DNA of 63,940 nucleotides, the filler included, from Sandaracinaceae bacterium (GTDB lineage: Bacteria > Myxococcota_A > Polyangia > Polyangiales > JADJQN01): NCBI GenBank assembly GCA_947483975.1. It is 17 parts of 17 records of this genome, joined end to end, with 100 filler letters (N's around TTAATTAATTAA, not from the genome) between each part and the next. Parts side by side here need not be neighbours in the genome. Positions count along the whole stretch, not along the records: positions 15,588 to 19,326 come from CANKOL010000462.1; 16 more parts are not named here. One strand, written 5' to 3'. The position numbers and the translations under genes were made by a program. Of the stretch, positions 1-63,940 are shown in pieces. The notes under the pieces are model-generated. The model was not told the origin of the DNA, searched no databases, and was given only the letters and a program-made list of their open reading frames with translations. Each line of letters opens with the position of its first letter. Positions within the stretch are counted from its first letter, which is position 1.

Positions 1-605
1 GACTCGGGGGACGCGGTCAGCGCGTCGTAGGCGCCCTCGTCGTCGAGGAGGGAGGCCTTGGCGAGGACGCGCAGGCGCGTCAGCGACTTCTGCCAGGGGA
101 CGAGGTGCGCGTCGCGCGCGGCGATCGACTTCTGCCAGGCCTTCTGCGGGGCGTCGTAGGCGGTGAGCTTCGCCTCGACCGCGGCGGCGGCGCGCTCGAC
201 CGCGACGCACGCCGCGAGCACGTCCGCGGGGGGCTTCGCCTTGCGAACGTTGCGCGTGAGCTTGCCGCACTCGGCGACCTCCTTCGCGTAGCCGAGGCCG
301 CAGAGGCTCGTGACGCTGTGCGAGGTGAACGCGCCGAACGGCTTGGTGCGCTTCGTCAGGCCGACGCCGATCAGCTTGTCGGCGAGCCGGCCGACCGCGA
401 GATCGAGCGCCTCGTCGGCCGCGCCGACGGCGTCGAGCGCCGCGCGTCGCGCCCGCTCCTTGGTCGCCGCCGCCTCGTGCGCGGCGGCGTACTTCGCGTG
501 CACCGACGAGAACTCCCGCGCGGCGGCCTTGGCCCGCGCGTCGAGCTTCACCTCGCCGAGCCTCCCTACGATCGCATCCCCAAACGCCTTCTCTGGTGTC
601 GTCAT
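1..605 (-). CDS. Hypothetical Ala/Lys-rich helical protein, 3' end runs off the window (absent from the ORF track)
   Basis: ATG at 605 after AGGAAA; open frame MTTPEKAFGDAIVGRLGEVKLDARAK... to the window edge with high GC3. Confidence 0.75.
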   Translation of the reverse strand, partial: MTTPEKAFGDAIVGRLGEVKLDARAKAAAREFSSVHAKYAAAHEAAATKERARRAALDAVGAADEALDLAVGRLADKLIGVGLTKRTKPFGAFTSHSVTSLCGLGYAKEVAECGKLTRNVRKAKPPADVLAACVAVERAAAAVEAKLTAYDAPQKAWQKSIAARDAHLVPWQKSLTRLRVLAKASLLDDEGAYDALTASPE

Positions 606-806
606 CAAACGGGTTTCCTTTCCTGCCAGTGGCGCGGCGACGCTAGCAAACGCGCGCGAGCGTAGGCAATGCCTCTGAGCGATCTACGAGCGGCCTCGGA
701 GCGGCGAGGCGGGCGCCGACGACGTCAGCCCATGGACGAGGCGCCGCGTGGTCCGGTAGAGTCACGGCCGAGGCGAGCGCATCCGCTCGCGGTGGAGGAG
801 CGGAAC

Positions 807-2270
807 ATGAAGCGGCTTGGCTTGTGGATCTCGTGCGGCGCACTCGCGCTCGCTGGTTTCGGCTGCAGCTCGTCCAAGACCGTCGCCAGCGACGATATGG
901 GCGGCATCACCTTCGACGGCGGGCCGGATCTCGGCGGGCCGATCGACGCGTCGCCGCCGCGCGACATGCACGTCCCCTCGTGCGGCGACGGCGTGCTCGA
1001 CCCGATGGAGGTCTGCGACGACGGCAACACCGTCGACACGGACGCGTGCACGAATATGTGCGTGCGTAACCCGACGATGCCGTACTGCGGCGACGGGCGC
1101 ACCGACGCGCCTGAGCAGTGCGACGACGGCGAGAACTTCTCGGGCGACGGCTGCAGCGCGGACTGCCACATCGAGGAGTGCGGCAACGGCGTGCGCGACG
1201 TCGGCGAGCGCTGCGACGGGACGCCGGGCTGCGGCTGCGCGGCGGGCGCGACCTCCTGTGTGCCCGCGGACTGCAACGTGATCACGGCGTGCGGCAACGG
1301 CACGCTCAACGACGGCGAGCAGTGCGATCCTTCGCCGGCGATGTCGCCGCCCGGCTCGTGGGACGCCGACGGCTGTCAGTCGGATTGCTACACGCAGCAG
1401 TCGCTGATCGTGAACACGCTGAGCATCGACCGCACGATGGGCTGCGACTACTCGGGCGACGGCGTGCCGGACAACTCCTTCGGCGCGGCGTTCGGCTCGG
1501 CGCTCGGGCTCCTCAACGGGCAGCTCGATGACGCGATCACGAACGGGCAGTTCATCCTGCTGCTGTCGATGATCGGGCTCGACGACCCGGCGAGCGACTC
1601 GAGCCTGCGGGTCGGCTGGATCACCGGCACCGACACCGACATGATCGCGACGAACAACTTCTCGGGCTCCGCCAACCTCTACGCGGACGCGGCGGCCGTC
1701 GACGCGCTGACCGGCGACCCGGTCACCTCGTTCGGCTCGTCGATCGTCAGCGGTCGCATCTCGGGCGGACCCGAGGACGTCACGCTGCCCATCGCTGGGC
1801 TCTTCCCGCTCGACCTCCGCCGCGCGCGCCTCAACGGCGTCGTCACGGCGGCGGCGGGCGACGTCACGGGCATCACGACGGGCCTGCTCTGCGGCGCGGT
1901 CCCGGTGACGACGCTCGCGGGGCTGCCGAACTTCCTCGACATGATCGGCGGCGGCACGCCGGCGCCGGCCTGCGACGACACCGTCTCGGCGACGAACCTC
2001 GGCGATGTCCTGCTCGGCGGCGCGAACGTCTTCGGCATCCGCATCGGGCCAGCGCAGCCCGACGTCGACCTCGATGGCGACGGCCTCGAGTACTACGTCA
2101 TCGACAACACGGGCGTCTCGGGCTGCCAGGCGGTCGTGAGCGCGTGCGTCGACGGCGACGGCACGATGATCCCGGGCCACGACTGCGCGGGCGATCGCCG
2201 CATGGCCGATGGCTGGTCCGCGGGGCTGCCGTTCACGGCGGTCGGCGCGAACATCATCGGCGTGCGCTGA
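807..2270 (+). CDS. Lipoprotein with Myxococcus cysteine-rich repeats (DUF4215-like)
   Basis: GGAGGAG RBS before ATG 807; signal peptide ending LAGFGC; repeated CG(D/N)G...E.CDDGN motifs. Confidence 0.85.
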   Translation: MKRLGLWISCGALALAGFGCSSSKTVASDDMGGITFDGGPDLGGPIDASPPRDMHVPSCGDGVLDPMEVCDDGNTVDTDACTNMCVRNPTMPYCGDGRTDAPEQCDDGENFSGDGCSADCHIEECGNGVRDVGERCDGTPGCGCAAGATSCVPADCNVITACGNGTLNDGEQCDPSPAMSPPGSWDADGCQSDCYTQQSLIVNTLSIDRTMGCDYSGDGVPDNSFGAAFGSALGLLNGQLDDAITNGQFILLLSMIGLDDPASDSSLRVGWITGTDTDMIATNNFSGSANLYADAAAVDALTGDPVTSFGSSIVSGRISGGPEDVTLPIAGLFPLDLRRARLNGVVTAAAGDVTGITTGLLCGAVPVTTLAGLPNFLDMIGGGTPAPACDDTVSATNLGDVLLGGANVFGIRIGPAQPDVDLDGDGLEYYVIDNTGVSGCQAVVSACVDGDGTMIPGHDCAGDRRMADGWSAGLPFTAVGANIIGVR

Positions 2271-2304
2271 CGCTCGCCTCGCCCGTGGTAACCTCGCCCG
2301 CGTC

Positions 2305-3639
2305 ATGAGCTCCGACTCCGCGGGCGACGTCGCCCACACCGCGCTCGATCAAGCCTACGGCCGTTTCATCGCGGGAGATCGGGACGGGGCGCTGCGCCTC
2401 GCGATCTCCGTGCTGGAGGACGCGTCGTTCCAGGTCGGCGCGGCCTTGCTGACGGTGCGGGTGCTCGCGAAGGAGCACCGCGGCATCGTCGCGGCCGAGG
2501 TCGCCGGGCGGCTCGTCGACGCGTTCGTCAGGCGCGGGGATCTCGCCTCGGCGGTGGTCGCGGCGCGCGCGATCGAGGACTGCGGCGAGAAGGCGCAGGC
2601 GCACTTCGCCGCGATCGCCAAGGCGTTCGGCAAGGGGAGCGCGCGCGTCAGCGATGTGTCGCAGGCGCCGCCGCCGCTGCCGGCCTCGCCGGGCGTCTCG
2701 CGCGCGCTGGCGAAGCTGAAGGGCGAGGCGCTCGGTGATCGCGCGGAGGTCGCGCTCGCGCAGCTGCTCGCGCAGGACGATCCGGTCGCGGCCGACACGC
2801 TGCTGCCGAAGCTGCCGCTCGTCGGCGCGCTCGCGCCCGCGGTGCTCGAGCGGATGCTGACGGCGCTCACGGTGCGCGACTTCGCGGCGGAGTGCGATGT
2901 GCTGCGCCAAGGGGACGAGGGGCGCGAGGCGTTCATCGTCGTGCGCGGTGCGCTCCGCGCGCTGCGGCAGGGCGACGACGGCAGCGAGACGACGCTGGCG
3001 CTCCTCGGGCCGGGCGCGATCTTCGGCGAGATGGCGCTCGTCTCGGACTCGCCGCGCGCGGCGCGGATCAACGCGATCGAGGAGGTCACGCTGCTCGTCG
3101 CGGCGCGCGATGTCCTCGAGCAGATCGCCAAGAGCGAGCCGGTGCTCGGCGCGGAGCTCGCGTCATTCTGCCGCGGGCGCATGATCGGGAACCTGCTCCG
3201 GCACAGCGCGATCTTGCGCGCGGTCGCGCCGTCGGAGCGCGCTGACCTGATGGGGCGCTTCGAGACGCGCACGTTCGCCGCGGGGGAGCGCCTCGTCGAG
3301 GCGGGCACCGAGGCGGAGGGGCTGTTCTTGATCGCGAGCGGCACGGTGCGCGTGTCGAGCGAGGACGCGGACGGCGACACGATCGTGCTCGCGCACCTCG
3401 GGCCAGGGGATGTCGTCGGCGAGATCTCGCTCGTGCTGCGGCGCCCCGCGACGGCGGACGTGACGGCGGAGCACGCGACGATCGCGCTCGAGCTGAAGCG
3501 CGAGCAGTTTCACGCGGCGATCAAGGAGCATCCGACGCTGCTCGGGGAGCTCTACGAGCTCGCGACCAAGCGCGAGGAGGAGACTCGCTCGGTCGTCGCG
3601 CAGGAAGCCCTCGACGCCAGCGACTTCGTGATCGTGTGA
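2305..3639 (+). CDS. Protein with tandem cyclic-nucleotide-binding domains
   Basis: Two cNMP cassettes (GPGAIFGEMAL...PRAA and GPGDVVGEISL...PATA); no HTH seen. Confidence 0.85.
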   Translation: MSSDSAGDVAHTALDQAYGRFIAGDRDGALRLAISVLEDASFQVGAALLTVRVLAKEHRGIVAAEVAGRLVDAFVRRGDLASAVVAARAIEDCGEKAQAHFAAIAKAFGKGSARVSDVSQAPPPLPASPGVSRALAKLKGEALGDRAEVALAQLLAQDDPVAADTLLPKLPLVGALAPAVLERMLTALTVRDFAAECDVLRQGDEGREAFIVVRGALRALRQGDDGSETTLALLGPGAIFGEMALVSDSPRAARINAIEEVTLLVAARDVLEQIAKSEPVLGAELASFCRGRMIGNLLRHSAILRAVAPSERADLMGRFETRTFAAGERLVEAGTEAEGLFLIASGTVRVSSEDADGDTIVLAHLGPGDVVGEISLVLRRPATADVTAEHATIALELKREQFHAAIKEHPTLLGELYELATKREEETRSVVAQEALDASDFVIV

Positions 3640-3827
3640 GAGCCGGGCTTCCGTGGCGCGTGGCTTCAGCGAGCGTGCTCGCTGGCGCGCTCGGAGTCGT
3701 CGGCGTCGCGAGCGCCTTCGGAGGGGACGACGGGCACCTCGGCGCGGCGCTCGCGGGCGCGCTCAGCGCGCTCCTCGGGGCGGTCGGCGTAGGGCTCAGC
3801 GCCCGCCGGACCGACGTCGCGCTGCGA
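3636..3827 (+). CDS. Hypothetical membrane protein, N-terminal fragment
   Basis: GTGA overlap with the upstream stop; two hydrophobic segments; cut by the contig end. Confidence 0.5.
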
Positions 3828-3927
3828 NNNNNNNNNNNNNNNNNNNNNNNNNNNNNNNNNNNNNNNNNNNNTTAATTAATTAANNNNNNNNNNNNNNNNN
3901 NNNNNNNNNNNNNNNNNNNNNNNNNNN

Positions 3928-4240
3928 AGGCCGTCGCCGTCGCGGGCCCGCCGCCGTCGCCGCACTTGCGCGCCTGGTAGCCCGCGCCGCGCGCGTCGAT
4001 GCTGCCGCCCGCGTCGACGATGATCGAGTTGGCGATCAGCACGAGGTCGCCCGTGTTGAGGCGATCGACGCCGTTGTATTGCGGCACGAGGATCCGCCCG
4101 GTGCTGCGCACGTGCACGGTGTTGAAGTGCTGCACGCCGCCGAGCGTGATCGTCGTCGTGACGTCGAGGTCCTGGGCGCTGGCGGAGGTGGACGAGAGGA
4201 CGAGGGCGACCGAGAGCGCCGCGGAGACGAGGAAGCGCAT
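3928..4240 (-). CDS. Secreted Gly-rich protein, N-terminal fragment
   Basis: Signal peptide MRFLVSAALSVALVLSSTSASA-Q; GSIDARGAGY motif; truncated. Confidence 0.7.
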
Positions 4241-4343
4241 CCGACACAGTAGCCGCGCGAGCGGCCGGGCGCGACGCCCTTTGCGACGTGCGTGTTACGC
4301 TCCGCGCGTTCGCGCAGCGCACCCCATGCGAGGTTCCGTACCG

Positions 4344-7220
4344 ATGACACCGCTCTCCCGTACTCCGCTCTTCTTCTGCTGTTTGACGGTGCTCTCGCTC
4401 TCGCTCGGCGCCTGTGGCGACGATGACGCGACGCCCGACGCGGGCTCGCCCGACGCCGGTCCGCCCGACGCTGGCCCCGGCGCGCGCACGACGTTCCCCG
4501 GGCTCGATGGGCACGTCGAGGTCACGCGCGACACGCGCGGCATGGTGCACATCTACGCGACCACGACCCACGACGCGATGTTCGTCGAGGGCTACGCGAT
4601 GGCGCTCGATCGCTTCCCGCAGATGGAGCTGATGCGCCGCGCGGTCACCGGGCGCCTCTCGGAGTTCAACCCGACGGCGGACGCCGCCTCGATCGACGGC
4701 GACCTCGAGGCGCGCTGGAGCGGCCACGCGCGCAACGCCGAGGCGATCTACGCGACGCTCGCCGCGGACAGCGACGAGAAGCTCGGCGTCGACGCGTTCA
4801 GCGCGGGCGTGTCGCTCTACATCGAGGACCTGCTCGCGGAGCGCGTGGACCTGCCCGCGGGGGCCGAGGTCGTCAACTTCATCATCTCGAGCGGCACGCT
4901 CGACGCGTGGCGCCCGCAGGACACGCTCGCCATCGCCCGCTACATGACGCACTCGCTCGGCTACGCCGCGAGCGAGGAGATCGCGCTGACCGGCGCGCGT
5001 GAAGCCGCCGCGATGGAGTTCCCGGCGGGCGATCCGCGCGCTGACCTCTTCAGCGACCTCTGGTCGTTCGCGCCCGCCGAGGGCGTCTACGCGCGCAACG
5101 GCGTGCCGAACCTCGGCACGGACACCGGCACGCGCGCGCTTCGTCCGCCGCACGCTCCCGGCCTCACGCTGCCGACGTTCCACGCGGACCGCGCCGCGCT
5201 CGCGAACGCGACCAACTTCTTCGCGGGCGCCGACCTGCTCACGCAGCGCATGGGCAAGAGCGAGCGCGGCTCGAACAACTGGGTCGTCAGCGGCACGAAG
5301 ACGGCGACCGGCAACTCGTTCTTGATGAACGACCCGCACCTCTCGCTGAACAACCCGCCGCTCTTCTGGTTCGTGCAGCTCAACACCAAGCGCGACGGCG
5401 GACCGGGCGCGAACCTCAACGTCTCGGGCCTCGCGCTCGTCGGCTCGCCGGTCGTGCTGCTCGGCTACAACGACTCGATCGCGTGGGGCCTGACGGTCGC
5501 CTATCACGACGCGACGGACGTCTATCAGGAGACGATCACCGACGGCGGCGCGGGCCCCGACACGGTCCTCTTCAACGGCGCGCAGGTGCCGATCGAGACC
5601 GTCACCGAGACCATCCACGTCGCGGGCGGGCCGGACGTCACGGGCACCTTCGAGCGCGTGCCGCACCACGGCTTCATCGTCCCCGAGATCCGCGACGGCA
5701 TGGTCGTGCCGCGCACCTCGAGCACCGCGCTCTCGGTGCGCTGGACGGGCGATCATCCGTCGAACGAGGCGGGCGCGATCTACCGCATCAACGTCGCGAC
5801 GAGCATCGACGAGGCGCGCACCGCGCTGCAGTCCTTCGAGACGGGCGCGCAGAATTTCGTCTTCATCGAGCGCGGCTCGGACGACATCTTCTGGTCGACG
5901 CAGGCGTTCGTGCCGGTGCGCCCGGACGCCTGCCTCACCTACGACCCGGTGACGCGCGCGGGCGTCGGCCCGATGTTCGTCCTGCCGGGTGACGGCACCT
6001 GCGAGTGGGCCGCGGCGCCGATGTCGGACCGCTACATCCCGCACGATCTCAACCCCGCGCGCGGCTTCATCGCGACCGCGAACCAAGACCCCGTCGGCGC
6101 GACGGACGACGGCAACCCGCTCAACGAGGGCACTCCGACGGAGCCCTTCTACGCCGGCTGGGACTACGACCTCGGGCACCGAGAGGCGCGCATCACGAGC
6201 GAGCTCACGCGCCTGACGACGCGCGGCAACGTCACCGTCGAGGAGATGCGCGCGATCCAGAACGACGAGCGCTCGCCGCTCGGCGCGCTGCTGACGGCGT
6301 CGCTCGTGACGTCCCTCGAGCACGCGGCGGAAGAGGTCGCGACGCCGGGCGCGCACCCGGAGCTCACCGACGAGGTCACCGCCGCCGGTCCCGCGACGAT
6401 GGCGCGCGTCGATCAGGTGCGCGAGCGCCTCGCGGCGTGGGGCTTCACGACGCCGGCCGGCGTCGAGGGCACGCCGACTCCGACCGAGATCTCGGAGAGC
6501 GTCGCGACGACGCTCTTCAACACCGCGCTCACGCGCATCGTCCGCGGCGCGTTCCTCGACGAGACGACTCGCCTCGGTCATCAGCCCTCGAGCGACACGA
6601 TCTCCAAGACGCTCGAGCGCGCGCTGCTGCACTCGGCGGCGGGCGATCCGAAGCGCCTCGCGACGTTCGACCCCGCCATCGGCGACACCATCCTCTGGGA
6701 CGACGTCTCGACCGTGGGGACGATCGAGACGCGCGACGAGATCATCCTGCGCGCGTTCGTCTCGATGCTCGACGCGATGGAGACGCGCTTCGCCTCGGCC
6801 GACCTGGACACCTGGCGCTGGGGCGTGCTGCACACGCTGCTCCTCTCGAGCGCGGGCTCCGTGCCGCCGGTCGGGCGTGACCGCTTCACGCTGCCGCTGC
6901 GCACGAGCACGACGTTCCCGAACGGCTACCCGCGGCACGGGGACCTCTGGGGCGTGGACGCGTCCAACTTCAGCATCTGGACCTCGACGGACGACTACTC
7001 GTACGAGTCCGGCCCGCAGCAGCGGCTCGTCGTCGAGATGACCGACACCGGGCCGAAGATCTGGAACGCGCTCGCCGGCTCGCAGGTGCTCAACGGGAGC
7101 AGCCCGCACTTCGGCGACGAGATCGAGCTGTGGCGTCACAACGAGGCGCCGCCGCTCTACTTCACGGACACCGACGTCGCGGCGCACGCCGAGTCGACGA
7201 CCAACTACACGCCCGAGTGA
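4344..7220 (+). CDS. Penicillin acylase family Ntn-hydrolase lipoprotein (alternative start 4326)
   Basis: GSNNWVVSG autoproteolysis/nucleophile motif, NDPHL, ATANQ; lipobox LGAC. Confidence 0.9.
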   Translation: MTPLSRTPLFFCCLTVLSLSLGACGDDDATPDAGSPDAGPPDAGPGARTTFPGLDGHVEVTRDTRGMVHIYATTTHDAMFVEGYAMALDRFPQMELMRRAVTGRLSEFNPTADAASIDGDLEARWSGHARNAEAIYATLAADSDEKLGVDAFSAGVSLYIEDLLAERVDLPAGAEVVNFIISSGTLDAWRPQDTLAIARYMTHSLGYAASEEIALTGAREAAAMEFPAGDPRADLFSDLWSFAPAEGVYARNGVPNLGTDTGTRALRPPHAPGLTLPTFHADRAALANATNFFAGADLLTQRMGKSERGSNNWVVSGTKTATGNSFLMNDPHLSLNNPPLFWFVQLNTKRDGGPGANLNVSGLALVGSPVVLLGYNDSIAWGLTVAYHDATDVYQETITDGGAGPDTVLFNGAQVPIETVTETIHVAGGPDVTGTFERVPHHGFIVPEIRDGMVVPRTSSTALSVRWTGDHPSNEAGAIYRINVATSIDEARTALQSFETGAQNFVFIERGSDDIFWSTQAFVPVRPDACLTYDPVTRAGVGPMFVLPGDGTCEWAAAPMSDRYIPHDLNPARGFIATANQDPVGATDDGNPLNEGTPTEPFYAGWDYDLGHREARITSELTRLTTRGNVTVEEMRAIQNDERSPLGALLTASLVTSLEHAAEEVATPGAHPELTDEVTAAGPATMARVDQVRERLAAWGFTTPAGVEGTPTPTEISESVATTLFNTALTRIVRGAFLDETTRLGHQPSSDTISKTLERALLHSAAGDPKRLATFDPAIGDTILWDDVSTVGTIETRDEIILRAFVSMLDAMETRFASADLDTWRWGVLHTLLLSSAGSVPPVGRDRFTLPLRTSTTFPNGYPRHGDLWGVDASNFSIWTSTDDYSYESGPQQRLVVEMTDTGPKIWNALAGSQVLNGSSPHFGDEIELWRHNEAPPLYFTDTDVAAHAESTTNYTPE

Positions 7221-7242
7221 GCCGCGCTCGCGAAGCACTCGC

Positions 7243-7743
7243 GTGAGCGTGCCCGCAGCTCTTCAGGCGTCGCTCGACGCGCTCCTCGACGGCGAGGAGC
7301 TCAGCGACGACGCCATCGCGGGCACGTTTCGCGTGCTGCAGCGCGTGCGTGGGCACCGCTACTCGCTCGACGACGTCGCGACGGCGTGGGTCGCGGCGCG
7401 CGCGCAGCCGACGGCGCGCCGCGTGCTCGACCTCGGCTGCGGGCTCGGCTCGGTGCTGACGATGCTCGCGTGGAAGCTGCCCGAGGCGCGCCTCGTCGGC
7501 GTCGAGGCGCAGGGCATCTCGTTCGCGCTCGCGCAGAGAAACGTGGCGCGAAACGCCGGCGTCGGGGCGCGCACGACGCTCGTGTACGGCGACCTCCGCG
7601 ACGACGCGGTGCTCGCGCGCGCGCTCGCGGGCGGGCCGTTCGACCTCGTCAGCGGCACGCCTCCGTATATGCCGCCGGGCACCGCGACGCCGTCTCCCGA
7701 CTCGCAGCGCGCGCACGCGCGCATCGAGCTGCGGGGGGGTGTC
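7243..7743 (+). CDS. SAM-dependent methyltransferase, TrmN6/YfiC-like, 3'-truncated
   Basis: GHRYSLDD, VLDLGCGLG (motif I), GTPPY (motif IV variant). Confidence 0.75.
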
Positions 7744-7845
7744 NNNNNNNNNNNNNNNNNNNNNNNNNNNNNNNNNNNNNNNNNNNNTTAATTAATTAAN
7801 NNNNNNNNNNNNNNNNNNNNNNNNNNNNNNNNNNNNNNNNNNNCC

Positions 7846-9849
7846 GACACCGTCTGCTGCGCGACCGGCGACCTCTGCTACCTCGGCGCGTGCACGACGC
7901 CCGGCCCCGCGTGCGCGTCGACGCGCGACTGCGCCGACGGCCTCTACTGCGAGCCGACGGCGCTGCGCTGCCTGCCGCGCGCGACCGGCACGATGTGCGA
8001 GTACCGCCCGCCCGTCGGCCCGCTCGAGCTGAACGAGAAGTGGCACTGGACCGGCGACGCGGAGGTCTTCCCGACGCACGCGCAGGTGATGATGGCGCCG
8101 ATGGTCGCCAACCTCGACGACGACAACGGCGACGGACTCATCGATCAGAACGACATCCCCGACGTCGTCTTTCACACCTTCACGGGGGCCGACTACTGGG
8201 GCAACGGCATCCTGCGCGCGGTGCGCGGCTCCGACGGCGCGCGCCTCTGGCCGCTGCCCTCGCTCGACCCCGGCTACCGCACGACGCCCGGCGGCGAGGT
8301 CGCGATCGGCGACGTCGACCCCACCTCGCCCGGCCCCGAGATCGTCGCCTGCAGCGCGAGCACGCGCCCCGCGACCGCTGGCCACGTCCTGATCATCCGC
8401 GCGGACGGCACGCTCCTGCGCGAGTTCCCGACCGTGCCGTGCGGCTTCGACGCGCCGGCGATCGGCGACCTGGACAACGACGGCGTCCCCGAGATCGTCG
8501 TGCGCTTCGTCGTGATGCACGCCGACGGCACCATCGTCCGCACGCTCGTCGACGACCCCGCCGTGACCGGCGCCTACGTCACGCTCGTCGACGTCGACGG
8601 GGACGGGACGCTCGAGATCGCGAGCTCCTCGGTCGTCTTCCGCCTCGACGGCAGCGCCGTCTGGGACCGCCGCGCGGCGGGCGCGCTCGGCGCCGCGGTG
8701 CCGAGCGGCGGGCAGGTCGCCATCGGGGACCTCGACCTCGACGGCGACGCGGAGCTCGTCACCGTGACCTCCGGCGATCACGCGATCCGCGCCCTCGACG
8801 CCGCGACCGGCGCCGACGTCTGGGGCCCGATCGACATCAACCCGCTCGACGACGCGACCGTCGCCGCAGACGTCGCGGCCGACACCGGCCTCGGTCGCGG
8901 CGGCGGACCGCCGACCATCGCGAACTTCGACTCCGACCCCGAGCCGGAGGTCGCGTTCGCGGGCGGCTTCGCCTACGTCATCTTCAACCACGACGGCACG
9001 CGCCTCTGGTACCACGTCACCACCGACCGCTCCTCGCGCGTCACCGGCTCGAGCGTGTTCGACTTCGAAGGCGACGGCGTCGCCGAGGTCGCCTACAACG
9101 ACGAGCGGCAGTTCCGCATCTACAGCGGGCCCGACGGCACCGAGCTCTACTCGCGGTGCAACACGAGCGGCACGCTGCGGGAGTATCCGCTCATCGTGGA
9201 CGTCGACAACGACGACCACGCCGAGGTCGTGCTGATGGCCAACAACTACGCCTTCGGCTGCCTCGACGGCACGCCGAGCGGCACCGGCATCTACGTCTTC
9301 GGGCACCCGCGCAACGAGTGGGTGCGCACGCGCCGCATCTGGAACCAGCACACCTATCACGTCACCAACGTGAACGAAGACGGCACCATCCCGCGCACCG
9401 AGGCGCGCAACTGGACCGTCCCGCGCCTCAATAATTTCAGGCAAAACGTGCAGCCCGACGGCCTCTTCGACGCGCCGGATCTCACGCTCACCGACCTCAG
9501 CGCGTCGACGAGCGCGTGCCCGACCTCGCTCGCGCTATCCGTCCGCGTCGTCAACCGCGGCGCCGCCGGCGCCCCCGCCGGGATGCCCGTCACCTTCTAC
9601 GACGTGACGAGCGGCACGCGCGTGCGCGTCGGGCGAGTGACCACGACCCGCGCGCTCCTCCCCGGCGAGAGCGAGGTCGTCACGCTCACACCGGGCTTCG
9701 CCGTGCCCGTCGGCATGGCGACGACGACCTTCCGCTTCGACGCGGTGCTCAACGACGCGACCGATATGCCGCGCGACGACGTGCACCAGTGCGACACGAG
9801 CAACGACTCCGCGACGGCGATCGAGGTGACTTGCCCGTCGATTGGGTGA
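7846..9849 (+). CDS. FG-GAP/VCBS repeat protein with C-terminal Ig-like (CARDB-like) domain, 5'-truncated
   Basis: Repeated GDLDxDGxPEIV units, SSVFDFEGDG, WNQHTYHVTN; frame open back to the contig start. Confidence 0.85.
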   Translation, partial: DTVCCATGDLCYLGACTTPGPACASTRDCADGLYCEPTALRCLPRATGTMCEYRPPVGPLELNEKWHWTGDAEVFPTHAQVMMAPMVANLDDDNGDGLIDQNDIPDVVFHTFTGADYWGNGILRAVRGSDGARLWPLPSLDPGYRTTPGGEVAIGDVDPTSPGPEIVACSASTRPATAGHVLIIRADGTLLREFPTVPCGFDAPAIGDLDNDGVPEIVVRFVVMHADGTIVRTLVDDPAVTGAYVTLVDVDGDGTLEIASSSVVFRLDGSAVWDRRAAGALGAAVPSGGQVAIGDLDLDGDAELVTVTSGDHAIRALDAATGADVWGPIDINPLDDATVAADVAADTGLGRGGGPPTIANFDSDPEPEVAFAGGFAYVIFNHDGTRLWYHVTTDRSSRVTGSSVFDFEGDGVAEVAYNDERQFRIYSGPDGTELYSRCNTSGTLREYPLIVDVDNDDHAEVVLMANNYAFGCLDGTPSGTGIYVFGHPRNEWVRTRRIWNQHTYHVTNVNEDGTIPRTEARNWTVPRLNNFRQNVQPDGLFDAPDLTLTDLSASTSACPTSLALSVRVVNRGAAGAPAGMPVTFYDVTSGTRVRVGRVTTTRALLPGESEVVTLTPGFAVPVGMATTTFRFDAVLNDATDMPRDDVHQCDTSNDSATAIEVTCPSIG

Positions 9850-9880
9850 GGCGGACTTGGTTGTTCAGGCGCCGACCGGA

Positions 9881-9960
9881 CGACCCGACCGGGGTTGGTT
9901 TCGGAACCCACGCTCGGCGTGCGACCCGACCGTGGTTGGTGTCGGAACCTACGCTCGGCG
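9881..9960. repeat. Two 39-bp direct repeats (period 41, 36/39 identical) with imperfect internal palindrome, downstream of the RAYT gene
   Basis: cgacccgaccggggttggtttcggaacccacgctcggcg and cgacccgaccgtggttggtgtcggaacctacgctcggcg. Confidence 0.9.
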
Positions 9961-10173
9961 CGGAGTCATCGCCGGGCACCGCGGACCGTTTCCGTCCCCC
10001 CGACGCGTATTGGTCGCGCGCGCAGGCCGCTCAACACCGCGCTCGAGCTCGCTCAGAGCCCGTCTCCGGTCGCACCCCATCCCGCCAGGCCCATTCTCTC
10101 GCCCCGCGGACGCACGTCTCCCTCGACGGCCGCACTTCCCGCCCGCGCTCACCGCCGACTTGTCAGTCGCGCG

Positions 10174-11076
10174 CTACGTGACGACGGCGGCGCCGTGATG
10201 GCGCACCATCCACCACGTGCCGGCCGGGAACACAGCGTCGCGCAAACCGGCGCACCATCGCTCGAGCGCTGCGTCATAGGCCGCCGCAAACGCGCGCAGC
10301 GCCCTAATCGCGGCCTTGTACGCGCCGGGGACCCCGCCAACCGCGAAGGTGGGATTGCGCGACACGAGTGCCTCGATGCTAGTCGCGCGGTCGTACGGCG
10401 ACACCCTCTCTGCGCGGTCAGCGCCGAGGAAGTTCCAGCCCTTCTCAGCGACCTCTTCGCGCCCGCGAATCTCTTGCTCTTTGACCGACGCGCGGACCGC
10501 CCCGCGCCACGCATCGGCGTCTTCCGGCGCGACGCTCGGCGGAAGCCCGAGTTCAAGCTCGGCGTAGTCGGGCCAGTAGTCGTTCTCGGCATCGAAGTAG
10601 TAGTCGGGGCGCGCGGCGCGCATGCGGCCACCGGCGAGGTCGGCGACACGGCTCTTGGCGCCCGGCCACTCACGCGCATACCGCACGAGCCCGGCAGCCA
10701 CGGGATTCGTAAGCGCATAGCCGACGGCGTTGACGATCGCCTCGGGCGTTGTCAGCTGAACCACTGAAGTCTGTGCGTTGTCCCAAACCGCGCCCTCCCA
10801 CTCGCGCAGGACCTTGAGTCCGAGCGCCACCAGCCGGTGGAAGAACGCGAGAAAATCGGGCAGTTCGCCGCGCGTGTCGGTCGCCACGAGGTGGTAGTGA
10901 GACGACATCACGTCGAACGCGTGGACGGCCAGGCCGTAGCGCGTGGCCGAGACCGCGAGCGCATAGACGAACAGCTGTCTCACCTCACTGTCTGGCCGGA
11001 GCAGGAAGTGCCGGCGCAGCGTGCGGCGCGTGATCAGGACGGTGGAGCCGACGACGACAGGGCGAGCGCGGGACAT
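10174..11076 (-). CDS. REP-associated tyrosine transposase (RAYT/TnpA-REP-like, HUH Y1 nuclease) with C-terminal extension
   Basis: N-terminal ITRRT, HUH in VMSSHYHLV, catalytic Tyr in GYALTNPVAAGLV, then EWPG. Confidence 0.88.
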   Translation of the reverse strand: MSRARPVVVGSTVLITRRTLRRHFLLRPDSEVRQLFVYALAVSATRYGLAVHAFDVMSSHYHLVATDTRGELPDFLAFFHRLVALGLKVLREWEGAVWDNAQTSVVQLTTPEAIVNAVGYALTNPVAAGLVRYAREWPGAKSRVADLAGGRMRAARPDYYFDAENDYWPDYAELELGLPPSVAPEDADAWRGAVRASVKEQEIRGREEVAEKGWNFLGADRAERVSPYDRATSIEALVSRNPTFAVGGVPGAYKAAIRALRAFAAAYDAALERWCAGLRDAVFPAGTWWMVRHHGAAVVT

Positions 11077-11088
11077 GCGCGAGCACCG

Positions 11089-11133
11089 AGCAGGAGATGT
11101 GCCGGAGACCGGGTGTGTGATTTCAAGGGGTTA
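11089..11133 (-). promoter_or_regulatory. Sigma54-like promoter with upstream IHF-like site for the RAYT gene
   Basis: Minus strand CCGGCACATCTCCTGCT (GG-N10-GC) at 11089-11105; TTTCAAGGGGTTA at 11121-11133 is one mismatch from WATCAANNNNTTR. Confidence 0.55.
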
Positions 11134-11146
11134 CAAGCGCGAAATG

Positions 11147-11189
11147 GCGAATCCGCCGGCGGACGCCGCCAGGCCGGCGGCGGATTCGC
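11147..11189. repeat. 12-bp perfect inverted repeat with 19-nt loop
   Basis: GCGAATCCGCCG ... CGGCGGATTCGC. Confidence 0.8.
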
Positions 11190-11220
11190 GTGCGCGAGGA
11201 GGGCACTGACCAGAACGGGA

Positions 11221-11417
11221 GCGACCAAGGCGCGCCTCGGTGCGGAGGTTACGGCGCGACCAAGGTTGAGGTCGTGGCGCGACCAAGGTTGAGGTCGTTG
11301 AGGTCGTCCCCACCAAGGTCGCGGGGTCGTGGAGGTTACCGCGACCAAGGTTGAGGTCGTGGCGACCAAGGTTGAGGTCGTGGACATCCGGCTCGGAGGT
11401 CGTGGACATCCGGCTCG
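11221..11417. repeat. Cluster of REP-like palindromic repeats upstream of the RAYT gene
   Basis: GCGACC-AAGGTTGA-GGTCGT at 11256, 11279, 11341 and 11362; partial copies at 11221 and 11311; GGAGGTTAC at 11244 and 11331; 22-mer GAGGTCGTGGACATCCGGCTCG at 11374 and 11396. Confidence 0.9.
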
Positions 11418-11447
11418 TCGCAGTGCGGCTACGCTGCGCGGTAGCGC

Positions 11448-11624
11448 TCAGCTAGGCGCTTGCAGCGAGTTCGGCGACGGGGTCGGCGTCGGGCACGGGC
11501 CCTCGGTCGCGGTGTCGACGCCGCCCGCCGCGGCGGCGCAGCGCGTCGGGTGCGTCTGCCCGTCGCAGCCGCACACCGGGCGGTACTCGCGCGTGCAGAG
11601 CGTCGGGCGCGGTCGGCAGACGCC
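11448..11624 (-). CDS. Kazal-type serine protease inhibitor domain, C-terminal fragment (absent from the ORF track)
   Basis: Translates GVCRPRPTLCTREYRPVCGCDGQTHPTRCAAAAGGVDTATEGPC...PS*. Confidence 0.8.
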   Translation of the reverse strand, partial: GVCRPRPTLCTREYRPVCGCDGQTHPTRCAAAAGGVDTATEGPCPTPTPSPNSLQAPS

Positions 11625-11725
11625 NNNNNNNNNNNNNNNNNNNNNNNNNNNNNNNNNNNNNNNNNNNNTTAATTAATTAANNNNNNNNNNNNNNNNNNNN
11701 NNNNNNNNNNNNNNNNNNNNNNNNG

Positions 11726-13153
11726 CTCGGCGCGCCGGCCGACGCCGCGACGATCGCCGCGCGGCAGGCGTGCGTGCGGGAGCTCGCCGAGCGCGTCGAC
11801 TTCCGCGAGAAGCTCGAGACGGCGGCAGCGCTCGCGCCCGCCGCCCGCAAGAGGCGCAGCGCCGCTGGCCCGGAGAAGCTCGACCCGCAGCCGTTCCTCG
11901 CGTTCGCCGCGATGCCGCGTGTGTTCGCGCAGCGCGCCTGGCTCGCGCCGCTCCTCTATGTGTTGCCGGTGGTCGCGCTGGCGGCCGTCGCGCTCTCGTC
12001 GGTGGGGCTGGTGCCGCCGCTCGCGTGGATGGCGCCCGTGCTCGTCAACGTGCTGCTCAACTTCGCGACCGCGCGCGAGGTGCGGGCGGCGCTCGATCTC
12101 GTCGCGGCGCGGCGCGGCTTCGGCGAGGCGTTCGCGGAGATGTTCGTCGCGCTCGAGCAGGAGCCCTTCGTCGCGCCCGAGCTGCGCGCCTTGCGGGAGC
12201 GCGCCGTCGTCGCCGGGGAGCTGCCGAGCGCGCACCTGCGCGTGCTCGATCGCTGGGCGGGCTTCGCCGAGCTGCGCACTCAGTTTCCGCTGCACCTCGC
12301 CATCAACAACCTGCTGCTCTGGGACCTGCAGTGTCTGCTCCGGCTCGAGCGCTGGGCGGACCGCGCGGGCACTCAGGCGGGCGCTTGGTTCGACACCCTC
12401 GCCGAGGTCGAGGCGCTCGCCTCCCTCGCGACGCTCGCGCACCAGGACCCGAGCGCGCGCTTCCCCGAGCTCGCGCCCGAGGGCAGCGCGTTCGTCGCCG
12501 AGGGGCTCGTCCATCCGCTGCTCTCGCCGCAGAAGCGCGTCGCGAACGACGTGACGCTCGGCGGTCCGGGCACGGCCCTCGTCGTCACCGGCTCGAACAT
12601 GGCGGGCAAGAGCACGCTGCTCCGCGCCGTCGGGCTCAACGTCGCGCTCGCGCTCGCGGGCGGCCCGGTGACCGCGACGGCGCTGCGCGTCCCGAGCGTG
12701 CGCCTGCGCGCGAGCATGCGCGCCGACGACTCCCTGCAGAGCGGCGCGAGCTACTTCCACGCCGAGCTGACCAAGCTGCGCAGCGTCGTCGAGGACGCTG
12801 CCGCCGCCCCGCCCGTCTTCTTCCTGCTCGACGAGCTGCTGCGCGGCACGAACGCGAGCGCGCGGCACCTCGGCGCGCGCGCGATCGTGCTCCATCTGCT
12901 CTCGCGCGGCGGCTGCGGGCTGGTCGCGACGCACGACGTCGCCCTCGCCGCGCTCGAGGGCGAGCTCGACGGCAAGGTGACGAACGCGCACTTCACGGAC
13001 GTCGTGCGCGACGGCGAGATGGTCTTCGACTACCGCCTGCGCCCCGGCGTCGTGCGCACGAGCAACGCGCTCAGGCTGCTGCGCATGGCGGGCATCGAGG
13101 TGCCCGACGAGCACGTCGCGAACGAAGACGCCGCGCGCGACCCGAACGCCTGA
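11726..13153 (+). CDS. MutS-related ATPase (domain V) with transmembrane segments, 5'-truncated
   Basis: TGSNMAGKST, SYFHAE, LLDELLRGTN, ATHD motifs; hydrophobic hairpin upstream. Confidence 0.88.
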   Translation, partial: LGAPADAATIAARQACVRELAERVDFREKLETAAALAPAARKRRSAAGPEKLDPQPFLAFAAMPRVFAQRAWLAPLLYVLPVVALAAVALSSVGLVPPLAWMAPVLVNVLLNFATAREVRAALDLVAARRGFGEAFAEMFVALEQEPFVAPELRALRERAVVAGELPSAHLRVLDRWAGFAELRTQFPLHLAINNLLLWDLQCLLRLERWADRAGTQAGAWFDTLAEVEALASLATLAHQDPSARFPELAPEGSAFVAEGLVHPLLSPQKRVANDVTLGGPGTALVVTGSNMAGKSTLLRAVGLNVALALAGGPVTATALRVPSVRLRASMRADDSLQSGASYFHAELTKLRSVVEDAAAAPPVFFLLDELLRGTNASARHLGARAIVLHLLSRGGCGLVATHDVALAALEGELDGKVTNAHFTDVVRDGEMVFDYRLRPGVVRTSNALRLLRMAGIEVPDEHVANEDAARDPNA

Positions 13154-13331
13154 CGCGCGGTTTTTTCCTTAGAATCCCGGCCTACACGCGTAGGGACCGA
13201 GGTGAGATACAGCCCGCGCGAGCGTTGACTTCGGCCTCACGCGCTCACACCCTCGTCGCTGAGATGGTCCCGCTGTTACTTTCTCTCCCGGCGGTCCGGC
13301 GGGCGCGGTCGGTCGCAGAGGCGAGCGCGCG

Positions 13332-15068
13332 ATGACGCTCGACCTCCGCACGCTCGGCTTCGTCGTCATCATCAGCATCACGCTGCAGACCCTCGCGCTC
13401 GTCCTGCAGTGGCGCGCCAGCCGCGAGCTGAGCGGCCCAGGTTGGTGGGCGCTCGGGAACGCCGGCATCGTCGGCGGCTTCGCGTCGCTCTTCGTCATGG
13501 GGCCGCTCCACCTCGGGCCGCTGATGTTCGTCGCGAGCGCGACCGCGTGGGTGAGCGGCCTCGCGTGCCTGTATCAGGGCGTCCGGCGCTTCCTGGGGCA
13601 GCCGACGCCGCAGCGTCTGGTGGTCGCGCTGATCGTCGGCGTGACGGTCTGCACCGCACATTTCACGTTCCTCGACGACCACGTCGCCTACCGGCGCGGC
13701 ACGCTCGCCCTGTTCGCCGTGGTGTTCTCGCTCTTGATCACGCTGGCCCTCGGCCGGGCCTCGTCCGCGTCGCGCCCGACGCGCGCGCTGATGGGCACGT
13801 TCGTCGCGTCGGGGGTGTTCTTCCTCGCGCGGAGCGTGGCCAACTTCACGAGCGACGCCGTCGGAGAGGCGCCGGCGGGCGGACTCCTCCCGTGGTTTCT
13901 GCCGCAGACGGTGGCGGGCTTGGCCGTGCTCGTCCTGACGACGCTCTGGACCTACGGCTTCATCCTCCTGGTCAGTCAGCGCCGGCTGCTCGAGCAGCGC
14001 GAGGCGAAGGCCGCCCTCGAGCGGACCCTCGCTGAGCTCGAGATCGAGCGAGACCATGCGCAGGCGAGCGCGCGCTCCGACAGCCTCACGCAGGTGCCCA
14101 ATCGACGGGCCTTCGACGAGGCGCTGCGGGCCGAGTTCTATCGACTCAAGCGCTCGGGAGCCCACAAGCTCTCGCTGCTGCTGCTCGACGTCGATCACTT
14201 CAAGCAGTTCAACGATCTCTACGGGCACCCCGCGGGCGACGCCTGCCTCCGACGGATCGCCGCCGCGCTGAAGACCGTCGTCAAGCGCGCTCCGGACATG
14301 GTCGCGCGCTACGGCGGAGAGGAATTCGCCGTCATCCTGCCGGACACCGATGGCCCCGGGACGCTCGCCGTCGCCGAGCGCATTCGGCGCGTGATCGAGG
14401 AGCTCGCCCTTCCGCACTCGGCGTCCGCGACGGCGAGGGTGGTGACGGTCAGCGTGGGCGCGGTGTGCATCACGGCGAGTCGCGTCGCCGATCCAGAGAG
14501 CGTGTTGGAGCTCGCCGACAAAGCCCTCTATCGGGCCAAGGCGCGCGGACGAAATCGCGTGGATTTCGACCTCGCCCTGATGTCGGCGACCAACTCGCAG
14601 CCTCCGCCGATGGGCCTCGTGCGCCTCGTGTGGCGCGAAGGAACGGAGTCCGGAAATGCCACCATCGACGCGCAACACAGGGCCTTGTTCGCCGCGGCGA
14701 ACGAGCTCCTCTCCGCGCTCGTCGAGGGTCGCAACAAGGAGCTTTGTTCGCTGCTCTTGGAGGCGCTGCGGACGGGCATCGAGACGCACCTCCGCGACGA
14801 GGAGGTGATCCTCCGCGCTGCGGGGTATCCGGCGACTGACGCGCACGCTCGCGGGCACGATGCGTTGCTCGCGCGGATGGCGGAGATCGCCGCCGAGTAC
14901 GCGCGGGACGAGCTATCCATCAGCGACGCGTTCAGCTTCCTCGCCTACGACGTGATCGTGCAGCACCTCTTCCTCGAGGACGCGAAGTTCTTCCAGCACC
15001 TCGCTGGGACGCCCGCGCCGACGAAGACGAGCGCGGGCGTCGCGGAGTCGGACGTGAGGGCGAACTAG
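13332..15068 (+). CDS. Membrane diguanylate cyclase with C-terminal hemerythrin domain
   Basis: About 7 N-terminal TM segments; DSLT..NRR, DVDHFK, RAPD I-site, RYGGEEF; hemerythrin ligands QH, HLRDEE, HARGH, HLFLED. Confidence 0.9.
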   Translation: MTLDLRTLGFVVIISITLQTLALVLQWRASRELSGPGWWALGNAGIVGGFASLFVMGPLHLGPLMFVASATAWVSGLACLYQGVRRFLGQPTPQRLVVALIVGVTVCTAHFTFLDDHVAYRRGTLALFAVVFSLLITLALGRASSASRPTRALMGTFVASGVFFLARSVANFTSDAVGEAPAGGLLPWFLPQTVAGLAVLVLTTLWTYGFILLVSQRRLLEQREAKAALERTLAELEIERDHAQASARSDSLTQVPNRRAFDEALRAEFYRLKRSGAHKLSLLLLDVDHFKQFNDLYGHPAGDACLRRIAAALKTVVKRAPDMVARYGGEEFAVILPDTDGPGTLAVAERIRRVIEELALPHSASATARVVTVSVGAVCITASRVADPESVLELADKALYRAKARGRNRVDFDLALMSATNSQPPPMGLVRLVWREGTESGNATIDAQHRALFAAANELLSALVEGRNKELCSLLLEALRTGIETHLRDEEVILRAAGYPATDAHARGHDALLARMAEIAAEYARDELSISDAFSFLAYDVIVQHLFLEDAKFFQHLAGTPAPTKTSAGVAESDVRAN

Positions 15069-15098
15069 GCGGCGGCGCTCCGTGGGGGAGCGCTCGTT

Positions 15099-15485
15099 CT
15101 ATTGGTCCCAAGGATCGGGGAGCCCGTCCGGACGTCTCGGCGGAGGCGGGAGGGGGCGCGTCGGTGAAGCGAAGGGCCTCGGCCGAGGGAGCCGACGAGG
15201 ACTCCCCGCGTCCGGGGCGAGCGGCGCTCCCTCCCTGCCGCCGTCGAGGGGGGAGGGCGCCGCGCCGCCGTCGAGGGCACCCGCAGCGAGCGGCGGCCCG
15301 GGCGGTGCTGGGGCGAGCGGTGCTGGGGCGAGCGGTGCCGGAAGGACAGAAGTAGGCAGCGGCAGGGCCAGGCCTCGCGCGGCGGACCGGGGCGTCGGCG
15401 CGTTCAGCCAGTGGTCCGAGACCAGGGCCCCCGCGGTGGCGAGCGTCGCGCCCACGAGGAGGAGCGCCAAGAGCGCAGCCGCCCC
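15099..15485 (-). CDS. C-terminal fragment of a membrane-anchored Pro-rich protein
   Basis: One TM segment followed by a Pro-rich tail ending LPDPWDQ; 5' end missing. Confidence 0.45.
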   Translation of the reverse strand, partial: GAAALLALLLVGATLATAGALVSDHWLNAPTPRSAARGLALPLPTSVLPAPLAPAPLAPAPPGPPLAAGALDGGAAPSPLDGGREGAPLAPDAGSPRRLPRPRPFASPTRPLPPPPRRPDGLPDPWDQ

Positions 15486-15587
15486 GANNNNNNNNNNNNN
15501 NNNNNNNNNNNNNNNNNNNNNNNNNNNNNNNTTAATTAATTAANNNNNNNNNNNNNNNNNNNNNNNNNNNNNNNNNNNNNNNNNNNN

Positions 15588-15799
15588 GGAGCATGGACGC
15601 TGGGGAACCAACCCGAGGGACCCAGCCGAGCAAAGGGCGGCACCGGGGCATGGAATCGTAGGAGGGAAAGATGGGAGAGACTCTGAGCTCGCAAACGGTC
15701 TCAACGAAACTTCAACGAATAGCGGAAGCGGCGAAGGCAAATCCAGAGCGGGCGTTCACGACGCTCGCCCACTTCATCGACGTCGAGTGGCTGCGCGAG
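15588..15799 (+). mobile_element. Group II intron fragment (domain III-like RNA plus start of the RT/maturase ORF), interrupted at 15800
   Basis: GCTGGGGAAC...GGGACCCAGCCGAGCAAAGGG resembles domain III; GGAGG RBS then an RT N-terminus at 15671. Confidence 0.8.
15671..15799 (+). pseudogene. Group II intron reverse transcriptase N-terminus (43 codons) truncated by transposon insertion
   Basis: MGETLSSQTVSTKLQRIAEAAKANPERAFTTLAHFIDVEWLRE; RT-like sequence stops exactly at the TGT left end. Confidence 0.8.
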
Positions 15800-16011
15800 T
15801 GTTGGGCATCACGCAGATTCGTGAACCACGGCTGTGCTTGCTCGGACTGGGCCACCGTTGGTTCGCCTGATGCGTTGGGCCATTGCGGGAAACTTTCCCG
15901 CCGAGGTCGGTCGTAGGAAGCTGTGGGTGACGGTGATGCCGTCGCTGCAGTTCACGAGGTGAAGGCAAAAGGATGGCCCGCCACGGTGGCAGCCGTGCGG
16001 GCCAATGGCCG

Positions 16012-16641
16012 GTGCAGTTGCGCCACGAAACGGCGCACACCAGCGAGGAGTACGTTAGCCACGAAGGCTGGCGGAATGCAACGCTGGCGAGGTGCCCTTT
16101 GCATCCGGGAGGGGGTTGCGGCTTCGCGCGCCACGCGACGTACGCGCGGGTGTGGCCTGCGGGGATGCGGGTGGCTCGGTTCTACTGTCCGCTGGGGCGC
16201 GTGACCTTCAGCTTGTTGCCGGATTGCTTGGCGAGTCGCTTTAGCGGGAGCCTCGACGCTCTCGAGGCGACGGTGGTGGCGGTCGAGGAGTCGCGGGCCG
16301 CGGGAGCGACGATGGAGGCGGCAGCCGCGGCGGTTCGGCCGGAGGTCGACGTTGTCATCGCGCTGCGTTGGGTCTACCGGCGGCTGACGCCGATTCGACA
16401 GGCGGTGCGGACGCTGGAGACGGTGATGCCATTGCTCGCCGGCGCCGCCGGTCAGTTGTCATCGGTACGCAGCAAGCTCGCGACGAAGCGAGCGCTGGTT
16501 TCCCTGCGCTCGATGGCATCGCCGCACACGCCGCAGTTGCCGCCGCCTCTCGGATACGGCCCCCGTGTGAGACGGCGCAGGTCTCGCCGGCGGCGCTCCC
16601 AACACGAAACGGGGGCAGATCCGCCGCCGGGAAAGCGATAG
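16012..16641 (+). CDS. Transposon accessory ORF1 with Cys/His cluster and Arg-rich tail (alternative start 15973)
   Basis: CPLH...GC..ARH...FYC...LLPDC; first ORF inside the left end. Confidence 0.7.
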   Translation: MQLRHETAHTSEEYVSHEGWRNATLARCPLHPGGGCGFARHATYARVWPAGMRVARFYCPLGRVTFSLLPDCLASRFSGSLDALEATVVAVEESRAAGATMEAAAAAVRPEVDVVIALRWVYRRLTPIRQAVRTLETVMPLLAGAAGQLSSVRSKLATKRALVSLRSMASPHTPQLPPPLGYGPRVRRRRSRRRRSQHETGADPPPGKR

Positions 16642-16685
16642 CCCTCACCCAGCGCCGCACGGAGCGGCGCGAGGAGGGCAATGCC

Positions 16686-18071
16686 ATGATGGATGACAAG
16701 AAGCGGGACCGTAACGAAGAGATCGCGCTCTTTCGATACGGTCTCATCGCCGACCTCACGCATCGTACGGCCGGCGAGGCGGGGCTCTACGCCTGCCTTG
16801 GTGAGAAGGCGGCCAAGACCTACTCGATCCCCGGTTCTCGTCGCACGCGCGTCGCGGTCGAGACGATGCGGGGCTGGCTGCGCGACTGGCGCCGCGGCGG
16901 CTTCGACGCGCTGCGACCGAAGTCGCGCACGGATCAGGGCCACGCTCGCGCGCTCCCCCAGCCTGTCGCGGATCTCCTGTGCAGCCTCAAGGAAGAGAAC
17001 CCCGCGCTGTCGGTGTCGTTGATCATCGCGCAGGCGCAGGCGAGCGGCGAGGTTCCCGCCGAGGTAGTGCTCGCGCCAGCGACGGTGCATCGGCATCTGA
17101 GCCGCCAGGGTCTGATGGAGAAGCGGCCTGATGCGCCGACGAGCAATGATCGGCGGCGCTTCGCCTTCGAGACGGCCAACGAGCTGTGGATGAGCGACGT
17201 CATGCATGGGCCGGCCGTCATCACCGAGGGGCGCCGCAAGCACAAGACCTACCTCATCGCGATGCTCGACGACGCCACGCGGCTCATCCCTTACGCGGCC
17301 TTCGCGATGGCGGAGAACACGGCCGCGTTTCTGCCCGTCCTCGAGCAGGCGCTCCTGCGCCGCGGCGTACCCAAGCGGCTCTATGTGGACAACGGCTCCG
17401 TCTATCGGTCTCGCCACCTCGAGCTTGTTTGCGCCAAGCTGGGCATGACGCTGATCCACAGCCGGCCCTATGTGCCCCAGGGCCGAGGCAAGATGGAGCG
17501 CTGGTTTCGGACTGTGCGACTGCAGCTACTCCCCACGTTGACGGATGGAGACACTGCCAGTCTCGACGCCCTCAATCGACGGTTATGGGCCTATGTCGAG
17601 GGTGAGTACCACCACCGGCCGCACAAGGGCCTCGACGGACAAACTCCGCTGGACCGCTGGCTCACCGCCTCCGGCGACGTGCGCCTGCCGAGCCATGACG
17701 TAGACCTCGCGCAGCTCTTTCTCTTCGAGGAGAAGCGCAAGGTCGCCAAGGATCGCACCGTCAGCTTGCGCGGCATCCTCTTCGAGGTGGATGCGACGCT
17801 CGTGGGCGAGACCGTCATGCTGCGCTTCGATCCCACGCGGCTCCGCCGCCCCGTCGAGGTGTGGCACAAGGGCCGGAAGATCGAGCACGCCCGCCCGGTC
17901 GACGCCTACGCCAACTGCTTTGTCTCCCGCAACCACGCCAACAAGCTGCACCAACCCTCCAGCGGGCCCGATGCGCCGCCGACAGGCTTGCGCCTGCGCG
18001 ATCTCAAGGACCGCGACGACGGCAACGGAAACGACCATGGCAACGGCCACGAACCCGTGGGAGGTGCGTGA
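16686..18071 (+). CDS. DDE transposase (rve integrase core, Mu/TnsB-like C-terminal region)
   Basis: GAGGAG RBS; WMSD, LDDATR, YVDNGS, GKMERWF; N-terminal HTH-like region. Confidence 0.92.
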   Translation: MMDDKKRDRNEEIALFRYGLIADLTHRTAGEAGLYACLGEKAAKTYSIPGSRRTRVAVETMRGWLRDWRRGGFDALRPKSRTDQGHARALPQPVADLLCSLKEENPALSVSLIIAQAQASGEVPAEVVLAPATVHRHLSRQGLMEKRPDAPTSNDRRRFAFETANELWMSDVMHGPAVITEGRRKHKTYLIAMLDDATRLIPYAAFAMAENTAAFLPVLEQALLRRGVPKRLYVDNGSVYRSRHLELVCAKLGMTLIHSRPYVPQGRGKMERWFRTVRLQLLPTLTDGDTASLDALNRRLWAYVEGEYHHRPHKGLDGQTPLDRWLTASGDVRLPSHDVDLAQLFLFEEKRKVAKDRTVSLRGILFEVDATLVGETVMLRFDPTRLRRPVEVWHKGRKIEHARPVDAYANCFVSRNHANKLHQPSSGPDAPPTGLRLRDLKDRDDGNGNDHGNGHEPVGGA

Positions 18072-18868
18072 TGTACCGCAAACACTTCGGCCTGACGCGA
18101 CACCCCTTCTCGAAAGAGCTCGAGCCCGACGAGCTCTTCGGCTCCTCCGCAGCCCGTGAGCTCGAGGTGCGCCTCGGCCACTGGCTCGAGATGAGGGGCA
18201 TCGGCCTCGTCACCGGCGAAAGCGGAAGCGGCAAGACCACCGCGTGCCGCAAAGTAGTCAGTGGCCTGCATACTGGCCTTTATCGGGTGGTCTACGTCTC
18301 GCTCTCCACGGGCAACGTGATGGACCTCTACAAGACCATCGCCTGGGAAATGGGCCTGCCCACGGAGCGCAGCCGCTCCGCGCTCTATCGGCAGGTCCGC
18401 CTCGAGGTGACGCGCCTGTGCACCGAAGTCCGCGCTCGCCCCGTCCTCATCGTCGACGAGGCGCATAACCTCCGCTCCGAGCTGCTCGAGGATCTGCGAC
18501 TGCTCACCAACTACCAGATGGACGCCGAGAACAGGCTCGCACTGCTGCTCGTTGGCCAGCCCGAGCTGCGAAGGCGACTGGGCATGACCGTCTACGAGTC
18601 TCTCTCCCAGCGCATCGTCGTGCGAGCGCATCTACCAGGACTCGCGCGCGACGAACTCGCGCCGTACCTCGAGCACCTCATCCGACGCGCCGGCACCGAA
18701 CTGCCGCTCTTCGAGCCCTCTGCCCAGGAAGCCATCTTCCAGGCTACACAGGGCCTCCCGCGCAAGGTGAACCTCCTCGGACACCACGCGCTCATGGCCG
18801 CCGCCCTCGCACGCGCAAAGCTCGTCACCGCCGAACACGTCCAGGCCGCGCTCGGGGAGGTGTCGTGA
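18071..18868 (+). CDS. ExeA-like AAA+ ATPase (TnsC/MuB/IstB-type transposition helper)
   Basis: MYRKHFGLTRHPF start, Walker A GESGSGKT, Walker B LIVDEAH, LVGQPEL, GLPRKVN; TGATG coupling to the transposase. Confidence 0.92.
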   Translation: MYRKHFGLTRHPFSKELEPDELFGSSAARELEVRLGHWLEMRGIGLVTGESGSGKTTACRKVVSGLHTGLYRVVYVSLSTGNVMDLYKTIAWEMGLPTERSRSALYRQVRLEVTRLCTEVRARPVLIVDEAHNLRSELLEDLRLLTNYQMDAENRLALLLVGQPELRRRLGMTVYESLSQRIVVRAHLPGLARDELAPYLEHLIRRAGTELPLFEPSAQEAIFQATQGLPRKVNLLGHHALMAAALARAKLVTAEHVQAALGEVS

Positions 18869-19164
18869 TGGGCGACAAGAGCCGCTCCGCGCCCGCCACC
18901 GACGTCGCCGCTCCAGAAGACCTCGTCCGTGCGCCCGAACTCGCCTCACTCGCAATACTCGAGGCGGTCCTCGCCATCGCCGAGACCCATATCCTCGTCG
19001 CCAATCCACAACTCGCCGACCCGCTCGCCGTCTGCGACCCCTGCGACCGCTTCATCCACGACCTGCTGTGCGACCTCGCTCGCACCAGCGGCTCCCTGCA
19101 CCAATACGTCCGCTGCACCCGCGCCCTCCTCGAGACCATCGACCAACGCGACGTGCCCTTCTAA
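18868..19164 (+). CDS. Transposon accessory ORF4, 98 aa, ending DVPF
   Basis: GGAGG RBS and TGATG coupling to the ATPase; followed by a hairpin. Confidence 0.65.
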   Translation: MGDKSRSAPATDVAAPEDLVRAPELASLAILEAVLAIAETHILVANPQLADPLAVCDPCDRFIHDLLCDLARTSGSLHQYVRCTRALLETIDQRDVPF

Positions 19165-19190
19165 CCACGCCTGCTCCAGGCCACTAACCG

Positions 19191-19232
19191 CGAAGCCCCG
19201 GGAGCCCACTGGCCTCGGGGCTTCGTCCTTCC
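19191..19232 (+). terminator. Hairpin closing the transposon operon
   Basis: CGAAGCCCCG ... CGGGGCTTCG 10-bp stem followed by TCCTTCC (weak U tract). Confidence 0.5.
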
Positions 19233-19426
19233 TCGCGCCACGTGCTGGCTAACAATCAGAGAAATTCGGCGACTGCGTCACGAAGAAGCCCGAGAAACTG
19301 CCGGCGAAACTACGTGAGCGCCGACANNNNNNNNNNNNNNNNNNNNNNNNNNNNNNNNNNNNNNNNNNNNTTAATTAATTAANNNNNNNNNNNNNNNNNN
19401 NNNNNNNNNNNNNNNNNNNNNNNNNN

Positions 19427-20142
19427 ACGTGCGGGTGCTCGTTGTGCGCGAGGTCGCTCTCTTGGTCGGCGCCCTTCGGCGGGCCGAGGACGTGAAAGTT
19501 CACGCGCGCCGAGTAGAGGAACGCGTTGTCGTCGTTGACGACCTGGTTCGCACCGCGCCCGAGGAACACGCCTGCCCAGTACTGCAGCGCGGGCGACTCC
19601 ACGTCCGGGTCGGTGTTGCCGACGAGCCCCGTGAACATCAGCCCGACGTCGCGCGGGCTCAGGTAGCGCAGCGCCAAGCGATCAGGCTGCTGCGGCGTGT
19701 AGAGCGTGCGGTCGATGAACGCCTGGTTCGCCTCGTTGATCTGATAGGTGCGCAGGAACGGCAACAAGAACTGCCCGACGCGGATCGAGAACGCCGGGTG
19801 CAGCGGCATATCGACGTACACGTCCGTCAGGTTCGGCGACGGCATCCCCTCGACCTCGAAGCGCAGCTGCAGGTAGCGGTGCAGCTGCGTGCGGAAGCCG
19901 AAGCGCGCGCGCTGCAGCCAGAAGTTGTCGTCGGAGATCGAATTCTCGGGGTCGTTCTGCCGGTAGATGAAGCCCGGCTGCGCGAAGCCCGTGAAGGCGA
20001 ACCAGCGGTGATGCCAGACGTCGTCGGCGTTCTGCTCCCAGACGCGCACATCAGCGCGCGCGTGAGCGGGCGCGAGCAGCGCAGACAGCGAGAGCGCGAC
20101 GAGGGCGAACGACGCGAGGGAGCGAGCCAGTGTGCGAGTCAC
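19427..20142 (-). CDS. Phosphate-selective porin (OprO/OprP-like), 3'-truncated
   Basis: Signal peptide; FWLQRARFG, RVGQFLLPF, FIDR, RDVGLM pattern. Confidence 0.75.
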
Positions 20143-20165
20143 GATGGTCGCGCACCTTCCCCGAT

Positions 20166-20209
20166 TCGAGTTACGCGGTCGCGGCGCCCTCGTGTCGAGA
20201 CGGTGACGC
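20166..20209 (-). promoter_or_regulatory. Pho-box-like 11-bp-phased repeats upstream of the porin
   Basis: Minus-strand cores GTCAC, GACAC, GCCGC, GTAAC at exact 11-nt spacing (plus-strand starts 20203, 20192, 20181, 20170). Confidence 0.55.
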
Positions 20210-20252
20210 CTCCGCGCAGCGCCCTCGGCGATGCGCGGTCAGCACGGCGCCG

Positions 20253-20954
20253 TCAGCGAGGCGTCGCCGCCACGTCGCGCAGCCGATAGCCGACGCCGCG
20301 CAGGGTCTCGATCAGCCCGCCGGCGTGCCCGAGCTTGGCGCGCAGGCGCTTGACGTGCGTGTCGACGGTGCGCGTCTCCATGTCCGGGTCGAGGCCCCAG
20401 ACGCGCTCGAGCAGGTTCTCGCGCGAGTGCACGCGCTCGCTGTTCGTGGCGAGGAACGTCAGCAATTTCAGCTCGAGCGCGGTCAGCGCGAGGTCGCGAC
20501 CGTCGAGCATCGCGCGGTGCCGCGCGCCGTCGATGACGAGCGGCCCGGCGGTGACGCTGGTCGGAGCCAGCGGCGGCGACGGCAGCGCGCGGCGCAGCAC
20601 CGCCCGCACGCGGAGCGCGAGCTCCCGCGCGCTGAAGGGCTTCTCGACGAAGTCGTCGACGCCGACCTCGAAGGCGACCACGCGGTCGACCTCGGCCGCG
20701 CGCGCGCTGACCACGATCAGCGGGAGCGTCGCGGTCTCTGGGTCACGCCGCACGCGCCGACAGACCTCGAGGCCAGGGACCTCTGGGAGCGCGAGATCGA
20801 GGAGGACGAGGTCGGGGCGCGACGCGCGGATCTCGGTGAGCGCCGCGGCGCCGTCGTCGACCTCGGTCACCTCCCAGCCACCCTCGAGCAAGTGGGCGAC
20901 GATCAGGCTGCGGGCTGCGATGTCCTCATCCGCGACGAGGATCCGTTCAGGCAT
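20253..20954 (-). CDS. OmpR/PhoB-family response regulator
   Basis: MPERILVADED, LLDLALP phosphoacceptor, KPF, TRTVDTHVKRLRAKLG...TLRGVGY winged helix. Confidence 0.92.
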   Translation of the reverse strand: MPERILVADEDIAARSLIVAHLLEGGWEVTEVDDGAAALTEIRASRPDLVLLDLALPEVPGLEVCRRVRRDPETATLPLIVVSARAAEVDRVVAFEVGVDDFVEKPFSARELALRVRAVLRRALPSPPLAPTSVTAGPLVIDGARHRAMLDGRDLALTALELKLLTFLATNSERVHSRENLLERVWGLDPDMETRTVDTHVKRLRAKLGHAGGLIETLRGVGYRLRDVAATPR

Positions 20955-20975
20955 TCGCTCGAGGATTGCAACGGC

Positions 20976-20995
20976 CTGTGACGGTCGCGTGTCTC
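20976..20995 (-). promoter_or_regulatory. Pho-box-like pair upstream of the response regulator (possible autoregulation)
   Basis: Minus strand GAGACACGCGACCGTCACAG: GACAC and GTCAC 11 nt apart, followed by TGCAAT. Confidence 0.45.
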
Positions 20996-21040
20996 GCGGG
21001 GAACAGTTCTGACCCGCCCGCGGAATCGCACCCGCGAGCA

Positions 21041-22252
21041 TCAGCCGCTCGCCCGCGCCCCGCGCCGCAACCGCCCCCGGACGCTCGGTACGGTTGGGAC
21101 CAAGCGCGACCCGCTGCGCAGCGAGAACTCGTGCCCGCGCCAAGCGACCCGGCGGCTGAGGCTCGCGCGGATCCACGCATAGGCTTGCAGGTAGGAGCGC
21201 ACGACCTCGAGCGGCGGCAGCCAGAGCGGGACCCGCCCGCGCAGCAGCAGCACCGCGAGCGCGGCGCCCGCGACCTGCAGCGCGATCGACGCGAGCAGCG
21301 CGAGGGCGGCGAGGCGCGACTGGCTCAGGACGAGCGCGACGGTCGCGACGACGATGGGCGACATCAGCGGCTCGAACGGGAAACCGTGCGGGGCGATCGT
21401 GCGGCGCATCTTGCCCCGGCGCGTGTGCCGCTCGACCGTGCGCTGCACGGTGCAGTCCACGTTGCGGTTCTCGACCGGCGCCATGCAGACGCGGACGGCG
21501 ACGCCGTGCCGCGTGAAGATCTGCGCGAGCACGTGGTCCTCGGCGAGCACGTCCGCGACGGCGCGGAACCCGCCGACGGCCTCGAGGTCACACGCCCTCA
21601 TCGCCATCGACTTGCCGATGCTCACGGGCCGCCCGACGAGCGTCGCGCTCGTGACGACCGCGGGCGCGACGTAGGCGAGGAGCTGCAGGTTCTCGAGCGC
21701 CGCGCCGACGGTGCGCTCCCCCGCGCCGACGATCACGCTCGTGACGAGCCCGACGCCCGGCTCATCGAGCGCCGCGACGAGGTCGCGCACGTAGCTCGGT
21801 CGGACGCGCACGTTGGCGTCGCTGACGATGAGCACCCCACCGGTCGCCTCCTCGGCGAGGCGGAGCAGCTGCGCGACCTTCGGGTTGAGCGCGGCGTTCG
21901 GGTCCGTGACGACGAGGCGCGCGTCGAGCTGCTTGTTGATCGCGAGGAACGCCCGCACGACCGGCACGGCGGGATCGGAGAGCGACGACACGCCGAGCAG
22001 CAGCTCGACGTCGGGCCAGTCGAGCTTGGCGAAGGAGCGCAGGTTCTCGGCGAGCTCGTCCTCGCGCCCCGCGAGCGGCTTGAGGATGCTGACGCGCGGC
22101 AGCGCGCGTGGTGTGTTGGAGAGAGCGCGCGCACGCGCGGCGACGCGGAGGCGACCGCGGACGAGCCCGACGACGAACGAGCCCATGAGGAGGAGATAGA
22201 CAGCGGCGCTGAACGCGCTCACGGAGAGCAGCAGAGCATCGGTGTTCGACAT
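21041..22252 (-). CDS. Ceramide glucosyltransferase / HpnI-like glycosyltransferase
   Basis: SILKPLAG, LNPKV, VSDANV, GKSMA, LAEDH; N- and C-terminal TM segments. Confidence 0.85.
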   Translation of the reverse strand: MSNTDALLLSVSAFSAAVYLLLMGSFVVGLVRGRLRVAARARALSNTPRALPRVSILKPLAGREDELAENLRSFAKLDWPDVELLLGVSSLSDPAVPVVRAFLAINKQLDARLVVTDPNAALNPKVAQLLRLAEEATGGVLIVSDANVRVRPSYVRDLVAALDEPGVGLVTSVIVGAGERTVGAALENLQLLAYVAPAVVTSATLVGRPVSIGKSMAMRACDLEAVGGFRAVADVLAEDHVLAQIFTRHGVAVRVCMAPVENRNVDCTVQRTVERHTRRGKMRRTIAPHGFPFEPLMSPIVVATVALVLSQSRLAALALLASIALQVAGAALAVLLLRGRVPLWLPPLEVVRSYLQAYAWIRASLSRRVAWRGHEFSLRSGSRLVPTVPSVRGRLRRGARASG

Positions 22253-22391
22253 GGACCTCGAGCGTTCGGGCTCGATGTGTCGAAGGGCTCACGGCGCGGT
22301 GCAGGTTCTGCGACACGCCCGCGTCGACGTGCAGTTGCGACGTGCCCGCCGTGCGCTCGGCACGGCGCCGTCACGCGCGAGCGCGCCGCAG

Positions 22392-23126
22392 CTACCGCGG
22401 ACCGCCGAAGACCTGCAGCCCGTACGGGCCGTAGCCGCGATACATCCGCACGTTGACCTTCACGCGCGCCGAGGTCAGCGGGCAGAAGCGCACGCGCGGG
22501 AAGGCGTCGTGCTCCGCGTCGCGCGCGAGCTCGCTGCCGAGCGCGTCCCGCACGATCAGATCGAGCTCCGCGACCGAGGGCGCGCCCGCGCCGAGCACGA
22601 CGTAGCACTGCCCGGCTTCGACGGAGACCTCGTGATCGACGGCCTCGCTCGTCCGGAGCTGCCCCGCGATCAGGTCCGTCACGGCGACGCGCCCCTCGCC
22701 GGTCGCCGCGTGCCGCGCGCGCACGCGCTGCGCCGGGAAGGTCGTGCCCGTGCCCCCGACGGGGAACGTCGCGCGCCGCGAGGGCGCCTCCGTCGGCCCG
22801 TTGGCGCTCGAGCCGAGCACCTGCCACGCGATGGCGCCCGTCCCGGCGACGAGCGTGATCGCCAAGCGATACGCGCCCGCGGTCGGCGGGCACACCGGGC
22901 GCAGCAGCCCGAGCGACGCCGTCGCCTCGTGCGTGCCGTCCGTCTGCAGGGTCTCGTCGACGCGCGCGTCCGGCGCACGCAGCGCGAGATCGACGTCGGT
23001 GACGCCGTCCTCTGCGGCGACCAGCACGCGGTAGCAGCGCCCCGGCACCACGGTCACCTCGCGCTCGACGCGCTGCCCCGCGACGAGCACCTCGCGCGCC
23101 CCAGACGTCACCGGCGCCATGGCCGC
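22392..23126 (-). CDS. Hypothetical protein with duplicated beta-rich domain, 5'-truncated
   Basis: Two copies of GxCYxV...(D/E)xDL...C pattern. Confidence 0.65.
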   Translation of the reverse strand, partial: AAMAPVTSGAREVLVAGQRVEREVTVVPGRCYRVLVAAEDGVTDVDLALRAPDARVDETLQTDGTHEATASLGLLRPVCPPTAGAYRLAITLVAGTGAIAWQVLGSSANGPTEAPSRRATFPVGGTGTTFPAQRVRARHAATGEGRVAVTDLIAGQLRTSEAVDHEVSVEAGQCYVVLGAGAPSVAELDLIVRDALGSELARDAEHDAFPRVRFCPLTSARVKVNVRMYRGYGPYGLQVFGGPR

Positions 23127-23228
23127 NNNNNNNNNNNNNNNNNNNNNNNNNNNNNNNNNNNNNNNNNNNNTTAATTAATTAANNNNNNNNNNNNNNNNNN
23201 NNNNNNNNNNNNNNNNNNNNNNNNNNCG

Positions 23229-24194
23229 GCGCTCCCGCTGCTCGCAGAGGACGACGGGCGCGGGCTGCACCTCGTGCTCGTGCCGCTCCGCTGGGACGGC
23301 GACGGCAGCGGGCGCCTGCCCGACACCTCGACCGCCTGGCTCGACGGCGTGCGCGCGCTCTTGCTCTCGCTCTATCCGCTCGTCGACCTGACGCTGACCG
23401 TGCACGCGCCGGTGCCGTGGTCCGACTCGCTGACGCTGACGGGCAACGTGGACTTCGGCTCGATCAACGCGATGCTCCGCGATCTGCGCACGACCGACGG
23501 CGCGTCGAACGAGTCGTACTACTACGCGCTCGTCGCGCCGAACGCGACCTACAGCGGCTACTGCGGCGGCTCCTGCGTCACGGGTCAGAGCTACGTCGTC
23601 GACGCCGCCTCCGATGGCGGCTACCGCGTCGGCAGCGGCGTGGACTTCGGCAGCGCGGACTCCGCGTGGACGCTCGCGCACGAGGTCGGGCACGAGTACG
23701 GCCGCTACCACGCGCCCTGCTCGACCTCCGGCGCGGACGTCGGCTACCCGTACGCCGGGGGCCAGATCGGCGTGTGGGGCTGGGATATGCGCGACGGCAC
23801 CTTCCAAGCGCCCGTCGCGACGACCGACTTCATGGGCTACTGCGACCCGACCTGGATCAGCGACTACACTTGGTCCGCGATGTTCACGCGCACGCTCGCG
23901 ACGAGCGCCCTCGCCCATCGCGCGCCCGAGCGCTCGCTGCTCGTGCGCCTCGGCGCCGAGTCTGTCAGCGCCGAGCGCGGCGCGGTGCTCGTCGGAGCGC
24001 GCACGCTCGTGCCGCCGACGACGCGCGCGCGCACCCGCTTCGCGTGGCTGAGCCGCGGGCGCGTGCTCGGCTCAGGCGACGCGCCGACGCTCGAGGTGTC
24101 CGACTCCAACGAGCGCCTCGTCGTGCTCCCGGCGCCGCCCGCCCTCGCCGACAGCGTGCGCCTCGACGGCGTCGTGATCGCCTTCGCGCGCTGA
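23229..24194 (+). CDS. Metzincin metallopeptidase (M66-like), 5'-truncated
   Basis: HEVGHEYGRYH zinc motif and DFMGY Met-turn. Confidence 0.85.
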   Translation, partial: ALPLLAEDDGRGLHLVLVPLRWDGDGSGRLPDTSTAWLDGVRALLLSLYPLVDLTLTVHAPVPWSDSLTLTGNVDFGSINAMLRDLRTTDGASNESYYYALVAPNATYSGYCGGSCVTGQSYVVDAASDGGYRVGSGVDFGSADSAWTLAHEVGHEYGRYHAPCSTSGADVGYPYAGGQIGVWGWDMRDGTFQAPVATTDFMGYCDPTWISDYTWSAMFTRTLATSALAHRAPERSLLVRLGAESVSAERGAVLVGARTLVPPTTRARTRFAWLSRGRVLGSGDAPTLEVSDSNERLVVLPAPPALADSVRLDGVVIAFAR

Positions 24195-24247
24195 GCGCCT
24201 CCCGCGACGCAAAGCGCGAAACGCCCAGGGAATCCTGGGTCTCGCGC

Positions 24248-25009
24248 CTAGCCGACGCTCTCGCCGAGGTACGCGTCCTTCACGCGCGGGTCGTCGCGCA
24301 GCGCCTTGGCGTCGCCGCTGAGCGCGACCTCGCCCGACACGAGCACGTAGGCGCGCTTCGCCGTCTCGAGGGCGAGGCGGGTGTTCTGCTCGACGAGGAG
24401 GATCGTCAGGCCGTTCTTCGCGATGTCGCGGATCGACGCGAAGATCTCGAGCGTCAGCTTCGGCGCGAGCCCGAGGCTCGGCTCGTCGAGCAAGAGCAGC
24501 TTCGGCTCGGACATCAGCGCGCGGCCGATCGCGAGCATCTGCTGCTCGCCGCCGGAGAGCGTGCCGGCGTTCTGCGTGAAGCGCTCCTTCAGCCGGGGGA
24601 AGAGCGTCACGACCTGCTCGAGGCGCCGCGCCATGCCCTTCGGCTCGCGCTTCAGGTAGGCGCCTAGCTGCAGGTTCTCTTCGACGCTCAGGTTTCCGAA
24701 GATCGCGCGCCCCTCGGGCACGAGCGCGACGCCGAGCGCGGCGACCTCGTGCGTCGCGAGCGCGGTCACGTCGCGGCCGAAGATCTTGACGCCGCCGCCC
24801 GACTTCACGAGGCGGACGAGCGCCTTCATCGTCGAGGTCTTGCCCGCGCCGTTCGCCCCGAGGATCGCGACGATCTCGCCCGGCTCGACGTGCAGCGAGA
24901 CGCCCTTGACCGCCGCGATGCCGCCGTAGCTGACCGTGAGGTTCTCGACCTCGAGCGCGCGCGCGCTCGCCTGTGCGGGGACCGCTTCCGGGGGCACGAC
25001 GGCGCTCAT
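24248..25009 (-). CDS. livF: Branched-chain amino acid ABC transporter ATP-binding protein
   Basis: GANGAGKT, VPEGR, LSGGEQQM, LDEPSLGLAP. Confidence 0.93.
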   Translation of the reverse strand: MSAVVPPEAVPAQASARALEVENLTVSYGGIAAVKGVSLHVEPGEIVAILGANGAGKTSTMKALVRLVKSGGGVKIFGRDVTALATHEVAALGVALVPEGRAIFGNLSVEENLQLGAYLKREPKGMARRLEQVVTLFPRLKERFTQNAGTLSGGEQQMLAIGRALMSEPKLLLLDEPSLGLAPKLTLEIFASIRDIAKNGLTILLVEQNTRLALETAKRAYVLVSGEVALSGDAKALRDDPRVKDAYLGESVG

Positions 25010-25857
25010 GACTCGACCCCGGGCGCGCTCACCGGCGCAGGCTCCGTGCCCGCCGCCGACTTCGCGACCTTCTCCATCTCCTCGGCGCTGACGTCCGCGC
25101 CGAGGTAGGCGCGCAGCACCTCGGGGTCGTTTCGCACGTGCTCTGGAGTGCCGTCGGCGATGGTCTCCCCGTGGTCGACGCAGTGCACGTGATCGCAGAC
25201 GTTCATCACGACCTGCATGTTGTGCTCGACGAGGACGATCGTGAGATCGAGCTTGTCGCGCAGCCAGCGGATCTGCTCGGTCAGCTTGTGCGCCTCGCTC
25301 GAGTTGAGCCCCGCCGCCGGCTCGTCGAGCAGGATCAGCTTCGGGTCGAGCATCAGCGCGCGCGCGATCTCGAGGCGGCGCTGCGCGCCATACGGCAGCG
25401 AGCCCGCGTCCTCGTCCTTCTGCGGCAGCAGCCCAAAGAGCTCGAGCAGCTCCTCCGCGCGCTTCGTCAGCGCGCGCTCCTCGCTCTCGTAGCGCGGGGT
25501 GCGCAGGATCGCGCCGAAGAGCCCCGCCTTGCGCCGCTGAAACGAGGCGACGAGGACGTTCTCGAGCACGCTCATCTCGCCCGCGATGCGGATGTTCTGG
25601 AAGGTGCGCCCGATGCCCGCGCGCGCGATGCGGAAGGGCTGCCAGCCGGCGATGTCCTGCCCCTGAAAGCGGATCGTGCCGCCGTCCGGCTGATAGACGC
25701 CGGTGACGACGTTGAAGAGCGTCGTCTTGCCCGCGCCGTTCGGCCCGATCAGCCCGAAGATCTGCTTCTCGGCGACGTTGAAGGTCACGCCGCCGATCGC
25801 GCGGAGCCCGCCGAAGACCTTCTCGATCCCGGTCAGCGCGAGGACGGGCGCGCTCAC
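25006..25857 (-). CDS. livG: Branched-chain amino acid ABC transporter ATP-binding protein
   Basis: FGGLRA, GPNGAGKTT, RTFQN, LDEPAAG; GTG start overlapping the livM stop. Confidence 0.93.
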   Translation of the reverse strand: MSAPVLALTGIEKVFGGLRAIGGVTFNVAEKQIFGLIGPNGAGKTTLFNVVTGVYQPDGGTIRFQGQDIAGWQPFRIARAGIGRTFQNIRIAGEMSVLENVLVASFQRRKAGLFGAILRTPRYESEERALTKRAEELLELFGLLPQKDEDAGSLPYGAQRRLEIARALMLDPKLILLDEPAAGLNSSEAHKLTEQIRWLRDKLDLTIVLVEHNMQVVMNVCDHVHCVDHGETIADGTPEHVRNDPEVLRAYLGADVSAEEMEKVAKSAAGTEPAPVSAPGVES

Positions 25858-26855
25858 TTCGCGCCCCCGCGGAGGCGCATCTTGAGCCAGCCGAGCGAGA
25901 GCTCGCGGCGCCCGAGCAGGCCCTCCGGGCGGAGCAGCATCGTCGCGATCAGCAAGAGCGGATAGACGATCAGGCGGAACTGCTGCGCCTCGCGGAGCAC
26001 CTCGAGCAGCACCGTGATCGTGATGGCGCCGAGCACCGAGCCCGAGATGCTGCCGAGCCCGCCGATGATGATCATCACGATCACGTCGATCGAGCGATCG
26101 AACTTGAAGTCGTCGGGGCGGACGCTGCCGTTCATGTGCCCGTAGAGCCCGCCCGCGATGCCCGCCGCCATCGACGAGACGACGAAGGCGATGACCTTGA
26201 GGCGCGTCGTCGGGATGCCGACGGCCTCGGCGCTGATCTCGTCCTCGCGGATCTGCGCGAGCGCGCGGCCGTACGACGAGCGCGTGAGGCTCACCATCAC
26301 GACGACGACGAGCGCCGCCCACGAGAAGACCCAGAAGAAGTTGGAGTAGATCGGCAGCCCGAGCGGGCGCCCGCCGCTGAACCCGGTCGCGCCGCCGAGG
26401 CGGTCCGAGTTGTTGAAGACGAGGCGGATGATCTCGCCGAAGCCGAGCGTGACGATCGCGAGGTAGTCGCCGCGCAGGCGCAGGGACGGCGCGCCGACGA
26501 GCACGCCCGCGAGCCCCGCGAAGGTCGCCGCGACGAGCAGCCCTGCGGTCAGCACGAGCCCCTGCGCGACGGGGATCGGCAGGCTCGCGAGCTGAGGCGC
26601 GAGCGCGTCCTCGAGGCCGATCACGGTGACGGCGCAGCTATACGCGCCGACGGCCATGAAGCCCGCGTGACCGATCGAGAACTGCCCCGTCGTGCCGTTG
26701 ATCAGGTTGAGCCCGACCGCGAGGATGACGTTGATCCCGCACTGCAGGATGATGCGCCCGACGTAGTCGCTGACGGTGGCCTCGACGACCGAGCCGACGC
26801 CGTAGATGACGGCGAGCCCGAGGACCATGAGACCGATGCGTTTGAGCCAGATCAC
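25854..26855 (-). CDS. livM: Branched-chain amino acid ABC transporter permease
   Basis: GQFSIGHAGF, LRLRGDYLAIVTLGFGEI, IREDEISA. Confidence 0.93.
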   Translation of the reverse strand: MIWLKRIGLMVLGLAVIYGVGSVVEATVSDYVGRIILQCGINVILAVGLNLINGTTGQFSIGHAGFMAVGAYSCAVTVIGLEDALAPQLASLPIPVAQGLVLTAGLLVAATFAGLAGVLVGAPSLRLRGDYLAIVTLGFGEIIRLVFNNSDRLGGATGFSGGRPLGLPIYSNFFWVFSWAALVVVVMVSLTRSSYGRALAQIREDEISAEAVGIPTTRLKVIAFVVSSMAAGIAGGLYGHMNGSVRPDDFKFDRSIDVIVMIIIGGLGSISGSVLGAITITVLLEVLREAQQFRLIVYPLLLIATMLLRPEGLLGRRELSLGWLKMRLRGGAK

Positions 26856-27023
26856 GGTGTAGACGCAGCGACCGCCGCGTGCTCGGACGTATCACACGGG
26901 AGGGGGCGCGGATGCAAGGCTGCNNNNNNNNNNNNNNNNNNNNNNNNNNNNNNNNNNNNNNNNNNNNTTAATTAATTAANNNNNNNNNNNNNNNNNNNNN
27001 NNNNNNNNNNNNNNNNNNNNNNN

Positions 27024-27835
27024 CAGGGAGCTTCCTCGTGCCGTACGTCGGCGTGCTCGGGCGCGCGTACTTCGTGCGTTCGACCGCGAACGGCGCGGGC
27101 GCCTCGGGCAGCGTGTCGAACGTCGACGTCGGCGAGGTGCAGGCGGGCGGGCAGCTGACCGCGTGGAGCGCGGTCGACGCCTCGCGCAGCGTCAGCGGCT
27201 ATGCCTCCGCGGCGGGCAACGGCTTCCTCGCCGCGCAGGACGCCCCGACCGCGGACGCCCCGGCAGCCGACGACTTCCGCGACCGGCTGGTCGTCGTCGG
27301 CCTGCGCGCGGGGCTCGGCGTGCCGTCGCTCTTCAACGAGCTCGGGCTGTCGTACGACCTCTCGCTCGAGGCGGGCGTCGTGCTGCCGTTCCTCGACGGT
27401 CGCCTCGCGGTCAGCGCGGACGTCGGCTACTCGGCGCCGGGCGTCAGCGCGGGCGGCTCGGACGTGCGCGTCGGCGCGGCGGGCGGCGCGTGGACGTACG
27501 AGGTGACGAACGAGCGGCTCGTCGTATCGCTCGGCCCGGTGTTCCGCTTCTTGCCGCCAGGGAGCTTCCTCGTGCCGTACGTCGGCGTGCTCGGGCGCGC
27601 GTACTTCGTGCGTTCGACCGCGAACGGCGCGGGCGCGGGGCAGCCCTTCGGCGAGAACGTCGAGACCTCCACGGCGTTCGGCGTCGCGGGCGCGGTCGGC
27701 GGGGAGCTCCGCCTCGGCCCGGGGGTCGCGCTCCTCGAGGTCTCGTGCGGCTGGGCGGCGCTCGAGCAGACGATCACGGGCACGACGACCGCCGGCGTGC
27801 TCGCCGCGCAGCTCGGCTATCGCCTCTTCCTGTAG
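27024..27835 (+). CDS. Outer-membrane beta-barrel-like protein, 5' end unreliable
   Basis: Alternating amphipathic strands, PYVGV, C-terminal LGYRLFL. Confidence 0.65.
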
Positions 27836-27849
27836 CCTGCAGAGCACAA

Positions 27850-28662
27850 ATGAACGCGCTCTACGCACTGCTCCTCGCGACGCCCGTCTTCGGCTTTCAG
27901 CTCTCGGCGCCCGCGCTCGACTTCGGGCTGCCGAGCGAGCTCGACGTCGCCGTGCCGGCGGACGCCGTCGCGCCGCAGCCGAGCGTCCCGGGGTCAGGCA
28001 CCGTCGAGCCCGCGTTGGTCGAGCCTGGCTTGAACGAGCCTTCCGTGATCGAGCCCGCGACCGCCCCGCAGGTCGCCGCTGTTCCGACGGCGAGCGACAC
28101 CGCGAGCGCCGCCGCGGAGGCGCAAGAGGCGGCCTACGCCGACGCGCTCCACGCGCGCAATCGCCTCGCGAAGGTCCATCGGATCCTCGGCATCAGCACC
28201 TGGGTGGCGATGGGCGCGACGCTGACCCTCGGCGCGATCCAGTACTGGAACCTCTACGGCTTCGGCGGGACGTACTCCGACAACCCGTGCGTCGACGGCG
28301 ACGCGATCGGCGGCTACGAGGCCTGCGTCGGTCGGCCGCTGCCGCACCTGATTAGCTCGCTCGTCACGACCGGCCTGTACGTCTCGACGCTGACCCTCGC
28401 GCTCTTGATGCCGGACCCCGACGACGCGGCGACGGGCGACAGCGAGTTCGCGCGCACGCTCCGCACGCACAAGATCCTGCGCTGGGTGCACCTCGTCGGC
28501 ATGGTCGCGCAGGTGGCGCTCGGCGTCGTGACCGCCAACGTGTTCGACCGCGCGAACCCAGACGACTTCGCGACGGCGCAGGCGCTCGCCACGGTCCACC
28601 TGGGGCTCGGCCTCGTGACCTTCGGCGCGCTCACCTGGGCTGGCGCGCTCATGGCATTCTGA
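27850..28662 (+). CDS. Four-TM membrane protein with His at helix starts (possible b-type cytochrome)
   Basis: VHRIL, PHLIS, THKILRWVH and VHLGL precede four hydrophobic helices; Pro/Ala-rich N-terminus. Confidence 0.65.
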   Translation: MNALYALLLATPVFGFQLSAPALDFGLPSELDVAVPADAVAPQPSVPGSGTVEPALVEPGLNEPSVIEPATAPQVAAVPTASDTASAAAEAQEAAYADALHARNRLAKVHRILGISTWVAMGATLTLGAIQYWNLYGFGGTYSDNPCVDGDAIGGYEACVGRPLPHLISSLVTTGLYVSTLTLALLMPDPDDAATGDSEFARTLRTHKILRWVHLVGMVAQVALGVVTANVFDRANPDDFATAQALATVHLGLGLVTFGALTWAGALMAF

Positions 28663-28691
28663 CGACCAAGCGCTCTCCAAGGAAACGACCG

Positions 28692-29045
28692 ATGACCTCA
28701 CGCAAGACGCTCTTCGCCGCCCTGACGACGTCCACGCTCCTCGCGCTCGCAGCCTGCGGTGGAGGCGGCGCGGCAGGAGGCGGCGTCGCGACGGGCGGCG
28801 CCGCGGAGGCCGACTCGACCCCGGGCGCGGCGCGCTTCCGCGTCGTGTGCGGGGTCTGCCATGGCCGCAACGGCGACAACGGGGACGCGCCGAACGTTCG
28901 AGACTTGCACTGGGACGCCGCGCGGATGCGCGCCCAGATCCGCAGCGGCTCAGGGCGGATGCGCCCGATCCCCGTCGCGCGGCTCAGCGACGCCGACCTC
29001 GAGCAGGTGCTGGTGTTCATGGGCACCATCGGCTCGGTGCAGTAG
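28692..29045 (+). CDS. Monoheme class I cytochrome c lipoprotein
   Basis: Lipobox LAAC, CGVCH heme motif, distal Met in GRMRP. Confidence 0.88.
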   Translation: MTSRKTLFAALTTSTLLALAACGGGGAAGGGVATGGAAEADSTPGAARFRVVCGVCHGRNGDNGDAPNVRDLHWDAARMRAQIRSGSGRMRPIPVARLSDADLEQVLVFMGTIGSVQ

Positions 29046-29102
29046 CGCCGAACGCCGGGCCGCAGACCTGCGCGATCCGCTTCGTAGACCCTCGCGGGCT
29101 CA

Positions 29103-29271
29103 AGAGCTGTAGAAAAATAGTCCGAGAGCGAGCGCCGGCCCGGGGGCCCCGCCGGCTGCTAGCAGCCGACGCCCCAGGCACCCCGCGGAGCGCAGACCCG
29201 AGGAATACTCCTGTATTTCGCAGGGTCTGCGTGAGGACGTAAGCCGCTATCGGGCATTCTTCGACAGCTCT
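29103..29271. mobile_element. 169-bp MITE with imperfect terminal inverted repeats and TCA target duplication
   Basis: Left AGAGCTGTAGAAAAATAGTCCGAGAGC vs right (reverse complement) AGAGCTGTCGAAGAATGCCCGATAGC; TCA at 29100-29102 and 29272-29274. Confidence 0.8.
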
Positions 29272-30717
29272 TCAGTACGCCGCCGTGCGCGCGGCGACTG
29301 AGCCGCGCAGCGCGGCTACGGCTTGCAGGGCGGCGCCGAGCGGCGAGCCGTCGGCCTTCTCGAGGTAGAGGTCGTAGCCGACGCTGAGGCCGAGCCAGCT
29401 CGCCAACGCGAACGTCGCGCCGAGGTGCGCGCGGAGCGACTGTGAGCGCGCGCCGAGCCCGAAGACGTCGCGCACGAAGTAGTTGAGATCGGCGTCGAGC
29501 GTGATGCCGCGGGTGGCCGCATCGCCGAGCGTCCACGGGCTGAGCGTCAGCTGCGCGCCGGCGCCTGGATCGAAGCGCGCTTCGGGGGAGAGCGCCTCGT
29601 CCTCGACGCCGACGAGCAGCCTCAGCACGAGCGGCTTGGCGAGCAAGAAGCTCGCGCCGACCGTCGGTCGCAGCAGCAGATGCCGCCAGTCGCGCGTCGC
29701 GTCGGGCCCCGTCGGCAAGGTGAGCTCGCTCTCGGCGTAGAGGCCGAGCGAGGGGCGCGGCACGTACCAGACGGGCTCCCGCGGGCCGTCGGTCTTCCAC
29801 GTCAGCGTCGACTGCAGGACGGTGAGGTCGTCGCTCTCGCGGTACGGCTGGTCGGCGCTGGCGTCGCCCGTCCAGACGAGGCGGTAGGTGACCGACGCGA
29901 GCGTCGTCCAGCGCAGGTAGCTCGAGTCCATCGACACGGACGCGTCCGCCGAGCCGCCGAGCCCGACCGTCTCGGTCAACGCGAGCTGCGCGGCGTCGTA
30001 GCGGTGCGCGCCCGCCGCGGTCGTCGGGTTCACGACGCTCGTCCCGCCGAACGCGAGGTCGACGACGAGCTGCGCCGACCACTCGGTCGCGTCCTCCGGT
30101 CGGGCGACGGCGTCGCGCACGTCGGCGTCGTTGGCCTCGCTGAACTGCGCGAGGAGCGCCGAGCGCAGCGTCTCTCCGGGGAGCGGCTCCCAGTCGGGGC
30201 CGGGCTCGAGCAGGCCCGCGGCGCCCTCGGCGAGGTAGCTCACCGTCACGACGCGATAGCGAACCTCGGGAGCGACCGCGCGGTCGGCGACGTGCGCCGT
30301 GTCGCCGACGCGCGTGAGGCCCGAGGCGACGAGCGTCTCTGGCGCGAGGGCGGCGGACGCCTTCTCGAGCCACGCGGCGTCGACGGAGGCGACGACGAGC
30401 GGATCGTCGAACAGCGCCGCGAGGTAGACGTCGCTCGCGGTCAGCGCGTCGCGTCGCAGCGACGTGAACGCGGGGTCGAAGGCGGAGACGTTGACGAGCG
30501 CGACGTCGGCGTGCGCGCGCTCGCGGAGCACGGCCGCGGCGAGCGCGACCATCTGCGCGGCGGTGAGCGGCCGGTCGAGGTGTCCGCCCGCGAGCGCTCG
30601 ACCCCAGCGCTCACAGTAGGTCGGGCCGAGCGAGCCGAGCAGCGCAGAGAGCGCGCGGGAGGGCTCGGTCGCCGCGGCGAGCGGGCGCGCGAGGAGATCG
30701 AGCGCGCGGTCGCCAGC
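29272..30717 (-). CDS. 5'-nucleotidase C-terminal-like domain fused to a beta-barrel-like region, 5'-truncated
   Basis: ADVALVN...LTASDVY...FDDPLV...YRVVTVSYLAEG followed by amphipathic strands; frame open to the contig end. Confidence 0.6.
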   Translation of the reverse strand, partial: AGDRALDLLARPLAAATEPSRALSALLGSLGPTYCERWGRALAGGHLDRPLTAAQMVALAAAVLRERAHADVALVNVSAFDPAFTSLRRDALTASDVYLAALFDDPLVVASVDAAWLEKASAALAPETLVASGLTRVGDTAHVADRAVAPEVRYRVVTVSYLAEGAAGLLEPGPDWEPLPGETLRSALLAQFSEANDADVRDAVARPEDATEWSAQLVVDLAFGGTSVVNPTTAAGAHRYDAAQLALTETVGLGGSADASVSMDSSYLRWTTLASVTYRLVWTGDASADQPYRESDDLTVLQSTLTWKTDGPREPVWYVPRPSLGLYAESELTLPTGPDATRDWRHLLLRPTVGASFLLAKPLVLRLLVGVEDEALSPEARFDPGAGAQLTLSPWTLGDAATRGITLDADLNYFVRDVFGLGARSQSLRAHLGATFALASWLGLSVGYDLYLEKADGSPLGAALQAVAALRGSVAARTAAY

Positions 30718-30818
30718 GNNNNNNNNNNNNNNNNNNNNNNNNNNNNNNNNNNNNNNNNNNNNTTAATTAATTAANNNNNNNNNNNNNNNNNNNNNNNNNN
30801 NNNNNNNNNNNNNNNNNN

Positions 30819-31054
30819 AGCGCCGCTGCCGCGCCGTGCGCAGCGGCGACCGAGAGCGCCGCAGCGGCGGCCGGCGGCATCGTGCCCGGCGTGCTCGTGT
30901 CCTCTGCGCCGAGCCCCTGCCACGCGGCCTTGAGGCGCATGAACTGCGGCGCGCCGAGGCGCAGCGTCAGCACCGCGCCCGCGAGGAGCACCGCCGGGGC
31001 GACGACCCACAGCCACACGAGCTCCCGAAGTGAATCCAGCGCGTGCAGGTCCAT
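30819..31054 (-). CDS. Alanine/glycine:cation symporter family, N-terminal fragment
   Basis: VW..VV...LLAGAVLTLRLGAPQF N-terminus followed by a G-x-x-P-like segment. Confidence 0.6.
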
Positions 31055-31126
31055 GAAGACGGCGGCCTTAGCAGTACGCCGCCGCGTTCGCCAGAGCGGG
31101 GGCAACGGCGGGACCGGCGCGCGCGC

Positions 31127-31501
31127 TCAGTCTCCCGCGTACGGAGCGCGCTCGATCTCGACCTGCGCGGTCTCGGGCTCCGCCGTCGCAGCCCCGCCGT
31201 CCGGAGCCGCTCCGCGCACGACGGTCAGGTGCACGCGCGTGCCGACCTCCCCGCGCAGCTCCGAGACGACCTCGGCGATCGGGCGCCCTGCGACGGGCAC
31301 GCCCTCGATCGCCACGATGCGGTCGTCTTCGCGCAGCCCCGCCGCCCGCGCCGGTCCGTCGGGCACGCCCACGACGCGCAGCCCGCGCTCCGAGGACCAG
31401 GCCATCTGCGCGTGAATCCCGCCGCGCCAGCCCTCGCTGCAGCCGAGCGCGGTGAGCGCCACCGCGAGCATCACGGACCACGCCGCGAGGCCTCGGCTCA
31501 T
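31127..31501 (-). CDS. PDZ-domain lipoprotein
   Basis: Lipobox ALGC; GPARAAGLREDDRIVAIEG...LRGEVGTRVHLTV. Confidence 0.85.
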   Translation of the reverse strand: MSRGLAAWSVMLAVALTALGCSEGWRGGIHAQMAWSSERGLRVVGVPDGPARAAGLREDDRIVAIEGVPVAGRPIAEVVSELRGEVGTRVHLTVVRGAAPDGGAATAEPETAQVEIERAPYAGD

Positions 31502-32973
31502 CCGCCGTCTCCCGCCGCCGCGCCGTCCTCGAGCGAGGACGCGTCCTCGAGGCTCGCATCCTCCGACGCGCTCGCGTCCGCTGCGCCAGCGTCCGTCCGC
31601 TGCACCGGGCGCACGCCAGGCACGGTGACGCGCACGGTCAGGCGCGCGAGCACCAGTGAGTCGCCGCGCAGCGCCAGCGTGAGCCGAAAGACCTGGTCGT
31701 AGTCGCTCTCGCGCACGGACTCGTTCCGGAGCAGCGCGGCGACCTCCACGCGTGTCCCCGCGCGCACCTCGGTGAACGTGTCGAGCGTCCCGTCACCTGC
31801 CGGGCGCCTATCTGCGCGCCCGGGCGGCGGCGTGCCTGCGGGCGGGGTCGCGCCGCGCGCCTCGATCGTGCGCACGAAGTGCAGCGAGTCGCCGACCGCC
31901 TCGCCCCAGACCTCCTCGTACGCGACGGCGTCGACCAGCGCGACGACCGCGTCGACCAGCGCCGTCGACAAGCCCGTGCCGTCGGCGGCGATGTCGAAGA
32001 CCAGCGGGCACACGCCAGCGACGGGCGCGCGCGACGCGCCTCCGAACCCGGTCGGGCACGAGCCGTCCGGCGCCGGCGCGATCACCGCGCCCGTCCCCTC
32101 CGCCACAGACTCGAGGTGCGGGCGCGCCTCCTCGCTGCTCGCGACCCCGATGACGAAGACGTCGTTCAAGCGGAGCGCGCCGAGGGCCTGCGAGAGCGAG
32201 TGCGCGCCGCTCACCGCCCTGCCGTAGTCGCTCGGGTCGTGCGGCGGCGCGTCGGTGACGTGCACGACGACGCGCATCGCCCCGTCGCGAAACCCGACGC
32301 CGCCCTGCCGCTCTCCGCCCGCGACGCGCGACGGCGCATAGGCCGCGACGAACGGCGACAGCCCATCGCCGGTCGCGATTTGATAGAGCGCCTCGGCGCC
32401 CGCCTCGGGCATATCGCCGCCGTAGCCGAGCGGCGCATCGAGGGACGCGACCGCGCTCGCGAGCAGCGCCGACGAGGTCGTCATCGCGCGCACGAGCGTG
32501 AACGGCGAATCGCGCGGACCACCGAACGGCTCGCGCGGCATATCCTCGAACCGCGTCACGGCGAACGCGACATCGGGCACTCGAGCCTCGAGGCGTGGCG
32601 CGACCACGGCGAGCACATCGCGCTGCAGCGCGTCGATCTCGCCGCCGAAGCTCCCCGTCGTGTCCACCGAGAAGACGACGTCGAGCTTCGACAAGTCCGC
32701 GCGGATCTCGAGGGGCACTTCGACCGCAGGTCCGTCGAAGGGCAGCACCACATCGATGTCCGCTGGCGGCAGGCGCGACGCGTCCCCGCGCCCGCCGAGA
32801 TCGGGATCGCTCGGCAGGGGCTCTGCGTCGCGCACCGGGCCCGCGTCGACGTAGCGCGGGCCGAGGTCGAGCCCTGGAGCAGGTGGCGGTCGGTCTGCCG
32901 CACAGCCCGCGAACGCCGCCGCGAGGAGCACGAAGCCCCACATGGCCCGCCGCGTTGGCAGATTGCACGACAT
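31498..32973 (-). CDS. vWA-domain lipoprotein
   Basis: Lipobox FAGC; MIDAS-like VDTTGS, GGDMPE, VTDAPPH. Confidence 0.8.
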   Translation of the reverse strand: MSCNLPTRRAMWGFVLLAAAFAGCAADRPPPAPGLDLGPRYVDAGPVRDAEPLPSDPDLGGRGDASRLPPADIDVVLPFDGPAVEVPLEIRADLSKLDVVFSVDTTGSFGGEIDALQRDVLAVVAPRLEARVPDVAFAVTRFEDMPREPFGGPRDSPFTLVRAMTTSSALLASAVASLDAPLGYGGDMPEAGAEALYQIATGDGLSPFVAAYAPSRVAGGERQGGVGFRDGAMRVVVHVTDAPPHDPSDYGRAVSGAHSLSQALGALRLNDVFVIGVASSEEARPHLESVAEGTGAVIAPAPDGSCPTGFGGASRAPVAGVCPLVFDIAADGTGLSTALVDAVVALVDAVAYEEVWGEAVGDSLHFVRTIEARGATPPAGTPPPGRADRRPAGDGTLDTFTEVRAGTRVEVAALLRNESVRESDYDQVFRLTLALRGDSLVLARLTVRVTVPGVRPVQRTDAGAADASASEDASLEDASSLEDGAAAGDGG

Positions 32974-33091
32974 CCCCGCAGCCTCTCACGGACGCCGCCG
33001 CGCGTGCCAGCCTCTGTGAAGTGAGCCGCGCGAGCCTGCCCAAGAACCGGGTCGCTCGTGGCGTCCGAACGCACACGACAGAAGTCCAGGA

Positions 33092-33119
33092 TTGACACCC
33101 AGGGGCGGCCGGGTAGCAT
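33092..33119 (+). promoter_or_regulatory. Sigma70-like promoter for the FHA gene
   Basis: TTGACA-N16-TAGCAT, 48 nt before ATG 33167. Confidence 0.5.
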
Positions 33120-33166
33120 GGCGCCTCTGCCCGGTTTTCCGCCGCGCTACGGAACCACAGAGCGAG

Positions 33167-34507
33167 ATGCACAAGCTCGTCATCTCTGACGACGAAGGTA
33201 AAACGACGGTCGTCCCTCTCGTCCGAGACGAGATCACGATCGGGCGTAAAGAAGGCAACACGATCCGCCTCACTGAGCGGAACGTGTCGCGCCGTCACGC
33301 CCGATTGCGAAAAACGAACGGCGCGTACCTGATCGAGGACCTCGAGTCGTACAACGGCATCAAGGTCAACGGCCGTCGCATCGAGAAGGAGTCGACGCTC
33401 AAGCTCGGCGATCAGGTCGGCATCGGCGACTACATGATCGCCCTGCAAGACGCTGCCGCCGATGCGCCGAGCGTCGCCGAGGCGACGACCTCGGCGGCGA
33501 CGAACGCTCCATCGCGGCGCCCGGGCCCTCTCGCTGATTCCCCGACGGCGATGATCGCGGCGCCCGCAGCGCCGGTCGCGGCGGTCCCGCCCGCGCGCCT
33601 CGTCATGATCTCGCCGCCCGCCCCCGGCGCCGAGTTCGCGTTCCAGCGCCCGAAGATGCGCCTCGGACGCGCTGAAGACCTCGACATCTGCGTCAACCAC
33701 CGCTCGATCAGCCGCGAGCACGCGGAGTTCGTGCGCGACGGCGCCCAGGTCCGCCTCGTCGATCTCGGCAGCGCCAACGGGACCCGCGTCAACGGGCGCG
33801 ATGTGACCGACGTCGCGCTCGGGCCCGGCGACGTCATCGAGCTTGGGCAGGTGCGCTTCCGCTATGTCGGCGAGGGCGAGACCTATCACTTCGACGCCGA
33901 GCGCACCGTCCAGATGGACGCGCTCGTCATGCCGGCGCCGAGCTCCAAGATGCCGCTGTTCATCGGCGCCGGGATCGTCGCGCTCGCGCTGATCGCCACG
34001 ATCGTGGTCGTCGCGCTCTCGGGCGGCGGACAGCCCGAGGACAACATCTCCGCCACCGCGGTGCCGACCATCGCGCCCAATCTGCCGCCGGTCGCGATCG
34101 CGCCGGTGGCCGCCGATCCCAACGCGGCCGCCTTCACCACGGCCGTCGGCGAGTGTCAGCGGGCGCTCGCGGGCGGCCAGTACGACCAGGCGCTCGCGCA
34201 GGCTCAAGCCGCCCTCGGGCTCCGACCGGGCGACGCCACGGCGACCCAGTGTCAGCGGGACGTGACGCAGGCGATCGAGCAACAGGTCGCGGGCGATGCG
34301 CGCGGCTTGGTCGAGCGCGCGCGGGCCGCGCTGGGCGCCAACCCAGGGGAGGCGCTGCGCCTCTCCCAGCAGGTGCTCGCGATGCCGAGCGCTCCGCCAG
34401 AGGCGCGCGCGGGCGCGGAGACCGTCCACGCCCAGGCCGCCGAGGCCCTCCGCAACGCTCCGCATTCGGCGGCCGGCACTGCCGCGCATCCGGCTGGCGG
34501 CACCACC
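33167..34507 (+). CDS. Double FHA-domain membrane protein with TPR-like helical region, 3'-truncated
   Basis: IGR...VSRRHA...SYNG and LGR...ISREHA...SANG; one TM segment. Confidence 0.88.
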
Positions 34508-34607
34508 NNNNNNNNNNNNNNNNNNNNNNNNNNNNNNNNNNNNNNNNNNNNTTAATTAATTAANNNNNNNNNNNNNNNNNNNNNNNNNNNNNNNNNNNNN
34601 NNNNNNN

Positions 34608-34682
34608 GCTGCGACAGGCGCCGCTGCGACAGGCGCCGCTGCGACAGGCGCCGCTACGACGGGCGCGGCTGCGACGGGCGCC
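34608..34682. repeat. 15-bp tandem repeat, 5 copies, encoding the AAAPV tail of IF-3
   Basis: gctgcgacaggcgcc-like units at 34608, 34623, 34638, 34653, 34668. Confidence 0.85.
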
Positions 34683-35422
34683 GCTGCCGCCGGCGGGACC
34701 GAAGCTGCGGCGACCTCTGCGGCCTCCGCGGTCTCGGCGTCGTCGAGCTCGTCATCATCATCCTCGTCGTCGTCGTCTTCTTCGACGGTGACCGGCGCGG
34801 CGACGGGGGCCTGCTCACGGCGGGGCTGCGGGGCCTGCGCCGGACGACCTGCGGGGAGCGGCGGGCCGCCCTTGCTACCAGCGGGACGCGGGGCGAGGAG
34901 CACGATCATCGCGCGACCCTCCATGCGGCTCGACGACTCGACGATCGCGACGTCCTTGACGCGGTCGAGGATCGTCTCGAACTGCCGCTGCGCGGTCTCC
35001 GGGTGCGTGATCTCGCGGCCGCGGAAGCGGACCGTGATCTTCACCTTGTCGCCGGCCGCGATGAAGTTGCGGATGTGCTTCACCTTGAAGTCGATGTCGT
35101 GGTCATCGGTCTTCGGGCGAAGCTTGATCTCCTTCAGCTTCACGACGGTCTGCTTCTTCTTGGCCTCGCGCGTCTTCTTGGACTCCTCGTACTTGAACTT
35201 GCCGAAGTCCATGATCTTGCAGACGGGCGGGAACGCCTTCGGATTGACCTCGACGAGATCGAGGTCCTTCTCGCGGGCTATCCGCAGGGCGTCGCGCGTC
35301 TCCATGACGCCCAGCATCTCGCCCTCGGCGCCGATGACTCGGACCTCAGGGATGCGGATGCGCTCGTTGGTGCGGGGGCCGGTCTGGACGCGCTGGCGAG
35401 GATCGAAGCGGGGGCGAGAGAT
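34608..35422 (-). CDS. infC: Translation initiation factor IF-3 with ATC start and long C-terminal extension, 3'-truncated
   Basis: AGGAGG RBS then ATC-TCT-CGC; NERIR, PPVCKIMDFGKFKYE, GDKVKITVRFRGRE. Confidence 0.95.
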
Positions 35423-35519
35423 GGGAACTTCCTCCTGAAGGGAGGGCCGAGGACCCTCCGAACGTTCTGCGTAGGCTCAATACCGATGAGTTGACGATCC
35501 CGCAAGGGGGCGCAGCGAC

Positions 35520-37532
35520 CTACGCGCGCCGAGACGGCGGAAGTGCCTCCGCGCCGAGGCGCGCGATGATGTCCGCGAGGGGCAGGAAGCCGAGGTCTTT
35601 GTCCTCGTCGCGCGAGCGCAGCGAGAGGCCGTGCCCCTCCGCTTCCTTCAAGCCCACCACGCCGATGTACGGCACTCGCATGAGGCGCGCGTTGCGGATC
35701 TTCGCGCCGAGCTTCTCGTTCGAGGTGTCGAGCACGGCGCGGAAACCTGCCGCGAGGAGCTCCGCGTGCGCCTGCCTCGCGTAGTCGTCTACCTTCTCGC
35801 TGACGGTGACGAGGGCGATCTGCTCGGGGGCGAGCCACACCGGAAACGCGCCGCCGACGTGCTCGACGAGCACGCCGAAGAAGCGCTCGACGCTCCCGAG
35901 GATCGCGCGGTGCAGCATCACCGGGCGGTGGTTCGTGTTGTCCTCGCCGACGTACTCGAGGTCGAAGCGCTCCGGCAGGTTGAAGTCGACCTGCATCGTG
36001 CCGAGCTGCCATGAGCGCTTGAGCGCGTCCTTCAGGTGGAACTCGATCTTCGGGCCGTAGAACGCGCCCTCGCCCGCCGCGAGCTCGTACGGCAGGCCCT
36101 TGGCCTTCACGGCGTCCTCGAGCGCCGCCTCGGAGCGGTCCCAGACCTCGTCGGAGCCGAGGCGGTTCGCAGGGCGGAGCGCGATGACGACGCGGACGTC
36201 GCTGAACGCGAAGTCGCGGTAGACGTCGTAGACGAGGTCGATGAACGCGCCGATCTCCGCGCCCATCTGGTCGAGCGTGCAGAAGATGTGCGCGTCGTCC
36301 TGCGCGAAGGTGCGCACGCGGGTCAGCCCCTGCACGACGCCGCTGCGCTCGAAGCGATGGAGGCGCCCGAAGTCTGCCATGCGCATCGGCAGATCGCGGT
36401 AGCTCCGGCGCGTCATGCCGAACATCAGCGCGTGCGCGGGGCAGTTCATCGGCTTGATGCCGAAGCGCAGATGCTCGCGGAGCTTCTTGCCGACGAGCTC
36501 CGGCGCGTCGCCCTTGCTGAGGTCGACCTTCGGCAGCTCGACGGAGAGGTCCTCGAGGTTCTCCTGCGTGATCGCGAAGAACATGTTCTCGGCGTAGTTC
36601 GGCAGGTGCCCGCTCGTCTCGAAGAGCGCCTTGTCGAAGATCTGCGGGGTGATGACCTCGTCGTAGCCGGTGCGCGAGTACATCGCGCGGACGTAGTCGA
36701 CGAGCGACTGATAGAGCTTCGCGCCGCGCGGCAGGAAGAACGGCGACGCGGGCGCGAGCGGATGGAAGCCGATCAGCTCGAGCTCCTTGCCGAGCTTGCG
36801 GTGGTCGCGCTTCTTCGCCTCCTCGATCGCGGCGAGGTGCTCCTTGAGCGCCTTCTCGTTCTGGAAGGCGGTCCCGTAGATGCGCTGGAGCATCGGGTTG
36901 CGCTCGTCGCCGCGCCAGTAAGCGCCCGCGACGTGCGTGAGCTTCACGGCCTTGAGGAAGCGCGTCGAGGGCACGTGCGGGCCCGCGCAGAAGTCGACCC
37001 ACTCGTGCTCACCGGCGCGGCCGTGGTGATAGAGCGTGAGGTCGCCGTGCGCGCCCGCGATCAGCTCGAGCTTGAACTTCTCGCCGAGGTCGCCGAAGAG
37101 CTTCTCGGCCGCCTCGCGCGACACGATCTCGCGCGAGAAGCGGTAGTTCGCCTCCGCGATGCGCTTCATCTCCGCCTCGATCTTCTCGAGGTCCTCGTCG
37201 ACGAAGGCCGCGCCGCCCGGGCGCAGGAAGTCGTAGTAGAAGCCGTCCTCGATCGACGGCCCGATGGTCACCTGCGTGCCCGGAAACAGCCGCTGCACCG
37301 CGTCCGCCATCACGTGCGCCGCCGAGTGCCGGATGACGGCGAGCGACGCCGGATCGGCCGACCCGAGCGGAGTCACCTCCGCCGCCGTCGTGCCCGCCGG
37401 CAGCGCGGTGTGCAGGTCGAAGACCACGCCCCCGACGCGCGCCGCGACGATATCTCCGCTGAGCTTCTGCCCCTGCGCGACCGCCGCCGCGTCGAGGATC
37501 GTACGCGCAGTGACTACGAGAACTGGTTCCAT
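35520..37532 (-). CDS. thrS: Threonine--tRNA ligase
   Basis: RHSAAH, DFCAGPH, AYWRGD, RDHRKLG, KPMNCP, GAFYGPKI, HRAILGSVERF. Confidence 0.97.
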   Translation of the reverse strand: MEPVLVVTARTILDAAAVAQGQKLSGDIVAARVGGVVFDLHTALPAGTTAAEVTPLGSADPASLAVIRHSAAHVMADAVQRLFPGTQVTIGPSIEDGFYYDFLRPGGAAFVDEDLEKIEAEMKRIAEANYRFSREIVSREAAEKLFGDLGEKFKLELIAGAHGDLTLYHHGRAGEHEWVDFCAGPHVPSTRFLKAVKLTHVAGAYWRGDERNPMLQRIYGTAFQNEKALKEHLAAIEEAKKRDHRKLGKELELIGFHPLAPASPFFLPRGAKLYQSLVDYVRAMYSRTGYDEVITPQIFDKALFETSGHLPNYAENMFFAITQENLEDLSVELPKVDLSKGDAPELVGKKLREHLRFGIKPMNCPAHALMFGMTRRSYRDLPMRMADFGRLHRFERSGVVQGLTRVRTFAQDDAHIFCTLDQMGAEIGAFIDLVYDVYRDFAFSDVRVVIALRPANRLGSDEVWDRSEAALEDAVKAKGLPYELAAGEGAFYGPKIEFHLKDALKRSWQLGTMQVDFNLPERFDLEYVGEDNTNHRPVMLHRAILGSVERFFGVLVEHVGGAFPVWLAPEQIALVTVSEKVDDYARQAHAELLAAGFRAVLDTSNEKLGAKIRNARLMRVPYIGVVGLKEAEGHGLSLRSRDEDKDLGFLPLADIIARLGAEALPPSRRA

Positions 37533-37607
37533 GGACTCCCGGGCTCCTTCATCGAAGCCCGCCAACGTGCGCGCCATCGACCGCCTCCGCAAGCCGCTCC
37601 GCGCGCA

Positions 37608-37676
37608 CGCCAGTCGCTCGCGGCGAAGCCCGCGAGCACATCGCATCGCCAGTCGCTCGCGGCGAAGCCCGCGAGC
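37608..37676. repeat. Two exact 30-bp hairpin-forming direct repeats (period 39)
   Basis: cgccagtcgctcgcggcgaagcccgcgagc at 37608 and 37647; stem GCTCGCGG/CCGCGAGC. Confidence 0.85.
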
Positions 37677-37828
37677 CCGACCACCGCCGCACAGCATCGC
37701 AAGGGGGCGCAGGGGACCCCGCGCAGCGCGAGCGCCCGTTCAGGGCGCGAGGCGGAGTTGGGTGGGGGACCCGGCAGGCTTTTGCCTGACGGGGGAGGGT
37801 CTGCCCCAGACCCTCCCAGCCAAAGCTG

Positions 37829-37900
<72 letters not shown>

Positions 37901-37945
37901 GACCCCTCGCGGGAGGGCCGTCTTTAGCCGACGTGCTCCGTTCCG

Positions 37946-38287
37946 TCAAGCGCGCGATGGCACGTCAGCGGGTAGTTCGAGCAGCAGCCACTTCACGCGG
38001 CGCAGGTCTCCCCGCGCCTCGCCGAACACCGCGCGCGTCGTCGCCCCCTCGACGGTCGGCACCTCGAAGCTCGGCGGCACCTTCGCGAGCACCCGCCCGT
38101 AGGCGCCGCCCTCCCCGACGCCGCGCCCCCGCGCCGCGTCGAGCACCTCCGCGAGCGGCGGCAGCGCGTCGAGCGTCACGCGCCCGCGATCGTAGCCCTC
38201 GCCCCACGGCGGATCGACGAAGAGCACGTCCGCGCGCCGCGCCCGCACCTCCGCGCTCGCCTCGCCGAGCACGCGCTCGATCCGCCC
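37946..38287 (-). CDS. SAM-dependent methyltransferase (Tgs1/RsmD-like), C-terminal fragment
   Basis: DVLFVDPPWG and KVP motifs. Confidence 0.65.
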   Translation of the reverse strand, partial: GRIERVLGEASAEVRARRADVLFVDPPWGEGYDRGRVTLDALPPLAEVLDAARGRGVGEGGAYGRVLAKVPPSFEVPTVEGATTRAVFGEARGDLRRVKWLLLELPADVPSRA

Positions 38288-38439
38288 NNNNNNNNNNNNN
38301 NNNNNNNNNNNNNNNNNNNNNNNNNNNNNNNTTAATTAATTAANNNNNNNNNNNNNNNNNNNNNNNNNNNNNNNNNNNNNNNNNNNNCCCTGCGCACGAG
38401 CGCTCCGGCTGCTCGCTCTGACGCGCGGCGCGCGCCCGC

Positions 38440-40068
38440 TCAGAGGACGCCGCGCTCGCACGCGAGCACACGCTCGTAGTGCTGCCACGCGGCGCCGCCT
38501 TGCGCGTGCAGGCGCGCCGCGAGCACGCGGTCGTCGAGCGCGCGGACCAACCGCTCGTAGGGCGCCGCGTCCACTTGCTCGTCATCGAGGCGCTGCTCGA
38601 GGCTCTCCACGTGCGTGCGCGCCTCCCGCCACGCGCGTAGCTCCGGTGCGCCGTCGAGGAACGCGCTGATCGCGTCGTGCTCGCGCGTCAGCGTGCTCTG
38701 GAAGTCGGGGTGCCAGGGATCGTCGAGCATCGGCCAGCGCGAGAGGAGCGCCGCGGACGCCGCTCGGTAGGCGGTCGCCTCGACCTCATCGATCTGCGTC
38801 AGCTGCTGCGTCAGCTCCGTCATGACGCGGTGCCGTTGCGCGAGCTCCGTCCGCGCGCGCGGCTCGCGCCCGACGAGGTCCGTGCGCTCGGCCATCGCGG
38901 CGATCACGGCGTCGGCTTCAGGCAGCGGGTAGGGCGACTCGGCGCCGTGCGCAGGCGCCGCGCCTCGTAGCCAGGTCTCGGACGTCGTCGTCGGGACATC
39001 GAGCGACGCCGACGCGATCACGGCGCGCACGTGCGCCTCGAGCAGCGAGATGTGCCCGTCGTGATCGAGGTCGAGGTCGGCGCGCGCGTCGCGACCGTCG
39101 CGGTCTTGGCCGCGCAGCGCGGCGAGGAAGTGGATCGCGTAGCCCTCGTGCACGGCGCGGTCGGGGTCCGGATCGCAGCCGCTCGCCTCGAGATCAAAAG
39201 GCGCGGCAAAGAAGCCGCAGCGGTCCGTCGTCGCCGCGCCGAGCTCGGCCCGCGCCCCGCGATAGGCGAGCTCGCCGAACCCGCCCGAGAAGCAGGACGT
39301 GATGATCACCCGCACCGTGCGGCTCGGCGGCGCGTGGTCGAGCGTCTCGGCGAGCGCGGCGGGCGTGAGCGTCTCATCGCCCCACATCAGCAGCGTCGTG
39401 TCGCTCGGCGTCTCGCCTCCGGCGCCGTGCCCCGCGAGAAAGATCGTCAGCGGCTTGGTGCCCGTCGCGAAGGCGGCGTCGATCGCGGCGAGCGTCGCGC
39501 TCACCGTCGCCGGCCCCTGCAGCGCGAGGCGCGTCGTGCGGTAGTGCGCGTCGCGACCGTCGCGCGCGTCGAAGAAGTCACCGATCTGCGACTCGACCTC
39601 GTCGCCGCGCCGCGTCTCGTCGAGCACCTGCACCGAGCGCGTGCCCGGACCGCCCGCGAAGAAGAGCAGCCCGCGGTCGGCGCCGAGCGTCTCGGCGAAG
39701 AGCCCGAGGTCGTCCTCCACGCTCAGCTGGTTGTACTCGGGGGTCGGCCCGCCCCCCGCGGCGATCCACTCCACGACCGTCGGCATCGCCGCAGGACGAG
39801 CGTCGAGCAGCGGATCGGCCTGCTCCGCGGACGCCCTCCTGTCGCGGGACTCGTGCTCCTCGCTGCGTCCGTTTGGGTGCTCCGCTCGCGCTCTCTGCGC
39901 CGCGTCCCCCGCGCCTGCGCCGCTGCTCTGCGCGCGCAGCGGCGGCCGCGCGTGCGGCGTCGTGCCGATGGCGACGCGCTGCGCTCCGAGGGCGAGGGCC
40001 GCGCCGGCGAGCGCCGACGCGACGACCGCGCTCACCCAGCCGAAAGCTCTTGCTCGACCCGTTCGCAT
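38440..40068 (-). CDS. Exported clan CD (caspase/legumain-fold) cysteine peptidase-like protein
   Basis: FLAGHG and ITSCFSGGF dyad motifs; EF-hand-like DLDHDGHISLLE; hydrophobic N-terminus. Confidence 0.7.
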   Translation of the reverse strand: MRTGRARAFGWVSAVVASALAGAALALGAQRVAIGTTPHARPPLRAQSSGAGAGDAAQRARAEHPNGRSEEHESRDRRASAEQADPLLDARPAAMPTVVEWIAAGGGPTPEYNQLSVEDDLGLFAETLGADRGLLFFAGGPGTRSVQVLDETRRGDEVESQIGDFFDARDGRDAHYRTTRLALQGPATVSATLAAIDAAFATGTKPLTIFLAGHGAGGETPSDTTLLMWGDETLTPAALAETLDHAPPSRTVRVIITSCFSGGFGELAYRGARAELGAATTDRCGFFAAPFDLEASGCDPDPDRAVHEGYAIHFLAALRGQDRDGRDARADLDLDHDGHISLLEAHVRAVIASASLDVPTTTSETWLRGAAPAHGAESPYPLPEADAVIAAMAERTDLVGREPRARTELAQRHRVMTELTQQLTQIDEVEATAYRAASAALLSRWPMLDDPWHPDFQSTLTREHDAISAFLDGAPELRAWREARTHVESLEQRLDDEQVDAAPYERLVRALDDRVLAARLHAQGGAAWQHYERVLACERGVL

Positions 40069-40283
40069 GGAAAGTCGGCGACTGTACCGCTCGCCGGGAG
40101 AGGCGTCGACGCGGGCTCCGACTCAAACGAGCGCAGCTTCTCCCAGAGGTTCTTGCGCGAGATCCCGAGGAGCGCCGCCGCCTTCGCCTTGCGGCCGTGG
40201 GTCAGCGCGAGCGCACGCCGCACGTGTCGCTTCTCGTGCTCGTGAAGAGCCTCGGCCAACGATGGGAAGTTCCGTCCGCTCAT
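40032..40283 (-). CDS. Stand-alone Fis-type helix-turn-helix protein (alternative start 40292)
   Basis: LAEALHEHEKRHVRRAL...GRKAKAAALLGISRKNLWEKL. Confidence 0.75.
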   Translation of the reverse strand: MSGRNFPSLAEALHEHEKRHVRRALALTHGRKAKAAALLGISRKNLWEKLRSFESEPASTPLPASGTVADFPCERVEQELSAG

Positions 40284-40419
40284 GTGCTCCATCCTCCCCG
40301 GGGCGGTCTGCTTTGCACCCAAGCGCGCGCAGCTCCACCGACCGGGTGCAGGCTAGCCAGCCCGCGAACCGTAGTAAAGCCAAAAAGAGGAAAGTCTGTA
40401 AACGGATGAGCGGAGCGGA

Positions 40420-42052
40420 CTACAGCCCAGAAGCTCCTCCGCTCGTGTCGAGGCCGAAGCCGCGCTCGCCCTCGCCGGTGTGGAGCGACTGGGTCCACAT
40501 CGCGTCGTTCGTCGGCGTCACCGTCGCCGACGGGCGCGCGTAGACGTCGGTGCCGTCGCCGTCGAGGAAGACGCCGAGCGACTCCGCCCGCCCGCGCAGC
40601 ATGTCGCCGACCGTCTCCACCGAGGCGTTGCCGAGCGTGAGGTCGCTCGACGCGGTGTAGTGATCGTCGCCCGCGACGTCGACGAGGAAGCCCGCGCCTG
40701 CCGCGTTCGCCGCGCCGAGCGCGAGGTTCGGCGCGACGTAGGTGTCGCTCCCGCCGCGATCGACGAGCCACGCGAGCGAGAAGTCGTGCCCCGCGCCGAG
40801 GGCCATGTTCATGCGGCGCGACGCGGTGCCGTAGAGGTCGTCGCCGTTTCCATCGTCGAGCAGCACCGCCGCGGCGAAGTGCGCCGCGCCCGCCTGCACG
40901 TACCAGCGCGCGTCGTAGCGATCTGCGCCCGCGCCGTCGAGCAGCATCCCCGTGCCAAACCAGTAGCCGGTCGCCTGCGCGAAGATCGCCGCGTCGTAGG
41001 TGTCGTCGCCCGCGCGGTCGCGGAGCACGCCGAGGCCGCCGCTCATCGGCACGCCGTCCGCGCGATCGTCGCGCCGCCCGAAGCCCGCGCCCTGCGAGAA
41101 GCTCGAGTTCGAGCCGCCCGGGTCCTGCGGCGAGAAGTAGAGGACGTCGTCAGGCACCGCGACGTAGGCGTCGTCGCCCGCGCCGTCCGCGAGCACGCCG
41201 ATCCCGCGCACATAGCCGAAGCCCTGCGCGTTCGCGTACGCGGTGTAGCGATCGCTGCCGCTCCGATCGATCAAGAGCGCGAGTCCGCCGACCGCCGCGC
41301 CCTGCGCCGCCGCCTCTGCCGTGTAGGTGTCGTCGCCGCCCGCGTCGTAGAGCACGCCGACGCCGAGCGACGCGTAGCCCTGTGAAAAGCGCAGCGAGCG
41401 ATAGGTGTCGCCCTCTGCGCCGAGGTCGAGGAGCAGCCCGACGCCGAGCCTCCCTGCGCCTTGGCGCGGGGTGCGTGAGCGCGTCGCGGGGCCCGAGCCA
41501 CCGACGACCGCTGCGTCGCGCCCATCGACGTCGGAGGGCAAGCGCGCGCTCCCTGCGGGGCCGAGATCGGTCGCGAGCGGCACCTCGTCGTACGCGTAGA
41601 GGTCGTGCCCGGCGACGTCGACGACGACCGCGACGCCGTTCGCGAGGGACGCGTTCGCGCCCGCGGGGAAGCGATAGACGTCGTCGCCGCCGAGGTCGAC
41701 GAGCAGCAGCGTCGAGTGGAAGGTCGCGTCGTCGTAGGTGTCTGCCGCGGTGCCGCCGCGCACCTCGAGGCGCCCGGCGGGAGTGTCGAACGAGAGGCGC
41801 GCGGCTGCACCTTCGTGGGTCCCGAGCTGAGCGGCGGCGTCCGCGAGATCGCGCGCGGCGGTCGCGAGCAGCGCGACGTCGACGTCCCCGAGCAGCGCGC
41901 CTTGCTCGTCGGCCCGGCGCACCTCGGGCGCGCGGAAGTGCGTCGGGAAGAGATAGCCGCCGCCTGCGTCGAGGAACGCCTCCGCGTCGGGGCCGAGCGC
42001 GGCGATGGCGCGGGCGCGCAGCGGGAGCGCCTCCGCGAGCGCGCGAAAGAGG
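40420..42052 (-). CDS. Protein with many D-x-x-G-x-D-x-Y repeats, 5'-truncated
   Basis: About 10 repeats of hydrophobic strand + DxxGxDxY, several followed by (S/A)QG; possibly Ca2+-binding (inference). Confidence 0.75.
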
Positions 42053-42152
42053 NNNNNNNNNNNNNNNNNNNNNNNNNNNNNNNNNNNNNNNNNNNNTTAA
42101 TTAATTAANNNNNNNNNNNNNNNNNNNNNNNNNNNNNNNNNNNNNNNNNNNN

Positions 42153-42346
42153 CACGCGAACTCGAGGCGCTCACCGCGCACGCGCCGCCCGAGCGGCATC
42201 GTCGCGGCGAGCGCGAGGGCGAGGCCCGCGAAGCCCGCGCCCGCGAGGGACGCGACCGCCGCCGTCGACGAGAAGAGCCCGATGCCGAGCACGAGCGCGC
42301 AGCCGAGGAACGCGGCGAGGGCCGCGCGGGTCGGCATCGGCAGCAT
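42153..42346 (-). CDS. DUF58-like protein, N-terminal fragment
   Basis: MLPMPTR start with two TM segments, directly downstream of moxR. Confidence 0.6.
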
Positions 42347-42350
42347 CGCG

Positions 42351-43319
42351 CTACCGAGCCTCGCGCCGGAACGCGACCTGCTCGAGCGCTTGCTTGACGA
42401 TCGCCTCGCGCTGCGTGCCCTCCATCTCGGCCTCGGGCGTCAGCACGAGGCGATGGGCGAGCACCGGCACCGCGAGCGCCTTCACGTCGTCGGGGAGCAC
42501 GTAGCCGCGCCCGGCGGTCAGCGCCCGCGCCCGCGACGCCTGCACGAGCGCGAGGGACGCGCGCGGCGACGCGCCGAGGTAGAGGCGCGCGTGCTGCCGC
42601 GTGAAGGTCGAGAGCCGCACGACGTAGTCGAGGAGGTCCTCTTCGACGTGCACCGTCGCGACGAGCGCCTGCATCGCGAGGATCTCGTCGGGCGAGAGGA
42701 TCTGCCGCAGCGTCGGCACAGGCTCGGTGAAGCGGCGCAGGATGCCCTTCTCGTCGCGCGGCGTCGGGTAGCCGAGCACGAGGCGCACGAGGAAGCGGTC
42801 GATCTGCGCCTCGGGCAGCGGGTACGTGCCCGCCTGCTCCACCGGGTTCTGCGTCGCGAGCACGATGAACGGCGAGGGGAGCGCGCGCGTATCCCCCTCG
42901 ATCGTCGTCTGCTGCTCCTGCATCGCCTCGAGCAGCGCGCTCTGCGTCTTGGCAGGCGCGCGGTTGATCTCGTCGCTGAGCACGACGTTCGCGAAGACCG
43001 GGCCCTCGCGCAGCTGGAACGTCCCCTCGCGCGGCGAGAGCACATAGGTGCCCGTGATGTCGGCGGGGAGCAGATCCGGCGTGAACTGGATGCGCTTGAA
43101 CGAGCAGCCGAGCGTCGAGGCGAACGCCTTGCACAGCGTCGTCTTGGCGACGCCGGGCACGCCCTCGAGCAGCGCGTGCCCGCGGGCGAGCAGCGTCACG
43201 AGCAGCATCTCGGGCACCTCGCGGGGCCCGACGTAGACGCGCTGCACCTCTTCGATCACCTGCGCGGCCCGCTGGGCGACGCGCGCGAGCACGTCTTCGC
43301 TCATTGCGTGTTCGATCAT
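42351..43319 (-). CDS. moxR: MoxR-family AAA+ ATPase
   Basis: LEGVPGVAKT, RIQFTPDLLPADITG, DEINRAPAKTQSALLEAMQE, ATQNPVE, GASPRA. Confidence 0.93.
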   Translation of the reverse strand: MIEHAMSEDVLARVAQRAAQVIEEVQRVYVGPREVPEMLLVTLLARGHALLEGVPGVAKTTLCKAFASTLGCSFKRIQFTPDLLPADITGTYVLSPREGTFQLREGPVFANVVLSDEINRAPAKTQSALLEAMQEQQTTIEGDTRALPSPFIVLATQNPVEQAGTYPLPEAQIDRFLVRLVLGYPTPRDEKGILRRFTEPVPTLRQILSPDEILAMQALVATVHVEEDLLDYVVRLSTFTRQHARLYLGASPRASLALVQASRARALTAGRGYVLPDDVKALAVPVLAHRLVLTPEAEMEGTQREAIVKQALEQVAFRREAR

Positions 43320-44569
43320 CGGGCCTGAACCGTCCTGTCCTCGAGCCGCGCGAGCAGCGCCTCACCGCGCCGCACCATGTCCCCGAACCTCGCCGCCGTC
43401 ACGCGCGGAGGGCCCGGGGGTCTGTCTTGCCGCTGATGGAGATCGTCGAGCTCGACCAAGAGCCCGCGCGCGACGGTCACCTGCGCCTCGGGCACGCCGC
43501 CCGCGCGGAGCCCCGAGAGCACATCGCGCAGCACGGTCGTCCCCGTCAGCCCCAGGCGCCGCACGATCTCCCCCTCGAGCTCGAACTTGTAGACCATCGC
43601 CGGCTGGAGGAAGTCCCCCTTGCCGTCGCGGAAGTAGTCGATGCGCCCGACCAGCCCGCCCGCGTGCGCCGGGCGCGCGAACATCCCGCGCCCGTCGTAG
43701 GGCGTGCGCCGCGGCAGCGCGGTCACCGCGACGACGAGCAAGATCGCGCTGAGCATGATCGCCGCGAGCTGCACCGCGATGGGCGGGAGCTTCGCCTGCG
43801 CGAGCTTCTCGAGCGCCGCGCGCAGGTCGTGGAGCGGACGGTCCGCGCCCGGCTCGCCGAAGCGCCCGACGATCGGCGTCGCGCCCGTGACGAGGATCAG
43901 CCGCCCGTCGCGCCCGCTCGCGAGGTAGCGGACGAGGTTCGTGGCGAAGCGTCGGTTGCCGCGGAACTGCAGCATGTTGTTGATCAGCGTGCTCGGGTCC
44001 CCGAGCGTGACGAGGCGCCCCTGCCCGACGGCGCCCGCGAGCACGAGCGCGCTGCCGGTGCGGTCGAACGAGAAGAGCGGGTCGAGGTCCCGGTGAAAGA
44101 CCTGCTGCGGGTGGTTCGTCACGAGCGCCCCGACGCCCTCGGTCAGCGGGTGCGCGCCCTCGGGGCGGGCGACGAGGAGCGCGTCGTTGCCGCGCAGGCG
44201 CAGGCTCGTCGCGGCGTTGGGGGCGCGGCGCGTGATCTGATAGGCGGCGAGGAGCGCGGCGCCGGTGCCGTAGTCATCCGCGAGGGCGATGCGCCCGCCG
44301 ACCTTCAGGAAGCCGCTCAGTCCCTCGATGGGGAGCGGCGTCGTCGGGTACACGATCAGCAGCGCATCGCGCGCGTTCAGAGTGCCGACGTCGAGGCGGC
44401 GCGGCGTCTCGACCCTGACACCTGTGTCGCGGGCGGCCTGCACGAGTTGCGAGAGTCCGTTCCAAGAGTCGCTCGCCGGATCGTAGTCCGTGTCAGCGCG
44501 CGCCCGCCCCGCGGACACGCCGAACCACACCGCGAGCGCGGCCAAGGTCGCGAGCGCGACGCGGTTCAT
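43316..44569 (-). CDS. DUF4350-like exported/membrane protein of the MoxR cluster
   Basis: Signal peptide, WNGLS, GQGRLVTLGDPS.LINNM, one TM segment; overlaps the moxR start. Confidence 0.75.
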   Translation of the reverse strand: MNRVALATLAALAVWFGVSAGRARADTDYDPASDSWNGLSQLVQAARDTGVRVETPRRLDVGTLNARDALLIVYPTTPLPIEGLSGFLKVGGRIALADDYGTGAALLAAYQITRRAPNAATSLRLRGNDALLVARPEGAHPLTEGVGALVTNHPQQVFHRDLDPLFSFDRTGSALVLAGAVGQGRLVTLGDPSTLINNMLQFRGNRRFATNLVRYLASGRDGRLILVTGATPIVGRFGEPGADRPLHDLRAALEKLAQAKLPPIAVQLAAIMLSAILLVVAVTALPRRTPYDGRGMFARPAHAGGLVGRIDYFRDGKGDFLQPAMVYKFELEGEIVRRLGLTGTTVLRDVLSGLRAGGVPEAQVTVARGLLVELDDLHQRQDRPPGPPRVTAARFGDMVRRGEALLARLEDRTVQAR

Positions 44570-44738
44570 CGACGTGGATCCTGCGAGCGCACTTGGAAAA
44601 CCCAGCGCGAGGATAGCAGGCGCTGCCGTTTGCTGGACCCCGGGACGACGACTCCGCCAAGATCCGTCTCGCTGAATCGTCTGACTCTCTCGAACGTCGC
44701 ACCAATGACACGGCACGTTCGAGCGCAGGTCTTGTCAC

Positions 44739-44754
44739 TGGCATTTCGATTGCT
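44739..44754 (+). promoter_or_regulatory. Consensus sigma54 promoter
   Basis: TGGCATTTCGATTGCT matches TGGCA-N7-TGC(A/T) with exact GG-N10-GC spacing. Confidence 0.7.
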
Positions 44755-44923
44755 ATAGATGTTGGAGGCCCGGCCGGTGAGATGTCTGAGGGAGTCAGGG
44801 ATTCGTCGGCTCCGTCCGATAGTAGTGACGAGTGATATTCGGTCAGTCGAGGCAGTCAGGGTTCGTCAGGAGTGCAGAGCGCGGGTGACCCGTCGGTCAG
44901 TCGCCGAAACAGGAGTGGACGCC

Positions 44924-45103
44924 ATGCTGCCCCCCTTCATCATCGAACAGATTCGACAGCGCGAGGAAGACGAGCGACGCCGGGACAACCGCGCCGTGCT
45001 CGAGCTGCCCATCCCGATGTATGACGCGCCGCGGCGCACCGGCGTCGAGGACGACGCGGCCGGCGGCGAGCGCGGCGTGATCATCATCGACCTGATGGGC
45101 TGA
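44924..45103 (+). CDS. Small 59-aa hypothetical protein
   Basis: AGGAG RBS; MLPPFIIEQIRQRE...LELPIP...RGVIIIDLMG. Confidence 0.75.
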   Translation: MLPPFIIEQIRQREEDERRRDNRAVLELPIPMYDAPRRTGVEDDAAGGERGVIIIDLMG

Positions 45104-45144
45104 GCGCGCCCCCGGCGATCGCGCCGGGGAGGGCCGCGTCGCGC

Positions 45145-45216
45145 CGGGCTGTGTTGGGTCAGGCTGCGTTGAGTCGGGCTGCGTTGAGTCGGGCTGTGTT
45201 GAGTCGGGCTGCGCTG
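45145..45216. repeat. 15-bp tandem repeat, about 4.8 copies, between convergent genes
   Basis: cgggctgYgttgagt-like units at 45145, 45160, 45175, 45190, 45205. Confidence 0.85.
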
Positions 45217-45256
45217 CGCTGAAGAGCTAGGCGGCGAAGGACGAGCCTGCGAACGG

Positions 45257-45815
45257 CTAGGTCGCGCGGGTGATGTCGCGGAACGACGCCTTGAGCTCGT
45301 CGGGCGTGAACGGACGGCCGTTCTGGGCGAAGGCGCCGGTCGTCTCCCGCACTCGGTAGGCATAGACGCGCGCCCCGGCGACGCCGAGGACCTCTCCGTG
45401 CACGTCGGAGGCGAGGTCGGAGCAGAGGAACGCGGCGACGGGCGCGACGTGCTCCGGGGACATCGAGTCCTCGCGGATGCCCTGGAACATCGGCAGGTCG
45501 GCGGTCGCCCGCGTGTGGGCCGTCGGGGCGATCGCGTTGAGGCGCACGTTGTGGCGGCGCAGCTCGACCGCCGCCGAGCGCACCATGCCGACGACCGCCG
45601 CGCTGACGGCGCTGACGCCCGACTGCCGCAGGCTGCCGAAGAACGCCGTCGGTCCGGTCAGCTGCACGATCGCGCCGCCGCGCCCGGCGTCGACCATCGC
45701 GCGCGCCGCGGCGCGCGTCAGGGCGAAGGCGCCGCGCAGGTGCAGGTCGATCAGCGCGTCGAGGTCGGCGTCGTCGAGCTTGAGCAGCACGCCCTCGCGC
45801 AGGATGCCCGCGCTG
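45257..45815 (-). CDS. SDR-family oxidoreductase-like protein lacking YxxxK, 5'-truncated
   Basis: AGILR, HLRGAF, NVRLNAIAP, SPEHVAPVAAFL; catalytic helix reads GVSAVSA. Confidence 0.8.
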
Positions 45816-45915
45816 NNNNNNNNNNNNNNNNNNNNNNNNNNNNNNNNNNNNNNNNNNNNTTAATTAATTAANNNNNNNNNNNNNNNNNNNNNNNNNNNNN
45901 NNNNNNNNNNNNNNN

Positions 45916-46664
45916 AAGTGCGCGCCGCCGCGATCGCGCCACGCGACGCCGCTCGAGGGCCCACCGTCGAGATTGAGCGCGTCCACGCAGCCCAGCTGCG
46001 CGAGGCGCCGCGCGAGCTCGAGCAGCGTCGGGCCGTCGGACGTCGTGTTCGCCTCGCCCTGCGTGACGATGATCTCGAGGAGCCGCCCGCGGCTCCTCAG
46101 GCAGAGCGCCGTGCGGTTCGCGCGCTGGTGCGTCTCCGAGTGGATGTTCACCCTCCGCGCGACGACGAGCCTCGGCTTCGCCTGGATCGCGAACTCCGTC
46201 GCGAGCCTGCCCGCGCGCCGCGCGTCGAGCGCCTCCGCGTCGTGCAGGACGCCGCGCCCGCCCGTCACCGTCAGCAGCCCCGAGAACGAGCGCACGAACG
46301 GCGCGAGCGTCTGCCCGTCCGCCACCGTGAGCCCTTGGGCCTCGTTCTCGGTGCCGAAGAAGCCCGCGTTCACGACGAGCGCCGCGTGCTCGTGCTCGAG
46401 CGCGGTGTCGAGGCGCGGCGTCATGCCGAGGTCCACGTAGCCGAGCTGCACCTGCGCGAGCGGCACGCGAAAGCGATAGATCTTGTAGGCGCCCACGCCG
46501 CGCGTCGCGCGAACGCGCTGGATCGTCGGCGCGAAGGGCACGACCGGCTGATGCCGCGCGTGGTGCGGCGCGTCTTGCGCGAGGGCGACGCTGAGCCCGC
46601 AGAGCACGCTGCCCAGCGCGAGCGCGAGCGCGAGACCCTGCACGTTCTGGCCAGCGATCCGCAA
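45916..46664 (-). CDS. Phosphodiester glycosidase (NAGPA-like) family protein, 3'-truncated
   Basis: VNAGFF, NRTALC, ALNLDGGPS. Confidence 0.8.
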
Positions 46665-46742
46665 GGCGCCTCGAAGCTAGCACGCGCTCCCACCGCGACC
46701 AGCCTGTGGTCCGCCGCGTTTCGTGGCAACATCGGCCTCCTT

Positions 46743-47585
46743 ATGCCCGTCGGCTCACGCGCCACGCTCCTCGCCCTCGCCGCGTTTTTCGTAGTCGCTC
46801 CGGTCGCGCAAGCTCGTGACGTCTGGCGCACGCCGGCGCCGGGCGTCCGTGTGCTGTCGCGAACAGACCATTACCGCGACGGCAGCGTCTATCAGCTGTA
46901 CGCGGCGTTCGTCGATCTGTGCGGCGAGGGCGCGCGCTTTCGCGTGACGGCGCCCGACGAGAAGCGGATCAGCGTGCCGGAGTGGGGCGAGCGCATCCAT
47001 GGCCTCGCCGCGGTCAACGGGGACTTCTTCGACGTGCGGCCGCTGCGCTCCGTCGGGCCGTTGTGCGGCAACGGGCAGTGGTGGACGCCGGCGCGCGTGC
47101 TCCAATACGACTGCATGCTCGTCGGCGGGCCCGACCGGCCAGTGTCGGTCGAGCGCGGCGCGCTCGAGCGCGTGCAGGGCGACCACTCGATCACCGAGGT
47201 GATGTCCTCGCAAGAGCAGGTCGTGCACCTCGGCGCGGTGCAGCTGCGCGAGGAGATTCGGCGCGGCGGGCGCCGTCCGCGCACCGGGGTCGGGCTGACG
47301 CGCGACGGGCACACGCTCGTGCTCGTCGTGATCGACGGCGGTGAGGACGCGCCCTCTGCGGGCGCCTCTTCGCGCGAGCTCGCGCAGCACATGATCGCGC
47401 TCGGCGTCGCGGAGGGCGTGCGCCTCGACGGGGGCGGCTCGACGACGCTCTGGGTCAAGGGGATCGGCCTCGTGAACCGCCCGAGCGAGGTGCTCCGGCG
47501 CGTCGCGAATCACGTCGGCGTCGCCCTCGTCGCGGGCGCGGGCGTGCCCGCTTGGTGCCAGAGCACAGGCGCCGCGCCTCGATAG
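46743..47585 (+). CDS. Phosphodiester glycosidase (NAGPA-like) family protein
   Basis: Signal peptide; AVNGDFF, PRTGVG, LDGGGST, NRPS, VANH. Confidence 0.85.
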   Translation: MPVGSRATLLALAAFFVVAPVAQARDVWRTPAPGVRVLSRTDHYRDGSVYQLYAAFVDLCGEGARFRVTAPDEKRISVPEWGERIHGLAAVNGDFFDVRPLRSVGPLCGNGQWWTPARVLQYDCMLVGGPDRPVSVERGALERVQGDHSITEVMSSQEQVVHLGAVQLREEIRRGGRRPRTGVGLTRDGHTLVLVVIDGGEDAPSAGASSRELAQHMIALGVAEGVRLDGGGSTTLWVKGIGLVNRPSEVLRRVANHVGVALVAGAGVPAWCQSTGAAPR

Positions 47586-47714
47586 CGGCGAGCGTCTCTG
47601 CAGCTGCGAGCGACTCCGCTGCGAGCGTCTCCGCAGCGCGCCCCGTCGAGCGCGCGCGGGAGACGGCCCCTGAGGACTCGACGCCGCGCGGCGGAGCCCC
47701 ATGTCCTCGAGCGC

Positions 47715-49328
47715 ATGACGTCGCCGCGCTTCGATCGCTCGTTCGTGGACGCGCTCCCCGCTGACCTGAATCCGTCGAACGCGCCGCGTCAGGTGCAGCG
47801 CGCGGCGTACTCGCTCGTCGCGCCGACGCCCGTCTCGTCGCCCTCGCTCGTCGCCGCGAGCGCGGAGATCGCCGCGCTGCTCGGGCTCTCGACGGCGACG
47901 CTCGCCGAGCGCCCTTGGCTCGACGCGCTCAGCGGCAACGGGCTGCTGCCCGGCATGGTCCCGTACGCGAGCTGCTACGGCGGGCATCAGTTCGGACACT
48001 GGGCGGGGCAGCTCGGGGACGGACGCGCGATCACGCTCGGCGCGCTCATCGCGCCCGACGGCGCGCGGCACGAGCTGCAGCTGAAGGGCGCGGGTCCGAC
48101 GCCGTATTCGCGCAGCGCGGACGGCCGCGCGGTGATGCGCAGCTCGGTGCGCGAGTTCCTCTGCAGCGAGGCGATGGCGCACCTCGGCGTGCCGACGACG
48201 CGCGCGCTCTCGCTCGTCGGCACGGGCGACGCGGTGGTGCGCGACGTGATGTACAGCGGCCATCCGCGCCCCGAGCCTGGCGCGATCGTGTGTCGCGTCG
48301 CCCCGACGTTCTTGCGCTTCGGGCACTTCGAGCTGCCCTCGTCGCGCAAAGACCTCTCGCTGCTCCGCGCGCTCGCGGACTACACGATCACCGCGCACTT
48401 TCCCCAGCTGCTCACGGGCACGCGCGCGAGCGCGCTCGACGAGGACGTGCTCGAGGCGTGGCTCGCCGAGATCGTGCGGCGCACCGCGCAGCTGGTGGTT
48501 CACTGGAAGCGCGTGGGCTTCGTTCACGGCGTGATGAACACCGACAATATGTCGATCCTCGGGCTGACGATCGACTACGGGCCGTACGGCTGGCTCGAGG
48601 GCTTCGACCTCGACTGGACGCCGAACACGACCGACGCGCAGGGGCGCCGCTACCGCTACGGCAACCAGGTCGCGGTCGCTTGGTGGAACCTCGTCTCGCT
48701 CGCGCAGGCGCTCGTGCCGCTGTTCGCGACGACCGCCCCGCTCGAGCGCGCGCTCGAGGTCTTCCGCGCGACGCTCGAGCAGCTCGAGCCCGCGATGCTC
48801 GCCTCGAAGCTCGGCCTCGAGACGCTCGAGCAGACCCCCGGCAGCGCGGACGCGGCGCTCGTCGAGGAGCTCTTCGCGCTGCTCTCTGCCACCGAAACCG
48901 ACATGACGATCTTCTTCCGCCGCCTCGCCGAGGTGCGGACGGCGGGCGCCGCAGAGGCGGACGACGCGACCCTCTGCGCGCCGCTCCTCGACGCGTACTA
49001 CGCCCCCGAGGACCTCGACGAGGCGCTCCGCGCGCGCACCGCCCGGTGGCTCCGCGCGTACGCCGCGCGCTGCGAGCGCGAGGGCACGCCCGACGGCCCG
49101 CGGCGCGCGCGGATGAACGCCGTGAACCCGAAATTCGTGCTGCGAAACTACCTCGCGCAGCTCGCGATCGACGGCGCGGAGGCGGGCGATGGGCGCGAGG
49201 TCGAGGCGCTCCTCGAGGTGCTGCGCAGGCCCTACGACGAGCAGCCCGGGCAGGAGCGCTACGCCGAGAAGCGCCCCGAGTGGGCGCGCCATCGCGTCGG
49301 CTGCTCGATGCTCTCGTGCAGCTCGTGA
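47715..49328 (+). CDS. selO: Protein adenylyltransferase SelO/YdiU
   Basis: YGGHQFG, GQLGDGRA, LKGAGPTPYSR, HGVMNTDN, C-terminal CSMLSCSS. Confidence 0.95.
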   Translation: MTSPRFDRSFVDALPADLNPSNAPRQVQRAAYSLVAPTPVSSPSLVAASAEIAALLGLSTATLAERPWLDALSGNGLLPGMVPYASCYGGHQFGHWAGQLGDGRAITLGALIAPDGARHELQLKGAGPTPYSRSADGRAVMRSSVREFLCSEAMAHLGVPTTRALSLVGTGDAVVRDVMYSGHPRPEPGAIVCRVAPTFLRFGHFELPSSRKDLSLLRALADYTITAHFPQLLTGTRASALDEDVLEAWLAEIVRRTAQLVVHWKRVGFVHGVMNTDNMSILGLTIDYGPYGWLEGFDLDWTPNTTDAQGRRYRYGNQVAVAWWNLVSLAQALVPLFATTAPLERALEVFRATLEQLEPAMLASKLGLETLEQTPGSADAALVEELFALLSATETDMTIFFRRLAEVRTAGAAEADDATLCAPLLDAYYAPEDLDEALRARTARWLRAYAARCEREGTPDGPRRARMNAVNPKFVLRNYLAQLAIDGAEAGDGREVEALLEVLRRPYDEQPGQERYAEKRPEWARHRVGCSMLSCSS

Positions 49329-49378
49329 AGGCTCGCCGCGCTGATGACGCGGCGCGGGCCGCGCGCTAGACCAGCGCC

Positions 49379-49562
49379 ATGACGACGGCCGACTGGCTCT
49401 CCGAGCGAGAAGTGGAGGCCGCGAACACCGCGCGCGATCGCGGCCGCACGGCCCGGCTGCTCGGGATGCTGCGCGACCCGGCGCTGCCCGAGCCGCTGCG
49501 TCGCTCGACCGTCGCGGCGCTCGCGTGGACCGACGACCCGCGCGCGTACGGCCCGCTCCGCG
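49379..49562 (+). CDS. Hypothetical protein, possible HEAT-like repeat, N-terminal fragment
   Basis: LRRSTVAALAWTDDPRAYGPL; truncated. Confidence 0.45.
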
Positions 49563-49675
49563 NNNNNNNNNNNNNNNNNNNNNNNNNNNNNNNNNNNNNN
49601 NNNNNNTTAATTAATTAANNNNNNNNNNNNNNNNNNNNNNNNNNNNNNNNNNNNNNNNNNNNGAGTCGTCGAGTC

Positions 49676-49788
49676 GCCGCGATCGCCGAGCGTACGGCGG
49701 CCTCCGCGCGTCGGCCGCGATCGCCGAGCGTACGGCGGCCTCCGCGCGTCGGCCGACCGCGGAGCGTACGGCGGCCTCCGCGCGTCGG
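49676..49788. repeat. Three 36-38-bp tandem repeats downstream of the aldehyde dehydrogenase stop
   Basis: gagcgtacggcggcctccgcgcgtcgg at 49688, 49726, 49762. Confidence 0.85.
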
Positions 49789-49790
49789 GC

Positions 49791-51533
49791 TCAGCCGCCC
49801 TTCAACACGCCGAGCGCGATCGCGGGCACCTTCAGCCAGCTCGGGTGCGCCTCCATCTCCACGAGCTTCTCGCCGACGCTGTGCGCGTTCTTGTGCGTGA
49901 CGAACCACGGCGGCTTCGGCGAGGCGGTCAGCGGCGCGCGGAGCACGCACTTCTCGATCCCCTCGAGCATGAACGTGTTGTGCACCCAGCCGAGCCCGCC
50001 CTGGATGTCCTCGGGCGTCGAGGTCGGGTGCGCGCCCCACGGCGGCGTCACGAGCCCGTAGACGAGCCCCGTCCACACGTTCACGCCGACGGCCCCGTAG
50101 CGCAGCTCCGCGATCGTCCGCTCGAGCGCGTCGCCGACGCCCGGCTGACTCTGCGTCTTCGGGTGGATCATCAGCACCGCGCTCAGCGTGCCCCAGAGCC
50201 GCTCGTTGCAGAACGTCGTCGCCGCCGCGAGGAACCTCGCGGGCTCCGCCTCGTCGAGCGTCGTCTCGCTCAAGATCGGACAGAACGGCTCCGTGACGAA
50301 GAGCGTCTCGCTCGCGTCCTTCGAGTCGAGCCCGAAGATCAGCGTCCACGGCAGCTCGCCCTCGCTCGCCTCGCCGAGCTTCTCGACCTGATCGTGGCCC
50401 GCCGTCAGCGCCTTCCAGCGGTCGAACGCGCCCGGATAGTAGGCCTTGCGCGGTCGCTGCGCGGAGAGCACCGCGCGCACTCGCCCGAGGAAGTCCTTGC
50501 GCTGCGGCCACGCGCCCGAGGTCACGAGCATCTTGCCCGCGTTGCAGTTGCAGCTCGCGTTGTTGGTCACCATCGAGGCGACGTTCTCCGCGGTGAACTG
50601 CAGCTCCGAGTCGCTGAACACCCCCGGCACGATCACGACGGGCGTCACGCAGCCGAGCTCGCTTGAGATGGGCTTCTTCAGCAAGGGATCGTGCTCGGTC
50701 TTTCTGCGGTCGCGCTCCGGGCCGGGCGGTCCCCACACGATGAGGTCGTGCGTGCGATCGGAGCCCGTGATGTGCACGTCGTCGACGAGCGCGTGCGAGC
50801 AGAGGTACGCGCCCTCCTCGCCGCCTCCGCGCACGAATTGTAAGTAGCCCGCGTCGACGAGCGGCTGGAGCGAGCGCCCGTAGTGCTGCTCGAGGTACTC
50901 GTTGACGGGGTTCATCTTCACGAGGCACACGCAGCCGTCGACGAACATCTTGTAGAGCGCGTCCATCGGCGCGATCGACCCCACATTGCCCGCGCCGAGC
51001 ACGAGCGAGACGCGCCCCTCCGGGCTCTTCTTCCCGTAGAACGAGCCCGCCTTCGCGCGCACATCGGCCGCGCTCAGGCCCTTCTCCATGCGCACGGTCG
51101 CGGTGATGCCGGCGTAGAGCGCCTTGTCCATCGCGCTGTTCGGGAACACGCGCACCTGCGTGACGCCGTCGTCGGCGAGCGAGAAGCGCGCGTCGTCGAG
51201 CGGCACCTTCCCCGTCTTGGCGATCTCCTCGAGCATCTCCGCGAAGAGGCGCACGTTGCGCACCGTCGTCATCGGCCCCGCGGCCCACTCCTCGAACGCG
51301 TGCGGCGCGCTCATCGAGAGGCCCTTCGCGGCGACGGCGGCGGTCGTCCACGCCCGCGCCTCCGCCAGCGTCGTCTCGACGCACGCGCGCAGCAGCTTCG
51401 CCTTCTCCGCGGGGCTCAGCCGCGCGAACGGCGTCGCCTTCGCCTTCAGCGCGGCGAGCGCCTCATCGAGCCGAGGGTGCGGGGTCGCGGCCGTGCTCTG
51501 CGCCGAGGCGCTCATCGCGAGAGAAGAGGACAT
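49791..51533 (-). CDS. Aldehyde dehydrogenase family protein
   Basis: LGAGN, HITGS, SELGCVTP (Glu), NASCNC (Cys), TEPF. Confidence 0.88.
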   Translation of the reverse strand: MSSSLAMSASAQSTAATPHPRLDEALAALKAKATPFARLSPAEKAKLLRACVETTLAEARAWTTAAVAAKGLSMSAPHAFEEWAAGPMTTVRNVRLFAEMLEEIAKTGKVPLDDARFSLADDGVTQVRVFPNSAMDKALYAGITATVRMEKGLSAADVRAKAGSFYGKKSPEGRVSLVLGAGNVGSIAPMDALYKMFVDGCVCLVKMNPVNEYLEQHYGRSLQPLVDAGYLQFVRGGGEEGAYLCSHALVDDVHITGSDRTHDLIVWGPPGPERDRRKTEHDPLLKKPISSELGCVTPVVIVPGVFSDSELQFTAENVASMVTNNASCNCNAGKMLVTSGAWPQRKDFLGRVRAVLSAQRPRKAYYPGAFDRWKALTAGHDQVEKLGEASEGELPWTLIFGLDSKDASETLFVTEPFCPILSETTLDEAEPARFLAAATTFCNERLWGTLSAVLMIHPKTQSQPGVGDALERTIAELRYGAVGVNVWTGLVYGLVTPPWGAHPTSTPEDIQGGLGWVHNTFMLEGIEKCVLRAPLTASPKPPWFVTHKNAHSVGEKLVEMEAHPSWLKVPAIALGVLKGG

Positions 51534-51545
51534 CGCGCGACCGTA

Positions 51546-52004
51546 TCACGCGCGCACGACCAGGTATTCCGGCGGGATCGCAGACTCCGGCGTCTCCTCG
51601 TCCCAGGCGAGCCCGGACACACGCCAGCCGCTCTCGTCGGCGAAGAGCTGGATGCTGTTGATGCCCCGGGCGAACGGCGCCTCGTCGAGCCCGCGACTCG
51701 CCTCGTACGTGCTGAACACGTGCGCGATCGCGCCGAACCGCTCCGTGCGCCGCGCGACCTCCCGCTCGTAGAACGCCCGCGTCGCGAGGTTCCCCGCGGC
51801 GGCGCTGACGAAGCCCTCGACGTCGAGCAGCTGTGGCGTGAGCCCCTCGACGCCGCGATCTACCCGGATCAAGCGCGCGCCTGGCAGAAACAGCGACCGG
51901 AAGCGCTCCCAGTCGCGGTCGCCCGCCGGCCCGCTGAGCGTGTCGTAGAGCGCCGCGACGAGCGCGTCGATCGTGCGCCGGTCCTCGTGCTCGCGGCTCA
52001 GCAC
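51546..52004 (-). CDS. NTF2/SnoaL-like hypothetical protein
   Basis: LYDTLSGPAG.RDWERFRSLF, AHVFSTYE, RGINSIQL. Confidence 0.75.
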   Translation of the reverse strand: MLSREHEDRRTIDALVAALYDTLSGPAGDRDWERFRSLFLPGARLIRVDRGVEGLTPQLLDVEGFVSAAAGNLATRAFYEREVARRTERFGAIAHVFSTYEASRGLDEAPFARGINSIQLFADESGWRVSGLAWDEETPESAIPPEYLVVRA

Positions 52005-52011
52005 CGGAGGC

Positions 52012-53299
52012 TCATGGCGTGTACTTCGCGAGGCTCGCCGCGACGCCGCGCAGGTCGCTGAGCGCCGTCGCCTCGGGCCCCGGCTTGAGCGTGTCGAGCT
52101 CCCCGAGCGCGAGCAGCCCGTGATCGCGCAGCGCTTGGATCGCCGTCTCGAGCTTCGGGCGCGAGAGCGACTCGCCCAGCTCGATCTCGCCCGCGAGGAA
52201 CATCCGCTGCCCGATCGCGAGCGTCTTCTTCAGCCACTCCTTGCGGCCGAGCGGCGCCTCGAGCAGCAACTCCGCGCCGCGGAGCGCGACGCGATAGCTC
52301 TCGAAGTACGTCCGCAGCAGCTCGGCATAGGTCGCGAGGCGGTGCCCCGCGCGCCCGCCCGCCGGGCGCACGTGATCGGCGAGGCGCTCGACCTCGCCCG
52401 CGGCGAGCAGCCCGCTCAGCGCGTCCTCGAAGATGTCGTCGAAGGGCGCGTCCGCGCGGTACATGAACTCGAACTTGAAGAGCCGCGAGAGCCGCCGCAC
52501 GCGCTCCTTCAGGACCGTCTCCGAGACCGGCTCCGTGTCGTCGAGCAGCAGCGCCGACGCGATCAGCGCGTTCGGTACGAAGAAGTGCAGGATGTTGTTC
52601 TTGTAGTACTCGAGCGCGAGGCGCCGGTCGTGCGGCACGCTGTAGATCGGCTCGGCCGAGTGCGTCCCGTCCGCCTGATGCTCGACGATCAGCTTCGCGT
52701 CGAGGAAGAGATGGATCGTCTCGCGCACGGCCTCTTCGCGCAGCTGCCCGTTCGCGTCGAGGATCGGCGGCGCGAGCGGCGCGCCGAGGCGCTCGAGCGT
52801 CGAGAGGATCGTGCGCGCCTGCTCGACGAGGTCCTTCTCGACGATGCCGCGGTGCCGGTTGGTCAGGAGCGCCGTCGCGACGAGCGCCGCGGGCGTCGCG
52901 ATCGTCACGCGATCGATCTCGTGCGTGATCTGATGGGCGACCCGCTGCACGAGCCCGCGGCGCTGCGGCGGCGTGAGCTCGCGGTTCACCTCGCCCGTGT
53001 CCGCGTCGACGCCCGCGACCTCGCGCACGATGTCGTCGAACTTGAGCACCTCGCCGAACTGGATGTAGAGCCGCCCGTAGCGCGAGCGGAGCGTCTTCGA
53101 GGAGTTCAGGAGCCCGACCGCGTTCTCCGCCTTCTTCTCGCCGCCGCCGAGCTCATGCACGTACGAGCGCTCCTCGATGATCCGCTCGTAGCCCACGCTG
53201 ATCGGCACGAAGTACGTCGGCCGCTGCCGCAGCTCGAGCGCCGCGTCGATGATCATCGAGAGCAGCCCGAGCTTCGGCGCGAGCAGCTTGCCGGTGCGC
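52012..53299 (-). CDS. plsB: Glycerol-3-phosphate acyltransferase, C-terminal part
   Basis: RTGKLLAPKLGLL, FVPISVGYE, ELGGGEKKAE, LEYYKNNILHFF. Confidence 0.85.
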
Positions 53300-53399
53300 N
53301 NNNNNNNNNNNNNNNNNNNNNNNNNNNNNNNNNNNNNNNNNNNTTAATTAATTAANNNNNNNNNNNNNNNNNNNNNNNNNNNNNNNNNNNNNNNNNNNN

Positions 53400-53619
53400 C
53401 GCCGCGGGCGTCGCGCGCCGCCCAGCTCGTGCGCATCACGAGCACGCTGTCGCCGTCGGGCTGCATCGTCTCGCTCGCCCACGCTGCGCTCGGGCCCGCC
53501 TGGGGCGGCCCTTCACCCGGCCCGGGCTGGGCCGCGATGACCGCGGGCGACGCCCACGAGAGGGACGCGAACATCACGGTGAGCACACCGTAGGCGGCAG
53601 CAGGGCGAGCGCGGGTCAT
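53400..53619 (-). CDS. Hypothetical secreted protein, N-terminal fragment
   Basis: Signal-peptide-like N-terminus; truncated. Confidence 0.4.
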
Positions 53620-53748
53620 GCCTCATGTAGCCACGAGAAGCGCGGATGTGACCAGCCCGGCGCGCGAGGGCCTTGACGCGGACCGTCTCCGACTCGATTT
53701 GTACAGCCCAGCGCGCCGACCGAGAGGTGACGCGCATCGGAGGAAGCC

Positions 53749-54681
53749 TTGTCGTCACGTTCGAAGCAGCCGTCGGAGTCGAGTCGAGAGTCGTCCTGGA
53801 GCCCGCGCGTCGCCGTGGTGGCGCTCGCTGCGTGGGGGGCGTTCGCCTTCGCTGCCCCCGCCGCGGCGCAGCAGGCGACGACCGCGGCGCAGCAGGCGAC
53901 CGTGCAGCAAATGCAGGCCGCCGGCGCGGGCGCGCAGATGGACGTGGAGGCGCGTGAGCACTTCCGGGTCGCGCAGCCGCTCTACGAGTCGGGGCGTTTC
54001 GCCGAGGCGGCGCGCGAATTCGAGGCCGCCTACCAGCTCTCGCACCGGCCGGAGCTGCTGTTCAACGTCTACGTGGCCAACCGGGACGCCAACGACCTCG
54101 ACAAGGCGGTGCCCGCGCTTCGAGCCTATCTCGCCGCGATGCCCACGACGCTCCCCGGTCGCGTCAACCTCGAGGCGCGGCTGAGCGCGATGGACGCGAC
54201 GCTCGCCGAGCGCGCGAGCGCTGCGCAGGCGAGCGCGGAGCAGGCAGCCGCCGTAGCCGCTGCGCAGCAGCGCGCGGCCGACGCCGAGGCCGCGCAGCAT
54301 CAGGCGGAGCGCGTCGCTCGCGCGCGTCCGAGCGCCGGCTTTCAGGTCTCGATCCCCGGGGTCGTCGTCGGTGGAGTCGGCGTCGCGGCGGCGCTCAGCG
54401 GCTTCGTCGTCGGTGCGTTGGCGCTCGGCAAGGTGTCGGACCTCGAGTCGGTCTGTCCCGCCAACGTCTGCCCGGCGTCGGCGCGCGGCACCTACGACTC
54501 CGCGCAGACCCTCGTCACGGCCTCGGATGTCCTGATCATCGGCGGCGCAGTGCTCGCGGTCGGCGGGCTCGCGATGGTGCTCCTCGGAGTCGGCGCGCCG
54601 AGCGACGACGGTGCAGGCGCGAGCGCGATGGCGTCGTGTGGACCGACCGGCTGCCTCGCCGGCGTCTCGGGGAGGTTCTGA
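53749..54681 (+). CDS. TPR-containing exported/membrane protein (start uncertain)
   Basis: AREHF...GRFAEAAREFEAAYQLS.RPELLFN; Gly-rich hydrophobic C-terminus ending GRF. Confidence 0.8.
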   Translation: MSSRSKQPSESSRESSWSPRVAVVALAAWGAFAFAAPAAAQQATTAAQQATVQQMQAAGAGAQMDVEAREHFRVAQPLYESGRFAEAAREFEAAYQLSHRPELLFNVYVANRDANDLDKAVPALRAYLAAMPTTLPGRVNLEARLSAMDATLAERASAAQASAEQAAAVAAAQQRAADAEAAQHQAERVARARPSAGFQVSIPGVVVGGVGVAAALSGFVVGALALGKVSDLESVCPANVCPASARGTYDSAQTLVTASDVLIIGGAVLAVGGLAMVLLGVGAPSDDGAGASAMASCGPTGCLAGVSGRF

Positions 54682-55463
54682 TGCGTGCTCGTGAATGGAC
54701 CGCAGCGCTCGCTGCGGGGCTCGTGTGTGCGCTGCTCGCGCCAGGTTGCTTCGCCGTCGCGAACCTCGACCGCTTCGAGATCGAGCCCCCCGCCTGCACC
54801 GGCAACGCGACGATCACGCGCGACTACCACTGGAACGTCAGCGAGATCGTGCCGCATGTGCGCGAGCTCTTCGAGATGAAGGTAGTCGACACGAGCAGCC
54901 AGCGCGTCGTGGCGGCCATCGTCTACGACCCCATCCCGGACGTCACGCCGGCGACCCTCGAGGGGACGCTGCGCGATGCGCTCCCGCCAGGCAGCTACGT
55001 GGCGCGCTTCTGGGGCGATCACTCGCACGACCGCTTGTTCGAGCCGAGCCCAGCCGACCACGCGTGGATTCAGCCGGTGCCCGAGAACGGCTGCTTCTCG
55101 TTCGTCCACGCGGGGCCCTTCGACGCCGACATTTCGCCCATCGATCACCCGATGAAGGGCAACTTGAGCGTGCGCCTCACGAGCGTGGGCGCGTTCGCCG
55201 GCAAGCCGCTGATCTTTCACGCGAGCGACCAGTCGGAGGCGCAGGTTGGCTACTACCGCCTCGGTGCGCTCCCCACGGACGTGAGCACGGCGCCCGACCT
55301 GACCCTCTTCGACCTCGCGGTCCTCGACACGACCTACACGATCGACGCCTTCGTCGACCTCGACGGCGATGGGCTCGAGAGCGCCGGGGACCCGGTGTTC
55401 GCGCCCCCGCCGCAGGGCGCGACCTTGTCGACCGTGTTCGAGCTCGACCTCGGCCCGCCCTGA
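54681..55463 (+). CDS. Hypothetical lipoprotein
   Basis: GGAGG RBS, TGATG coupling, lipobox APGC. Confidence 0.7.
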   Translation: MRAREWTAALAAGLVCALLAPGCFAVANLDRFEIEPPACTGNATITRDYHWNVSEIVPHVRELFEMKVVDTSSQRVVAAIVYDPIPDVTPATLEGTLRDALPPGSYVARFWGDHSHDRLFEPSPADHAWIQPVPENGCFSFVHAGPFDADISPIDHPMKGNLSVRLTSVGAFAGKPLIFHASDQSEAQVGYYRLGALPTDVSTAPDLTLFDLAVLDTTYTIDAFVDLDGDGLESAGDPVFAPPPQGATLSTVFELDLGPP

Positions 55464-55532
55464 CGCGCAGCCGGCCCCGCGACCCGCGCGGAGCCGGCGC
55501 GCATCGTTCCTCACGCCCCGGCGGCGCAGCCG

Positions 55533-56567
55533 TCAGGCCGCCGCAGCCTCGGCCTCGGCGTCCGGCAGCGAGTCCGCCGCCGACGCCTTCGTCGCCCGCA
55601 CCGCGGTCTCGAGCGCGTCGCGGAGCGCGACGTTCTCGAGCAGCGCCGCGCGCGTCTTCTCGCGCCCCTGCCCGAGGTTGTCGCCGCGGAACGAGAAGTA
55701 CGCGCCGGCCTTCTCGACGACCTTGCGGGACACCGCGAGGTCGAGCAGGTCGCCGATCGCGTCGATCCCGAGCCCGTAGCGGATGTCGAACTCGATGGTG
55801 CGGAACGGCGGCGCCAGCTTGTTCTTCACGACCTTCACCTTGGTGCGGTTCCCGACGAGCTCCTCGCCGTTCTTGAGCTGCCCGATGCGCCGCACATCGA
55901 GCCGCACCGACGCGTAGTACTTCAGCGCGTTGCCGCCCGTCGTCGTCTCCGGCGAGCCGAACATCACGCCGATCTTCATGCGCAGCTGGTTGATGAACAT
56001 GATCGTGCAGCCGGTGCGGTGCGTGATGCCGGTCAGCTTCCTGAGCGCCTGGCTCATCAGGCGCGCCTGCAGCCCCATGTGCTGATCGCCCATCTCGCCG
56101 TCGATCTCCGCCTGCGGCACGAGCGCCGCGACGGAGTCCACGACGACGAGATCGACGGCGCCCGAGCGCACGAGCGTCTCGACGATCTCGAGCGCCTGCT
56201 CGCCGGTGTCCGGCTGGCTGACGAGCAGCTTGCCGATGTCTACGCCGAGGCGCTGCGCGTAGGTGACGTCGAGCGCGTGCTCGGCATCGACGAACGCCGC
56301 GATGCCGCCCGCGCGCTGGCACTCGGCGATGGCGTGCAGCGTCAGCGTCGTCTTGCCGCTCGCCTCGGGCCCGTAGATCTCGACGACGCGCCCGCGCGGG
56401 TAGCCGCCACAACCGAGCGCCGCGTCGAGCGACGGCGAGCCTGAGCCGATCACCGGCACCTGCTCCGCCTCTCGGTCCCCGAGCGCCATGATCGCGCCCT
56501 TGCCGAACTGCTTCTCGATCGTCGCGATCGCCGCCTGCACTGCCTTCAGCTTCTCTTTCATGGACAT
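55533..56567 (-). CDS. recA: Recombinase RecA
   Basis: [49 protein letters not shown]. Confidence 0.98.
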
Positions 56568-56636
56568 GGTTCTGCTCTCTTTCTCGTGATTTCCGATGAC
56601 GAACGTTGCTCGATGACGCCGGCCCTCTGCCGACGA

Positions 56637-56704
56637 CAGGGCGCGCGCTGCGCCCACCCACTCAGGGCGCGCTGCGCCCACGAACTCAGGACGCGCTGCG
56701 CGCA
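56637..56704. repeat. Three ~24-bp direct repeats between comM and recA
   Basis: cagggcgcgcgctgcgccca, cagggcgcgctgcgccca, caggacgcgctgcgcgca. Confidence 0.7.
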
Positions 56705-57005
56705 GAGGCGCGCGCGACGGGCCGCTCGAGGTGCCGGTCGAGCACGCGGTAGGCGAGGGCCTCGGCGACGTGCGCGTCCCAGACGAGCGGCGTGCCCTCG
56801 AGGTCAGCGACGGTGCGCGCGACGCGCAGCACCTTCGCGTAAGCGCGCGCCGAGAGGCCGAGTCGCTCGGTCGCCTCGTCGAGCAGGCGCAGCGCCTCCG
56901 GTCGCACATCGCGCGCGAGCGCCTCGAGCGGATCGCTCGGCGCTGGCCCCTGCACGCGCGCTCGCTCCCGCGCGAACTCGCGCGACGCCTCGACCCGCGT
57001 CCGCA
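56686..57005 (-). CDS. comM: YifB/ComM Mg-chelatase-like ATPase, C-terminal fragment
   Basis: [21 protein letters not shown]...HVAEALAYR. Confidence 0.85.
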
Positions 57006-57105
57006 NNNNNNNNNNNNNNNNNNNNNNNNNNNNNNNNNNNNNNNNNNNNTTAATTAATTAANNNNNNNNNNNNNNNNNNNNNNNNNNNNNNNNNNNNNNN
57101 NNNNN

Positions 57106-59229
57106 CCCGGCGCGCGCGTGACCTTGGTGCGCGCCGGCGAAGCGTCTCGCGAGGCGATCACGGCGCCGGACGGCACGTTCGCGTTCGACGGGCTGACGGC
57201 CGGCACCGCGCGCCTCCGCGTCGAGGTCAGCGACTACGACGCGCAGGAGCAGGACGAGACGCTCGTCGCCGGCGAGGAGACGGACGCGACCTATCGGCTC
57301 GACGAGGCGCGCGACATCGAGTCGTTCAGCGCCGTCGCCCGCGTCGACCCGCCGCCGCGCGAGGTCACGCGCCGCACGATCACCTCGGAAGAGCTGACGC
57401 GCATCCCCGGGACGCGCGGCGACGCGCTCCGCGCGATCGAGCTTCTGCCGGGCGTCGGGCGCCCGCCGGGGCTCGCGGGCTTCGTGCTGATCCGCGGCGC
57501 CTCGCCCAACGACTCGCAGGTCTACCTCGACGGGCAGCCGGTCCCGCTCCTCTATCACTTCGGCGGGCTGACCAGCTTCTACAACTCCCGGATGATCGAC
57601 CGGATCGACTTCTATCCGGGCAATTTCTCGGTGCGCTACGGCCGCAAGGTCGGCGGCGTGATCGACGTCGGCGTGCGCGATGGGCGCATGGATCAGGTGC
57701 ACGGCGTCGCGGACGTCAACCTCGTCGACGCCTCGCTGCTGCTCGAGGCGCCGCTCGGCTCCCGCGCGAGCATCTCCGTCGCGGCGCGCCGCAGCTACAT
57801 CGACTTCTTCCTCACCGAGGTGATCCCGGCGGGCACGCTCAGCCTGACGGCGGCGCCCGTCTACTACGACTATCAGAGCGTCTTCACGTGGAAGCCGACG
57901 ACGCACGATCGGATCCGCCTGCAGGTGTACGGCTCGGCGGACCGCTTCGAGGCGGTGCTCCCGGCGTCGAGCGACGGTGACCCGGCGATCCGCGGCAGCC
58001 TCGACCTCTCGACGCAGTTCCACCGCTTTCAAGCGTCGTGGAAGCGCGCGCTGACGCCCGACGTCGATCAGAACCTCGAGCTCTCGCTCGGCTCGACGAA
58101 CCTGCGGGTCGCGCTCGGCGACGCGTTCCGCATCCAGATCGACAACATCCCGATCAACGGGCGCGCCGAGTGGACGATGCGCCTCTCGCGGAACGTGCGC
58201 CTCGTCGCGGGCTTGGACATCGAGTCGGGTCCGACGGATATCCTGTTCATCGGGCCCGCGCCGCGGCAGCAAGACGGCAACCCGGGAGGCACGCCGATCT
58301 CCTCGCAGCCGCAGCTGAGCTTCAGCGCGACCGAGACGGTCTATCGCCCGGCGGCGTACGTCGAGACCTCGCTGCGCCCGTTCGATCCGCTGCAGATCGT
58401 GCTCGGGCTGCGGCTCGATTGGTTCCGCGAGATCAAGTGGTGGTCCTTCGATCCGCGGCTGTCGGCGCGGTACACGCTCGACCCGCAGTGGGCGATCAAG
58501 GCCGGCATCGGGATGTTCTCGCAGCCGCCCGAATTCCAGGAGACGGCGCAGGGCATCGGCAACACCAACCTGCTGCCGCAGCGCGCGCTGCACATCAGCG
58601 CGGGCGTCGATCACACGTTCAATCGGCAGTACTCGCTCGGCGTCGAGGGCTTCTTCAAGAGCCTGCAGCACGTCGTCGTCGGCACGGACTCCGGCTTGCG
58701 CTTCGACAACGGGGGCATCGGGCGCGTCTACGGGCTCGAGGTGTCGGGGCGGGCGAACCCCGTCGGGCGCTTCTTCGGCTTCCTCTCGTACACGCTGATG
58801 CGCAGCGAGCGCCGCGACGGGCCGGCGGAGCCTTGGCGCCTCTACAACTTCGATCAGACGCATATCCTGACGGTCTCGGGCGTGTATCGCCTCGGGCGCG
58901 GCTGGGAGGCGGGCGCGACCTTCCGCCTGATCAGCGGCAGCCCGACGACGCCCGTCATCGGCGCGATCTACGACGCGAACAGCGACCTCTACATCCCGCT
59001 GAGCGGCGCGGCGAACAGCGCGCGCAACCCGTTCTTCCATCGGCTCGACGTGCGCCTCGAGAAGACCTGGCGCTTTCAGGCGTGGAAGCTCGCGCTCTAT
59101 CTCGACGTGCAGAACGTCTACAACCACCAGAACCCCGAGGGGATTCGCTACAACTTCGACTATCGAGAGAGCTCGATCGTCAGCGGACTCCCCATCATCC
59201 CGAGCCTCGGTGTGCGAGGTGAGCTGTGA
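57106..59229 (+). CDS. TonB-dependent receptor, 5'-truncated
   Basis: IPGTRGD, LPGV, YHFGG, YPGNFSVRYGR plug region; barrel ending LDVQNVYN...GVRGEL. Confidence 0.9.
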   Translation, partial: PGARVTLVRAGEASREAITAPDGTFAFDGLTAGTARLRVEVSDYDAQEQDETLVAGEETDATYRLDEARDIESFSAVARVDPPPREVTRRTITSEELTRIPGTRGDALRAIELLPGVGRPPGLAGFVLIRGASPNDSQVYLDGQPVPLLYHFGGLTSFYNSRMIDRIDFYPGNFSVRYGRKVGGVIDVGVRDGRMDQVHGVADVNLVDASLLLEAPLGSRASISVAARRSYIDFFLTEVIPAGTLSLTAAPVYYDYQSVFTWKPTTHDRIRLQVYGSADRFEAVLPASSDGDPAIRGSLDLSTQFHRFQASWKRALTPDVDQNLELSLGSTNLRVALGDAFRIQIDNIPINGRAEWTMRLSRNVRLVAGLDIESGPTDILFIGPAPRQQDGNPGGTPISSQPQLSFSATETVYRPAAYVETSLRPFDPLQIVLGLRLDWFREIKWWSFDPRLSARYTLDPQWAIKAGIGMFSQPPEFQETAQGIGNTNLLPQRALHISAGVDHTFNRQYSLGVEGFFKSLQHVVVGTDSGLRFDNGGIGRVYGLEVSGRANPVGRFFGFLSYTLMRSERRDGPAEPWRLYNFDQTHILTVSGVYRLGRGWEAGATFRLISGSPTTPVIGAIYDANSDLYIPLSGAANSARNPFFHRLDVRLEKTWRFQAWKLALYLDVQNVYNHQNPEGIRYNFDYRESSIVSGLPIIPSLGVRGEL

Positions 59230-60143
59230 ACTGCGCGCGTAAGTACGGAACTCTGCTGCTCGCCCTCGGGCTGCTCGTCGCGGTGCCGGCGTGCACCGAG
59301 GACATGGCCTCCGGGTGGAAGATCGCCGACACGCGCGTGCTCGGCGTGCGCGCCGAGGTCGTCGGGGACCCGGACACGGCGGCGCCCTCACCGGGCGACA
59401 CCGCGCGGCTGACGGTGCTGCTCGCGGAGCCGCCCGGGAGCGAGTCGGAGCCGATCGGCTGGGGGCTCGCCCTCGGGCCCGCGCTCTTCGGCGGGGCTGC
59501 GCGGCCGATCACCCTCGACCTGCCGCTGCCGGACGCGGCGACGCTCGGCGCGCGGCGCTCGCTGACGACGGCGGGCATCGTCTGCACCAACGGCACGCCG
59601 ACGCTCGAGCCGGGCGCGATGCAGCCGACCTGCGGCGCGGGCACGACGCGCTCGACGACGTTGCTCTACACGCTCTCGCTCGCGCGGGACGGCGCCCCTG
59701 CGAATCGCAATCCGACCCTCGGCGCGGGCTTCGCGACGCTCTCGGACGCGCCCTGGGAGGTCGCGGCGGACGGGCTGCCGGCGACGGGCTGCGCGTCCCT
59801 CGCGGGCGGCGCCGCGCTGCCGCTCGTGCACGTGCAGAAGACCGAGAAGCTGATCCATCTCTTCATCGACGACGCGCAGCGCGAGACCTACGCGCGCACC
59901 GATGGGACGATGGCGCGCGAGATCATCACGCTCTCGCAGTTCACGACGGGCGGCACGCTCGCGCGGCAGTTCTCGGTGTGGGAGGGCGACGCCGTCGCGC
60001 TGCCGGACGGCGCGGTGCTGAAGTGGGCGCCAACCGATCTGACGCCGGGCGCCGACGGCGCGCTCGTGCGCTTCTGGTTCGTCGCGCGCGATGGGCGCGG
60101 CGGGCTCGCGTACACGACCCGCGCGGCGTGCGTGGTGCCGTGA
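59226..60143 (+). CDS. Lipoprotein partner of the TonB-dependent receptor
   Basis: Lipobox VPAC, RVLGVRAE, NRNP, VARDGRGG; GTGA overlap with the receptor stop. Confidence 0.75.
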   Translation: MNCARKYGTLLLALGLLVAVPACTEDMASGWKIADTRVLGVRAEVVGDPDTAAPSPGDTARLTVLLAEPPGSESEPIGWGLALGPALFGGAARPITLDLPLPDAATLGARRSLTTAGIVCTNGTPTLEPGAMQPTCGAGTTRSTTLLYTLSLARDGAPANRNPTLGAGFATLSDAPWEVAADGLPATGCASLAGGAALPLVHVQKTEKLIHLFIDDAQRETYARTDGTMAREIITLSQFTTGGTLARQFSVWEGDAVALPDGAVLKWAPTDLTPGADGALVRFWFVARDGRGGLAYTTRAACVVP

Positions 60144-60179
60144 GGCGCGCCGGCTGACGTCCGCGCCGGTCGAGCGGGC

Positions 60180-60688
60180 TCAGCCGCGCGCTTGGGCGAG
60201 CACGAGGCGGACGGCCTCGGGCAGCAGGTCGCGGAGGCGGGTGACGAGCAGCTCGCGCGGGAGCATCCGCCCGGCGGGGAGCGCGAGGACGTAGGCGGCG
60301 TCCTCGGCGAGGCTCGGATCTTGGTGCGGGCGCTCCTGCACGGACTTGGCGTAGCGGCTCGCGGCGGACGGGTCCGGCGAGGCCGCGAGGGCGAGGAGGC
60401 GCAGGCGGGCGCCGAGCACGGTGCGCGCGGCGTGATCGTCGATGGCGCGCGCTGCGGCCTCGGAGTCGCCCGAGACCAGGGCCTCGAGGGCCATCAGCGG
60501 CGCCTCTTCGTCTGAGGGCATCCCTGTCGGGATCAGCTGCGAGACGCTCGGCGAGGCGCGCTCGGCGCGGCCGCGCTCGAGCGACTGACCGAGCTGCGCG
60601 AGGCGCGTCAGGTCCCGCGCGGCCTGCGGCGAGGCGTCGGCTGCGCGCTGCGCGAGCTGTTCGGCGGCCCGGTAGCGGCCCGTCGAGA
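60180..60688 (-). CDS. Hypothetical helical protein, C-terminal fragment
   Basis: Open frame with high GC3; no recognised motif. Confidence 0.5.
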
Positions 60689-60788
60689 NNNNNNNNNNNN
60701 NNNNNNNNNNNNNNNNNNNNNNNNNNNNNNNNTTAATTAATTAANNNNNNNNNNNNNNNNNNNNNNNNNNNNNNNNNNNNNNNNNNNN

Positions 60789-61919
60789 CGTCGCGCGAGC
60801 GGCGTGCCCGCCACGCTCGGGCTCTTCGCCGTGACCATCGCGTTCTCGGCGCGGACGGCCGTCGTGCCGGGGCGCGCGCCGCTGCTCGTCGACCTCGTCG
60901 TGATGGGCGGCACGGTGCTCGTGTTCGCGCTCTGGCCGCTCGCCGCGGGCCCGCGGTATCGCGCGCACGCGTCCGCCTGGCGCGCGGCTGCGCTGCCGGG
61001 GCTCGCGCTGTTCTTGCCGATGCGCGTCGCTTGGATACGCAGCTTCAGCGACGACTACCTCGGTGCGCTTGCCGTCGCGCTCGCCGCCGTGGCGCTCGGC
61101 GCGGCGTTCCTCGCGCGCAGTCACGGCCCCTCGGACCGCGACGAGCGCCGCTCGTCGATCGTCTGGCTCGCCGCGGCGACGGCGACGTTCGTCACGCTGG
61201 CGATCCCGCTTCAGCTCGGCAACGAGTGGCTGACGATCGGCTGGGCGCTCGAGGCCGTCGCGCTGCTCGCGCTCGACCGGCGCCTCGATCACGCGGGGCT
61301 GCGCTGGCTCTCGATGGCGCTCTTCGCCGCCGTCGCGACGCGCCTCCTCGTGAACCCGTACGTGCTCGGCTACTACACGCGCGGCGACCTGCGCGTCGTG
61401 AACTGGCTCGCGTACACGTATCTCGTGCCGGCCGCGTGCCTGCTCGCCGGCTGGTGGCTGCTGCGCGCGGTCGAGGTCGAGCGCCGACGCCCGTGGGAGG
61501 CCGCGCTCCTGCCTGCCTGGCCGGTGCTCGCGCCGGCGCTCGCGGCGACCGCGCTCCTCGCGATCTTCGCGTGGCTGAACCTCGCGATCATCGACTGGTT
61601 CGCGAGCGGGCCGCAGCTCTCGATCCCGACCGAGCGCATGCCCGCGCGCGACCTGACGATGTCGATCGTCTGGGCGCTCTACGCGCTCTCCTTGCTCGGC
61701 GTCGGGCTGTGGCGCGGGAGCACCGCGGCGCGCTTCGCGAGCCTCGGCCTCTTGCTCGTCACCTGCGGCAAGGTCTTCCTCTACGACCTCGGGCACCTGC
61801 GCGACCTCTATCGCGTCGCGGCGCTCGTCGGGCTCGCGTTCTCGCTGCTCTTCGTCAGCCTCATCTACTCACGCCTGCTCTTCCGCCGCGCCGCGGCTGA
61901 AAGCGAAGGAAAGCCTTGA
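60789..61919 (+). CDS. DUF2339-like polytopic membrane protein, 5'-truncated
   Basis: LAIPLQL...WLTIGWALEA, KVFLYDL..L..LYRV motifs; many TM segments. Confidence 0.85.
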   Translation, partial: RRASGVPATLGLFAVTIAFSARTAVVPGRAPLLVDLVVMGGTVLVFALWPLAAGPRYRAHASAWRAAALPGLALFLPMRVAWIRSFSDDYLGALAVALAAVALGAAFLARSHGPSDRDERRSSIVWLAAATATFVTLAIPLQLGNEWLTIGWALEAVALLALDRRLDHAGLRWLSMALFAAVATRLLVNPYVLGYYTRGDLRVVNWLAYTYLVPAACLLAGWWLLRAVEVERRRPWEAALLPAWPVLAPALAATALLAIFAWLNLAIIDWFASGPQLSIPTERMPARDLTMSIVWALYALSLLGVGLWRGSTAARFASLGLLLVTCGKVFLYDLGHLRDLYRVAALVGLAFSLLFVSLIYSRLLFRRAAAESEGKP

Positions 61920-63940
61920 ACCGCTCGCGCGCTCTCTCGCTCGCTGTGCTCGCGCTGGCTGCGCTGGGCGTCGTCTCGCCCGCCGCCGCGCAGGACCCGG
62001 ACCTCGCGCGGCTCTTCCCGCGGGAGCTCGCGGTCACCGCCGAGAGCGGCCCGTCGCGCCTCGCGGTCCCCGCCGATGTGCTCGCGACCGCGCGGCCGGA
62101 TCTCGCCGACGTGCGGCTCTTCGGGACGGGCGGTGAGGCGCTGCCGTTCGTCGTCAACAGCGGCGCGCGGTTCGTCCCCGCCGACGCGCCCGCGCCGGTG
62201 GTCGCGACGCCGGTCGGCGCGACGCGCCGGTCGAGCGGCGCGTACGTCACGGAGTCGTTCGACCTCCCGCCGCCGCCGCCCTCGTCGGCGTCCTACGAGC
62301 TCAGCCTCGTCACGGGCGCGCAGGACTTCGTCCGGGATCTGCGCATCGTCGTCGTCGGCGCGGACGGGGTCGTCGCCCCCGCGCCGCTCGTCGACACGAC
62401 CGTGTTTCGCCTCGCTTCGCCGCAGCAAGCGCGCCTGCGCTTCGCGCTGCCGCCGGTGCCGCCGGGCGCTCGCGCGCTGCGCGTCACCATCGCCGGGCAG
62501 GGCGGCGGGCTCGGCTGGGGGAACTTCTACGGCGCGCTCGAGCCGGTGTTCCTGTACGAGGCGAAGTTGACGGCCGTCGACCCGCCGACGCTCTCGATCG
62601 CGCTGACCGTGCGCGCGACGCGTCACGAGGGAGGGCGCACGGAGCTCGAGGTCGCGCTGCCGCTCGGCATTCGTCCGGACCGGCTGCGCCTCGCGACGTC
62701 GACGCCGAACTTCGTCCGCGCGGTGAGCGTCTCCGACGAGCAGCGCCCGCTCGGCACCGCCGACGTGTACCGCGTCGAGGCGCTCCGCGAGCGCGGCGGC
62801 GAGTCGCTCGATGTGCCGATCGATCGCGCGGTCGGCGAGCAGCTGACGATCACGCTCGAGGACGGCGGCTCGCCTCCGCTCGCGTCGCTGCACGTCACCG
62901 CCATCGTGCGGCAGCCGTCGCTCGTCTTCTTCGCCGATGGCGCCCCGATCACGCTGCGCTACGGCGGCGGGCGCGCGCAGGCGCCGCGCTACGACCTCGA
63001 GGCGCTCGCGCGGGTCGGGCTCAGCGGCTCGCTGCTCGACGGCGACACGCTGCGCGAGGCGACCGCGCACGAGGCGCGCCCGAACCCGCGCTTCGACGCG
63101 GCGCCCGCGCTCGCGTTCCTCGCGCGCCCTGGCGTCGTCGTCGACGCGCGCAGGTACACGCACGTCTCCGAGCTCACCGTGCCCGACGCGCGGGAGGGCA
63201 TCGTGCGCGTGCGCGTCCCGGCGGCGGCGATGTCGGTCGCGCGGATCGACCTCGGCGATGTGCGGGTCCTCGGCGCGGACGGCCGACAGTGGCCGTACGT
63301 CGAGACCGTCGGCGAGCGCCCGGAGGTCGAGCTGCCGCTGGTCGTCGGCGCGCCTGTCCGCGAGGGACGAGAGACTCGCTACACGCTGCGCCTCCCGGTG
63401 ACGAGCGCGTTCGTCGCGGCGCTGCGCCTCGACGTCGACGCGCGCTTCACCGAGCGCCCCTTCAAGCTGGTCGGCACGGACGACGATGGCGCGGAGGCCG
63501 TCGTGACGAGCGGTTATCTCTCTCGCGGGCCCGACGAGCGCGGCCCGATCGTGCGTGACGCGAGCGGGATGCGCGCGCAGGACCTCGTGCTCGTCGTCGA
63601 GGACGGCGACGACGCGCCGCTCGTCGTGCGGAGCGCCGTCGCCGTGGTGCGCGTCGCCGAGCTTCAGCTCGCGGCGCCCGCGGGCACCTATCGCCTCCTC
63701 GCGGGCGACCCGACGACGACCTCGCCGAACTACGATCTGTCGCGCGCGCGGGACCTGATCGCCGCGGTGCCGATCGGCGACGCGCAGGCGGGGCGGCTGT
63801 CGAAGAACCCGGCGTACCACGAGCCGAGCTTCCTCGAGCGCACGGGCTGGCAGGCGATCGCGCTCTGGCTCGCGCTCGGGCTGGCCGTGCTGGTGCTCGG
63901 CGGGCTCACGCTGCGCCTCGCGCGCATGGAGAGCGACGAC
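61916..63940 (+). CDS. DUF3999-like exported protein with C-terminal TM anchor, runs off the window (absent from the ORF track)
   Basis: TTG start overlapping the upstream stop; signal peptide; duplicated DL.DVR...P(F/Y) and P.YDL motifs; C-terminal ALWLALGLAVLVLGGLT. Confidence 0.8.
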   Translation, partial: MNRSRALSLAVLALAALGVVSPAAAQDPDLARLFPRELAVTAESGPSRLAVPADVLATARPDLADVRLFGTGGEALPFVVNSGARFVPADAPAPVVATPVGATRRSSGAYVTESFDLPPPPPSSASYELSLVTGAQDFVRDLRIVVVGADGVVAPAPLVDTTVFRLASPQQARLRFALPPVPPGARALRVTIAGQGGGLGWGNFYGALEPVFLYEAKLTAVDPPTLSIALTVRATRHEGGRTELEVALPLGIRPDRLRLATSTPNFVRAVSVSDEQRPLGTADVYRVEALRERGGESLDVPIDRAVGEQLTITLEDGGSPPLASLHVTAIVRQPSLVFFADGAPITLRYGGGRAQAPRYDLEALARVGLSGSLLDGDTLREATAHEARPNPRFDAAPALAFLARPGVVVDARRYTHVSELTVPDAREGIVRVRVPAAAMSVARIDLGDVRVLGADGRQWPYVETVGERPEVELPLVVGAPVREGRETRYTLRLPVTSAFVAALRLDVDARFTERPFKLVGTDDDGAEAVVTSGYLSRGPDERGPIVRDASGMRAQDLVLVVEDGDDAPLVVRSAVAVVRVAELQLAAPAGTYRLLAGDPTTTSPNYDLSRARDLIAAVPIGDAQAGRLSKNPAYHEPSFLERTGWQAIALWLALGLAVLVLGGLTLRLARMESDD

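Follow-up and report, generated by a model that had tools for sequence, protein, structure and literature searches.

A four-gene transposon with an ExeA/MuB-like ATPase and an SSB-like tail on its last protein, a distant relative of Tn6049

The window analysed here, a stretch of 63,940 nucleotides, consists of contigs of about 3.7 kb strung together with N spacers between them. At positions 15800–19326 it carries a discrete four-gene transposon of 3527 bp, which lies on its own 3739-bp contig (15588–19326, G000:C462) ending at the right tip. All four genes are on the plus strand: ORF1 (15973–16641, 222 aa), a DDE transposase (16686–18071, 461 aa), an AAA_22 ATPase (18071–18868, 265 aa) and ORF4 (18868–19164, 98 aa, or 99 aa from a GTG at 18865). 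ORF1 and the transposase gene are separated by 44 nt, and TGATG overlaps link the transposase gene to that of the ATPase and the latter to ORF4. A strong GC hairpin (19190–19226, plus strand; fold −39.9 kcal/mol, z = −3.94 versus shuffles) lies 26 nt past the ORF4 stop; a consensus terminator scan found no terminator, and the hairpin is a possible transcript end or structural site. A preliminary description had proposed a complete four-gene transposon with these limits, TG...CA ends with a 16/22 inverted repeat, coupling of the last three genes through TGATG, and a GAGAAA..GGCGA repeat at about 19259 and 19292. All of these parts, with the four genes and both tips, are indeed present. The word complete goes too far: with the contig ending where the right tip ends, the completeness of this copy is unprovable, and neither its right flank nor the other copy of the target duplication is contained in the window.

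The left terminal inverted repeat, TGTTGGGCATCACGCAGATTCGTG, spans 15800–15823 on the plus strand, and metagenome contig pieces begin at 15800 or 15799. From 15800 on the left tip reads TGTTGGGCATCACGCAGATTCG, and the right tip, as the reverse complement of 19326 backward, reads TGTCGGCGCTCACGTAGTTTCG. By our count, the two are identical at 16 of 22 positions. Taken by itself this repeat is not above chance in the 3739-bp contig, for which an inverted-repeat search returned 382 pairs, the best 25 of the 382 all being as long or longer. The ends are validated because both tips fit the family consensus TGTTGTnTCnCACGTAGTTTCGTnG, derived from eight delimited elements with T1, G2, T3, C11 and C21 invariant, because the left flank resembles reverse transcriptases only up to 15799, and because metagenome contigs break at 15800 and 19326. 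The right terminal repeat and its outer box (TGTCGGCGCTCACGTAGTTTCGCCGGCAGTTTCTC read inward) occupy 19292–19326 on the minus strand, with the element end coinciding with the contig end. The inner right-end box (19259–19275, minus strand, ...CGCCGAATTTCTC) is the first of the GAGAAA..GGCGA repeats, and the right ends of eight elements have in common that the ATTTC(T/C)C box occurs twice, at a distance of about 33 bp. On the left, a subterminal box GCTCGGACTG...GGTTCGCC (15840–15867, plus strand) is matched by TCGGA(T/C)TG at an equal offset in the left ends of other elements. In one of these (L082) the box agrees with the terminal site at 17 of 24 positions, and it is likely to be a second transposase-binding site. 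TGTTG...CAACA-type tips are conserved among copies, and each end has two or more conserved boxes.

The left flank (15588–15799, plus strand) is the target. A reverse transcriptase gene of the group II intron type begins in it, with an open frame that runs from 15671 and is cut by the insertion after ...EWLRE. This 43-residue piece resembles, with up to 74% identity, the N-termini of multi-copy ORFs of about 480–510 aa, matches being found in 24 of 151 genomes, all of the same order. A full-length relative (L109, 502 aa) scores 92 bits with RVT_1 and reads ...DWLRE-AYRRTRK. The element thus interrupts a reverse-transcriptase gene of a group II intron. The GCGAG at 15795–15799 is presumed to be the left copy of the target-site duplication, from the perfect 5-bp duplications seen at all 14 delimited insertions of relatives.

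Insertion sites of homologues had been proposed in the preliminary description as a check, and they confirm the ends. The 14 insertions share only a loose C-N-N-N-G bias, and every one falls within an open frame (207–1253 aa) at an unrelated site; the 5-bp duplications of the relatives occur at many unrelated and mostly intragenic positions. One Spirochaetia chromosome holds five copies of exactly 3528 bp with 99.9–100% identity, each with a different 5-bp duplication, and contig C496 carries a paralogue with 69% identity and an unchanged gene order. Public metagenome runs from lake water contain contig pieces whose first position is exactly 15800 and others whose last is exactly 19326, with different flanks attached to the identical tip. 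In run X1, which may be the source sample, pieces 15800–18340 and 18319–19326 have depths of 133 and 124 and the window's own flank junction a depth of 15.6, these depths being sums over contigs and not copy numbers. A second left flank occurs in the same run and a third in run X6, from another study, and a 1080-nt piece overlaps 19297–19326 and continues beyond the right tip. The element occupies several sites in natural communities. It is a real element, and we consider it likely that it is intact and recently mobile and that it belongs to a large family of 3.2–3.6-kb transposons, distant kin of Tn6049 within the Mu/Tn552/Tn7 superfamily. This family is widespread and barely studied; its kind is already known, though uncharacterized, and the present variant is new.

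Throughout the family the order ORF1–transposase–ATPase is fixed and the fourth slot is variable. The transposase consists of an HTH region, an rve core and a Mu-transposase C-terminal barrel (Pfam HTH_32, rve and Mu-transpos_C), with putative catalytic residues Asp171, Asp235 and Glu271 that are conserved in the alignment with Tn6049. Its best solved relative is TnsB of a type V-K CAST (E = 2.4e-10), and the phage transposase family phrog_310 is its best PHROG match (152 bits). The ATPase is identified by AAA_22 (97.6 bits) and has, by our own reading, putative Walker A (Gly49, Lys55, Thr56) and Walker B (Asp129-Glu130) motifs. It matches TIGR03015, the ExeA/PEP-CTERM ATPases, with E = 5e-50, below the model cut-off, and phrog_296, the 'DNA transposition protein' or B protein of transposable phages, with 115 bits. 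MuB (8xvb, E = 3.3e-5) is its sole solved relative, and Pfam TniB (22.2) falls just short of its cut-off of 22.4. The core pair consists of a DDE transposase of Mu/TnsB-like type and an AAA_22 ATPase of ExeA/MuB-like type. In contrast to the earlier TnsB/TnsC-like label, the ATPase is nearer to the ExeA/PEP-CTERM ATPases and MuB than to TnsC/TniB, ExeA/GspA-like in sequence and, by analogy, MuB-like in role. The misnaming as ExeA that had been foreseen does occur: the ATPase of Tn6049 received the name gspA because it resembles ATPases of the general secretion pathway, according to the accessible part of that report (PMC2864759), and in a list of 30 plasmid relatives one is annotated as 'ExeA family protein' and most as 'AAA family ATPase'.

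The element could also be read as an ordinary IS481-family insertion sequence with passengers, in which the transposase works alone, through copy-out/paste-in, with the other three genes (ATPase, ORF1 and ORF4) as cargo. In NCBIfam the transposase scores best with the IS481 model, and the NCBI pipeline labels the Geobacillus and Tn6049 transposases 'IS481 family transposase'. The score of 198.2 is however below the curated cut-off of 224, in line with the family having been described as poorly classified, and the transposase has a Mu-transposase C-terminal domain. The ATPase gene follows at 60 of 66 transposase loci, several of the remainder being cut contigs, and it is translationally coupled through TGATG and resembles phrog_296 and MuB. 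We regard the cargo reading as very unlikely.

ORF1 is a divergent DUF6431 protein with 447 relatives. It has an N-terminal Cys/His β-domain that putatively binds zinc, followed by a helical domain of HTH-like type and then by a basic tail; Cys41, His44, Cys49 and Cys72 are invariant among relatives, as is Cys85. Structure models with pLDDT 83 and 90.8 gave no match in a fold search (best Z 5.0 for the whole protein and 3.6 for the N-terminal domain), and neither ORF1 nor ORF4 has a Pfam or NCBIfam match, in agreement with the earlier statement that no TniQ or Cas is recognizable. The same family is the unannotated first gene within 'recombinase in trio' (RIT) elements, inside their terminal repeats. 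On Marinobacter and Mesorhizobium plasmids a 35–38-bp inverted repeat (94–95% matched) encloses ORF1 and the trio, its left arm being upstream of ORF1, and at another locus (L043) ORF1, an HTH_36 gene and three integrases abut or overlap. The available excerpt of the published RIT descriptions gives three coding regions only (PMC10214605).

This distribution bears on two further readings. One is that the recombinase elements inserted downstream of ORF1 in Tn6049-like transposons, so that an ORF1 beside a tyrosine or serine recombinase would be mere debris of the DDE element, to which alone the gene belongs. Van Houdt et al. place RIT elements in the transposase gene of a Tn6049-related transposon of Acidithiobacillus, in the part of their paper at hand (PMC3414803). 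At two serine-recombinase loci gaps of about 870–1660 bp follow ORF1, and each serine-linked ORF1 pairs in the tree with a DDE-linked neighbour; for these two loci debris may well be correct. Set against this are the inverted repeats that bracket ORF1 together with the trio, the abutting genes of L043, the single clade (support 99) formed by the seven trio-linked ORF1s, and the finding of no transposase or ATPase remnant at those loci. As a general account, debris seems unlikely.

The other reading takes the element as a minimal Tn5053/Tn7-like transposon in which ORF1 is a cryptic TniQ/TnsD-type selector guiding the ATPase to a defined target. The 5-bp duplications, the closeness to V-K TnsB and the pairing of a zinc-binding with a helical HTH-like domain, a composition known from TniQ as well, are compatible with it. 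TniQ is however not matched in Pfam or NCBIfam, ORF1 lacks a fold match, the likeness to Tn402 TniA (E = 6e-6) and TniB (E = 9e-4) is weak, and all 14 insertions are at unrelated intragenic sites. Since ORF1 also serves tyrosine-recombinase elements, its role is not specific to DDE elements and it is therefore not a TniQ-type selector; we judge this reading highly improbable. Our tentative preference, held with some doubt, is that ORF1 may be a zinc-finger and helical DNA-binding regulator or end-architecture factor and not a site selector.

ORF4 is homologous to the last ORF of Tn6049, and a profile search recovered 751 relatives (clusters). The protein has an amphipathic helix at its N-terminus and ends in ...DQRDVPF. 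The family tip is an acidic ...D-x-(L/I/V)-P-F that resembles the host SSB C-terminus, often with QL(D/S)LF just before it; this canonical motif is absent from the ORF4 of the window, which has the tip alone. F is the last residue in 117 of the 149 family representatives; 94 end in PF and 86 in acidic ..xPF, and 25 contain QL[DS]LF. These counts are partly circular because the profile included the tail. The tip is also present in proteins that match the profile through the N-terminal helix alone. At 29 of 53 full-ATPase loci the slot ORF ends in (P/N)F (23 distinct sequences, 10 with QL[DS]LF) and at the other 24 no ...PF ORF is found in the slot; the background of PF ends is 45 of 9358 frames, slot ORFs counted in. 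SSBs of element-carrying host genomes end in ...DDDIPF, and seven of nine SSB paralogues read have an acidic ..PF tip. Unrelated 134-residue ORFs in the fourth slot end in QLRLL, QLRLW or QMPLF, and at L068 the slot is filled by an AAA_25 DnaB/RepA-like ATPase. QL(S/D)LF is given as the bacterial clamp motif in the portion of PMC9690074 available to us. Identical 3183-bp copies without ORF4 lie at different sites (L082 and L083), so that ORF4 is dispensable in cis. In the literature searched we found no report of an SSB-type C-terminal tip on a transposon protein, the matches to 'DDDIPF' being phage SSBs by title.

From these motifs we see close to an even chance that ORF4 is a tether to host replication or repair, through SSB-partner proteins and/or the β clamp. 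The same motif evidence would also fit a decoy that vies with SSB for the clamp or for repair or restart proteins of the host, and thereby delays repair, protects transposition intermediates or disarms the host response. Its small size and its dispensability in cis are traits that ORF4 shares with many accessory modulators, and clamp-binding toxins such as SocB exist (PMC9690074, same portion). The helicase-like ATPase in the fourth slot of L068 favours bringing replication in over keeping it out, and the N-terminal helix, being conserved, looks like an anchor to proteins of the element itself; a decoy has, in our estimate, only a small chance of being correct.

The roles that we propose for all four proteins are drawn by analogy. 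The transposase would bind the boxes, pair the ends and expose a 3'-OH at the terminal CA. The ATP-bound ATPase would coat or mark target DNA and, in the manner of MuB, TniB and TnsC, activate strand transfer at a stagger of 5 bp, with ORF1 acting as regulator or end-architecture factor. Because the element is without a TnsA-type second nuclease and without a resolvase, the host must finish the strand-transfer product, presumably by replication or gap repair. The N-terminal helix of ORF4 would hold the transposition complex, while its acidic ...PF tip, mimicking the SSB C-terminus, and the adjacent clamp motif of many relatives would recruit SSB-partner proteins and/or the β clamp to the joint. 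The SSB-like tail thus hints at how elements of this Tn6049-related family get copied.

No fully characterized family matches the element. Its closest named relative is Tn6049 (12 copies in Cupriavidus metallidurans CH34; also on Pseudomonas aeruginosa plasmid pHS87a), a kinship that the preliminary description did not mention. Tn6049 has 3517 bp and the same succession of a small first ORF, an rve transposase, an AAA_22 ATPase (gspA) and a small last ORF. It shares the TGT...ACA tips and an inner ...CAG(A/C)TT(T)CGTGA box, and it inserts into genes with 4–5-bp duplications. Homology is detected for the transposase (E = 7e-31), the ATPase (E = 1e-15) and the last ORF (hhalign probability 94.8%). 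Transposase and ATPase are however only about 26% identical, the first ORF is Cys-rich without detectable homology to ORF1, the Tn6049 transposase has no Mu-transpos_C match in Pfam at E ≤ 1e-4, and the last ORF ends in ...DLADNDF and not in ...PF. We found no published mechanism for Tn6049 in the literature searched.

The Tn5053/Tn402 module (TniA, TniB, TniQ, TniR) likewise places an AAA+ ATPase after a DDE transposase with a Mu-type C-terminus, and Tn402 on pHS87a has a 5-bp duplication and TGT tips, as stated in the part of PMC4739549 available. The present element has neither TniQ nor resolvase, its likeness to TniA covers 125 aa, and its family scatters its insertions and does not hunt for res sites. 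With phage Mu and other transposable phages, which provide the best PHROG families for transposase and ATPase, it shares the 5-bp duplication, near-random targets and the lack of a resolvase; Mu depends on host replication restart following strand transfer. In contrast to Mu, it has 3.5 kb instead of about 37 kb and no phage genes, and no Mu counterpart of ORF1 or ORF4 was detected. RIT elements share ORF1, yet their machinery of three tyrosine recombinases is wholly different. The IS481 family supplies the best model and the pipeline name for relatives; the present element differs in having four genes and not one, an ATPase partner and the Mu-type C-terminal domain. Precedents for transposon proteins engaging the β sliding clamp or replication structures are Tn7 TnsE and the clamp-binding transposases of IS and Tn3 elements, according to the accessible parts of PMC12153342, PMC4549789, PMC3971601 and PMC11417375. 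In the present family the motif resides neither on the transposase nor on a large TnsE but on a separate protein of about 70–100 aa, and the clamp motif is joined to an SSB-type C-terminal tip.

The four-gene transposon occupies positions 15800–19326 (3527 bp) and lies on one contig of 3739 bp (C462, positions 15588–19326) of the source genome bin, which has a completeness of 81% and consists of 524 contigs totalling 5.29 Mb. The window is not one genome stretch: its 17 contigs of ∼3.7–3.8 kb are chained through N44-TTAATTAATTAA-N44 spacers, and any feature that appears to stop at a spacer in fact stops where a contig does. The element's right end coincides with the final base of its contig. 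The tips with a 16/22 inverted repeat (TGTTGGGC... and ...GCCGACA) are present as given in the preliminary description, and so are the four genes: ORF1 (15973–16641), a DDE transposase (16686–18071), an ExeA-like ATPase with an AAA_22 domain (18071–18868) and ORF4 (18868–19164), the last three joined by TGATG overlaps. A strong GC hairpin without a U-tract is located at 19190–19226, 26 nt past the ORF4 stop (−39.9 kcal/mol, z −3.94). An Rfam search of the element contig returned nothing at E ≤ 1, and a scan for promoter and terminator consensus sequences found nothing. The element had been described as complete. It is real and has moved recently, and over the length covered by the contig it is intact, but the contig stops at the right tip and the right flank is absent.

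Inverted repeats are plentiful on this GC-rich contig, with 382 pairs, of which the 25 shown equal or exceed the tip repeat in length. Because repeats of tip quality are common, the ends needed testing by other means. Loci were fetched from species-representative genomes by alignment of ORF1 relatives; 212 of the 228 candidate stretches encode such a relative, and the analysis went on with the best 80. Several long-read genomes contain multiple copies of the element. One Spirochaetia chromosome, also from long reads, carries five copies that share exactly 3528 bp at 99.9–100% identity, have the tips TGTTGTATCCCA...TGGGATACAACA and are flanked by five different 5 bp duplications (TTCTG, CCAGT, CGATG, GCCCG and CACGC). 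The preliminary description had suggested inspecting the insertion sites of homologues; all 14 delimited insertions of relatives show perfect 5 bp duplications, with a loose C-N-N-N-G target bias (C at position 1 in 10/14 and G at position 5 in 10/14). All 14 restored target sites fall within open frames of 207–1253 amino acids, but the in-gene location is a weak point, since GC-rich DNA often contains long open frames anyway.

The ends are also conserved among copies. Alignment of eight left and eight right tips gives the consensus TGTTGTnTCnCACGTAGTTTCGTnG, in which T1, G2, T3, C11 and C21 are invariant; both tips of the window element conform to it. Two ATTTC(T/C)C boxes ∼33 bp apart are common to the right ends; these correspond to the GAGAAA..GGCGA repeats that had been noticed near the right end and that are indeed present at 19259 and 19292. 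Left ends have a TCGGA(T/C)TG box in common at an offset of ∼44. A second copy with the same gene order and 69% identity is found in the source genome itself (contig C496). In this paralogue the frame that follows the ATPase gene (3042–3219) runs on without a stop to the contig end, and its product bears no resemblance to the ORF4 family.

In the left flank lie the codons for residues 1–43 of a group II intron-type reverse transcriptase, and the likeness stops at ...EWLRE, at position 15799. Among 151 genomes of the order, 24 contain relatives, at no more than 74% identity and several of them in multiple copies (eight matches in one genome, G135, and five in another, G142), and one relative of 502 amino acids matches RVT_1 with 92 bits. 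The insertion target at 15588–15799 is the 5' part of this reverse transcriptase gene, which in related genomes is a mobile element present in multiple copies. A search of the 81%-complete bin for the other side of the insertion found no further occurrence of the left flank or of the tips.

Further flanks come from metagenome contigs of four public lake-water runs (X1, X5, X6 and X9) from four studies, of which X1 is possibly the source sample. In X1 the element is represented by pieces covering 15800–18340 (depth 133) and 18319–19326 (depth 124), while the piece that contains the window's own left flank has a depth of 15.6; these depths are not copy numbers. In another X1 piece the same tip is preceded by a different left flank, and a 1080 nt piece overlaps 19297–19326 and continues beyond. 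Run X5 contains a piece covering 15799–18340, and X6, an independent study, provides yet another left flank; parts of the element uncovered in X5, X6 and X9 are no evidence of absence. Branch points of the assembly graph that fall exactly at the predicted ends, together with several flanks, show that the element is repeated and mobile. Within the ATPase gene, positions 18311–18348 form a separate 38 nt piece (depth 151 in X1 and 92.5 in X5) that breaks the assembly graph, and some stretch in this region is probably common to other members of the family. Other X5 and X6 contigs touch 17870–17891 and 18387–18404 only briefly.

The transposase combines HTH_32, rve (49.3 bits) and Mu-transpos_C (32 bits) domains. 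Its best solved relative is TnsB of the type V-K CAST (E = 2.4e-10) and its best PHROG is a transposable-phage transposase (152 bits). Residues Asp171, Asp235 and Glu271 are read as the putative DD(35)E triad and are conserved in the alignment with Tn6049. An ORF1–transposase fusion by frameshifting, considered since the transposase frame is open from 16368, was dropped: ORF1 is conserved to its own stop and serves other recombinases.

The ATPase matches AAA_22 with 97.6 bits and falls just short of the Pfam TniB cut-off (22.2 versus 22.4 bits). MuB is the one relative of solved structure (E = 3.3e-5), and the PHROG matched is `DNA transposition protein' (115 bits). The strongest named model is the ExeA-like PEP-CTERM ATPase TIGR03015 (E = 5e-50, below that model's cut-off); the matches to AAA_22 and TIGR03015 far exceed that to TniB. 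The preliminary description had warned that the protein is liable to be misnamed ExeA. Such naming has indeed happened: the Tn6049 ATPase is named gspA, and one of the 30 plasmid relatives listed (35–40% identity) is called `ExeA family protein'. Most of them are annotated `AAA family ATPase'. Four of these 30 are true cellular PEP-CTERM ATPases in a polysaccharide locus. The nearest cellular relatives are genuine XrtA/PEP-CTERM ATPases of exopolysaccharide loci, as on N. vulgaris plasmid pDV (L105, 3501–4820), and at 36% identity they indicate that the transposon ATPase and the ExeA/EpsA-type ATPases are real kin, beyond annotation look-alikes. One 6300 bp element (L036, ∼9700–12750) has its ATPase gene interrupted by two ORFs of 538 and 273 amino acids, a pair that, judged from the translations, looks like IS21-type IstA/IstB.

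In most elements an ORF starts at the ATPase stop, and we refer to this place 3' of the ATPase gene as the fourth slot. A tblastn search with window ORF4 found nothing in the 80 loci and a word-based search retrieved a single relative. A profile search was needed; among 1.84 billion representatives it found 751 proteins at E ≤ 0.001. In all ORF4 types the N-terminus has a P-x-x-W-(T/S)-P-E..A..L..L helix, and the C-terminus is acidic with (L/I/V)PF as its last residues. A slot ORF ending in (P/N)F is present in 29 of the 53 loci with a full-length ATPase, giving 23 distinct sequences, ten of which carry QL[DS]LF just upstream of the tip. As background, a PF end occurs in 45 of 9358 frames of at least 40 amino acids in the loci, slot ORFs included. 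Among the best 149 of the 751 profile relatives, 117 end in F, 94 in PF and 86 in an acidic ..xPF tip, several end in ...DDDIPF and 25 contain QL[DS]LF; the profile contains the tail, which makes the tip count partly circular. The tip is also present in relatives matched through the helix alone.

This C-terminus resembles that of single-stranded DNA-binding proteins (SSBs). The SSB gene of the source genome runs off its contig (C380) before the tail, and host genomes of related elements were therefore used instead: their SSBs end in ...DDDIPF, and the acidic ..PF tip is found in seven of nine SSB paralogues read. The likeness is confined to the C-terminal tip; ORF4 has no Pfam match, the SSB OB-fold domain (PF00436) included. 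QL(S/D)LF is described as the bacterial clamp-binding motif (PMC9690074). Window ORF4 ends in ...DQRDVPF and its 68% relative in ...QRDLPF; the tip is thus present in the two proteins, but the canonical clamp motif is missing from them. A complex prediction of window ORF4, using its alignment with relatives, with the DnaN of the source genome returned a score of 0.11 (mark 0.32), which speaks neither for nor against the pairing.

The fourth slot is occupied differently in other lineages. In a 4207 bp Spirochaetia element (L068, 9874–10851) it holds a 325-amino-acid AAA_25 DnaB/RepA-like ATPase (121 bits). An unrelated slot ORF of ∼134 amino acids without a Pfam match is found in four loci (L016, L042 at 9773–10177, L047 and L048); it begins with ...GLW..R..VAVVVDDDGRA and ends in the clamp-motif-like QLRLL, QLRLW, QMPLF or QLPML. 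Two identical 3183 bp copies (L082 and L083, both 6790–9972) are without ORF4 and sit at two sites with different 5 bp duplications. Since these copies have moved, ORF4 is not needed in cis.

A search found 447 relatives of ORF1, and the 120 listed all lack a precomputed Pfam domain. Cys41, His44, Cys49, Cys72 and Cys85 are invariant and are followed by TFSLLPDCLA. The predicted models are confident (pLDDT 83 for full-length ORF1, 90.8 for its N-terminal domain alone) and show a β and a helical domain along with a basic tail that is disordered. Foldseek found nothing for whole ORF1 at E ≤ 0.001, and the best VIA-align hit has Z = 5.0, with weak HTH/Myb-like rows over residues 88–180 that include IS TnpE and MuA Iβ. 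For the N-terminal domain there is no clear match (best Foldseek E = 0.14, best VIA-align Z = 3.6). The lack of a clear fold match by itself excludes no family, TniQ/TnsD included. The DUF6431 model (PF20020, cut-off 26.6 bits) does not match window ORF1 and matches 14 of 34 relatives weakly (best E = 0.0095). In the nearest ESM Atlas clusters (score 0.96–0.97) 29–57% of members have DUF6431, often with an HTH, and the Geobacillus counterpart in the same gene order reaches 47.7 bits. Judged by these profile and cluster matches, ORF1 is taken to be a divergent, DUF6431-like protein. A literature search for DUF6431 function returned incidental mentions only, and ORF1 has no match in the phage collection.

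Transposases are not the only partners of ORF1. The gene that follows it in the 80 loci is a DDE transposase in 66 cases and HTH_36 and/or tyrosine recombinases in seven (some contigs are cut), and in two loci a large serine recombinase lies some distance away. An unannotated ORF1 relative is found directly upstream of three tyrosine recombinases in Marinobacter, Mesorhizobium and Sphingobium plasmids, with a remnant of this arrangement in Paraburkholderia. These trios are recombinase-in-trio (RIT) elements, which are described as three coding regions (PMC10214605), and RITs inserted in a Tn6049-related transposase gene have been reported (PMC3414803). On the Marinobacter plasmid pMAQU02 (L098, 4375–8461) and the Mesorhizobium plasmid pMLa (L099, 4366–8489), however, a terminal inverted repeat of 35–38 bp encloses ORF1 together with the trio, which argues that ORF1 belongs to the RIT elements as one of their own genes. 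They look like four-gene elements with an overlooked ORF1/DUF6431-like first gene. The window element has no tyrosine recombinases and shares ORF1 alone with them. A second RIT-like type (L043 at 6992–11405, L044, L030 and L067) has the order ORF1, HTH_36 and three Phage_integrase genes, and the stop of one gene abuts or overlaps the start of the next; the contig that carries one of the copies was assigned to a Heimdallarchaeota bin, an assignment that calls for caution.

In a quick tree of the 68 ORF1 rows that remained after partial matches, rows with internal stops and duplicates were dropped, the seven trio-linked sequences form one clade (SH-aLRT 99) among the DDE-linked ones. Each of the two serine-linked ORF1s pairs with a DDE-linked neighbour, and these loci may be secondary rearrangements. 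The preliminary description had recognized no TniQ, and neither ORF1 nor ORF4 has a Pfam or NCBIfam match at E ≤ 0.1. As ORF1 is common to DDE and tyrosine-recombinase elements and the insertion sites are scattered, a TniQ-type selector is unlikely. With low confidence, we regard ORF1 as a DNA-binding regulator or an end-architecture factor.

Mu/Tn7-superfamily transposons that have neither a second nuclease nor a resolvase are bound to pass the strand-transfer product to the host, and to our knowledge this hand-over is known in detail only for phage Mu. No TnsA nuclease or resolvase domain is found in the four ORFs of the element. From the motifs and the gene position we infer that the fourth slot would supply or recruit DNA synthesis at the strand-transfer joint. 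A fuller reading, which we hold tentatively and at slightly less than even chance, is that of a `bring-your-own-replication' slot filled according to lineage, either by an adaptor with an SSB tip (...DDxIPF) and often a clamp motif (QLDLF) or by a DnaB/RepA-like AAA_25 ATPase, each of which would serve to start or finish synthesis at the joint. In this reading the DUF6431 protein ORF1 would be a general mobile-element factor, used by DDE transposons as well as by tyrosine-recombinase trios, in which case RIT elements would have four genes. ORF4, for its part, would be the first mimic of the SSB tail encoded by a transposon, a portable hook in peptide form that gap-repair or PriA-type restart proteins could bind. 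Should the motifs have been misread, the element is still a well delimited, if ordinary, new clade of a transposon that is named but unstudied.

The two accessory genes are the interesting part: an adaptor family with SSB tip and clamp motif, and a DUF6431 protein shared with RIT elements, which appear to have a fourth gene that was overlooked. The peptide-sized ORF4 signature points to host partners and makes the hand-over question directly testable. The family is very compact and very widespread: species-representative genomes from many phyla contain 212 loci, and its ORF4 proteins form 751 clusters. In annotations its ATPase is named gspA, ExeA or PEP-CTERM ATPase and its transposase IS481, and ORF1 and ORF4 are mostly uncalled.

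Among known systems, the element resembles Tn7- and Tn5053-like transposons in its TnsB-type DDE transposase with a Mu-transposase C-terminal domain, and differs in that no TniQ/TnsD selector is recognized and the targets are scattered. Tn402 is far more distant than Tn6049 (TniA E = 6e-6, TniB E = 9e-4). Both the A and the B protein families of Mu-like phages match, but here in a 3.5 kb element without phage genes. The best NCBIfam model of the transposase is IS481 (NF033577), at 198.2 bits against a curated cut-off of 224, and the element has four genes in contrast to the single-gene IS481 insertion sequences. A literature search for IS481/ExeA-type transposase–ATPase transposons found nothing relevant, judged in part by title. 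Geobacillus plasmid pGS18 carries DUF6431, `IS481 family transposase' and `AAA family ATPase' genes in this order, with 38–40% identity to the window proteins.

The closest named kin is Tn6049, a 3.5 kb transposon with 12 copies in C. metallidurans CH34, each with an ATPase named gspA (PMC2864759); on pHS87a it is described with 12 bp repeats and a 4 bp duplication (PMC4739549). Tn6049 measures 3517 bp on both pMOL28 and pHS87a, compared with 3527 bp here, and its duplication is 5 bp (TATGG) on the former plasmid and 4 bp on the latter. Relatives of the window element, whose own right flank is missing, have 5 bp duplications in all 14 cases. Both elements have imperfect TGT...ACA inverted repeats and the order small ORF, rve transposase, AAA_22 `gspA' ATPase and small ORF. 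The transposases are 26% identical over 380 amino acids (E = 7e-31) and the ATPases 26% over 211 (E = 1e-15). The last ORF of Tn6049 is homologous to ORF4 (hhalign probability 94.8%, E = 5e-8, 39 columns), whereas its first ORF has no detectable homology to ORF1 (BLASTP E ≃ 1, hhalign probability 0.2%). The family had been called poorly classified, in agreement with the sub-cut-off IS481 score. The window element is a distinct clade of a named superfamily for which the literature searched offers no mechanism. By sequence comparison it is placed as a distant sister clade of Tn6049 and not as the same element.
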